Both the position numbers and the translations under genes were made by a program. This document shows, piece after piece, positions 1 through 32,000 of a stretch of 32,000 nt of DNA. The DNA comes from Desulfocapsa sulfexigens DSM 10523. Lineage in GTDB: Bacteria > Desulfobacterota > Desulfobulbia > Desulfobulbales > Desulfocapsaceae. The stretch is taken from NCBI RefSeq assembly GCF_000341395.1, contig NC_020304.1, positions 2,910,001 through 2,942,000 on the forward strand, given 5' to 3'. The notes beneath the pieces are model-generated. The model worked only from the letters and a program-made list of their open reading frames with translations, was not told the DNA's origin and ran no database searches. How positions within the stretch are numbered: position 1 is the first letter of the stretch; every line of letters begins with the position of its first letter.

Positions 1-9
1 TTATTTTTT

Positions 10-1482
10 TTAGACATTGGTACCTCTGGATGTTGAATACTTTCCGGGCAGCATTGTTTCTGCAGGTTCAGAGTGAAGCGGTAAGGTTATGATGAAGTTG
101 GTTCCTGTCCCCTTTGTTGATTCAACCCTGATCGAACCGCCCTGTTTTTTGATAATGCCGTAGACGACAGCCAGGCCAAGTCCGGTACCATTGCCAGCGG
201 TTTTGGTGGTGAAAAATGGATCGAAAACTTTGGCCAGATTTTCCGGATCTATTCCCGTACCGGTATCAGCAACGGTGATAACGGCCTTCTTTTGCTCTTC
301 ATCCTTTTCTGCTTTAATACATACAGTCCCTGGTGGTTCAGGGATGGCCTGGATTGCATTGATTGTAAGATTAAGCAGGGCTTCAACCATTTTTTGCACG
401 TCGACGTAGAGTACTACATCTTCGGGGATATCCGTCTCTATATTGATACCTGTTGGAATTTCACTGGCAACAAGGAGTTTCACTTTGTTTACGATTTTTG
501 CTAGCTGACAGGGTTGAGAGGAAAAAGTATGGGCTCTGGAAAATTCCAACAGACCACGGACAATTTCTCCAGCACGCTGTGTTTCCTGATCGATGGTTTT
601 TAGCATCCTGGCAACAAAAGAATCCTTATCATCACCCATATTCGCAAGAGCCAGCTGGCAGGAGGTGGAAATATTATTGAGGGGATTGTTAATCTGATGG
701 GCCGTGCCAGATGCCAGGGTGCCGATTGATGAAAGTTTTTTGGCCTGGAAAAGCTGCTCCTGCTGCTCTTCCAGGTCAGTGACCATTTTATTAAAGGCAC
801 GCAGGACACTACGAACCTCTCCTTTTTTATCATCTACAGACAGCCGGGAAAAAGTACCATTGGCAATATCAATTGCAGCGTTTTCAACCTTTTTTAATGG
901 CTTAACGATTGAGGTATAGAGGAGGGAAATGGTGAAAACAGACAAAAGTACAAGAAAGAGTACAGTGTTTATAAGTCGAATGGTAAATTTCTCAATAAAG
1001 ACGGTCATCTTATTTTGTTCAAAAAGAACAAGGTCTTCAGTGATGTTGACAAGTTCCTGTCCAAGGCTACGAACTTTTTCCCGTAAGGGACAGACGGTGA
1101 CATCCTGTCCAATGGTGCATTTTCCCTTGAATTCCTTGAATGTCTCTTCATATGCCGTCAGTTTGGCGGTAAGGTCCTGCAGGTGTGTCGGGTGTGGCAT
1201 GATTTGTAAATCATCAATGACCTGGGGGACAAATTGTTGTGCCTCATCTACATATTCAAGAACTTTGTTGAAATCGGTGTTGTCATGACGAATGATGAAG
1301 TTCTTCTCATAGCGTCGTATTTCAAGGCTTATATTGCTGAGATTGCCGGCATGCATAAGCAGGGTGACATCATCATTGAACATGTTGAAATCTTTTAAAA
1401 ACGTGATCCCAACAATGATGTAGAAGAGCAGATGCAGGCAAAAACAGCCAATCATCTTCTGGCGAAGATTTAAAGCGAACAT
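10..1482 (-). CDS. Membrane sensor histidine kinase (2 TM + extracytoplasmic loop, HAMP, HisKA, HATPase_c)
   Basis: 490-aa ORF. Hydrophobic helices lie near residues 10-30 and 170-193, followed by a HAMP-like linker ([18 protein letters not shown]...). H-box [16 protein letters not shown]-terminal G-boxes DTGTGI and GNGTGLGLA. Confidence 0.9.
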
Positions 1483-1629
1483 AGTGTTTCACTCCTGTGT
1501 AAACCGGGTAAAAAACGACCCGGTGCGAAGGCGCAATTTGATCCGGCCTTTACTCTATTTAAAAAGAACTGATACATATGTCACCCAAAGTTAAAAGGAA
1601 TGAGTATGTATTCTATTTTGCCCATGAGA

Positions 1630-1645
1630 AGCAAATTTGAGACCA
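1630..1645 (-). promoter_or_regulatory. Candidate sigma54 -24/-12 promoter facing the histidine kinase gene
   Basis: The minus strand reads TGGTCTCAAATTTGCT. GG and GC are separated by exactly 10 nt, and TGG...TTGCT fits TGGCAC-N5-TTGCW. It lies ~150 nt upstream of the ATG at 1482, with palindromes 100-160 bp further upstream. Confidence 0.35.
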
Positions 1646-1742
1646 AATGAAAAATAAAATGTGATTTTAATCATTCGCCCATTGTTGCTGATTGCAAAGT
1701 GAGTTTGTTTCATACACCCATTGGGACAGCTTGCCACCAATC

Positions 1743-1791
1743 GTTGCGTAATCGCAACAACATTGCAAGGTGCAACGTTACAATGTGTAAC
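1743..1791. promoter_or_regulatory. Three abutting perfect palindromes (putative activator/operator sites)
   Basis: GTTGCG-TAAT-CGCAAC (1743-1758), TTGCA-AGG-TGCAA (1763-1775) and GTTACA-ATG-TGTAAC (1777-1791), read directly from the sequence. Confidence 0.4.
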
Positions 1792-1886
1792 ATAGCTACT
1801 AAAGAAAAAGCTATATCTCCTTTTACTATATAAATTATTCCTCCAATCTGCTCCAGAAAGGCTCAACTCTTACCTTCGCCTAAGCT

Positions 1887-1915
1887 GTTACATCCTGCAA
1901 CGGACAAGTGTTACA
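1887..1915. promoter_or_regulatory. Direct repeat of TGTTACA flanking TGCAAC (same half-site family as 1743-1791)
   Basis: TGTTACA at 1887-1893, TGCAAC at 1896-1901 and TGTTACA at 1909-1915. Confidence 0.3.
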
Positions 1916-2058
1916 ATCATTTCACAGATCCACCTGAAAAAGGAAACAGATCTTATACGTAAATTTCAGTTCTCCTCGTAAAAAACGGCATACGGGTTGC
2001 ATCGCTGCAGACGACAAACTGTCTGGAATTAACTCATGCTTTTTTTAGGAGGAGAAGG

Positions 2059-2199
2059 ATGAAACAGGAAATAAAAAAAGAAAAAAAGAGAACAACAGTA
2101 TTTCAGGCTTCTCTGCCTGGGGGGGATCATTGTACAGGTCCGCCGAACGTTAAGGAAAAGTATAACTCTTTGATTTTAAATAATAACAAGATGTCCTGA
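2059..2199 (+). CDS. Unlisted 46-codon small ORF (leader peptide or small protein) upstream of the SLC13 gene
   Basis: AGGAGG at 2047-2052, 6 nt before the ATG at 2059. Translation is MKQEIKKEKKRTTVFQASLPGGDHCTGPPNVKEKYNSLILNNNKMS, with TGA at 2197-2199, 47 nt before the SLC13 ATG. No homology evidence. Confidence 0.3.
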   Translation: MKQEIKKEKKRTTVFQASLPGGDHCTGPPNVKEKYNSLILNNNKMS

Positions 2200-2246
2200 T
2201 TCTCTTTCAGGCATCAATAAAACCAACAAAGGATATTAAGGAAAAA

Positions 2247-4052
2247 ATGACTCTCCCTATAATTTTAGTCATGGCTGTTTTGGGCCTGGCAATTTTACTC
2301 TTTATATTTGAATGGGTGCGTGTCGATGTAGTCGGCATCATCATGATGATTATTCTTCCTCTGCTAGGGTTGGTCACCCCTAAAGAGGCCATCAGCGGTC
2401 TTTCAAGTAATGCTGTTGTTTCAATTATTGCCGTTATCATTATCGGTGCCGGCCTGGATAAAACAGGAGCCATGAATTCTCTGGCAAGGATACTGCTTAA
2501 ATTTGCAGGCAAGAGTGAGTCTCGAATTATGATCCTCATTTCTGGTACCGTAGCCTTTATTTCGAGTTTTATGCAGAACATTGGGGCTGCTGCGCTGTTT
2601 ATGCCTGCTGCTAAACGAATCTGTCGTCAGACCAACATTCCTGTTTCACGGATTCTTATGCCCATGGGATTCTGTGCTATTATCGGAGGCTGTATCACCC
2701 TGATCGGATCCAGTCCACTAATTTTAATGAACGATGTAATGAAAATTTCCGATCCTAATGTCGAGGCCTTCGGACTTTTTTCAGTGACTCCTATTGGGCT
2801 CGCTTTAATTGCTGCAGCCCTGATCTATTTTGTCCTTTTTGGTCGGTTTATTCTTCCTGCAGGTGGAGGTAGTGAGGCAGGAAGTGGCCCTATGTCCCAG
2901 GAGCTTGAAAGAACTTATCGAGACATTGGTAATCTTTTCGAGATTCAGATCCCTGAATCTTTTGAAGGGCCAAAAACACTTAAAGAACTTGAGATAAGAC
3001 CGATTTTTTTTACAAGTATTTTAAGTATCGCTTCAAAAGGTGGCGTAATAATATCTACTCCTGATTTTGCTGACACCATCCAGGGTGGGGATACGGTTAT
3101 CGTTGAAGGTCCCTCGGATCTGGTTGCTAAAATGGCCCAATCCTTTAACTGGGTGATCAAAGAAGATCTCGAGGTATTTGCTGAGAGTTTTTCTCCAAAC
3201 AATGCCGGAATTTTGGAAGCAATCATTTCACCCCGTTCCGAGTTGGTCGGTAACACTCTTCGCAGTTTCTCTTTCAGGAAAAAAAATGATGTCACACCAC
3301 TGGCCATATTCAGGAATAATAAAACCTATGTAGGTGATATCTCGACCATGACTTTACGAACCGGTGATGCACTGCTTTTACAGGGGCCCTGGGAAAAGTT
3401 TCATTACCTGAAGGAGCGTACAGATCTGGTCTTTACCGAAGAAGTCCAGGGAGAAATTCTTCGCACTGACAAAGTAAAATTTGCAGTTGGTGGTCTGGTG
3501 CTGGCCCTGACCATGATCCTTGGTTTTCATGTGCAGCTCTCCATTGCTCTTCTGGCAGGAGCGATGTTTATGGTATTAACCAAGGTGCTTTCCATTGATG
3601 AAGCTTACGAGTCTGTGGACTGGATGACTGTTTTCCTTCTTGGTGGTCTTATTCCCCTAGGTATAGCCTTTGAGAAAACAGGTGCCGCCAAGCTTATTGC
3701 CGAGACTATTATGAGTGGCCTGGGGGCAGTGTCTCCACTGATTCTCCTGAGCGTTATTGCGATTCTAACATCTTTTTTCACCCTTGTTGCCTCCAATGTG
3801 GGAGCGACGGTATTAATGGTTCCCCTGGCTATGAATATGGCTGGTGCGGCCGGAGCAGACCCTCGTATTGCAGCTTTAGTTGTGGCGGTTGCCTGTTCAA
3901 ACACCTTTATTCTTCCTACTCATCAGGTTAATGCTTTGATCATGAGACCGGGAGGGTATAAGACGAAAGATTATTTTCGGGCTGGTGCGGGAATGACAGT
4001 CCTTTATCTGGTGGTCATGATGGCTTCAATTGCTCTTTTTTATGGTCTGTAA
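2247..4052 (+). CDS. SLC13/DASS-family anion permease with two central TrkA-C (RCK_C) domains
   Basis: 601-aa ORF with two multi-helix hydrophobic halves. A ~200-aa soluble insert contains two repeats of the TrkA-C type (...GDTVIVEGPSDLV... and ...GDALLLQGPWEKF...). This is the YfbS-like architecture. Confidence 0.88.
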   Translation: MTLPIILVMAVLGLAILLFIFEWVRVDVVGIIMMIILPLLGLVTPKEAISGLSSNAVVSIIAVIIIGAGLDKTGAMNSLARILLKFAGKSESRIMILISGTVAFISSFMQNIGAAALFMPAAKRICRQTNIPVSRILMPMGFCAIIGGCITLIGSSPLILMNDVMKISDPNVEAFGLFSVTPIGLALIAAALIYFVLFGRFILPAGGGSEAGSGPMSQELERTYRDIGNLFEIQIPESFEGPKTLKELEIRPIFFTSILSIASKGGVIISTPDFADTIQGGDTVIVEGPSDLVAKMAQSFNWVIKEDLEVFAESFSPNNAGILEAIISPRSELVGNTLRSFSFRKKNDVTPLAIFRNNKTYVGDISTMTLRTGDALLLQGPWEKFHYLKERTDLVFTEEVQGEILRTDKVKFAVGGLVLALTMILGFHVQLSIALLAGAMFMVLTKVLSIDEAYESVDWMTVFLLGGLIPLGIAFEKTGAAKLIAETIMSGLGAVSPLILLSVIAILTSFFTLVASNVGATVLMVPLAMNMAGAAGADPRIAALVVAVACSNTFILPTHQVNALIMRPGGYKTKDYFRAGAGMTVLYLVVMMASIALFYGL

Positions 4053-4064
4053 ACAAAACAGCAG

Positions 4065-4096
4065 TACCCAGCTATCAGAGGTGTGATAGCTGGGTA
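4065..4096 (+). terminator. Perfect 13-bp stem hairpin between the SLC13 and NhaD genes (weak terminator or processing/stability element)
   Basis: TACCCAGCTATCA-gaggtg-TGATAGCTGGGTA. It is followed by ATTGCTTATC, which is not a strong U tract. Confidence 0.4.
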
Positions 4097-4124
4097 TTGC
4101 TTATCAAATATAAGGATACTTGAA

Positions 4125-5543
4125 ATGAAAACTTTTCTCTTGTGCTGTGTCACCTTACTTGGTGGTGCAGGTTCGGCATTTGCTGCAGGACATGGAGGTG
4201 GGGAGCCAGCGATGGCACTAACAGGCACAGCTTTTGGGTATGCCTCCCTGGCTCTTTTTGTTCTTGCTTATCTTCTTGTTATTTTTGAGGAACAGACTCA
4301 TCTGCGTAAAAGTAAGCCGGTAATGATGGCAGCAGGATTTATCTGGGTGTTGCTTGCCATTTGCTTCCGCGTGGCTGGCATCCCTCCTGAAGAGGCCCAT
4401 CATGCGATTATTAATAATATAACCGAATATGCCGAGCTGCTACTCTTTTTACTGGCGGCCATGACCTATATCAACTCCATGGATGAACGCAATGTCTTCC
4501 AGGCACTCCGTTCCTGGCTTGTTTCCAGGGGTTTTTCTTTACGTATTGTCTTCTGGATTACAGGTTTTCTTGCATTTGTAATATCCCCCATTGCTGACAA
4601 CCTGACCACGGCCCTGCTTATGGGGGCAGTGGTTATGGCGGTTGCTCCGAACAATAAAAAATTTGTCGCCCTTGCCTGTATCAATATCGTGGTTGGTGCC
4701 AATGCAGGTGGGGCTTTTTCCCCCTTTGGCGACATCACCACCCTGATGGTGTGGCAGAAGGGACAGGCTGCTTTTGGTGAGTTTTTTTTCCTCTTTATAC
4801 CGGCCCTAATCAACTGGCTTATCCCGGCGATCATTATGAGTCTCTTCGTTTCTAAAGAAACGCCTGAGGCCTTGAGCGAAAATGTCAGCATGAAATTCGG
4901 TGCCAAGAGAATAATATTTCTTTTTATGATGACAATTGTGACCGCAGTGTCCTTTCATAATTTCCTTGATCTTCCACCTGCAGCGGGCATGATGCTGGGG
5001 CTTTCCTATTTGGGCTTTTTCTCTTACTACATCAAAGTTAAGGAAAAACGTGCCCTTGAGTATGACAAACCTCTGGGTATTTCCACAAGTGGAAAAGATG
5101 ATCCCTTTGATATTTTTCAGAAAGTTGCTCGGGCCGAATGGGATACACTCCTCTTCTTTTACGGTGTTATTCTCTGCGTTGGTGGCCTTTCACAATTTGG
5201 TTACCTGGCTCTCGTTTCCCATCAGATGTACGATGGGCTTGGTGCCACAAACGCCAATATTCTGGTTGGTATTCTCTCGGCAATTGTTGATAATATTCCG
5301 GTTATGTTTGCTGTCTTGACCATGGATCCAGCCATGTCACTTGGCCAGTGGTTGCTGGTCACTCTAACTGCTGGAGTTGGTGGAAGTCTTCTTTCCATCG
5401 GTTCTGCAGCCGGTGTGGCCTTAATGGGAACCGCCCGCGGAACCTATACCTTTGGTGCCCATTTGAAATGGACACCGATTGTAGCTCTTGGCTATGCCGC
5501 AAGTATTTATGCACATATGTTCATCAATAATCGTCTTTTTTAA
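4125..5543 (+). CDS. nhaD: NhaD-family Na+/H+ antiporter (ArsB/NhaD permease superfamily)
   Basis: Polytopic membrane ORF with NhaD-like blocks (AAMTYINSMDERNVFQALRSWLV, ISPIADNLTTALLMGAVV, DNIPVMFAVL). I prefer the ATG at 4125 (MKTFLLCCVTLLGGAGSAFA, signal-like) over the track start at 4083, which lies inside the upstream hairpin. Confidence 0.82.
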   Translation: MKTFLLCCVTLLGGAGSAFAAGHGGGEPAMALTGTAFGYASLALFVLAYLLVIFEEQTHLRKSKPVMMAAGFIWVLLAICFRVAGIPPEEAHHAIINNITEYAELLLFLLAAMTYINSMDERNVFQALRSWLVSRGFSLRIVFWITGFLAFVISPIADNLTTALLMGAVVMAVAPNNKKFVALACINIVVGANAGGAFSPFGDITTLMVWQKGQAAFGEFFFLFIPALINWLIPAIIMSLFVSKETPEALSENVSMKFGAKRIIFLFMMTIVTAVSFHNFLDLPPAAGMMLGLSYLGFFSYYIKVKEKRALEYDKPLGISTSGKDDPFDIFQKVARAEWDTLLFFYGVILCVGGLSQFGYLALVSHQMYDGLGATNANILVGILSAIVDNIPVMFAVLTMDPAMSLGQWLLVTLTAGVGGSLLSIGSAAGVALMGTARGTYTFGAHLKWTPIVALGYAASIYAHMFINNRLF

Positions 5544-5554
5544 TGAGGGAAGTC

Positions 5555-5896
5555 ATGGAATACTGTATACCCGAAGAGGTGATGGGACAACTGTATATAA
5601 ATCAGTTTGCAACGGAAGATGAAGCTATGGACCGGAGGATTCTCTCCGTTGTCCGTGCCGCCAGCCAACCGGTAAAAACGAAAAAAAAACTGCCCGATCC
5701 AATCACCCATCTCAAACAGGTAATGGAAGAGAGGGGGCTTCGTAACAGGGACTTGAAAATTTACATAGGCAGTTCAGGAAATGTCAGTGCGATACTGAAG
5801 CGTAGACAGGCTTTGTCTTTGCGGATGATTCGTAACCTCAATAAGTACCTCAATATTCCTGCTGAGATACTAATTCAACCCTATGACTGTCGTTGA
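5555..5896 (+). CDS. HigA-like (COG5499-type) XRE helix-turn-helix protein with no partner toxin
   Basis: C-terminal HTH: LKQVMEERGLRNRDLKIYIGSSGNVSAILKRRQALSLRMIRNLNKYLNIPAEILIQ. GAGGGA lies 4 nt before the ATG at 5555. An alternative ATG at 5543 overlaps the nhaD stop (TAATG). Confidence 0.65.
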   Translation: MEYCIPEEVMGQLYINQFATEDEAMDRRILSVVRAASQPVKTKKKLPDPITHLKQVMEERGLRNRDLKIYIGSSGNVSAILKRRQALSLRMIRNLNKYLNIPAEILIQPYDCR

Positions 5897-5962
5897 ATTA
5901 TTAACTGGAATGCTGCAATAAAGAGAAGAGGGACAGCTGTTTTTTGTAGCTGCCACATATAA

Positions 5963-7993
5963 ATGAGCTTTTTTTCAAAGAAAGAAACTGAAACCAAGTT
6001 GTCGGGGGCTGAGAGGCCGGTCAGTTCCCGGCAGCTTGATGATTTGAAAACCAGAGTGGCTAATACCGATTTGCCGCTCTCGGTTGCCCGTCAAGTTACG
6101 AGCGAAATGGAACACCTGGGGAAAATTGACCCATTTGTTGCCGAATTTTCCATAGGAGTCACCTATGTCGAATTACTGCTCTCTCTACCGTGGTTCAAGG
6201 AAACTAAAGATGATCTTGATCTCAACCGCGCTGAGACTATCATGGCCTCACACCATTACGGGCTCGACGCGGTCAAGACACGGATTCTGGAATACCTTGC
6301 TGCAAAGAGTTTGAAGAATCATCAGAAGTCCAGGATACTCATTGTAGATGACGAAGAAGTTGCCCGCAATAATCTTCATCTCTATTTTACAGGTATGGGC
6401 CATACCGTGCGGGTTGCTGTCAATGGTGTGGATGCCCTGCAGCAGGTAGAAGAGAACGATCATTTTGACGTGATGATCACAGATCTGAAAATGGATAAAA
6501 TGGATGGACTTACCCTGATTGACAGGATTAGTAAGGCCTCTCCTGAGACCAGTGTGATTATGGTTACCGGATACGCAACGGTTGCTAATGCTGTCGATGC
6601 CATGCGCAAAGGTGCTACCCATTATTTATCAAAGCCGGTTCAGCTAGACAAACTGAAAGAGACTGTTGAGGAGGTACTGCAGAAACAGAAGAAATTGCAG
6701 ATCAGCCAGGGGCCGGTGCTTTGTTTTGCAGGTCCCCCTGGTACTGGGAAAACATCCATAGGACAGGCAGTGGCTACTTCCCTTGGGCGAAAATTTATTC
6801 GGATATCCATGGGAGGCTTACGTGATGAGGCTGAAATTCGAGGCCATCGGAGAACCTATGTGGGTGCCATGCCAGGGCGTATCATCAGTGAAATCAAACG
6901 GGCTGGAGTGAATAACCCCTGTATCATGCTTGATGAGATTGACAAGATCGGCCAGGATTTTCGCGGTGATCCTGCATCTGTTCTTTTGGAAGTACTCGAT
7001 CCGGAACAGAATGGGAGTTTTAGTGATCAGTACCTTGATGTTCCCTTTGACCTTTCCGGCGTCCTCTTTATCGCCACCGCAAATGACATTAGTAAGTTGC
7101 CAGGTCCTCTGCTGGATCGACTGGAGGTGATCGATTTCTCCAGCTATTCTTTAGAGGAAAAACTGGTTATTGCCAGGAAATATCTTCTCCCCAAGCAGGT
7201 AGCTGCAAACGGCCTTGGTGAGAGTAATCCACAGATCAGTGACAAGGCCTTTGAAAAACTTATTATTGAATATACACAGGAGTCTGGAGTACGGGGCCTC
7301 ACCCGGGAAATTGGAACAATCTGTCGTAAACTCGCCCTTCAGGTTATTCAGAAAAATGCAACTGTCTTGCCCGAAATAGATGAGAGTTCGATCACGTCCC
7401 TGCTCGGGCCGCGTAAGTATCGGCAGGAAGCCGCTGATGGTGAAGACAGGGTGGGGGTGGTAACCAGTTTGGTCTGGACTCGTTTTGGTGGTGGAATTAT
7501 GTTTATTGAAGCTTTGCGGATGCAGGGCAACACCAATCTTATACTTACCGGATCACTCGGGGAAGTGTTACGTGAATCTGCTCAAACGGCTCTTAGTTAC
7601 ATAAGGAGTAATGCCAAGCAACTGGGTATTGATCCTGACTTCTATGAACATTCTGACATTCATGTTCATCTTCCTGCTGGTGCAGTTTCAAAAGACGGCC
7701 CTTCAGCAGGTTTGGCCATTGGTATTTCTCTTATCTCCCTTCTTACTGGGCGTCCGGTATGTCGTACGGTCTCAATCACTGGTGAGATGACCTTGACTGG
7801 TTATGTCCTGCCAGTGGGTGGAATTCGTGAGAAACTTCTGGCTGCTCTTCGTTCCGGTTGCACCAAGGTTGTTCTGCCTGCAGAAAATCGTGAGGATGTA
7901 GCCTCATTAAGTGATGATGTTACCGGACACCTGGAACTGGTTTATGTTGAAACATTGGACGATGCAATTCCACATCTGCTTTGTGCTCAGTAA
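5963..7993 (+). CDS. LonA-type ATP-dependent protease lacking the N-terminal LON domain, with an inserted receiver (REC) domain
   Basis: Residues 1-120 resemble the Lon pre-AAA helical region (HHYGLDAVKTRILEYLAAK). Walker A is GPPGTGKTS, followed by RGHRRTYVGAMPGRII, DEIDK and GDPASVLLEVLDPEQN. The protease domain has KDGPSAGLA (catalytic Ser) and GGIREKLLAA (Lys). Confidence 0.9.
   Translation: MSFFSKKETETKLSGAERPVSSRQLDDLKTRVANTDLPLSVARQVTSEMEHLGKIDPFVAEFSIGVTYVELLLSLPWFKETKDDLDLNRAETIMASHHYGLDAVKTRILEYLAAKSLKNHQKSRILIVDDEEVARNNLHLYFTGMGHTVRVAVNGVDALQQVEENDHFDVMITDLKMDKMDGLTLIDRISKASPETSVIMVTGYATVANAVDAMRKGATHYLSKPVQLDKLKETVEEVLQKQKKLQISQGPVLCFAGPPGTGKTSIGQAVATSLGRKFIRISMGGLRDEAEIRGHRRTYVGAMPGRIISEIKRAGVNNPCIMLDEIDKIGQDFRGDPASVLLEVLDPEQNGSFSDQYLDVPFDLSGVLFIATANDISKLPGPLLDRLEVIDFSSYSLEEKLVIARKYLLPKQVAANGLGESNPQISDKAFEKLIIEYTQESGVRGLTREIGTICRKLALQVIQKNATVLPEIDESSITSLLGPRKYRQEAADGEDRVGVVTSLVWTRFGGGIMFIEALRMQGNTNLILTGSLGEVLRESAQTALSYIRSNAKQLGIDPDFYEHSDIHVHLPAGAVSKDGPSAGLAIGISLISLLTGRPVCRTVSITGEMTLTGYVLPVGGIREKLLAALRSGCTKVVLPAENREDVASLSDDVTGHLELVYVETLDDAIPHLLCAQ
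6332..6682 (+). other. Receiver domain inserted within the Lon ORF (residues ~124-240)
   Basis: RILIVDDEE (acidic pair), DVMITDLKMDKMDG (phospho-acceptor Asp ~174), VIMVTGY (Thr) and YLSKP (Lys). All canonical REC signature positions are present. Confidence 0.85.
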
Positions 7994-8027
7994 AGATTTT
8001 CACCTCATATAGTAATGGGACTTCTCT

Positions 8028-8067
8028 GGCTCCACGAAAGACTCTCTTCTTTCATGGAGCCTTTTTT
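8028..8067 (+). terminator. Rho-independent terminator after the Lon gene
   Basis: GGCTCCACGAAAG / CTTTCATGGAGCC stem (13 bp, 1 mismatch) with an 8-nt loop, followed by TTTTTT. Confidence 0.65.
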
Positions 8068-8249
8068 ATAGAAACTCCCTTTGATTGCTATTGTTGTATT
8101 CTGTTACGCGGTTTCATTCTGCAACAGTATTTCCCCAGTAAACAGCTTGTTTTTGTTTAATTGTTGTTATTTCGGTTGATTACCTGTGTCTTCCTTTTTT
8201 TGTTCCCTTCAGTCAGACGTTTTTCCATCAGCGTAAGTGAAAAAGAGTG

Positions 8250-8262
8250 TTGCAGGCTGCAA
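8250..8262. promoter_or_regulatory. TTGCA-N3-TGCAA palindrome (putative enhancer site) ~100 bp upstream of the sigma54 promoter
   Basis: TTGCAGGCTGCAA has the same TTGCA-N3-TGCAA arrangement as 1763-1775. Related half-sites are TGTTACG (8102-8108), TGCAACA (8120-8126) and TGTAACA (8275-8281). Confidence 0.4.
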
Positions 8263-8357
8263 TGATCCGAGGAATGTAACATTTTCTCAAAACGTAGAAT
8301 CCCCATGGGAGCAGTGTAATGTGCTGACAATACAGGATAAAAGAAAGTTGTTCAATC

Positions 8358-8373
8358 TGGCACACCATGTGCA
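8358..8373 (+). promoter_or_regulatory. Sigma54 -24/-12 promoter
   Basis: TGGCACACCATGTGCA: TGGCAC is a perfect -24 element, and GG/GC are spaced by exactly 10 nt. It lies ~60 nt upstream of the SD-preceded ATG at 8436. Confidence 0.55.
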
Positions 8374-8435
8374 AGGTAACTGGCAGAAAGACGATAAGGA
8401 AATCTTCACTCACAATCATAAATAAGGAGAACATT

Positions 8436-8990
8436 ATGGGATTCACTGACTGGTTTGGATTAGCTATAAAGAAAAATAAAGACGTTGACGTACAAAAGAT
8501 CAAAAAACAGAGCGTGGATATGGGCGCTATGGCATCCGGCAGCCCATCTGTGGCAGCCGAGGCCCTGGGCAGAATGGTTGACCAGAACAACGCTCCGACA
8601 AAAGTTCTTATGGTGCAGGATGGGGAATATATGCAACAGGTAACAGACTATGCTCTCAAAATGGCACAACGTCTCGACTGTGAAATCATTGCGCTTGATG
8701 TCACAGACAAACCGTTGCAGTTCTCAGGTGAACGAAAAGCAAGGGAAAGTGAACGATTTATTGAGATGGCGGCCAAAAATGCAGAACAGTTCATCAACCA
8801 GGCTACTGCTCAGGGGATTAAAGTTGCTCATATCATGGATATCGCCGCGCCCGAAGAAGTGGTTGCCAGAGTAAGTGCTGCCGATGCAGGAATTCGCTAT
8901 GTTCTGAGTAAACCTGAAGGGGAAAATGCTACTGCTGACCAGCAGCGCCCCCATGTACCAGTTTTTGATCTTCACTGTTCACGTTTATAA
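8436..8990 (+). CDS. Hypothetical protein with a universal-stress-protein-like core
   Basis: AAGGAG lies 6 nt before the ATG at 8436. The track start at 8367 overlaps the promoter and has no SD. The core KVLMVQDGEYMQQVTDYALKMAQRLDCEIIALDV resembles the first beta-alpha-beta of USP/AANH folds. No G-x2-G-x9-G(S/T) ATP motif is seen. Confidence 0.55.
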   Translation: MGFTDWFGLAIKKNKDVDVQKIKKQSVDMGAMASGSPSVAAEALGRMVDQNNAPTKVLMVQDGEYMQQVTDYALKMAQRLDCEIIALDVTDKPLQFSGERKARESERFIEMAAKNAEQFINQATAQGIKVAHIMDIAAPEEVVARVSAADAGIRYVLSKPEGENATADQQRPHVPVFDLHCSRL

Positions 8991-9020
8991 TTTTTGGTCA
9001 ATAATAAGAGGAGTAATATT

Positions 9021-9296
9021 ATGGAACCCCTAACACTTTTTGCCGCAACCGTTGGACTTATTGGAAGTATCCACCTTGTATCCACCACCTTTGAACGCTT
9101 TGGCAAAGGACGATATGACAAGGGGAATCAGCAGGGCAAAAGAAATGACTGGTACTGTTTTTTTCAGCCATCTGATCTTCTGGGTGAAGACTGGAACAAA
9201 ACTGAAAATAGAAATGATCGGCCAAGCCTTGGTAACTCTGAACGTCTTGATCAGGCACGTAGGCAACAGGCAAACCGCCCACGCATGCAGGTCTGA
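9021..9296 (+). CDS. Small hypothetical protein: N-terminal TM helix followed by a charged, low-complexity tail
   Basis: AAGAGGAG lies upstream of the ATG at 9021 (MEPLTLFAATVGLIGSIHLV...). It sits 30 nt after the previous gene and is followed by a strong terminator. Confidence 0.55.
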   Translation: MEPLTLFAATVGLIGSIHLVSTTFERFGKGRYDKGNQQGKRNDWYCFFQPSDLLGEDWNKTENRNDRPSLGNSERLDQARRQQANRPRMQV

Positions 9297-9353
9297 AATT
9301 CAAATAGAATATTTTTCCCTTACTTAATTACTTCCTGGGTAATTTGTGGGGAG

Positions 9354-9398
9354 CGAAAGAGAGCTGTCACCGTACTGGTGGCAGCTCTCTTTCGTTTT
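9354..9398 (+). terminator. Rho-independent terminator
   Basis: 17-bp stem CGAAAGAGAGCTGTCAC / GTGGCAGCTCTCTTTCG (one G-U pair) with a 7-nt loop, then TTTT. Confidence 0.75.
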
Positions 9399-9548
9399 CA
9401 GCTACCATCGACGTCCTTTTCCGTGCATTATCCTTTAGAAACAGGTAACCTGCAGAAATGTTGAATATGGTTGTGTAGGGGGATATGCCTGCTTGCTATT
9501 TCTTTGTGACTCTCTAATCTGACTAAATCTTGTTAAATAGTCATTGTT

Positions 9549-9576
9549 TTGCATTTTGTTTTTAAAACGCTAAAAT
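9549..9576 (+). promoter_or_regulatory. Possible sigma70-type promoter
   Basis: TTGCAT, 16 nt, then TAAAAT, ~60 nt upstream of the ATG at 9635. Confidence 0.3.
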
Positions 9577-9634
9577 AGACATGGGAGTTATCTTGAACAA
9601 GAAGGGGTGAATTCTTGAAACAGGAGTAAACACA

Positions 9635-10021
9635 ATGAAAGGTGAAAAGAATTCCCGACTGGGGTGTGCGGTTGCGGTTGTAATAGTCTTATTGATCGCC
9701 ATTGCAACTTCTCTGTATTTCCAAAATGAAAAACAGCAGTCTTTAGTGACAAATGATGGCATTTCATGGATTGATGCAGTTGAAGAGTGCAAAAGAAAAT
9801 ACGAGGCGCATCTTCCTTCTGGACAAATCAAGGCACCAAACTGTCGGAAACGAACTGAAGATAATGAGTATTTTTATTTTTCCTGGAGTAAACCACTTGC
9901 GATCCTTGTAAAAAGATCCGACGGCAAAATCACCAAGATTGCGGGGAAATGTCAAGTCTCAAAGGAAAGCGGTGAGATTGTATCGATGACTTTAGGGAAA
10001 ACCGTATTAGTGAATAAGTAA
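9635..10021 (+). CDS. Hypothetical membrane-anchored protein (single N-terminal TM)
   Basis: AGGAG lies 8 nt upstream of the ATG. The N-terminal hydrophobic helix is LGCAVAVVIVLLIAIATSLY, followed by a ~95-aa soluble domain with 4 Cys. No recognisable family. Confidence 0.6.
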   Translation: MKGEKNSRLGCAVAVVIVLLIAIATSLYFQNEKQQSLVTNDGISWIDAVEECKRKYEAHLPSGQIKAPNCRKRTEDNEYFYFSWSKPLAILVKRSDGKITKIAGKCQVSKESGEIVSMTLGKTVLVNK

Positions 10022-10043
10022 GAAAATAAAAATTAAAAAGCAT

Positions 10044-10310
10044 CTATTCTTTTTTTTTCAGTCGTTGCTGAGCCTGTTCCAGAATTTCTGCAAGACTCAG
10101 AATCTTTGGTTTTGGAGGCTCAAAGATTTTCTCCTGTTCTGTGGCTGAGTAATTTTCACTGATAAATTCCTGGATTGGAAAATGCTCAAACCAACAGTCA
10201 AGGACCTTGCTGCAGGGAATACCTTTGTTAGCTGTTCTACAATATTCGAAAGTAAGAAAGTGGCCAAGCATCTTGCAATAACCTTCCCTGGTATCATGTT
10301 CATTTTTCAT
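10044..10310 (-). CDS. Small hypothetical 4-Cys protein
   Basis: 88-aa ORF, divergent from the DUF3786 gene, with Cys at positions 12, 24, 33 and 39 and a basic C-terminal tail. No family recognised. Confidence 0.5.
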   Translation of the reverse strand: MKNEHDTREGYCKMLGHFLTFEYCRTANKGIPCSKVLDCWFEHFPIQEFISENYSATEQEKIFEPPKPKILSLAEILEQAQQRLKKKE

Positions 10311-10393
10311 TACTATGCTCCCGCTTTTTTATGATGTGTGAATATGTAAATATACCACTGCAATCTTTTTCTGGCGAGAATTGAAAAGCTTTT

Positions 10394-11209
10394 ATGCAAA
10401 TGAAAAGAAAATCAGCCCTAACTCCTTTGGAAATATATAAACTCCTTGATCAGAGCAACTGTAAACGTTGCATGCTGCCAAGTTGTCTTGCATTTGCAGC
10501 AGCTGTTATTGGTGGTCAGAAAAAGCTTGAGGATTGTCCCTCTCTTTCCGAGGAAAGTAAACAGTTATTATCTGTGAATCTTGTACAGCGTAGAACGTCG
10601 GACGATATTCGTGCCGAATTTATGGAAAAACTGAAGGAACAAGTTGGAAACCTGGAGTTTTCATCGGTGGCAGAGCGTGTTGGAGGAGAGTGCGGGAAGC
10701 AGTGTGATATCCTCAGTATACGATCGCTCGGCAAAGAATTTTATGTTGATCATTGTGGTGTGGTGCGCTCCGAATGTCATATCATTCCCTGGGTTGAAGC
10801 ACCTCTGCTTTCCTATATTTGCAATCCTGATCATCAGCAGATTACTGGAAACTGGATCTCTTTTCGGGAAATCAAAGGCGGAATCGAATGGCGGGGTCTT
10901 TTCCGAAGTCGTTGTGAAACTCCGCTTAGAATTCTTGCGGACAAGTATCCCGAACTTCTTGCAGACATTGTTGAACTTTTCCTGGGAAAAGAGGTTGAGG
11001 GGTTTGAGGCAGATATTGCACTTGTCCTGCATCCGTTCCCCCACGTTCCCATCCTTATCTGCTATCAGGCCTCGGATGGAGATATAGAGTCAGAACTGAA
11101 TATATTCTTTGATGAATGCTGTGGGGTGAACCTGCACGTAAAGTCAATTTATACTCTCTGTGCAGGGCTGGTCAAAATGTTTGAGCAGATAGCCAGGAAT
11201 CACTATTGA
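10394..11209 (+). CDS. Fe-S domain (RnfB / corrinoid Fe-S protein N-terminal type) fused to a DUF3786-like domain
   Basis: The N-terminus SNCKRCMLPSCLAFAAAVIGGQKKLEDCP gives a C-x2-C-x4-C-x16-C pattern typical of the 'putative Fe-S cluster' domain. The remainder resembles DUF3786 proteins in length and context, which is a recognition-level call. Confidence 0.7.
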   Translation: MQMKRKSALTPLEIYKLLDQSNCKRCMLPSCLAFAAAVIGGQKKLEDCPSLSEESKQLLSVNLVQRRTSDDIRAEFMEKLKEQVGNLEFSSVAERVGGECGKQCDILSIRSLGKEFYVDHCGVVRSECHIIPWVEAPLLSYICNPDHQQITGNWISFREIKGGIEWRGLFRSRCETPLRILADKYPELLADIVELFLGKEVEGFEADIALVLHPFPHVPILICYQASDGDIESELNIFFDECCGVNLHVKSIYTLCAGLVKMFEQIARNHY

Positions 11210-11212
11210 TTC

Positions 11213-12376
11213 CTACAGACAATTGTTGAGCACTGCTTCAATTTTTTCACTATCGTAATCTTGCATCCGCCATACTTTGGCGAGGGTGAGTGCGTTCTCT
11301 GCAATTTTGGGAATATCTTCCTTCGGGATATTGAGCGCGCTGATAGTAGTTGGCGAACTGATCGCTTTGAACCATGACTCCAGGGCGTTGATTCCTTCTT
11401 CTGCTTTTTCTGAACTACTCCCCTTGCGAATGTCAAAGACCCGATCTGCAAATTGGGAAAAACGCTGGGGTTTTGTGGCAGCGTGGTAACGCATCCATCC
11501 CGGAATAATGGCAGAAAGGCCTGCACCGTGAGGAACATTGTAAAAGGCTGAGAGGGAATGTTCTATCATATGCATGGGAAAACCGACCTTTCCAAGTCCT
11601 GCCCCTGTCAATCCATTCAGTGCAAGTGTTGCGGTCCACATAAGGTCTGCCCGTGCTTGATAGTCATTGGGGGTATTCAGAACTCTGTTGCAGCTTTCCA
11701 TGGCATTGATTACCAGGCCTTCCATCAGTCTATCCTGAACAGGAGTATAGGGGTCTTCCTTCGTGAAATAGAATTCAAGCACGTGGGCCACAGCATCAAC
11801 AGCACCATAGGCTGTGTAATCGGCAGGGACGGAACAGGTAACAGCAGGATCGAGGATGGATGTTTTTGGAAATAACAGTTTATTGGCAAAACCAAATTTC
11901 TGTGATGTCGTCTCGTTGGTTATAACCATTCCTGAATTCATTTCAGAACCGGAGGCCGCAAGGGTGAGCACGGTGGTGAGGGGAAGGGTTGACTTAATAC
12001 TTTTTTTCCCAGTGAAAAATTTCCATACGTCGTGTTGAACTGTGGCTCCTGCACAGATTGCCTTAGCTTCATCTATAACTGATCCTCCGCCAACTGCACA
12101 AATCACATCACATTTGTTATCTTTTGCAAGCTGTATACCCACCTGCACATGCGAAAGAAGCGGGTTGGACTGCACACCGCCGTGCTCTGTGATTGTCGCT
12201 CCTGCAGCGCCGAGTGATTGAGTAACCTCTTTATAAAGGCCGTTTTTCTTTATGGATCCGGATCCATAAACCAGAAGAACATTTTTTCCAAAAAGAAGCG
12301 TTTCCTCTCCAATTGAAGACACAGTATTTTTACCGAACAGGATCTTGGTTGGGTTGTGAAAGACAAAATTTTGCAT
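11213..12376 (-). CDS. Iron-containing (group III) alcohol dehydrogenase, butanol dehydrogenase / YqhD-like
   Basis: 387 aa. Starts MQNFVFHNPTKILFGKN; GGGSVID nucleotide motif; metal-binding His region (AHVLEFYF, HMIEHSLS...HGAGL). Confidence 0.92.
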   Translation of the reverse strand: MQNFVFHNPTKILFGKNTVSSIGEETLLFGKNVLLVYGSGSIKKNGLYKEVTQSLGAAGATITEHGGVQSNPLLSHVQVGIQLAKDNKCDVICAVGGGSVIDEAKAICAGATVQHDVWKFFTGKKSIKSTLPLTTVLTLAASGSEMNSGMVITNETTSQKFGFANKLLFPKTSILDPAVTCSVPADYTAYGAVDAVAHVLEFYFTKEDPYTPVQDRLMEGLVINAMESCNRVLNTPNDYQARADLMWTATLALNGLTGAGLGKVGFPMHMIEHSLSAFYNVPHGAGLSAIIPGWMRYHAATKPQRFSQFADRVFDIRKGSSSEKAEEGINALESWFKAISSPTTISALNIPKEDIPKIAENALTLAKVWRMQDYDSEKIEAVLNNCL

Positions 12377-12439
12377 GGAATATACCTGGCTGAGAGTAGG
12401 GATTGAATGTGTGGTTTCAGGTTGTTTTTGAGGGGTATG

Positions 12440-13327
12440 TCAGGCAGTAATGGTTTGCGTGAATGTTTGGGTTAAATCAATAAAGGCATCAAGGTCAAGT
12501 GTCTCTGCCCGTGTTCCAGGTGAAAGTCCAGATTTCTTGATACAGTCTCTGGTGAGCTCTTTCTCTTTCTTTTTATCACCGTTTGCAATTTCCTTGAAAA
12601 AACCACCACCAGTGAGAGTGTTGAGCAGAGTTTTTCTCCTCTGGCTGAAGGCTGCACGGACAATCTTTTGAAAAAGAAGTCTGTCATAGATTCTGCTGCC
12701 GATGGCCTCTGTGGCGGAAAAATCAATAAAAACTACTATGGAGTCAATCTTGGGTCGGGGGTGAAACTCGGCAGGTTTCAAGGTTAGTAGTGATTTTACC
12801 GTGGCGCAGCTTTTTAGTAACACCGTGGGGATACCATATTGTTTCGTTCCAGGTTCGGCAGTGAGACGGTCTGCCACCTCTTTTTGGAGCATTATGGTGG
12901 CCCAGTCCATTTTTTCCTGATTCGCTATAAGCGTAAATAAAAAAGGATTTGAAATGGAGTAGGGGAGGTTGGCCATAATTTTCAGGGGGCCTTTGCTGAG
13001 TTTGTAGAGTTCCTCAAAATCAGCCTTGAGGATATCCTGATGGATCAAGGTGACATTGGCGGGAAGATCTTCCTTTTCCTGATGAAATCGAACAATACCA
13101 CTATCCACTTCCAGGCCGATTACCTGCGAGGCACGGTTAGCAATAGGCTGGGTGAGTGCGCCAAGGCCAACTCCCACCTCAATTATAATGTCACTCTCGG
13201 TGATTGGACCACAGCGGGCAACGGCTTCAGCGGTAGCCCTGTTGACAAGAAAATTTTGCCCAAGTTGTTTTTTTGGGGCAAGATTTTCTTCTCTGAGTGA
13301 TTTTCTGGTTTCACCGTATCGGGTCAT
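12440..13327 (-). CDS. rsmA: 16S rRNA (adenine1518/1519-N6)-dimethyltransferase
   Basis: KKQLGQNFLVN N-terminal signature, SAM motif EVGVGLGALT, and NLPYSISNP catalytic motif. Confidence 0.93.
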   Translation of the reverse strand: MTRYGETRKSLREENLAPKKQLGQNFLVNRATAEAVARCGPITESDIIIEVGVGLGALTQPIANRASQVIGLEVDSGIVRFHQEKEDLPANVTLIHQDILKADFEELYKLSKGPLKIMANLPYSISNPFLFTLIANQEKMDWATIMLQKEVADRLTAEPGTKQYGIPTVLLKSCATVKSLLTLKPAEFHPRPKIDSIVVFIDFSATEAIGSRIYDRLLFQKIVRAAFSQRRKTLLNTLTGGGFFKEIANGDKKKEKELTRDCIKKSGLSPGTRAETLDLDAFIDLTQTFTQTITA

Positions 13328-13862
13328 GAATTTCCTTTTTCTGTTTAATCGTTTTCTTTTTGGCCCGGAGGATATGTCTCTCTCTGCGTTTTTCTCTGAT
13401 TTTGAGAAAGAGGCGCAGGGTGAAAAAATACCAGAAAACCGCAGTTGGAAGAGCTAAGATCATTCCGCCACTCAACATGACAATGATAATTTCAGTCCCC
13501 TGATTGGCAAGCATGGTAACGGATTGTTTGAAACCGTGCTCTGAAATAATAACGTTGAGAATAGTATGAATTGTTTCCCAGTTGACTTTATAGGGTGTAA
13601 TAAAGTTTCCAATAACCATGCTCAGGTAATATATCGGAATGTAGGTGAAGGGGTTGCTGATTACAAGACTGGAAAAAAGACCAGCCATGGTTGAGGTTCT
13701 AGTCATCACACAGACTGCTATGATTCCAATGGTGTGGAACGGCATCACCGGCATTGTCCCGATTAACGCACCAATGCAGGCTCCCCAGGCGATATCCTTC
13801 GGGGCACCCTTGATCCTCACAAATTTGAGGTAATAAAATTTTTTCAGCCGCGTAAAGTTCAT
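13311..13862 (-). CDS. DUF2062-family membrane protein (paralog A)
   Basis: KFVRIKGAPKDIAWGACIGALIGTMPVMPFHT...NPFTYIPIYY pattern. The 3' end overlaps the rsmA start by 17 nt. Confidence 0.8.
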   Translation of the reverse strand: MNFTRLKKFYYLKFVRIKGAPKDIAWGACIGALIGTMPVMPFHTIGIIAVCVMTRTSTMAGLFSSLVISNPFTYIPIYYLSMVIGNFITPYKVNWETIHTILNVIISEHGFKQSVTMLANQGTEIIIVMLSGGMILALPTAVFWYFFTLRLFLKIREKRRERHILRAKKKTIKQKKEIHDPIR

Positions 13863-13969
13863 ATTATATATTAGCAGAATTTGTCTGGCAATCTAACCAC
13901 CTGATCAAGAAAAATACAATATAAGTTGAATTTGAAAGCTGAAAATACTTTCAGGCTTGTTGTGTGCCC

Positions 13970-14476
13970 TTACCTGTAGTTGAGAATATGTTTTTTACGT
14001 TTCTTTTCGCGGATTTTCAGAAAGAGCTGTAATGACATATAATAACCGACAACTGTGAACGGCAGAGCCAAAATCGACCCGCCGACAAGTAAAACAATAA
14101 CTGCTTCATATCCGAGTCCGGCAAGGGCATGCAGAGATTCCATAATCCCGGGTTTAGCAACTATAATGTCCAGCACAGCTTTCATCCGTTCCCAGGAAAA
14201 TTCATAGGGGGTTGCTGCATTGCCGATTACTATTGAAAAGTAATACTGGGGGATATAGGTGAGTGGGTTACAGACAATCACGGAGGCTAGTATAGCAGCA
14301 ATTGGTGAGGTTCTGGTGAGAAAGGTGACCAGCAGGTTAAGGACAGTATGAAAGGGAATTATGGGTGTTATTCCAAGAAATGTACCAACGGCTGTTCCTC
14401 TGGCAAGGTATTTGGGATCACCTTGAAGGCGGGTGAATTTCAGGTAATAGTAGCGGAATGTGCGTTTGGGGTTCAT
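13970..14476 (-). CDS. DUF2062-family membrane protein (paralog B)
   Basis: KFTRLQGDPKYLARGTAVGTFLGITPIIPFHT...NPLTYIPQYY. It is collinear with paralog A along its whole length and both end in LFLKIREK+basic tail. Confidence 0.8.
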   Translation of the reverse strand: MNPKRTFRYYYLKFTRLQGDPKYLARGTAVGTFLGITPIIPFHTVLNLLVTFLTRTSPIAAILASVIVCNPLTYIPQYYFSIVIGNAATPYEFSWERMKAVLDIIVAKPGIMESLHALAGLGYEAVIVLLVGGSILALPFTVVGYYMSLQLFLKIREKKRKKHILNYR

Positions 14477-14481
14477 GGAGT

Positions 14482-15516
14482 TTATGCCAGTAAGGAACGG
14501 CAGTAAACGTCACTGTCATACGAAAAATGAGAATTCTGGCGATGCTGGTGAACGCCTGCGATTGCGATCATGGCGCCATTGTCGGTGCAGTAGGCTGGAC
14601 GAGGTACATAGAGCCTGTTTCCTTCGTCCTGGCAGCGCTTTTCCATGTGTCGTCGAAGTCGTGGGTTAGAGGAAACCCCGCCACCCAGAACCACCGTATG
14701 GATATTCTGCTGAGTGGCGGCAAGCATGGTCTTTTCCACAAGAATGTCAACTACCGCTTCCTGGAAGGAGGCGCAGATATCTGCAATCTGCAGAGGGTTT
14801 TTCTTTTGACCTTCGTTGTTGCAGTGGTTTAATACTGCCGTTTTCAGTCCCGAAAAACTAAAATCCAGAGAGTCTTTTTCAAGCCATGAGCGTGGGAATT
14901 TTATGGCATCTGGCGTTCCGGATTGGGCTTCCCTTGATATGATTGGTCCACCGGGGTACGGGAAACCAAGGAGTTTAGCGACCTTGTCAAAGGCCTCCCC
15001 TGCTGCATCATCACGGGTTCTACCAAGAAGGGTGAAGCTCGTATAACTGTCTGCCCGGTAAATAGAGCTTGTTCCTCCGGAAACAATAAGCGCGATAAAG
15101 GGGAATTCCGGCTTATCTTCTTCAAGAAAAACAGACAGAATGTGGCCAGCCATATGATCCACACCGACACAGGGGATTTTGCTCACGTAGGAGAGTGCCT
15201 TGGCATAGGAAAAACCGACAAGTAAAGACCCTATCAGCCCTGGCCCCTGGGTTACTGCGAGAAGATCAATATCCTTCAGGTTGACTTCTGCTCGCGCCAG
15301 GGCTTCATTGACAACGGGAACAATGGATTCAAGGTGATTTCGTGATGCGAGTTCCGGTACGACTCCACCAAAACGAGTATGGATACTGTCCTGGCTGGTG
15401 AGAACGGAGGAGAGTAGTCTGCAATCATCCTGTAGCACTGCAGCGGCGGTATCATCACAGGAGCTTTCAATTCCTAGTGTCAGCATTTTTATTGCCTGTT
15501 TTTTTACAGTCGCCAT
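14482..15516 (-). CDS. tsaD: tRNA N6-adenosine threonylcarbamoyltransferase
   Basis: LGIESSCDDTAAAV, the HMAGH metal site, and GGVSSN near the C-terminus. The true start may be the internal Met at 15486 (MLTLGIESSCDD). Confidence 0.93.
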   Translation of the reverse strand: MATVKKQAIKMLTLGIESSCDDTAAAVLQDDCRLLSSVLTSQDSIHTRFGGVVPELASRNHLESIVPVVNEALARAEVNLKDIDLLAVTQGPGLIGSLLVGFSYAKALSYVSKIPCVGVDHMAGHILSVFLEEDKPEFPFIALIVSGGTSSIYRADSYTSFTLLGRTRDDAAGEAFDKVAKLLGFPYPGGPIISREAQSGTPDAIKFPRSWLEKDSLDFSFSGLKTAVLNHCNNEGQKKNPLQIADICASFQEAVVDILVEKTMLAATQQNIHTVVLGGGVSSNPRLRRHMEKRCQDEGNRLYVPRPAYCTDNGAMIAIAGVHQHRQNSHFSYDSDVYCRSLLA

Positions 15517-15670
15517 TGGCAGCAGAATAAATAACTACTGGCAGAAAAGGCGCAATCGGGGTAAGAGGAGGCCAATATATTAGTCCTTACCATCAAAGTC
15601 AATGGTGTGTAGGATATAGAAGTCCGTATATAAATATTATCTGCAATTATTCTTTCTCAAATGTAAGTAT

Positions 15671-16702
15671 ATGAGTACATCTGACCAGAACATACATTCC
15701 AGTAATGAGCTAGTTGATATGTTTTCACGAACTATCTCCTATCTTCGCCTCTCTCTGACAGATCGCTGTAATCTCCGCTGTGTCTACTGTATGCCTGTCG
15801 ACAATGATAAGGGGCTCGAAGTGCTGCAGCATGAAGATTTGCTGAGCTATGAAGAGCTTCTGCGTATAGTCAAGTTGGTGGTGGGTATGGGGATGAATAA
15901 AATTCGTCTCACAGGCGGAGAGCCATTGGTGCGGCGTGGAGTTATGAATTTTATTGAGAGCTTGTCGCAAATTAATGGACTTGATGAGATTCGCCTGACC
16001 ACCAATGGTGTTCTGTTGCATGAAAAAGCAGAGGGATTGTATCGTGCAGGTATTCGTAAACTGAATATTTCACTGGACAGTATGCGCCCCGAGCGTTTCA
16101 TGAAAATAACGGGAGTTGATCTTTTTCACAGAGTCTGGCAGGGAATCGAAACTGCAGAGCGTCTTGGTTTTGACGTCAAACTCAATGTGGTTGCAATGAA
16201 AGGGGTAAATGATGACGAGTTTGTTGATTTTGCCAGACTTGCAGTGGAAAAACCGTATCAGGTCCGCTTTATCGAGTTTATGCCGGTGGGCGACAGATCC
16301 ACCTGGAATGAAGCCTCCTATATTTCTTCAACTGAACTCAAGAAACGTATCGGAGATATTGGAGTCCTTGAGCCGCTGCCAGGATCCAAGATGGATGGTC
16401 CTGCCAGAGTTTATTCACTCACAAGCGTTGACGGCTTACAGGGGAGAGTTGGTTTTATCAGCCCGATAAGCCACCATTTCTGTGACACCTGCAATCGCCT
16501 GCGCCTCACTTCAGCCGGGAGGTTGAGAGCTTGTCTTCTGAATGATAAGGAGGCAGATCTTAAGAGTCTGCTCAGGAAAGGAGCCACGGATGACGAGATT
16601 AAAGGGCTTATCAGGCAGACTATCCTTGATAAGCCCAAGGGGCATACTCTGGCTGAAGATCAGGCCAGATGCAGTGGCCAGATGTCACGCATCGGAGGAT
16701 GA
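15671..16702 (+). CDS. moaA: GTP 3',8-cyclase (molybdenum cofactor biosynthesis protein A)
   Basis: Radical-SAM motif LTDRCNLRCVYCMP, LTGGEPL, and the C-terminal auxiliary cluster CDTCNRLRLTSAGRLRAC. The protein ends in GG. Confidence 0.94.
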   Translation: MSTSDQNIHSSNELVDMFSRTISYLRLSLTDRCNLRCVYCMPVDNDKGLEVLQHEDLLSYEELLRIVKLVVGMGMNKIRLTGGEPLVRRGVMNFIESLSQINGLDEIRLTTNGVLLHEKAEGLYRAGIRKLNISLDSMRPERFMKITGVDLFHRVWQGIETAERLGFDVKLNVVAMKGVNDDEFVDFARLAVEKPYQVRFIEFMPVGDRSTWNEASYISSTELKKRIGDIGVLEPLPGSKMDGPARVYSLTSVDGLQGRVGFISPISHHFCDTCNRLRLTSAGRLRACLLNDKEADLKSLLRKGATDDEIKGLIRQTILDKPKGHTLAEDQARCSGQMSRIGG

Positions 16703-17773
16703 TTCGTCCGCCTGCGGATAGGAACCAAGCCATTCATAATATGAGCAGAGTGAGTTAAGGGTTTTGCAGCAATCCTTGATATGTTCATCTTCAATATGAC
16801 CCATCAGGTCAAGGAAGAAGAGGTATTTCCACTGTTTTCCCTTGATTGGTCTGGATTCAATCTTTGCCAGGTTGATACCAGCGCGGGCAATAACACTTAA
16901 AATCTCGTTTAAGGCACCCGGACGCTCCATAATTCCCAGGAGCAGGGATGTTCTGTCAGCACCGCTTGGTGATGGAGACTCTTTTCCAATAACCAGAAAG
17001 CGTGTTGTGTTACCCCGGTAGTCTTCAATCCCTCTTACCACCACCTGCAGGTCGTAGGTCTTGATAGCGAGAGAAGAGGCTATTGCCCCGATATTAGGAT
17101 TGTTTGCTGCCATCTGAGCTGCCGCACCGGTCGAAAAAACAGGAAGGGTGGGGCAGGACGGTAGGTGTTTACGCAGCCATTCCCGACATTGGGCAAGTGG
17201 CTGGGTATGGGATGCCACTGTCTGGATATCGCTGATATCTCCAGATTTGCAGACAAGATTGTGGGTTATTTCCATCCGCACTTCACCACAAATTTTGGTT
17301 CTGTATTGCATAAAGGAATCAAGCGTTGAAAAAACGGCACCCTCGATGGAGTTTTCAACGGGAACGATTCCGTACTGAGTTCGACCTTTTTCCACCTCCG
17401 AAAAAACATCAGCGATGGATTCCATTGGGCTGTATGTGGCTGATTGGCCAAAGTATTTCACCCCAGCCAGATGGGTGAAGGTTGCCTCGGGGCCAAGATA
17501 TGCTACTGCAATCTTCTGCTGGGAAAGTCTGCATGTGGTGATGATTTCATGGAAGATTGAGTGAAGCGAATTGTCTGGAAATACTCCATCATTAAGCTTT
17601 GTCAGGCGTTCATAAATCTGCCTCTCGCGCAGAGGGTCCCATTTGGCACGCTTACTTTCATCTTTTAGCTGGCCAATGGACTTGGCAAGGGAAAGACGTT
17701 CTTTGAGGAGCTCAAGAATAGTATTGTCAATCTTGTCTATTCCATCGCGAACCGGTGTGAGATCTTTTGCCAT
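16685..17773 (-). CDS. pheA: Bifunctional chorismate mutase / prephenate dehydratase (P-protein)
   Basis: N-terminal CM_2 helix (IDKIDNTILELLKERLSLAKSIG). PDT domain (VAYLGPEATFTHLA, NSIEGAV) with TRF motif (GNTTRFLVIG) and the ESRP motif of the ACT domain. Confidence 0.93.
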   Translation of the reverse strand: MAKDLTPVRDGIDKIDNTILELLKERLSLAKSIGQLKDESKRAKWDPLRERQIYERLTKLNDGVFPDNSLHSIFHEIITTCRLSQQKIAVAYLGPEATFTHLAGVKYFGQSATYSPMESIADVFSEVEKGRTQYGIVPVENSIEGAVFSTLDSFMQYRTKICGEVRMEITHNLVCKSGDISDIQTVASHTQPLAQCREWLRKHLPSCPTLPVFSTGAAAQMAANNPNIGAIASSLAIKTYDLQVVVRGIEDYRGNTTRFLVIGKESPSPSGADRTSLLLGIMERPGALNEILSVIARAGINLAKIESRPIKGKQWKYLFFLDLMGHIEDEHIKDCCKTLNSLCSYYEWLGSYPQADESSSDA

Positions 17774-17991
17774 TTTGCTTCCTTTCTCAGAAATAGTATT
17801 GTTTAAATCTAGAGTGATTTATGAAGAACAACGGCGGAATGTAGGTCAAAGAAAAAAGTATGTCAAGTTGTAAAAAATGACTGGAATAAGCGGTTCTCCC
17901 GAGATATAGTCATTTTTCGTGCAAATTTATGCGTTTCCTGACATATGCATTTAACAGTGTTAAATTGTTTTATAAAAAGAGAAATCCAGTC

Positions 17992-19170
17992 ATGAGTGAA
18001 AAACCAGTACAAAAGACATACGAAGAAATTAATGCCAGAATCAAAGCGGGTGAGGCTGTAATTGTAACTGCTGAAGAGATGGTCGGTATTGTTAAGGCTA
18101 AGGGCGCTGAAGGTGCTGCCAGGGAGGTTGACGTCGTTACCACCGGAACCTTCTCTCCCATGTGTTCATCTGGGGCATTCTTAAACTTTGGTCAGATGAC
18201 TCCCACCATCAAAGCATCCAGAGTCTGGATTAACAAGGTTTCTGCTTATGCAGGACTAGCAGCAGTAGATTGTTATATCGGTGCAACAGAACCCGTCGAG
18301 GACGATCCTTTAAATAAATTGTATCCAGGAGAATTTCGATATGGCGGTGGCCATGTCATAGAGGATCTTCTTGCCGGAAAGAAGGTGTTTCTTGAGGCAA
18401 AAGCCTATGGAACTGATTGTTATCTGGCAAGGAAAATGAAAAAAGAGCTTACTCTTGCTGAGCTTCCCTATGCCATGCTCTGTAATCCAAGAAACGGGTA
18501 CCAGAATTATAACTGTGCTGTGAACCTTTCCGATAAAGCGGTCCATACCTATATGGGAACCCTGAAACCCCATTGCAGAAATGCTAATTATTGTAGTGCC
18601 GGTGAGTTGAGTCCTTTGTTTAATGATCCGCATTACAAGACCATTGGAATCGGAACCAGAATTTTTCTTGGTGGCGGTATCGGCTATGTGACCTCACACG
18701 GAACTCAACATAATCCAAATGCTCCAAGGCATAAAAATGGTACCCCTGTTCGCCCTGCTGGCACAATCATGGTGCAGGGAGATATGAAACAAATGTCGTC
18801 ACGTTTTATTCGTGGAATTTCAATTCTCGGATACGGAAACACCATGGCCGTGGGCCTGGGAATACCAATTCCAATTTTGAATGCTGAAATGGCTGCCTAT
18901 ACAGGGGTGTCGGATGATGAACTGTTTACTCAGGTTATAGATTACGGATATGATTATTCAAATGGTATAAACAGAACCTATGGTGAAGTGAGCTATGGCC
19001 AACTGAAAACTGGAACCATAGAGGTGAATGGGAAAAGCGTTCCAACGGCTCCATTATCAAGCCTGCCTATGGCTAGAGAAATTGCTGAAACCCTTAAGTC
19101 CTGGATGATGGATGGTAAGTTTTTTCTCAACAAACCGGCAGAACTTCTACCCGATGCCGACAACTCGTAA
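17992..19170 (+). CDS. COG1900 / DUF39 homocysteine-biosynthesis-type protein, without CBS or ferredoxin domains
   Basis: KTYEEINARIKAGEAVIVTAEEM...VDVVTTGTFSPMCSSGAFLNFG is the characteristic N-terminal region of COG1900 proteins. I chose the start at MSEKP (17992); the track start at 17929 adds 21 non-conserved residues. Confidence 0.82.
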   Translation: MSEKPVQKTYEEINARIKAGEAVIVTAEEMVGIVKAKGAEGAAREVDVVTTGTFSPMCSSGAFLNFGQMTPTIKASRVWINKVSAYAGLAAVDCYIGATEPVEDDPLNKLYPGEFRYGGGHVIEDLLAGKKVFLEAKAYGTDCYLARKMKKELTLAELPYAMLCNPRNGYQNYNCAVNLSDKAVHTYMGTLKPHCRNANYCSAGELSPLFNDPHYKTIGIGTRIFLGGGIGYVTSHGTQHNPNAPRHKNGTPVRPAGTIMVQGDMKQMSSRFIRGISILGYGNTMAVGLGIPIPILNAEMAAYTGVSDDELFTQVIDYGYDYSNGINRTYGEVSYGQLKTGTIEVNGKSVPTAPLSSLPMAREIAETLKSWMMDGKFFLNKPAELLPDADNS

Positions 19171-19181
19171 GAGGAACCTTT

Positions 19182-19973
19182 CTGAACAGTCAGGAAAAAT
19201 ACAGCGCTCTTATTAATAGCCTTAATGGGTATGGAGACGTTGCCGTCGCCTTTTCAGGCGGTGTTGATTCCACCCTGCTCCTCTATGCTGCCCTGGAGGC
19301 ATTGGGAAGGGAACATGTCGTTGTGGTACATGGAGTATCCGAACTTATCAGTGAAAGGGAAAAAGGGAGTGCGAATACTATTCTGGATGAATTGCAAATC
19401 GATCTGGAAAGGAGAGTCGAGGTAGCGCTTCATCCTCTGATCTGGCCTGAATTTGTTGCCAATACCCAGGATCGCTGCTATTTTTGCAAAAAAAGAATGT
19501 ATCAGAGTTTTCTGCGTAGCCTTGAAAAACTTGAAATTCAGGTTCTGCTTGACGGGAGTAATGTTGATGACCTGAAGAGCAGCAGACCGGGATTTCGCGC
19601 CATTCATGAACTTGGTATACGGACCCCCTTACTTGATTCAGGTTTAAATAAGGATGATATTCGTACCCTGGCCTCCGAGTTTCACTTGAGTAATTGCAGT
19701 AAACCATCTAATTCATGCCTGGCTACTCGATTACCTGCTGGGGTGCAAATAACACAAGAGTACCTGAACGCTGTTGAAAAGTATGAAGACTTTCTTTTGA
19801 GTCGTGATTTTACGGGCTGCAGGGCAAGGCCCGAGGGCAGGGATATGGTACTTGAGCTTTCGGGGATAGATGGGAACCGATTGCTTACATCGTCCATGCG
19901 CATTGAAATTATACATTTCTTTCAATCAGAGGGATTTTCAAGGGTTCTTATTGACTTGATCCCCCGCCGTTAA
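19182..19973 (+). CDS. LarE-like PP-loop ATP pyrophosphatase / sulfur transferase (TIGR00268-type), with a non-canonical start
   Basis: The PP-loop VAVAFSGGVDSTLLL is encoded at 19239-19283, upstream of the first canonical start (TTG 19302). The frame is open from 19119 with no ATG, GTG or TTG. CTG at 19182 lies 6 nt after AAGAGGAA. Also CYFC and SNSCLATRLP Cys motifs. Confidence 0.75.
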   Translation: MNSQEKYSALINSLNGYGDVAVAFSGGVDSTLLLYAALEALGREHVVVVHGVSELISEREKGSANTILDELQIDLERRVEVALHPLIWPEFVANTQDRCYFCKKRMYQSFLRSLEKLEIQVLLDGSNVDDLKSSRPGFRAIHELGIRTPLLDSGLNKDDIRTLASEFHLSNCSKPSNSCLATRLPAGVQITQEYLNAVEKYEDFLLSRDFTGCRARPEGRDMVLELSGIDGNRLLTSSMRIEIIHFFQSEGFSRVLIDLIPRR

Positions 19974-20245
19974 AAGTTGTAGCTGGCATTGAAATATTTT
20001 CCTACGGGGAAGTTTATACCTTGCTAATGAATGGAGCTTCAGTTAGGGTGTAAGTTGTTTTTTTGTGTGTAATAGTTTGATTATAAAGGGTTGTAGAGAT
20101 ATCACTTATGTCTGAAAAAAGATGTTTTGTTCTTTTTTCTTTTGACAATCCATCATGCTTTTATTAAAGCAATACAGAAGAGATAAGGGGAGCAGCACAG
20201 TCTGTATCCTGTTTAATTAGAAACGTAGTTTTCCGGGAGGGATCC

Positions 20246-20518
20246 ATGAATAAGAAGGAATTAGTAGAGAATATTGCAAGTGCAGCAGATATTTCAAAAG
20301 CTGCAGCTGAAAAAGCACTGAACAGTACTCTCGCAGCCATCGCTGAAACCTTGAAAAATGGCGATAAGGTGACTTTAGTTGGTTTTGGTACTTTTTCTGT
20401 ATCCAAGCGTGAAGCCCGTAAGGGAAGAAATCCTCAGACCGGAAAAACCATTAATATCCCAGCTAAAAATGTCGCCAAGTTCAAAGCTGGTTCCAAACTT
20501 TCCGAGGCTATTAACTAG
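20246..20518 (+). CDS. hup: HU-family nucleoid-associated DNA-binding protein
   Basis: MNKKELVE...GFGTFSVSKREARKGRNPQTGKTINIPAKNVAKFKAGSKL, a canonical HU arm. GGAGGGA SD upstream. Confidence 0.95.
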   Translation: MNKKELVENIASAADISKAAAEKALNSTLAAIAETLKNGDKVTLVGFGTFSVSKREARKGRNPQTGKTINIPAKNVAKFKAGSKLSEAIN

Positions 20519-20574
20519 ACTTCCAGAAGTTTGCTGTATGTATGCTTGTTAGTAAACGGGCAGATGAGTTTTCT

Positions 20575-20614
20575 GAAATCCTGTTTTTCCTTTTTCCTGG
20601 AAGAGCAGGATTTT
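20575..20614 (+). terminator. Probable intrinsic terminator after the HU gene
   Basis: GAAATCCTG ... CAGGATTTT stem (8 bp plus one G-U pair) around a T-rich loop, followed by GTCGTTTC. Confidence 0.4.
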
Positions 20615-20938
20615 GTCGTTTCAGGACAGGGACATTCTGGCTTATTCTCTCTATTACAGCAGTGATTTCTTAATCCATCTTTTGATGATCGAGAAAAAAT
20701 ACTGAGTTGTACAAATCCGCTAAAAAAGAAATTTCTGTAAGATCCCTGTTCTTAATCTTGATTATGGGCTTTAGCTATATTTCCAATCGTGTATCATTTG
20801 ACACATTAATATTTAGTATCTGCTTTTCACGAAGGAGTGTCGACGGTTCATTACTGCTGATAACAGGTGTCAGCAAACATCGAGTGAGAATGAAAGGGTA
20901 CAGGTGCTTCAGGATGTAATAAGATGGTGCCTGCTGGT

Positions 20939-21577
20939 CTAGTGAGGAAAATAATCCTGTAGCAGGAGAAGGAGTTCATTGGATCGACTACAGTTCAGTT
21001 TGTGCATAATATTTGTCCGGTGAACGCGAACGGTTTTCGGACTGATGAATAGTATTTCTCCTATTTCATCGGGAGTCATTCCCTGAGAAAAAAGGTTTGC
21101 AATTTCATGTTCTCGTGGAGAGAGAACGGAAAGAACTCCGTGCTCGCATTCACCCTTTAAGAGTTGCTCACGTATGTTGTCAGGAAATGAACTGCTTAGG
21201 GAGATTTCCCCCTGCATAACCTCCCGAATTGCAGTGAGAAGGTCTCTGATTTCATCACTTTTTAACACATATCCCTTTGCACCGGCTTTGCATGCACGAA
21301 AAATATTATCGTGGTTCTGGTGCATGGTGTAAATGATGATGATCGTCTTTTCAGAAAGGGCTTTGACGTATGGGATGAGATCAATGCCACTGATTCCGGC
21401 CATGGTTATATCAAGAATTGCAACATCTGGCTGTGTTTCCTTTACCAGAGGTAACGCGGAAGTTGCTGAGTCCGATTCTCCCAGCACAATCATATCGGGT
21501 TGCTTCTTGACAACAGACCTCACTCCATGACGGATAACAGGATGGTCATCAATTATAACAACAGTAATCTTTTTCAC
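20939..21577 (-). CDS. NarL/FixJ (LuxR-type HTH) response regulator
   Basis: REC domain (VVIIDDHP, DVAILDITMAG, YTMH.., KAGAKGYVLK) plus a C-terminal LuxR HTH (LSPREHEIANLFSQGMTPDEIGEILFISPKTVRVHRTNIMHKL). No adjacent kinase. Confidence 0.9.
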   Translation of the reverse strand: MKKITVVIIDDHPVIRHGVRSVVKKQPDMIVLGESDSATSALPLVKETQPDVAILDITMAGISGIDLIPYVKALSEKTIIIIYTMHQNHDNIFRACKAGAKGYVLKSDEIRDLLTAIREVMQGEISLSSSFPDNIREQLLKGECEHGVLSVLSPREHEIANLFSQGMTPDEIGEILFISPKTVRVHRTNIMHKLNCSRSNELLLLLQDYFPH

Positions 21578-21719
21578 TGCGCTTGTTGCTCCAATAAAAA
21601 ATTTCCAGGAAATAGCATGTACCTATGCGATGAGGATAACAAAAGGATCAGTTGAAAGTCAAAGATTTTATCGTTCTCTTTATTTGCCAGACATCATTAA
21701 ATAGTGTATGTGAAAATAC

Positions 21720-23741
21720 ATGGATACCCCCTTTATACTGAAAGCACCTTTTGAACCATCTGGTGATCAACCTGAAGCTATTGCCACCATAGTCCGCGGG
21801 ATAGAGTCCGGAGCAAAAAGTCAGGTTCTTCTGGGTGTTACCGGATCCGGGAAAACCTTTACCATGGCTTCCGTCATTGAAAGGGTACAGCGGCCGACAC
21901 TTATTATTGCCCCCAACAAAACGCTTGCCGCCCAGCTTTTTTCTGAGTTTAAAGAACTGTTTCCCGGCAATGCCGTTGAGTATTTCGTTTCCTATTATGA
22001 TTATTATCAGCCGGAGGCGTATATTCCATCCTCCGATACCTATATTGAAAAAGATTCTTCCATTAATGACGCAATTGACAAGATGCGCCATTCCGCAACC
22101 CGTTCTCTGCTGACACGCAGAGATGTCATTATTGTCGCTTCTGTATCCTGTATCTATGGCCTTGGGTCACCCGATGAATATAAAAACATGCACCTCTTTC
22201 TCCGTGTTGACGAAGATTTTGCGCCAGAACAGATACAACGCCGTCTCGTCTTTATGCTGTATGAGCGAAATGATGTTTCTTTTCATCGTGGTACATTCAG
22301 GGTACGTGGTGATGTGATTGATATTTTTCCAGTTCATGAGGAGGATCGGGCACTCCGACTGGAATTCTTCGGAGATACCATTGAATCGATATCAATTATA
22401 GACCCCTTGCGAGGAGCTGTGCTTGAACGTTTACCGGAATATACTGTTTTCCCCGGCAGCCATTTTGTTACTTCCAAGGATAGACTGCAGGTGGCGGTGG
22501 AAACAATTAAGACAGAGCTTAAAGGTCGTCTTGAATATTTTCACAAGGAAAACAGACTGATTGAGTTGCAGCGTCTTGAGCAGAAGACTATGTTTGATCT
22601 GGAGATGATACAGGAGCTTGGATATTGCAACGGTATTGAAAATTATTCGAGGCATCTCACCGGCAAGGAGCCGGGAATTGCCCCTCCCAATCTTCTCGAT
22701 TATTTTGAGGAGGATTATCTTCTGATAATTGATGAGTCTCATATAGGTGTACCTCAGCTAAACGGTATGTACAATGGAGACAGATCCCGGAAAAAGACGC
22801 TTGTCCACTACGGTTTCCGTCTCCCTTCAGCACTTGATAACCGTCCCCTGCGCTTCGAGGAATTCCAGGCACGAATTAATCAGATAGTCTATGTTTCAGC
22901 AACTCCTGGTGCTTTTGAGATTGAAGAGGCCGAGGGGCGACTTGTTGATCAAATTATTCGTCCGACGGGACTTCTTGACCCGCGAATTGAAGTTCGGCCT
23001 GCTTCCAGTCAGGTTGATGATCTTCTGGAGGAAATAAGGTTGCGTACGGAACGTGATGAAGCCGTATTGGTCACCACCCTGACCAAGCGAATGGCAGAAG
23101 ATCTTACCGATTATTATGAAAAACTAGGGATTCAGGTCCGCTATCTTCATTCTGATATCAAGACATTGGAACGTATCGAATTAATTAGAGATCTTCGTAA
23201 TGGTGAGTATAATGTGCTGGTGGGGATTAATCTTTTACGGGAAGGGCTCGATATTCCGGAAGTTTCTCTTGTGGCAATACTGGATGCTGACAAGGAGGGT
23301 TTTTTACGTTCAGACCGCTCTCTTATTCAGACCTGCGGGCGGGCCGCACGAAACGTCAATGGATTGGTTATTCTTTATGGTGACACAGTTACCGGTTCCA
23401 TGCAAAGAACCATTGAGGAAACGGAGCGAAGAAGAAAAATTCAGTCTGCGTATAACCTGGAACATGGTATTGTACCTCAGACCATAAAATCCAAGGTAAA
23501 AGATACCATCCAGAAACATCTTCAGGCCAGTGGCTACAAGGCAGCAGATGATCATGGCTCCGGTTTGTTGACTGCTGCAGAGGATCTTCCCGTATATTAC
23601 AGCATTAAAGAGTTGGAAAAAGAGATAAAAAAACTAGAAAAAGAGATGCAGAGTGCTGCAAAAGAACTTGCTTTTGAAGAAGCCGCAGCGATTCGTGACA
23701 GAATCAAGGCGCTTCGTAAACTGGAGATAGAAATAGGATGA
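21720..23741 (+). CDS. uvrB: Excinuclease ABC subunit B
   Basis: PSGDQPEAI, Walker [21 protein letters not shown] beta-hairpin region, DESH box, and C-terminal UVR domain ([14 protein letters not shown]). Confidence 0.97.
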
Positions 23742-24409
23742 AGGATGGGGCATTGTACCAGCTATCTCTTCGTGTACTTCCTTTTGTCTTTGTGTGGTTG
23801 ACACGCATCTGGTTTTCAACGTGTCGGATAACAACCCATGGTCAACACTACCGGGATCAAATTGATGCCAGTGGGAAGCCTGCTATAGCAAGTTTCTGGC
23901 ACTATACTATTTTATTTATATTTTATTATATGCGTAAAGATTCTGGTGTGGCCATGGTCAGTGCAAGCAAGGATGGCGAGTATATCAGCAGAGTGGCAAA
24001 TAAACTGGGGTATTCAACTGTTCGTGGTTCACGTAAAAAGGGTGGATTACAGGCCATTAAAAGTCTGGTGAGACATATGCGTGCAGGGCAAAATGCTGCA
24101 ATTGTCGCTGATGGCTCACAGGGGCCTGCCCGTGTGGTTCAGGCAGGCTGTATAGTTCTTGCGTCACGTGCCGGGGTGCCTGTCCTCCCCATGCTCTGGT
24201 CATGTAATCGATACAAGCGATTTGGGTCCTGGGATGGTACGGTTTTGCCCTTACCTTTTTCAAAAATAGATTTCTTTTACGGTGAACCCCTTTATGTCGC
24301 TCCTAAAATCAAATCTGAAGATGTTGAGGACTACAGGTTGATTTTGGAAAATCGCCTCAGTGATCTGTATGATGAGGCCTGGGCTTTACATGGTAAAAAA
24401 GAACATTAA
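23738..24409 (+). CDS. DUF374-family protein (lysophospholipid acyltransferase-like)
   Basis: ATGA overlap with the uvrB stop. Contains [14 protein letters not shown]...[25 protein letters not shown]...ADGSQGPA, typical of DUF374. Confidence 0.75.
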
Positions 24410-24427
24410 TCAGCTTACTATAGAGAT

Positions 24428-25804
24428 ATGACGAAAGGAATAGTGGTGGCCGGACTTGCCGGAGGATCAGGGAAAAGCGTAGTTTCTGTTGGGTTAACTG
24501 CGGCCCTTGCACGGCAGGGAAAATTTGTGGTCCCCTTCAAGAAGGGACCGGATTACATTGATGCGGGATGGATGAAACTTGCTGCTGGAAGGAACTGTTA
24601 TAATCTTGATCCCTATTTAATGAGCGAAGAAAGCATAAAAGCTTCACTGCTTTGCCACAGTGAAGGTGCCGATCTTGTCGTCCTGGAAGGTAACCGCGGT
24701 CTGTTTGATGGGGTAAATGTTGATGGTGGCTATTCCACAGCCGAACTGGCTCTTTCTCTCAATCTTCCAATATTGTTGGTGGTGAACTGTACCAAGACGA
24801 CTCGAACCGTTGCGGCAATGGTTCTGGGCTGTATGAAACTTGATGAACGCGTGGATATTCGTGGCGTAGTCCTGAATCAGATTGGCACCAAAAGGCATCA
24901 GTCCATCGTCACTCAGGCAGTGGAAAAGTACACTGGCCTTCCTGTCCTGGGGGCAATTCCACGAATGAAATATGATATTTTCCCCATGCGTCACCTGGGT
25001 GTTACTCCACACCAGGAGTACGAGGGAAGTGAAGAGGCAATGCAGTTGCTTGCGGAGACTGCCGCTGAACACCTTGACCTCGAACGAATTCAGGAAGTAA
25101 TGGAGCCGATAGGTTGCCGAAAAACAGTGGTGCCCGCCCATCCTCCTGAGAATAAACTTCGTATCGGCCTGTTAATGGACGCAGCCTTTCAATTCTATTA
25201 TTCCGAAAATCTGGAAGCCCTTGAGCAGGAGGGAGCTGAATTGATTGCCATTGATGCCATGGTTGAGGATGTTTTGCCGGAGCTTGATGGTCTGTACATT
25301 GGTGGAGGTTTTCCTGAAACCAGTGCCGGGGCCCTCGCGGCTAATACCTCTTTTCGTGACTCAATAAAAACTGCTGCCGAGACAGGATTGCCGATTTATG
25401 CTGAGTGTGGTGGGCTGATTTACCTTGGTGAGTCTATAGAACTGGAAGGAGAGGTGTATCCTCTTGCCGGTGTTTTTCCCGTCCGTTTTGGTATGTCTCA
25501 AAAACCACAGGCCCATGGCTACTCGATTTTTACGGTAGAGGGAGAAAATCCTTTTTATGAAAAAGGTTCTGAAATAAAGGGACATGAGTTTCGCTATTCC
25601 ACTATTATTGACTGGCCTGGAGACTCTGATGATCTGCCATTGAAGATGACAAGGGGAGTGGGCTTTTCGAAGGGACGTGAAGGGCTGGTTATGAATAATG
25701 TTCTGGCTCTTTACACCCATATACATGCCCTGGGGACACCCGAGTGGGCCAGGGGCTTTATGAGGCGCTGTCGTGAGGTAAAAGAAGAGGGTCTGCGGGA
25801 GTAG
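24428..25804 (+). CDS. cbiA: Cobyrinate a,c-diamide synthase family amidase (CbiA/CobB; a DsrN-like role cannot be excluded)
   Basis: N-terminal P-loop VVAGLAGGSGKSVVSVGL and C-terminal glutamine amidotransferase domain with the nucleophile context YAECGGLIYL. Confidence 0.85.
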   Translation: MTKGIVVAGLAGGSGKSVVSVGLTAALARQGKFVVPFKKGPDYIDAGWMKLAAGRNCYNLDPYLMSEESIKASLLCHSEGADLVVLEGNRGLFDGVNVDGGYSTAELALSLNLPILLVVNCTKTTRTVAAMVLGCMKLDERVDIRGVVLNQIGTKRHQSIVTQAVEKYTGLPVLGAIPRMKYDIFPMRHLGVTPHQEYEGSEEAMQLLAETAAEHLDLERIQEVMEPIGCRKTVVPAHPPENKLRIGLLMDAAFQFYYSENLEALEQEGAELIAIDAMVEDVLPELDGLYIGGGFPETSAGALAANTSFRDSIKTAAETGLPIYAECGGLIYLGESIELEGEVYPLAGVFPVRFGMSQKPQAHGYSIFTVEGENPFYEKGSEIKGHEFRYSTIIDWPGDSDDLPLKMTRGVGFSKGREGLVMNNVLALYTHIHALGTPEWARGFMRRCREVKEEGLRE

Positions 25805-25826
25805 AGGTGAAGGGTTCCCCGCAGAC
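25791..25826. terminator. Hairpin between convergent cbiA and the Mo-enzyme operon (possible terminator, better for the minus strand)
   Basis: GTCTGCGGG - 18 nt - CCCGCAGAC. On the minus strand it is followed by CCTCTTCTTTTAC. Confidence 0.35.
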
Positions 25827-25842
25827 CATATGCTGTGTTTGA

Positions 25843-26058
25843 TTAATCCTCGGTGTGACAAACAATATCCGGTGTCAGAAACCAGATAGCTGCCGGTTTG
25901 CAGGACCAGACTTTGTCATCTTCTTCGACTACACAGTCTCCGAATTTCCACCCGAATTTTTCCAGATGCATGGTGAGCGTTTTTTTTGATGCTTCGTACA
26001 CATCCCAATCAAAACCCTCAAGGTCAGAGACGCAAATCATTTCAATTTCTTTCTTCAT
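25843..26058 (-). CDS. Small acidic hypothetical protein (71 aa, 4 Cys) at the distal end of the Mo-oxidoreductase cluster
   Basis: Internal Met start MKKEIEMICVSDLEGFDWD... was chosen. The track start at 26130 adds 24 residues running to within 21 nt of the upstream gene's stop. No family recognised and the SD is weak. Confidence 0.45.
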   Translation of the reverse strand: MKKEIEMICVSDLEGFDWDVYEASKKTLTMHLEKFGWKFGDCVVEEDDKVWSCKPAAIWFLTPDIVCHTED

Positions 26059-26151
26059 ATTCAGTCTCACTGTATTTATTTGATAATTTGTAAAGGTAAT
26101 GCCGGATGGCCGGTAACGACCATCCAGCATATTATTTTACAATATCATATA

Positions 26152-26604
26152 CTATATTTCCTGTAAGGTGACAAATTTCAGGGCATGGGTTGTACATTTC
26201 GTGACGCAGGCAGGTTTCAGCCCTGCATCCACCCGATCCATGCAATAGTCACACTTCACAGCCTTTTTTGTCTCAGGGTTCATCTGGGGAATTGTCCACG
26301 GGCAGGCACCGGCACAGGCCATGCAGCCAATACAGGCCTCTTCATTTATAAAAACAATACCATCCGGACGCTTGATCATGGCCTTGGTAGGACAAATGGG
26401 CACACAGAACGGTTCATCACAGTGGTAACAGGAACGAAAGGAAAATTCGGTTTTAGGGACCCCTTTTATAGTAGTTAAGGTTTCGTGATCGATTTCACAG
26501 AGGTATGGGCCTACCGGAAGGCTTTTATTCGTTTTACAGTGAACCTCGCAGCCGTGACAGCCTATACATCTTCTGGAATTGAGGTAGATCATGTATTTGT
26601 TCAT
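26152..26604 (-). CDS. Four-cluster [4Fe-4S] ferredoxin-type electron-transfer subunit (DmsB/PsrB family)
   Basis: Cys groups are CIGCHGCEVHC, CYHCDEPFCVPICP, CIGCMACAGACP and CDYC...C...C. There is a 4-nt overlap with the catalytic subunit gene and no signal peptide. Confidence 0.9.
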   Translation of the reverse strand: MNKYMIYLNSRRCIGCHGCEVHCKTNKSLPVGPYLCEIDHETLTTIKGVPKTEFSFRSCYHCDEPFCVPICPTKAMIKRPDGIVFINEEACIGCMACAGACPWTIPQMNPETKKAVKCDYCMDRVDAGLKPACVTKCTTHALKFVTLQEI

Positions 26605-28715
26605 AATTCGACCCTCCTCTTAGGATTACGGACACTGCGGCGCACGAGAACAAAAGACTCACAAAGATTTATTGCACCTCCTGCCTGATCCCAGTCATCA
26701 AGCTTGCCAATCATTAATTTCTGGTCACTGATTCCGGCGTGGTAAGAGCGGGTCTGCAATGGAATCTGCTTTCCGAATCCATGGACCATATAGACAGCTT
26801 CCGGATGAATGTAGTCTACAACGTGTGCATGCATTGGTCCTGAGTAACTTTCGTCTTCCGACGAAACGTTCACCAGGTCGCCATTGGCGATACCAAGTTT
26901 GTCGGCAGCCCTTGTATTAATCCACAGACTGTTTTCGGGCATCAGCTCCGACAAGAGCGGGTTGTTTGTCGTGTGACCATGACTGTGCACTGCGGAACGC
27001 CCGTACACCAGCCTGAACATACCCTTAGGTGGTTTAATGGGGGACTGATATTCCTTTAAAGAGGGTAGGCCGGCATCTTCCAGTTTTTTACTGATGATTT
27101 CAATTTTCCCGGATGGGGTATTAAACTGTCCTTCCAGTTTTAGAGGATCATACATTATGGGTTCGTCTGTGAGTGGAACAAAACCTTTCGCATCAAAATC
27201 AGCAATTGTAAATCCTGTCGGCTCCAGTTGCCAGCTCCAGAGTTCCTCTGCGCTGTTGTATGGGAAGTACTCTCCGATATCAACTCTTTCTGCCAGCTGT
27301 TTAAATATCCACCAGCCTGGTTTTGTGTCAAATTCCGGTTCCACGGCTCGTTTTCGTATGGCAAGACGAGGTTTTAAACTTTTCTGCACACAGATGGTAC
27401 TTTCCCGTTCCAGATAAGTTGACTCCGGGAGTATAACGTCTGAAAACCAGCCGAATTCACTGTAATGGGTGTCAATGGAAACCAGAAGGTCACAGTGTTC
27501 AAAGGACATTTTCTGACGCTGCGGATCGGGCATTCCGGAGAATGGGTCGTGCCGCATTGCGATCCAGGCTTTAACAGGATAGGGATCCTCTTTTTCCATG
27601 GCATCGAAAAACAGGTGAGCGAGACCCGGCCCTTTATCAAAATGCTTATATTTCCAGCCGACACCATCAGCACGTTTTATATCTGGTTTTGGACAGTCAA
27701 GTGCCCGAAGTCCTTTTACGCCACAGTCCCCAGGGCCTTTAGGGATAAGGAGTCCACCCTTCTGTTCAATATTCCCCATAAGAACATTTAAGATATGGAG
27801 ACCTCGACTGGCATAGAAAGAATCCTTGTAGCGGGACAGATTCCAGCCAGGGTGAAAAATCACCTTTGGCATTGCTGGTATTATTTCGTCAATAAAGGCA
27901 TGGATGGCCTTTGCTTTGATACCACATTCCTTTGCCGCCCAGTCCGGGGTGTACTGTTCTACGAAATACGTAAGTTCATCAAAACCAGAGACATAGCGTT
28001 CGACAAAATCAGCATCGTAGGCATCTCTTCTGATCAGTTCATGAATCATCGCAAGGATAAGGGCGTAGTCTGTCCCTGGTCTTACCTGAAAAAAACGATC
28101 CGCCTTGATTCCTGTCATAGTCTGGCGAACGTCAACATAGGTCAGTTTTCCGCCATTTTCCAGCATATCCATAGTCTGGAGGTTTTCACCAATACGCAGT
28201 GAGGCAAACATATTACGGCCGAAGAGGATCAGATGTTTTGCGTTTTTTATGTCATAGATAAAACCTTTACGTCCTACGCCATTAATGGAAAGACTTGCAT
28301 GGTGAGTGTTTCGTCCGCAGGTGCAGTCATGGTTGGTGTAGTTTGGAGATCCAAAGGCATGGATAAATGTTTTATACATATTTTGCCATGGGCCACCCCT
28401 TGATGAAAGAACCACGGATTCCGGACCATATTCAGTTTTGATCTTTTTCAATTTATTACTGATATAATCAAGTGCCGTCGGCCAGCTGACTTTCTGCCAG
28501 CGTCCCTCACCGCGGGCTCCCTCTCTAATGAGAGGTTGCTGCGGTCTTTCACGGTCAGCAACAAGAGCAGGCCCTGCAGATCCCTTGGCACAGAGAGCGC
28601 CACCGAGGATATGCTGGTTTCCTTCTATCCATGTTACTTTATTATTTTCTGACTCCACGCGGATGGGACAGCGCACGGTGCACATCCCACACATGGAGTA
28701 AACAGATTTTTTCAT
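26601..28715 (-). CDS. Molybdopterin (bis-MGD) oxidoreductase catalytic subunit, PsrA/PhsA-like, without a Tat signal
   Basis: The N-terminus starts directly with the FS0 cluster motif CGMCTVRCP...C (C-x2-C-x3-C-x27-C). MopB-type blocks are present (GPESVVLSSRGG, NHDCTCGRN, ILFGRN, RPGTDYAL, and a C-terminal barrel with GDLVNV). Strong GAGGAGGA SD. Confidence 0.9.
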   Translation of the reverse strand: MKKSVYSMCGMCTVRCPIRVESENNKVTWIEGNQHILGGALCAKGSAGPALVADRERPQQPLIREGARGEGRWQKVSWPTALDYISNKLKKIKTEYGPESVVLSSRGGPWQNMYKTFIHAFGSPNYTNHDCTCGRNTHHASLSINGVGRKGFIYDIKNAKHLILFGRNMFASLRIGENLQTMDMLENGGKLTYVDVRQTMTGIKADRFFQVRPGTDYALILAMIHELIRRDAYDADFVERYVSGFDELTYFVEQYTPDWAAKECGIKAKAIHAFIDEIIPAMPKVIFHPGWNLSRYKDSFYASRGLHILNVLMGNIEQKGGLLIPKGPGDCGVKGLRALDCPKPDIKRADGVGWKYKHFDKGPGLAHLFFDAMEKEDPYPVKAWIAMRHDPFSGMPDPQRQKMSFEHCDLLVSIDTHYSEFGWFSDVILPESTYLERESTICVQKSLKPRLAIRKRAVEPEFDTKPGWWIFKQLAERVDIGEYFPYNSAEELWSWQLEPTGFTIADFDAKGFVPLTDEPIMYDPLKLEGQFNTPSGKIEIISKKLEDAGLPSLKEYQSPIKPPKGMFRLVYGRSAVHSHGHTTNNPLLSELMPENSLWINTRAADKLGIANGDLVNVSSEDESYSGPMHAHVVDYIHPEAVYMVHGFGKQIPLQTRSYHAGISDQKLMIGKLDDWDQAGGAINLCESFVLVRRSVRNPKRRVEL

Positions 28716-28748
28716 TTGAATTCCTCCTCTAAAGAAAACCGATCTGAT

Positions 28749-29372
28749 TTACTTGGCAGCAACCACATGATTAATATTCAACTCCTTTATTATTTTGTTG
28801 CGTCTGTGTCGTTCAATTGCTTTTTTTAGAAATGTCCAGCCAATGTAGGAGGACACGAGTGAGACTAAATAGAAAAACAGAGATCCAATAAACACGGGGT
28901 CTCCGCTGGATGAGCCAAACTGCACAATGTACTCCCTACCGGTGAGTTCCATCAGCCTTTCAGGTCGATAATATGCATTTACATAGGACAGCACCATCAG
29001 GATTGGTAGATACATTGTGGCAAAACTCATTAACAGACCTTCAAGAAAATAATCATAATAGGCACGGTTAAGTTTTGCCTGATCAATGTTTTTTGCCATC
29101 CGTGATCCCTTTTCACGGTCTTCACAACGCATTGCCTCCTCTCTGACACCAAGCCAGTAGTTGAACTCTTCTTCCAGCATGATATGCCTTTTAGTGCGAC
29201 ATTTTTTCCCAAGAAACTTGGTGGAGAAAACTGTAGTGAGGGCAAGTAGTACAAGTATGAAAGCCGGTCCGGTGAGGTTGTGAATCGGGGAAAGCAGATT
29301 ATCAACCATTGCTGCAAAAGAAAGAATGGCGGAGTAAATATACTCCCACATGATATCTAAGAAACGTTCCAT
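28749..29372 (-). CDS. Hypothetical 3-4 TM membrane protein with a long cytosolic coiled-coil loop (EMC3/DUF106-like topology)
   Basis: 207 aa. TM helix ~35-54, then a basic segment (KKCRTKRH) and a ~55-aa charged helical loop. Next come TM LLMSFATMYLPILMVLSYV, a short soluble hairpin, TM IGSLFFYLVSLVSSYIGW and a basic tail. Confidence 0.65.
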   Translation of the reverse strand: MERFLDIMWEYIYSAILSFAAMVDNLLSPIHNLTGPAFILVLLALTTVFSTKFLGKKCRTKRHIMLEEEFNYWLGVREEAMRCEDREKGSRMAKNIDQAKLNRAYYDYFLEGLLMSFATMYLPILMVLSYVNAYYRPERLMELTGREYIVQFGSSSGDPVFIGSLFFYLVSLVSSYIGWTFLKKAIERHRRNKIIKELNINHVVAAK

Positions 29373-29406
29373 GGTGTATCCATCAGCTTAATAATAAGTG
29401 GAAACT

Positions 29407-29432
29407 GGTTCACAACCCTTAAGTTGTGAACC
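29407..29432 (-). other. Perfect 10-bp intercistronic hairpin
   Basis: GGTTCACAAC-ccttaa-GTTGTGAACC, between the TauE-fusion gene and the 207-aa gene. Confidence 0.45.
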
Positions 29433-29462
29433 AATTTCATTTAATGGGTCTGACTGTTATCC

Positions 29463-31187
29463 CTAGATCCAGTACTCAATCTTGAGGAAACGGAAGAACA
29501 GGAAGAATAATGTACAGGCAAGAACGATCTTGAGCGTTTTCTCACTGAACATCTTCTGACAACGACTACCAAGCATACCACCTGCAAAACCACCGATGAT
29601 GATTGCTCCTGCTAGTACCATATCAGGGAGATATCCGTTCAGAACATATCCGATAAAAGAACCAATACTGGAGAAGCAGGTTCCGACGAGGGATATGGGA
29701 ACGGCAACATACATTGGAAGGGCGGCAATTGTGGTCATCATTGGAACGAGGAGGAAGCCCCCACCAATACCAAATGCTCTGGAAACAATACCTACAATAA
29801 TACCAAGGATTGCAAAGAGCAGTGGATTGATACGGAATTCCTCGCCCCAGAATTTAAAGCGGTAATCGGTAATGCCGGTTTTGATCGGTTCGATGGAACC
29901 CATTTCCATTGCTTCACCGGTTTCTTTTGCTTTTTTGACTGCAGCGTTGAACTTCTGGGTCATAGCCTTGATGTTCTTCCGCTTGTTCATTGCACCGGGA
30001 GTCAGTTCCATAAGAGTCTTGATACCCATGATAACAACCAGAACACCAAGCCACTCTTTATAGGCAGTCATGGAGACATATTGGGTCACATATGTACCTA
30101 ACCAGATGGAACCGATAAAAATACCTGCACCAAAAGAAAGACCAACCGGCCAGGCAACACGTTTCTCAACCACGGCAAAACGGTAAAAGGAACCAAGTGG
30201 AGAGAACAGGGTAAGGGCGATATTTGATGGACGAAGAACGTTGGCAGCATTGATACCTACGGGACCAGCTGTCTGAACAAACAAAGCCTGGAAAGCACCC
30301 ATCAACATACCACCGGCAGCACCGATCATTGAAAAATAGGTACCAACAAGAATAGCACCGATAACCACGACCAGAGGATTCATGTAACGATAGCCTTTCG
30401 CAAGCCAGAAACCGTTCTTTTCTATGGTGTAAGATCCGCTTTTGGTGCCGTTTACATATACATCAAAACCGGTGTCAGGCGCGGTATGACGAAATGATTT
30501 GAAAGAGGCTTTGAAATTTCCGGTGGCTTTGTCGAGATTTATGGATGTGCCCTTATCCCAGTAATTACCGCTTGAGGCATCGCCGATGACGGAGCGGGCA
30601 AAAATGACAACTTTACCCTTTTTATTCCCTTCTTTAACAACGGTATCTATACCATATGAATTCTCGTGGCCCCACTTGAACATATTCCACTGTTCAGCGG
30701 TTTTGATTGGACCAAGCATGTCTTTGGCGGCAACCTCATCAAAATTCTTTTTCAGCTTGAACATTGTGGTGTTGTAGAGTCCCTGGCCTTTTTTAAAGAG
30801 AAAGGAGGGGCCACCAAATTTCTTATCAACATCACTACCAAAAGCTTCTCTGTTGGTTGTCAACATGTAGTAAAGAGGGGGAATCTCAGTATCCATTGTA
30901 AAACCGGCCTTTTCACCATTCTGAGGCAGCTTCTTTTTTTCGTAGGTGCCGACGGATGATTGTCCGGCAAATTCTGTGACATTACCTTTGAACATTGCCT
31001 GCTGTGCAACAGCGATATAAAGGTCCTGGCCTGGCTCAATTTGTCCCTCTATGGTAATCGTGTCACCAGCCTTGTATTTATCTGCTGAGACTGTAGCACC
31101 GGCAAATGAACTGCTTTGCAAGGCTAAAAGCCAGATTGAAATCACCATCAAGGATATTGATAGTTGCTTGCATTTCATCATCTTCAT
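29463..31187 (-). CDS. TauE/SafE-family anion channel fused to an N-terminal ~230-aa secreted domain
   Basis: Signal peptide MKMMKCKQLSISLMVISIWLLALQSSSFA|GA, then a soluble domain to ~residue 265. Two 4-TM TauE-type halves follow (GAAGGMLMGAF..., AFGIGGGFLLVPMM...), split by a ~60-aa charged loop. AAGGAGAT SD. Confidence 0.82.
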   Translation of the reverse strand: MKMMKCKQLSISLMVISIWLLALQSSSFAGATVSADKYKAGDTITIEGQIEPGQDLYIAVAQQAMFKGNVTEFAGQSSVGTYEKKKLPQNGEKAGFTMDTEIPPLYYMLTTNREAFGSDVDKKFGGPSFLFKKGQGLYNTTMFKLKKNFDEVAAKDMLGPIKTAEQWNMFKWGHENSYGIDTVVKEGNKKGKVVIFARSVIGDASSGNYWDKGTSINLDKATGNFKASFKSFRHTAPDTGFDVYVNGTKSGSYTIEKNGFWLAKGYRYMNPLVVVIGAILVGTYFSMIGAAGGMLMGAFQALFVQTAGPVGINAANVLRPSNIALTLFSPLGSFYRFAVVEKRVAWPVGLSFGAGIFIGSIWLGTYVTQYVSMTAYKEWLGVLVVIMGIKTLMELTPGAMNKRKNIKAMTQKFNAAVKKAKETGEAMEMGSIEPIKTGITDYRFKFWGEEFRINPLLFAILGIIVGIVSRAFGIGGGFLLVPMMTTIAALPMYVAVPISLVGTCFSSIGSFIGYVLNGYLPDMVLAGAIIIGGFAGGMLGSRCQKMFSEKTLKIVLACTLFFLFFRFLKIEYWI

Positions 31188-31329
31188 ATCTCCTTTTTTT
31201 GATTAATATAACCAGAGTGAAGCCCTATCGTACGTAGCTTCTCTTGTGCTCCTTCTGTTAAAGATCCCTTTTAATTCCTGGTTTCTACCTCCTTTTTAAT
31301 AGTCGCTGTTATCAAGATGTGTGGAAAGC

Positions 31330-31695
31330 TCATCTGGCGAGGTTGAGTACCTTTTCCACCTTCTCTTCAAGTTCATCACGATCAATAGGTTTCACACAAT
31401 ATTCATCGGCGCCCAGGCTGATAGCCTCACGGGCGGTTTCTACGGTCGGATATCCGGTAAGCATGATCACCCGAATGGAAGGATCAATTTTTTTTAGAAT
31501 TGCCAGGACCTCAACTCCATTCATCTTTTTTAACTTTATATCGAGAATGGCCAGGTCGATTTTGTGCATTTCAGCATGGGTAATGGCATCCTCTTCTTCT
31601 GTGAAGGTGTGAACTGTATGTCCTTTTTTACGAAGAATTTTTCCTATGAGCACTGTTGCATCGCGGATATCATCAAGGGTTATGATCTCTGCCAT
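31330..31695 (-). CDS. Single-domain (CheY-like) response regulator
   Basis: 121 aa, REC domain only: IITLDD, DLAILDIKLKKMNG, VIMLTGY, CVKP. Confidence 0.9.
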   Translation of the reverse strand: MAEIITLDDIRDATVLIGKILRKKGHTVHTFTEEEDAITHAEMHKIDLAILDIKLKKMNGVEVLAILKKIDPSIRVIMLTGYPTVETAREAISLGADEYCVKPIDRDELEEKVEKVLNLAR

Positions 31696-31708
31696 ATGTA
31701 CCTCTGAG

Positions 31709-32000
31709 TTACTGGTTCTTAGGTTTAAGGGTATCGCTATCCCTTTCGTCCGATATAGCTGGAAGGGTAACGTGAAAAGCTGTTCCGCCAGGGGATTTTC
31801 CGGTTTCGTTGTCAGTAACAGGAGACTCTATATCTATTCTTCCCTCGTGTTCCTGAATGATGCCGTAGGAGACTGAAAGACCAAGACCGGTACCTTTGCC
31901 AACGGGTTTGGTCGTGAAGAATGGGTCAAAAATAGAGGAAAGAATTTTTTCAGGTATACCGTGTCCGGTATCCATGACTGTTGCTATAACTTCTCTGCTG
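31709..32000 (-). CDS. Histidine kinase, C-terminal HATPase_c part (5' end lies outside the window)
   Basis: The frame is open to the window edge (…[19 protein letters not shown]..., [23 protein letters not shown]). The stop is 13 nt before the CheY-like gene. Confidence 0.85.

Follow-up and report, generated by a model that had tools for sequence, protein, structure and literature searches.

The REC-Lon locus

The window, i.e. the whole 32,000-nucleotide stretch of Desulfocapsa sulfexigens DSM 10523 DNA that was analysed, encodes a Lon-type protease with a built-in receiver (REC) domain, hereafter REC-Lon, whose gene follows two permease genes and a short open reading frame and precedes a Usp-like gene, whilst a histidine kinase gene lies on the opposite strand (Table 1). 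In a homologue search the REC-Lon protein was 100% identical to the annotated ‘ATP-dependent protease La’ of this strain (P0001). The two permeases and the 117-aa ORF represent protein clusters (c3, c6 and c9) whose order is kept in related loci, and these genes (2247..5896) are probably co-transcribed with REC-Lon. The hairpin that follows the REC-Lon stop codon was missed by a simple terminator scan because its loop is long, and its predicted RNA fold has an energy of -25.2 kcal/mol (z -4.5), with none of 200 shuffled sequences folding as well.

Table 1. Features of the REC-Lon locus; coordinates are positions in the window.
Feature	Coordinates	Strand	Basis and remarks
Histidine kinase (HAMP-HisKA-HATPase_c), candidate cognate kinase	10..1482	-	Pfam; kinase cluster c2
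Four GTTRC-N5-GYAAC palindromes (at 1684, 1762, 1777, 1887)	1684..1901	+	Pattern search; resemble the DVU3305 motif
Sigma54-promoter-like element CGGCAT-N5-TTGCA	1986..2001	+	Upstream of the transporter/REC-Lon gene string
CitMHS-type anion permeases	2247..4052, 4083..5543	+	Pfam
117-aa ORF	5543..5896	+	Unrelated; ends 66 bp before REC-Lon start
REC-Lon CDS	5963..7993	+	ORF list; 676 aa plus stop, ATG start
N-terminal tail, aa 1-22	5963..6028	+	Conserved M-x-F-F-x-K, then variable disordered linker
Helical bundle and AAA+ helix alpha0, aa 23-119	6029..6319	+	phmmer to 6u5z, 3m6a; homologous to E. coli Lon 252-345
Receiver domain, aa 124-247	6332..6703	+	PF00072; AF2 (beta/alpha)5 topology; long alpha5 runs straight into AAA+ beta1
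Codon of D174, predicted phospho-acceptor	6482..6484	+	Invariant in 66/66 sequences
AAA+ large subdomain, aa 250-393	6710..7141	+	Walker A K263, pore-loop Y299, Walker B D324/E325, sensor-1 N374, Arg finger R386
AAA+ lid (small) subdomain, aa 394-470	7142..7372	+	Pfam Lon_lid; sensor-2 R444
S16 Lon protease domain, aa 471-676	7373..7990	+	Ser581-Lys624 dyad, codons 7703-7705 and 7832-7834
Terminator-like hairpin and U6 run	8028..8067	+	After REC-Lon stop codon
Second regulatory region: palindromes (8111, 8249) and sigma54-like promoter TGGCAC-N5-GTGCA (8358-8373)	8111..8373	+
Usp-like gene, cluster c1	8436..8990	+	Weak Pfam Usp matches; ATG 8436 chosen by homology (MGFTDWF...)

REC-Lon is an N-truncated LonA with an inserted receiver domain

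From its N-terminus REC-Lon consists of a short helical segment, a complete REC, a LonA AAA+ module, a lid and an S16 protease. Pfam Response_reg (PF00072) matched residues 125-235 (E-value 3.8e-28; 98 bits, cutoff 30) over 110 of its 111 profile positions, AAA matched residues 253-390, Lon_lid 415-465 and Lon_C 472-673 (E-value 1.6e-75), whilst the PUA-like LON_substr_bdg profile (PF02190) gave no match even at E<=1, a combination anticipated, the lid aside, in an original prediction made from the nucleotide letters. The NCBIfam model TIGR00763 ‘endopeptidase La’ scored 699.6 bits (cutoff 608), with the REC splitting the match into two stretches, and the stricter PRK10787 model scored 566.6, below its cutoff of 891. 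Because PF02190 is unmatched and the alignment to E. coli Lon begins at about residue 252, REC-Lon is, on profile and alignment evidence, an N-truncated LonA derivative and not a canonical LonA.

When REC-Lon was compared with the PDB using phmmer, residues 26-119 aligned to E. coli Lon residues 252-345 and residues 244-669 to residues 343-767, the start of the protein corresponding to about residue 227 of E. coli Lon. Since these flanking segments align contiguously to E. coli Lon, the REC (approximately residues 120-243, about 124 aa) on this alignment interrupts the alpha0/beta1 loop cleanly, at E. coli Lon residue ~345; the inserted segment, originally put at ~117 aa, measures ~124-128 aa. 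The HHYGL and RILEYLAA motifs both lie in the segment preceding it (aa 23-119), and of the Lon N region the three-helix bundle has been kept, so that the earlier suggestion of phosphorylation gating ‘instead of’ N-domain substrate recognition was too strong.

The AlphaFold2 (AF2) model gives the segment before the REC five helices (23-34, 39-54, 64-74, 87-97 and 102-119), shows secondary structure elements b1-a1 through b5-a5 of the receiver fold, and has a pLDDT of only ~35 over residues 1-21. In this model alpha0 leads into REC beta1, and REC alpha5 (228-247) into AAA+ beta1, through linkers of ~4 residues. Superposed on 3m6a it gave a TM score of 0.95 and an rmsd of 2.4 A; as a monomer it is silent on the position of the REC within the hexamer. 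Profile, PDB and AlphaFold results thus all bear out the initial reading of a LonA that lacks the globular N domain and carries a REC just ahead of the Walker A strand, with its catalytic sites intact, and we regard this identity and architecture as very nearly certain.

REC-Lon shares with the canonical LonA proteins of E. coli, B. subtilis and Meiothermus (6u5z, 3m6a, 7fd4) the helical bundle, AAA+ module, lid and S16 protease, with ~50% identity over the AAA+-protease region, but in place of their globular N-terminal substrate-binding domain (~225 aa) it has a 124-aa receiver and the M-x-F-F-x-K tail. A second likeness is to the sigma54 activators of the NtrC family (REC-AAA+-HTH), among them the neighbouring regulator family, NtrC1 and DctD: there too a long alpha5 connects a receiver of the same subfamily to the AAA+ ring ATPase that directly follows it. 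Unlike in these activators, the AAA+ of REC-Lon is of the Lon type, its output is proteolysis, and the receiver is an internal insertion and not N-terminal; the Pfam signal for the sigma54-interaction AAA+ domain (PF00158, GAFTGA loop) was faint or absent and no DNA-binding HTH was found. The resemblance is functional, i.e. a REC followed by an AAA+ module, and not one of membership.

REC-Lon proteins form a conserved family of single origin

In an alignment of 66 REC-Lon sequences (50-100% identity) the residues of receiver phospho-chemistry (D129, D130, D174, T202 and K224) are each invariant in all 66, as are K263, Y299, D324/E325, N374, R386, R444, S581 and K624, so that every receiver, AAA+ and Ser-Lys motif named at the outset is both present and fixed across the family. 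Both REC junctions are invariant in length, at 29 aa over residues 100-128 and 33 aa over residues 224-256. The extreme N-terminal M-x-F-F-x-K is conserved family-wide, which supports the ATG at 5963 as the start codon, and F4 was invariant in a larger alignment of 130 sequences.

These data bear on whether the architecture could be an artefact or a product of decay, i.e. a chimeric assembly, a frameshifted canonical lon with its N domain encoded upstream, or a pseudogenised truncated Lon, for which the old annotation of the D. vulgaris Hildenborough (DvH) homologue as a ‘truncation’ might speak. The identical protein is annotated in a complete isolate genome, and at least 360 protein clusters (90% identity), from independent assemblies and several of them from complete isolate genomes, have the same length and domain set, which excludes a chimera. 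An in-frame upstream N domain is excluded too, as the 66 bp before the start and the unrelated ORF beyond them leave no space for one. Together with the invariant catalytic residues, the conserved N-terminal motif and the monophyly of the family, these observations refute an artefact or decay, whose likelihood we consider negligible. REC-Lon is best explained, from its sequence conservation, as a functional member of a conserved response-regulator Lon family, the DVU3303 family.

In neighbour-joining trees of the AAA+-protease region alone the REC-Lon family was monophyletic within LonA (30 of 30 bootstraps), from which we conclude that it has a single evolutionary origin. Homologues from Desulfovibrionaceae with readable sequence were 50-56% identical to REC-Lon. 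A set of long, high-scoring proteins from a representative search (889-3865 aa, P0122-P0141) was considered as possible multi-receiver Lons and rejected: those scanned (P0122-P0127 and P0129) have two to three tandem AAA+ modules and no REC and are thus unrelated in architecture.

The best NCBIfam matches of the REC were to the NtrC-family regulators AtoC, ZraR and GlrR, with weaker similarity to RssB- and CpdR-like receivers. Its identity to the receiver that the partner sigma54 regulator described below carries is ~44%, against 26% for an unrelated NarL-type REC in the window. Same-locus pairs of REC-Lon and regulator receivers (44.5%) are hardly more alike than cross-locus pairs (43.2%) and hence give no sign of co-evolution with a shared kinase; as far as such identities can tell, they reflect common ancestry and not a shared kinase.

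DVU3303 of Desulfovibrio vulgaris as a probable, already described family member

In 2011 the D. vulgaris protein DVU3303 was reported to be a response regulator ‘containing a lon protease’ for whose activity phosphorylation may be needed, to belong to a three-component system and to be upregulated under stress (Rajeev et al.; PMC3333781). The same authors report that associated Lon-RR orthologues occur in most members of a genome set to which Thermodesulfovibrio, Thioalkalivibrio and Dechloromonas belong. Its kinase DVU3304 and sigma54 regulator DVU3305 are linked to it genetically, with cofitness values >0.9 (Trotter et al. 2023; PMC10102598), though in DvH, where DVU3303 heads the DVU3303-3305 operon, polar effects could account for part of the cofitness. 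We infer that REC-Lon and DVU3303 are orthologous from the published description, DVU3303's TIGR name (‘ATP-dependent protease La, truncation’, an old annotation), synteny and a shared regulator motif; our homologue searches returned only REC-Lon proteins, none of them named D. vulgaris Hildenborough.

The original prediction knew of no characterised example of this architecture. That holds for biochemistry and structure, where our literature search found no characterised REC-Lon, but both the architecture and the phosphorylation hypothesis are already published for DVU3303 (PMC3333781), with genetics added since (PMC10102598). Beyond what is published, our analysis gives the exact topology of the insertion, shows that junction lengths are fixed and active sites invariant, traces the family to one evolutionary origin, and documents the conserved motif at the N-terminus together with the kinase, regulator and binding-site context that is conserved family-wide.

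The locus resembles the DvH system in linking a histidine kinase, and probably also a response regulator of the sigma54 type, to a protease gene with Usp-type, membrane and anion-transporter neighbours, and in carrying receiver and N-truncated Lon on one polypeptide, DVU3303 being compared here by its description. It differs in arrangement, since DVU3303-3305 form one operon in DvH whereas here the kinase gene, and judging from related loci that of the regulator as well, runs divergently and the two permease genes precede REC-Lon, and in its transporters, which are of the CitMHS type here and of the TauE type in Desulfovibrio-like loci.

Candidate two-component partners and regulatory elements

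In order to assess the gene context we used 40 well-flanked loci, with at least 6 kb on each side of REC-Lon. A kinase of cluster c2, to which the window kinase belongs, lies beside REC-Lon in 32 of these 40, and a REC-Sigma54_activat-HTH_8 regulator is found nearby in 31. In the closest related loci the regulator adjoins the kinase, a position that falls outside the window; because close relatives such as L004 have it there, we infer that the partner sigma54 NtrC-type regulator is encoded just left of the window. The Usp-like cluster c1 is the most conserved non-signalling neighbour (26/40). By this comparison of neighbourhoods, the REC-Lon gene is within a conserved module of histidine kinase, sigma54 NtrC-type regulator, Usp-like proteins and anion transporters.

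The palindromes of Table 1 resemble the binding motif of DVU3305, GTTGC-N4/5-GCAAC (PMC3333781, supplement). In DvH the targets of this regulator are DVU3299-3302. A pattern search gave seven matches in the window against 2.0 expected, six of the seven in two intergenic regions, and of 64 related loci 48 have a GTTRC-N5-GYAAC palindrome upstream of REC-Lon or of the operon that contains it. Sigma54-like matches were not enriched across the window (24 against 17.7 in shuffled sequences), and the two candidate sigma54-like promoters are credible solely by their position and conservation, the element at 1986..2001 being identical or near-identical in related Desulfocapsaceae and Desulfobulbaceae loci. 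With a strict sigma54 pattern, promoters were found in loci of these two families and almost none in Desulfovibrio-type loci, despite the presence there of the regulator palindromes.

A possible phosphorylation switch on Lon proteolysis

Lon is usually viewed as a quality-control protease whose N domain gives it selectivity, and its regulation is known to act via substrates, adaptors and small molecules. A family that has exchanged the globular N domain for a receiver built rigidly into its ATPase would bring Lon proteolysis under direct two-component control. Gating of REC-Lon activity by a histidine kinase, as first proposed from the sequence, is plausible and is strengthened by the conserved neighbouring kinase; both the role of this kinase (10..1482, minus strand) as phospho-donor and an effect of phosphorylation on activity are putative. 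That phosphorylation of the REC switches REC-Lon at all is a proposition towards which we lean slightly.

In the scheme that we propose, a two-component system branches and REC-Lon would be its second output, in that the neighbouring kinase would phosphorylate both the sigma54 NtrC-type regulator and Asp174 of REC-Lon. The phosphorylated regulator would activate the transporter/REC-Lon operon and the Usp-like gene, and the phosphorylated REC would switch the protease, most likely via ring assembly or via the nucleotide site and subunit interface by the insertion point. In NtrC-family activators the receiver controls assembly of the AAA+ ring, and the switch in REC-Lon would resemble this control. 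A fuller version, in which the REC controls hexamer assembly or firing as in NtrC1 and DctD, the M-x-F-F-x-K tail acts as a pseudo-degron or latch, and the protease removes an inhibitor of the sigma54 regulator or a Usp-like client, is offered tentatively and is more doubtful. If this fuller version is true, a single kinase would set off transcription and targeted proteolysis at once, as a coherent feed-forward switch, and Lon would be regulated on a principle new to it.

For the study of receiver switching in AAA+ rings other than transcription activators, the family is a compact natural system. It is large (at least 360 clusters), old and monophyletic, and goes with an anion-transporter/Usp stress regulon in organisms that reduce sulfate or disproportionate sulfur. 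The phosphorylation-switch hypothesis is directly testable since a genetically tractable member, DVU3303, exists in DvH.

Phosphorylation could instead alter what is degraded, with a constitutively active ATPase and protease to which the REC is fused, in place of the lost N domain, as a phosphorylation-dependent dock for a specific substrate or adaptor. RssB and CpdR are free-standing response-regulator adaptors for ClpXP, and REC-Lon is like the RssB (ClpXP/sigmaS) and CpdR systems in coupling two-component phosphorylation to AAA+ proteolysis; unlike these separate proteins, which act on ClpXP in trans, its receiver is covalently built into the Lon subunit. As the globular substrate-binding N domain is absent, another surface of REC-Lon must select substrates, and the REC adjoins the helical bundle that has been kept, on the side of LonA where substrates enter; the receiver does show the RssB-/CpdR-like similarity noted above, and the near-constant Usp-like neighbour could be a client. 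However, the near-linkerless junctions, of strictly fixed length and in a loop next to the nucleotide site, suggest a REC coupled mechanically to the ATPase and not a freely exposed docking module, and the closest relatives of the REC are NtrC-family receivers, which regulate AAA+ assembly. We consider a built-in adaptor unlikely.

Less probable again, and in our view quite improbable, is that REC-Lon mainly tunes the kinase-to-regulator pathway, either competing for phosphoryl groups as a phosphate sink or shutting the response off through degradation of the kinase or of the sigma54 regulator. A branched system in which a single kinase family goes with two receivers sharing an origin would accommodate this role, and, given the upstream palindromes (48/64 loci), the regulator is predicted to target REC-Lon itself, a wiring that suits a feedback loop. 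A negative-feedback protease would nevertheless predict opposite phenotypes, whereas the DvH protease, kinase and regulator mutants share a fitness pattern (cofitness >0.9; PMC10102598), unless this is polar. A pure sink, for its part, would have no need for the ATPase and protease catalytic residues that are invariant across the family.

Architecture and conservation of a receiver-containing LonA protease

The LonA homologue REC-Lon had been predicted to be without the N-terminal substrate-binding domain and to carry a receiver directly before the AAA+ module, an architecture borne out by Pfam, NCBIfam and phmmer searches. The Pfam scan matched the expected Response_reg, AAA and Lon_C domains, with no match to the LON substrate-binding domain even at E ≤ 1, whilst the NCBIfam endopeptidase La model (TIGR00763) scored 699.6 against a curated cutoff of 608 and aligned in two pieces with the receiver between them. 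The top NCBIfam models over the receiver were the NtrC-family regulators AtoC, ZraR and GlrR. Using phmmer against PDB sequences, residues 26-119 aligned to 252-345 of E. coli Lon and residues 244-669 to 343-767, placing the N-terminus at about E. coli residue 227. The helical bundle and alpha0 helix (HHYGL...RILEYLAA) are kept, and the insert lies cleanly within the loop between alpha0 and the beta1/Walker A strand of Lon, measuring about 124-128 aa rather than the ~117 aa of the original prediction.

Features of REC-Lon and its surroundings in the window
Feature	Position	Strand	Remarks
Kinase gene	10..1482	-	cluster c2
Palindrome region, first	1684-1901		intergenic
Sigma54-like promoter	1986-2001		CGGCAT-N5-TTGCA; after first palindrome region, upstream of permease/permease/small-ORF/REC-Lon string
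117-aa ORF	5543-5896	+	cluster c9; immediately upstream of REC-Lon
REC-Lon ORF	5963..7993	+	676 aa
N-terminal tail	5963-6028; aa 1-22		
Receiver domain	aa 125-235		Pfam, E 3.8e-28
AAA domain	aa 253-390		Pfam
Lon lid	aa 415-465		Pfam
S16 Lon protease domain	aa 472-673		Pfam
Hairpin with U6 tail	8028-8067		
Palindrome region, second	8111-8263		intergenic
Sigma54-like promoter	8358-8373		TGGCAC-N5-GTGCA; after second palindrome region, upstream of Usp-like gene
Degenerate Usp-like gene	8436-8990	+	weak PF00582 matches
~92-100-aa protein gene	8994-9296	+	N-terminal hydrophobic segment
Two DUF2062 genes	13311-14476	-	adjoining paralogues (183, 168 aa) near rRNA adenine dimethylase and TsaD genes

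In a 66-sequence alignment (50-100% identity) the receiver residues D129, D130, D174, T202 and K224 were invariant, as were Walker A K263, pore-loop Y299, Walker B D324/E325, sensor-1 N374, the arginine finger R386, sensor-2 R444 and the protease dyad S581/K624, and both insert junctions had a strictly fixed length (66/66). An AlphaFold2 model (pLDDT 82.4, pTM 0.72) has alpha0 (102-119) running straight into receiver beta1 (124-128), and a long receiver alpha5 (228-247) straight into AAA+ beta1 (252-256). The model superposed on canonical LonA with TM 0.95 (3m6a) and 0.91 (6u5z); the receiver insert was absent from every solved structure matched in PDB searches.

At the extreme N-terminus an M-x-F-F-x-K/R motif, with F4 invariant, is kept family-wide among the REC-Lon loci, which supports the assigned start codon. 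A variable-length, low-complexity linker follows, and residues 1-21 are disordered in the model. We know of no published mention of this aromatic tail; held on a flexible tether over the Lon pore, it could serve as an intrinsic pseudo-degron or latch. An in-frame N domain further upstream has no room, only 66 bp separating the preceding ORF from the start.

Distribution and origin of the family

REC-Lon is 100% identical to the 'ATP-dependent protease La' of Desulfocapsa sulfexigens DSM 10523. Searches seeded with this protein, and with one member each from the Desulfobulbus clade and Desulfocurvus, gave at least 120 clusters apiece at 90% identity (at least 360 altogether), every one with PF00072 plus Lon domains and, a few truncated entries aside, 640-730 aa long; Desulfobulbus propionicus DSM 2032 and Humidesulfovibrio mexicanus are among the isolates included. 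An assembly or gene-call artefact was rejected given the identical isolate protein, the shared architecture of these clusters, the conserved start and the lack of upstream space for an N domain. A search across species-representative genomes gave 139 relatives, from which 80 loci were kept, 65 with a full-length REC-Lon. These fall in the Desulfocapsaceae, Desulfobulbaceae, Desulfovibrionaceae (Desulfovibrio, Solidesulfovibrio, Desulfocurvus, Humidesulfovibrio), Syntrophobacteraceae, Desulfobaccales, Desulfomonile and Desulfatitalea, with a few MAGs labelled as Acidobacteriota. Clustering at 50% reduced the REC-Lons to fragments and, in essence, a single full-length representative (P0121). Using the AAA+-protease region alone, they were recovered as monophyletic (30/30 NJ bootstraps) when compared with the 70 canonical Lon representatives nearest to them; N-domain deletion and receiver insertion therefore arose once and were then maintained.

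The representative search also returned, amongst P0122-P0141, many proteins of 889-3865 aa ending in a Lon module. In those scanned (P0122-P0127, P0129), Lon-type AAA+ and lid modules come two or three in tandem ahead of one S16 protease domain; a pair of protease domains is present in P0126 (710 aa). This unusual multi-AAA+ architecture, unrelated to REC-Lon, could be real or an assembly or gene-call artefact. In P0241 (674 aa), a further Lon AAA+-protease, a nucleotidyl-transferase domain (PF00483) at the N-terminus takes the place of the Lon N domain, which makes this another case of LonA N-domain replacement.

Genomic neighbourhood and predicted regulation

Clustering of neighbour proteins across the 80 loci identified a HAMP-HisKA-HATPase kinase (c2), a REC-Sigma54_activat-HTH_8 regulator (c0) and a Usp-like protein (c1), present in 32, 31 and 26, respectively, of the 40 loci flanked by 6 kb or more at each side, together with tandem-Usp proteins, anion permeases (TauE/SafE or CitMHS) and small membrane proteins. 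The window kinase is 82% identical to that of related locus L002, and other neighbours belong to c3, c6, c9, c1 and c4. In the closest related loci the regulator lies directly beyond the kinase, and that of D. sulfexigens would be expected just left of the window. The REC-Lon receiver shares ~44% identity with that of the partner regulator, compared with 26% for another, NarL-type receiver in the window, indicating common NtrC-family ancestry. At five Desulfocapsaceae/Desulfobulbaceae loci (L009-L012, L014), which have no CitMHS permeases, two kinase/sigma54-regulator pairs of these families stand in tandem upstream of REC-Lon.

The 117-aa ORF, whose start codon shares one base with the preceding permease stop, gave no significant Pfam match; its position is kept in 13-15 loci, all Desulfocapsaceae/Desulfobulbaceae, and visual inspection suggests an XRE-type helix-turn-helix in its C-terminal half. 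Downstream, the Usp-like and ~92-100-aa protein pair recurs in most Desulfobulbales loci. The listed Usp-like start (8367) is probably too early, since homologues begin MGF(T/I)DW, corresponding to ATG 8436.

The palindrome bound by DVU3305, the sigma54 regulator of Desulfovibrio vulgaris Hildenborough (DvH), is GTTGC-N4/5-GCAAC (PMC3333781 supplement). GTTRC-N5-GYAAC occurs seven times in the window against 2.0 expected window-wide, six of these in the two tabulated intergenic regions, and a palindrome precedes REC-Lon or its operon in 48/64 related loci. The promoter following the first region is near-identical in related Desulfocapsaceae loci. REC-Lon is thus a predicted target of its partner regulator, the permease/REC-Lon string and the Usp-like gene forming a putative sigma54 regulon; RNA folding predicts that a stable hairpin ends the REC-Lon transcription unit.

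Relationship to DVU3303 and proposed mechanism

According to the original prediction, no characterised example was known, which is overstated. It holds for biochemistry and structure, literature and PDB searches finding no such study of the REC-Lon type, but the architecture and phosphorylation hypothesis are already in print for DVU3303, the DvH Lon-RR (TIGR name 'ATP-dependent protease La, truncation'). Rajeev et al. (PMC3333781) described stress induction in this system and regulator orthologues in several Desulfovibrio species, Desulfomicrobium, Desulfohalobium, Thermodesulfovibrio, Thioalkalivibrio and Dechloromonas, mostly associated with a Lon-RR orthologue. The DVU3305 regulon includes DVU3303-3305 (Kazakov et al. 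2015, PMC4641369), whilst DVU3303 and DVU3305 show pairwise cofitness >0.9, with a phenotype tied to the anion transporter DVU3299 (Trotter et al. 2023, PMC10102598). Matched by description, TIGR name, synteny and regulator motif, REC-Lon is the probable D. sulfexigens orthologue within this noted, biochemically unexplored kind.

Phosphorylation gating is a reasonable predicted function. On the reading with most support, one kinase would feed two receivers that share an origin, with the sigma54 regulator switching on a regulon that includes REC-Lon and D174 phosphorylation switching the protease. The alpha0/beta1 loop of AAA+ proteins generally lies beside the adenine pocket and subunit interface. 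Together with this position, the NtrC-type receiver and its fixed-length, nearly linkerless junctions make control of ring assembly or of ATPase firing, to which we give slightly better than even chances, preferable to a receiver serving purely in substrate docking, which appears unlikely, and to a feedback device or phosphate sink, which we consider quite improbable. Unless due to polarity, the DvH cofitness argues for a protease working in the same sense as kinase and regulator. If true, a phosphorylation-switched Lon would be a principle new for Lon and directly testable, though not a new discovery.

Residues 60-159 of the window kinase, the candidate partner of REC-Lon, are periplasmic and matched the helical bimodular (HBM) sensor domain below the cutoff (E 1.1e-5); taken with the anion-permease regulon and the chlorate phenotype in DvH, this hints that the signal may be an anion or organic acid. 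As speculation, the near-constant Usp-like neighbour is a candidate REC-Lon client.

Follow-up and report, generated by a model that had tools for sequence, protein, structure and literature searches.

The D. sulfexigens molybdenum enzyme described here is a PsrA/PhsA-like protein that lacks a twin-arginine leader and lies in a conserved neighborhood with a TauE-family permease and a DUF106/TMCO1-like membrane protein. As the best explanation for this locus we favor cytoplasmic thiosulfate cleavage by a PhsAB-like pair coupled to the two membrane proteins, a reading to which we give roughly an even chance. While the idea of a leaderless PhsAB has already been published (PMC13490349, PMC9751629, PMC13047784), the conserved link between phsAB and the TauE/DUF106 pair appears unreported in the literature searched. 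How sulfur disproportionation begins is poorly understood, and the module offers a candidate for that first step that can be put to the test.

We analyzed a 32,000-nucleotide stretch of the Desulfocapsa sulfexigens DSM 10523 genome (the window), in which the molybdenum subunit (MopB) is UWK_02642 and the 207-aa protein is UWK_02643 (Table 1). An initial annotation had described a cluster of seven co-directional genes with gaps of 13, 142, 90, 33, -4 and 93 nt. Each of the seven ORFs was confirmed on the minus strand at the place it had given in window coordinates, and the gaps recomputed from the ORF coordinates match exactly. The shared strand thus stands, and transcription as a single unit is in doubt: a 17-bp hairpin occupies part of the 90 nt that separate the TauE gene from the 207-aa gene. 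Judged from sequence, this stem-loop may serve as attenuator, terminator or mRNA-stabilizing element, and the cluster may comprise more than one transcript, with the hairpin and the 142-nt gap as potential breaks.

Table 1. Features of the D. sulfexigens cluster, in window coordinates
Feature	Position	Strand	Evidence
Sensor histidine kinase, C-terminal 96 aa	31709..>32000	-	HATPase_c, E 5.8e-16; gene runs past window end
Receiver-only response regulator, 121 aa	31330..31695	-	Response_reg, E 1.3e-24, residues 4-114 of 121
TauE fusion, 574 aa	29463..31187	-	TauE PF01925, 102.9 bits vs cutoff 32.6
Stem-loop, 17 bp, then T-rich tail	29401..29438	-	Terminator-like match, 17 pairs, 6 G-C
UWK_02643, 207-aa membrane protein	28749..29372	-	DUF106/EMC3/TMCO1-like (Oxa1 superfamily)
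UWK_02642, 704-aa MopB catalytic subunit	26601..28715	-	Pfam Molybdop_Fe4S4 + Molybdopterin + Molydop_binding
Four-cluster [4Fe-4S] ferredoxin subunit, 150 aa, PhsB/DmsB-like	26152..26604	-	Fer4_11, E 3.4e-25
Small Cys ORF, 71 aa (95 aa if start at 26130)	25843..26058	-	Four Cys

MopB is a bis-PGD-type molybdopterin subunit and matches the D. sulfexigens protein at 100% identity. No earlier start codon is available to its ORF, which follows a GGAGGA ribosome-binding site, and 12 codons before the start the frame is closed by a TAA, so a longer N-terminus is impossible. A twin-arginine leader cannot be accommodated, in agreement with the initial annotation, and a true start upstream that would encode one is excluded. 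The twin-arginine motif was likewise found in none of 81 orthologous maximal ORFs. The best NCBIfam model was PhsA, which aligned from profile position 41 and scored 535 bits, below its equivalog cutoff of 694; the ArrA and TtrA models scored far lower. The nearest characterized relative was Thermus PsrA (2vpw; E 1e-112, from chain residue 38). In a neighbor-joining tree, all leaderless relatives formed one clade, sister to Tat-bearing, exported Psr/Phs-like reductases (bootstrap 100/100), a placement that points to the Psr/Phs lineage. We also found a leaderless sister cluster in Bilophila and a natural MopB-ferredoxin fusion of 921 aa (P0244). MopB retains the FS0 cysteines Cys9/12/16/42 and the Mo-ligand Cys133. 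Three arginines conserved in Tat-type Psr/Phs are replaced (T137, W291 and H581) and new Arg/His residues are gained; because of these changes in the pocket, the substrate may differ from that of the Tat-type enzymes.

The ferredoxin gene starts within the end of the MopB gene, with a 4-nt overlap, and 16 of the 17 cysteines of its product fall within the four cluster motifs. The DmsB and TtrB models both match below their cutoffs. No hydrophobic leader was found on this subunit, in agreement with its earlier description as a DmsB-like protein without a signal. The reported lack of an NrfD/PsrC-type anchor also held among the scanned window ORFs, and no such gene was recognized when the gene families shared by >=17 of 80 related loci were inspected. 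The small Cys ORF had been counted in the cluster and falls outside the conserved module: it has no Pfam or NCBIfam match, gave a tblastn match in only 3 of the 80 related loci, and is missing even from a locus that is 93% identical, which marks it as lineage-specific.

The TauE fusion comprises a signal peptide, whose hydrophobic leader terminates in FAGA, a ~240-aa periplasmic domain (~30378..31106) and a TauE/SafE (TSUP) permease domain (residues 275-565, ~29493..30365). The periplasmic domain is on record for this gene product as PF26800 (DUF8269); its AF2 model (pLDDT 80) is rich in beta-strands and had no significant PDB match. Members of the 207-aa family always adjoin the fusion gene. 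UWK_02643, named a DUF106 protein in UniRef, has 3-4 transmembrane helices and a strongly conserved cytoplasmic coiled coil of ~50 residues. The proposed DUF106 likeness holds for the family, in which 17 of 23 homologues match PF01956 (E<=1, best 8.8e-6), although the window protein gives no such match; the matches are weak and yet consistent in two divergent subfamilies. With the AF2 model of UWK_02643 (pLDDT 82), the top Foldseek match was chain 8 of the multipass-translocon entry 7tut (probability 1.0, E 0.18, TM 0.46/0.52).

We surveyed the neighborhood in 80 related loci and counted linkage in the 45 species-level loci with sufficient flanks. In 45/45, the gene directly downstream of MopB encodes the ferredoxin. 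A TauE-family gene is linked in 36/45 (the DUF8269-TauE fusion in 29, plain TauE in 7 more), with none within 10 kb of phsAB in the other 9, and the DUF106/TMCO1-like gene is linked in 26/45. Gene order is shuffled among loci while linkage is retained; in five loci, phsAB lies between the TauE and DUF106-like genes. A reverse search from the 207-aa family agreed, with the TauE fusion directly upstream in 26/26 loci and a leaderless MopB-ferredoxin pair in 19/20 of those with sufficient flanks; among these pairs is a sister MopB ~45% identical. A neighborhood not conserved in relatives, which the initial annotation had named as refuting its reading, is not what these genomes show. Sulfur-cycling Desulfobulbales carry the module widely and have conserved it vertically, and the D. 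sulfexigens cluster is, on this sequence evidence, a copy of a module conserved there and in related Desulfobacterota; an orthologue from a Dissulfuribacterales MAG is 67% identical. The module is also present in genera for which disproportionation is not known.

Control by the adjacent kinase and CheY-like pair had also been proposed. The two genes are indeed co-conserved (35/45 for the kinase, 36/45 for the regulator, with regulator orthologues 56-89% identical), and the regulator gene lies immediately upstream of MopB (11-112 bp) in 33 loci. The full-length kinase, seen in a near-identical contig, has 522 aa and a PAS-HisKA-HATPase_c layout. The regulator consists of a receiver domain only, without a DNA-binding output domain, and therefore cannot bind DNA. 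Just outside the window lies a co-conserved sigma-54 activator, and sigma-54-type boxes were found upstream of the p165-kinase operon in 19/48 loci and upstream of TauE in 8/38. The transcriptional output is thus likely to run through this activator rather than the receiver-only regulator.

We propose that the core of the module is a soluble, cytoplasm-facing heterodimer of MopB and the four-cluster ferredoxin ("PhsAB-like"), without Tat leader or quinol-binding anchor. It is genetically coupled to the DUF8269-bearing TauE/TSUP anion permease and its constant DUF106/TMCO1-like companion, on which it might also dock, while the PAS kinase, receiver-only regulator and sigma-54 activator would control or accompany the module. 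An inorganic sulfur oxyanion would cross the inner membrane through the permease, with thiosulfate entering and/or sulfite or sulfate leaving. PhsAB would reductively split thiosulfate in the cytoplasm to sulfite and sulfide, which would feed the Apr/Sat and Dsr branches of disproportionation, with electrons from a soluble low-potential donor, not quinol. In Dissulfuribacter thermophilus, a cytoplasmic PhsAB-like enzyme is up during thiosulfate disproportionation, as are TauE and a "transmembrane protein co-occurring with TauE" at a separate locus (PMC13490349); the transcripts highlighted for Ca. Desulfobulbus rimicarensis include those of PhsAB, a TauE permease and TusA (PMC7117923). Against thiosulfate stand the missed PhsA cutoff, the replaced pocket arginines, the genera not known to disproportionate and the possible splitting of transcripts. 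In Desulfolithobacter dissulfuricans, moreover, the 705-aa PhsA-2 is more abundant in sulfate reduction than in thiosulfate disproportionation. Thiosulfate reduction has a very low potential (E0' ~ -400 mV), and the Salmonella thiosulfate reductase depends on proton motive force. An enzyme in solution would require a strong donor, for which no gene lies near phsAB.

With the same architecture, PhsAB could instead reduce sulfane sulfur in the cytoplasm, with polysulfide, persulfide or an organic trisulfide as substrate, in the reductive branch of S0 disproportionation, the TauE/DUF8269 protein taking up or handing over sulfur species. We consider this unlikely, even though the closest solved relative, Thermus PsrA, is a polysulfide reductase and the sulfane/sulfide couple is energetically far less demanding than thiosulfate reduction. 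Speculatively, the beta-rich periplasmic DUF8269 could bind extracellular sulfur species. Arguing the other way, R332 of Thermus PsrA, presumably the arginine proposed for polysulfide binding, corresponds to Trp in the leaderless clade, and TauE/TSUP proteins are tied to oxyanions and sulfonates, not polysulfide. Psr and Phs are inseparable by sequence (PMC13047784) and D. sulfexigens is an S0 specialist (PMC3739170), but induction in D. thermophilus occurred on thiosulfate, not S0.

It is doubtful that PhsAB works in the oxidative direction, as a cytoplasmic sulfite dehydrogenase of the SoeAB kind, with TauE exporting sulfate or sulfite. Such an enzyme would fill the APS-independent sulfite oxidoreductase route proposed for disproportionators, for which no gene was found in D. 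dissulfuricans (PMC9751629), and it would fit both the cytoplasmic orientation and the linked "sulfite exporter" family protein. The locus nevertheless lacks a SoeC/NrfD anchor to pass electrons to quinone, and the nearest relatives, in a comparison that comprised no SoeA, are Psr/Phs-lineage reductases. Equally improbable to us is a detoxification or accessory module whose remodeled active site acts on a non-central substrate (tetrathionate, selenite, arsenate or an organosulfonate-derived compound). The systematic differences from Tat-type Psr/Phs in active-site residues, expression in D. dissulfuricans that is not disproportionation-specific, the sister cluster in the organosulfonate degrader Bilophila and the origin of the TauE name in sulfonate metabolism would suit it; vertical conservation in sulfur-cycling Desulfobulbales, thiosulfate induction in D. 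thermophilus and the low ArrA and TtrA scores would not. That the genes are mere neighbors, the TauE/DUF106 pair and two-component system being independent of PhsAB, seems very improbable. Possible terminators between genes and the absence of nearby TauE in D. thermophilus and 9/45 loci would allow it, whereas linkage outlasts extensive reshuffling of gene order and holds down to ~45% MopB identity in both search directions, and the unlinked D. thermophilus genes are co-induced.

Thiosulfate cleavage in the cytoplasm is likewise the role proposed for the PhsAB-like enzymes of disproportionators. The D. sulfexigens pair resembles D. thermophilus DITHS69_2028/2027 (PMC13490349) and Desulfolithobacter PhsAB-1/-2 (PMC9751629), with two subunits, no Tat leader, no PhsC, a size of ~700 aa and the same phylum. 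In D. thermophilus, TauE and its partner are encoded at another locus, whereas in D. sulfexigens and most Desulfobulbales they are linked with phsAB, the receiver-only regulator, the PAS kinase and the sigma-54 activator; neither this linkage nor the DUF106/TMCO1-like identity of the partner is described in the literature searched. With PsrABC/PhsABC (Thermus thermophilus 2VPW; Salmonella) the enzyme shares catalytic fold, domain order, FS0 and Mo-ligand cysteines and a four-cluster B subunit. Unlike them, it falls below the PhsA equivalog cutoff, has three pocket arginines replaced, and lacks a Tat signal and an NrfD-type PsrC/PhsC, and would therefore have no quinol link and make no direct use of proton motive force. 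SoeABC, too, faces the cytoplasm and combines a molybdoenzyme with an Fe-S subunit, its substrate being a sulfur oxyanion as proposed for PhsAB. This analogy, drawn in the initial annotation, found no sequence backing in the comparisons made, and SoeABC has the NrfD-like membrane subunit SoeC, which the D. sulfexigens cluster lacks. The C-terminal 300 aa of the TauE fusion are a clear TauE domain like that of TauE/SafE permeases (TSUP, TC 2.A.102); the fusion differs in its N-terminal signal peptide and DUF8269 and in its constant DUF106-like partner. UWK_02643, compared by sequence and model, resembles DUF106/EMC3/TMCO1/Get1 proteins (Oxa1 superfamily) in its three core transmembrane helices and the cytoplasmic coiled coil between TM1 and TM2. 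In contrast to these proteins, it is bacterial and has a very strongly conserved coiled coil, and its ties are to a permease and a redox enzyme, not to the general insertion of proteins.

The cluster consists of seven minus-strand ORFs at the coordinates initially annotated, and recomputing the gaps between them again gave 13, 142, 90, 33, −4 and 93 nt (see table). The 704-aa protein, hereafter MopB, is 100% identical to one protein of D. sulfexigens DSM 10523 and the 207-aa protein is UWK_02643, which makes the molybdenum subunit UWK_02642. The 2013 genome paper (PMC3739170) lists this gene as possibly encoding a subunit of a thiosulfate or tetrathionate reductase; beyond that paper, the locus tags of the 704-aa and 207-aa genes are not mentioned in the literature searched. 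The cluster is real and forms a coherent module, except for the small cysteine-containing ORF, which had been counted as a member: it is present in only three Desulfocapsa loci among the 80 related loci searched, and a search for a family match that would point to its function returned none. The gap separating the TauE gene from the 207-aa gene holds a perfect 17-bp stem-loop, a possible terminator, attenuator or RNA-stability element. GC skew flips sign at about position 26000, at the switch from plus to minus gene orientation, which fits a strand-composition effect and gives no evidence for foreign DNA. Elsewhere in the window, the receiver domain preceding the AAA domain of a Lon protease suggests proteolysis controlled by phosphorylation.

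Coordinates of the cluster genes and of other features in the window and on L001, a near-identical contig that reaches beyond it.
Feature	Position	Strand	Length	Annotation
HAMP histidine kinase gene	10-1482	-		near the anion transporters
CitMHS/Na-sulfate-symporter-type anion transporter gene	2247-4052	+		TrkA_C regulatory domain; first of two adjoining genes
CitMHS/Na-sulfate-symporter-type anion transporter gene	4083-5543	+		second of two adjoining genes
Lon protease	5963-7993	+		REC-AAA-Lon_C
moaA	15671-16702	+		molybdenum cofactor synthesis; ~10 kb from the molybdoenzyme
COG1900/HcyBio gene	17929-19170	+		sulfide-dependent homocysteine synthesis
CbiA/GATase_3 amidase	24428-25804	+	458 aa	converges on the cluster; cobyrinate a,c-diamide synthase-like or DsrN-like; neighbours DUF374 gene and uvrB
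Small Cys ORF	25843-26058 or 25843-26130	-	71 or 95 aa	zero Pfam matches
Ferredoxin subunit (UWK_02641)	26152-26604	-	150 aa	Fer4_11 ferredoxin (Pfam); four cluster motifs
MopB (UWK_02642)	26601-28715	-	704 aa	all three MopB domains (Pfam)
DUF106-like protein (UWK_02643)	28749-29372	-	207 aa	zero Pfam matches
Stem-loop	29401-29438	-	17 bp	perfect
DUF8269-TauE fusion	29463-31187	-	574 aa	TauE over residues 275-565 (Pfam)
Receiver-only regulator	31330-31695	-	121 aa	receiver domain, no further domain (Pfam)
Kinase, truncated	from 31709	-		HATPase_c (Pfam)
PPDK_N + PEP-utiliser protein and phosphatase-like protein	L001 395-3852		815 aa (PPDK_N + PEP-utiliser)	outside the window
Sigma-54-type box	L001 5450-5464			just past the right end of the window

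MopB contains the Molybdop_Fe4S4, Molybdopterin and Molydop_binding domains in that order, all three above the Pfam cutoffs, and an N-terminal CX2CX3C...C motif with Cys9/12/16/42 conserved across its clade. Its top NCBIfam model is the thiosulfate reductase PhsA (NF012032), at 535.1 bits and so below the equivalog cutoff of 694, and the match begins at profile position 41, immediately after the signal peptide. Among solved structures the closest relative is PsrA from Thermus thermophilus (2vpw, E = 1e-112), whose alignment starts at chain residue 38; acetylene hydratase, formate dehydrogenases, ArrA and pyrogallol transhydroxylase match far more weakly. Compared with the value for PsrA, identity as an aromatic hydroxylase (E = 7.8e-10) or an acetylene hydratase (E = 5e-51) was rejected. 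Judged from its sequence, MopB is a Psr/Phs-type catalytic subunit of the DMSO reductase (complex iron-sulfur molybdoenzyme) superfamily.

The initial annotation held that this subunit has no twin-arginine leader and that the locus has no NrfD/PsrC-type gene, and both claims held. Upstream of the MopB gene lie a GGAGGA ribosome-binding site and, 12 codons before the start, an in-frame TAA, so that a longer N-terminus is not possible; this rules out a Tat leader from an upstream start, and none of the 81 maximal ORFs of orthologues contains a twin-arginine motif. No leader was found in the ferredoxin sequence either. No NrfD/PsrC-type gene was seen among the scanned ORFs of the window or recognised in the recurrent families of the 80 loci, although such an anchor may be encoded at another place in the genome; no electron-donor gene recurs in the neighborhood of the related loci. 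The locus shows a MopB-ferredoxin pair, here called PhsAB, with a predicted orientation to the cytoplasm.

We searched exhaustively among 50%-identity cluster representatives and found that the nearest clusters (38-68% identity) all have the Fe-S motif right at the N-terminus (residues 8-13); remoter clusters have classic RRxFLK leaders. Phylogenetic placement by neighbour-joining puts the subunit in one leaderless clade (bootstrap 100/100), sister to Tat-bearing Psr/Phs-like clades, and a Thermus-PsrA-like representative falls in a separate Tat clade. At least 546 MopB relatives were found when one genome per species was scanned. A single-chain fusion of catalytic subunit and ferredoxin exists naturally (representative P0244, 921 aa). 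A leaderless sister of the enzyme, the P0246 cluster, is common in gut Bilophila.

MopB keeps the four FS0 cysteines and the molybdenum ligand, Cys133, which lies in a C-T-C motif, aligns with C173 of Thermus PsrA (2vpw) and is kept in 5/5 close and 24/25 Tat-type relatives. In an alignment at 33-40% identity, T137, W291 and H581 of the window protein and its close relatives replace Thermus PsrA R177, R332 and the arginine of the HTFAR motif, positions at which 13-19 of 25 Tat-type representatives have arginine; at the same level of identity, the G-R-xxx-W-Y of exported Psr/Phs enzymes becomes G-W-xxx-R-Y. The pocket also has extra histidines and arginines (R106, R135, H138, H139, R388 and H389). 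The remodelled stretches comprise residues 106, 131-139, 291-295, 388-389 and 579-581. Because the clade is leaderless, three arginines are replaced and new Arg/His residues are present, the enzyme is by alignment a distinct leaderless Psr/Phs branch with a remodelled pocket, and not simply PhsA relocated.

We further investigated the conservation of the neighborhood in a forward survey of the best 80 loci of at least 546 relatives (65-93% identity), almost all from Desulfobulbales or other Desulfobacterota. Linkage was counted in the 45 loci flanked on both sides by at least 8 kb. The ferredoxin gene adjoins the MopB gene in 45/45, the receiver-only regulator (56-89% identical) is found in 36/45, and the PAS kinase and a membrane protein of ~165 aa (p165) in 35/45 each. 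The DUF8269-TauE fusion is present in 29/45, with a plain TauE gene in 7 more, and the DUF106-like protein in 26/45, as two subfamilies, p207 and p208b. A sigma-54 activator and a dual-specificity phosphatase-like protein each occur in 28/45, a PPDK_N/PEP-utiliser protein in 24/45 and a GAF-GAF-PAS-HisKA protein in 23/45. Gene order is strongly shuffled, with the TauE and DUF106-like genes upstream, downstream or flanking phsAB, while linkage is kept; the regulator gene immediately precedes the MopB gene in 33/80 loci. In a reverse survey, the p207 family was searched in metagenome contigs. The DUF8269-TauE gene is directly upstream of the p207 gene in all 26 loci with enough flank, and 19/20 loci (flank of at least 4.8 kb) have a leaderless MopB-ferredoxin pair no more than 10 kb away from it, including loci where MopB is only ~45% identical and divergently transcribed. 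Linkage holds in both directions, so that the lack of conservation which the initial annotation named as refuting its proposal did not occur, and the surveys show the putative parts of the module to be under tight evolutionary coupling.

A 294-aa ORF "family" produced by ORF clustering was discarded: it overlaps the kinase gene in antisense and is an artefact. The PPDK_N + PEP-utiliser protein and the phosphatase-like protein on L001, co-conserved in 24-28 of the 45 loci, lie outside the window; counting genes from UWK_02642, the former is probably UWK_02650, the "PEP synthase" of the 2013 genome paper (PMC3739170). The GAF-GAF-PAS-HisKA protein (559 aa, without an ATPase domain) often has its gene between those of the regulator and TauE, as in L007 and L020 among others; in D. 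sulfexigens this gene is not adjacent.

Among the membrane partners, the proposed TauE/SafE (TSUP) permease was confirmed by PF01925 (102.9 bits against a gathering score of 32.6). The protein starts with a hydrophobic leader ending in FAGA, followed by a hydrophilic segment of ~240 aa and then the permease helices. Its N-terminal domain is recorded as PF26800 (DUF8269), which occurs only fused to TauE; the domain model (pLDDT 80) is rich in beta-strands and has no significant match in the PDB, only weak, generic antibody-like beta-sandwich matches. For the p207 family, 17/23 members weakly match PF01956 (EMC3/TMCO1, formerly DUF106) at E ≤ 1, the best at 8.8e-6, and two homologues have a precomputed PF01956 assignment; the 207-aa protein of the window itself has no PF01956 match. 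The paralogous p208b subfamily reaches 22.8 bits against PF01956 (cutoff 27.1) and matches the p207 profile with 83% probability. The AF2 model of the 207-aa protein (pLDDT 82) has a TM1-coiled coil-TM2-TM3 pattern, and conservation in p207 is highest in the cytoplasmic coiled coil. The top Foldseek match of this model is 7tut chain 8, a eukaryotic multipass translocon subunit that we take to be TMCO1 (probability 1.0 but E = 0.18, TM 0.46/0.52), and Foldseek returned nothing else meaningful. Membership of p207 in the Oxa1 superfamily is plausible.

Control of the cluster by the adjacent kinase and regulator, another claim of the initial annotation, stands in part: both domains are present and co-conserved, but the 121-aa regulator has no output domain and hence cannot bind DNA. 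Beyond the window end lie the remainder of the kinase gene, a gene for a membrane protein of ~157 aa and, two genes past the end, the gene of a sigma-54 activator that carries a receiver domain. Sigma-54-type -24/-12 boxes are found upstream of the p165-kinase operon in 19/48 loci, upstream of the TauE gene in 8/38 and upstream of MopB in 0/77 regions; L001, of D. sulfexigens type, has the box TGGCATCACATGTGCA at the corresponding site. The boxes upstream of the p165-kinase operon suggest that the co-conserved sigma-54 activator drives the module. No such box was found in the intergenic gaps of the window cluster, and the sole match with one mismatch was dismissed as a promoter, being inside the TauE coding region. 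The cluster may be transcribed from sigma-54 as a single long RNA that is then processed internally, or as several separate units.

We infer the substrate, direction, electron donor and physical association of the PhsAB module. Most likely, PhsAB would be a cytoplasmic thiosulfate-cleaving (or sulfane-reducing) enzyme, partnering a TauE-type oxyanion permease and the permease's DUF106-like companion, and a dedicated signalling unit would govern this set. The main difficulties for this reading are the apparently altered pocket and an expression that is not strictly linked to disproportionation. Thiosulfate reduction also has a low potential, a problem for such an enzyme without a link to the proton motive force. 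A more elaborate reading, which we consider unlikely as a whole, is that the DUF8269-TauE and DUF106/TMCO1-like proteins form a dedicated membrane platform on which soluble PhsAB docks via the invariant cytoplasmic coiled coil. A sulfur oxyanion would then be passed directly to or from the cytoplasmic molybdenum active site, and the receiver-only regulator, whose gene immediately precedes phsA in many genomes, would gate this channelling by protein-protein contact. If true, docking would represent a new quinone-independent architecture among complex iron-sulfur molybdoenzymes and the first bacterial Oxa1-superfamily member serving as a subunit of a redox/transport complex.

No enzymes have been identified for the start of thiosulfate and elemental-sulfur disproportionation, and reliable marker genes are lacking (PMC12998232). 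The module, with at least 546 relatives among the scanned species genomes, is a concrete and widespread candidate for this start; its candidate parts are a pocket-altered Psr/Phs-like enzyme, a permease with a periplasmic domain, an unexpected DUF106/TMCO1-like partner and its own sigma-54 signalling. If these parts act jointly, they would provide a new molybdoenzyme wiring without a quinol anchor and a better "thiosulfate reductase" annotation for sulfur-cycle surveys.

Leaderless PhsAB without subunit C has been described in Desulfurella, Desulfolithobacter and Desulfobulbaceae (PMC9751629, PMC13047784). With its leaderless A, four-cluster B, no C and membership of one clade, PhsAB fits by these predicted features the literature group of cytoplasmic PhsAB-like enzymes of Desulfobacterota, and the core idea is thus partly anticipated. 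In Dissulfuribacter thermophilus, 2026 proteomics found one of the strongest increases under thiosulfate disproportionation for a "cytoplasmic PhsAB-like" enzyme; a TauE protein rose too, as did a "transmembrane protein co-occurring with TauE", both encoded at a separate locus (PMC13490349). PhsAB and a TauE permease are also among the highlighted in situ transcripts of Ca. Desulfobulbus rimicarensis (PMC7117923). In Desulfolithobacter dissulfuricans, by contrast, the proteomic picture is mixed, and the 705-aa PhsA-2 was more abundant under sulfate reduction (PMC9751629). The literature searched contains no report linking DUF106 or DUF8269 with TauE or PhsAB, and the four-way linkage of PhsAB, DUF8269-TauE, DUF106-like and signalling genes appears to be new and is testable. 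Respiratory Psr/Phs enzymes have a Tat signal and an NrfD/PsrC-type quinol-oxidising subunit, whereas the cluster enzyme is without either at its locus; SoeABC includes the NrfD-like subunit SoeC, whereas no SoeC-like gene is linked in the D. sulfexigens cluster or related loci. Compared with Dissulfuribacter, the linkage in Desulfocapsa ties together putative counterparts of two loci that are co-induced there, yet unlinked.
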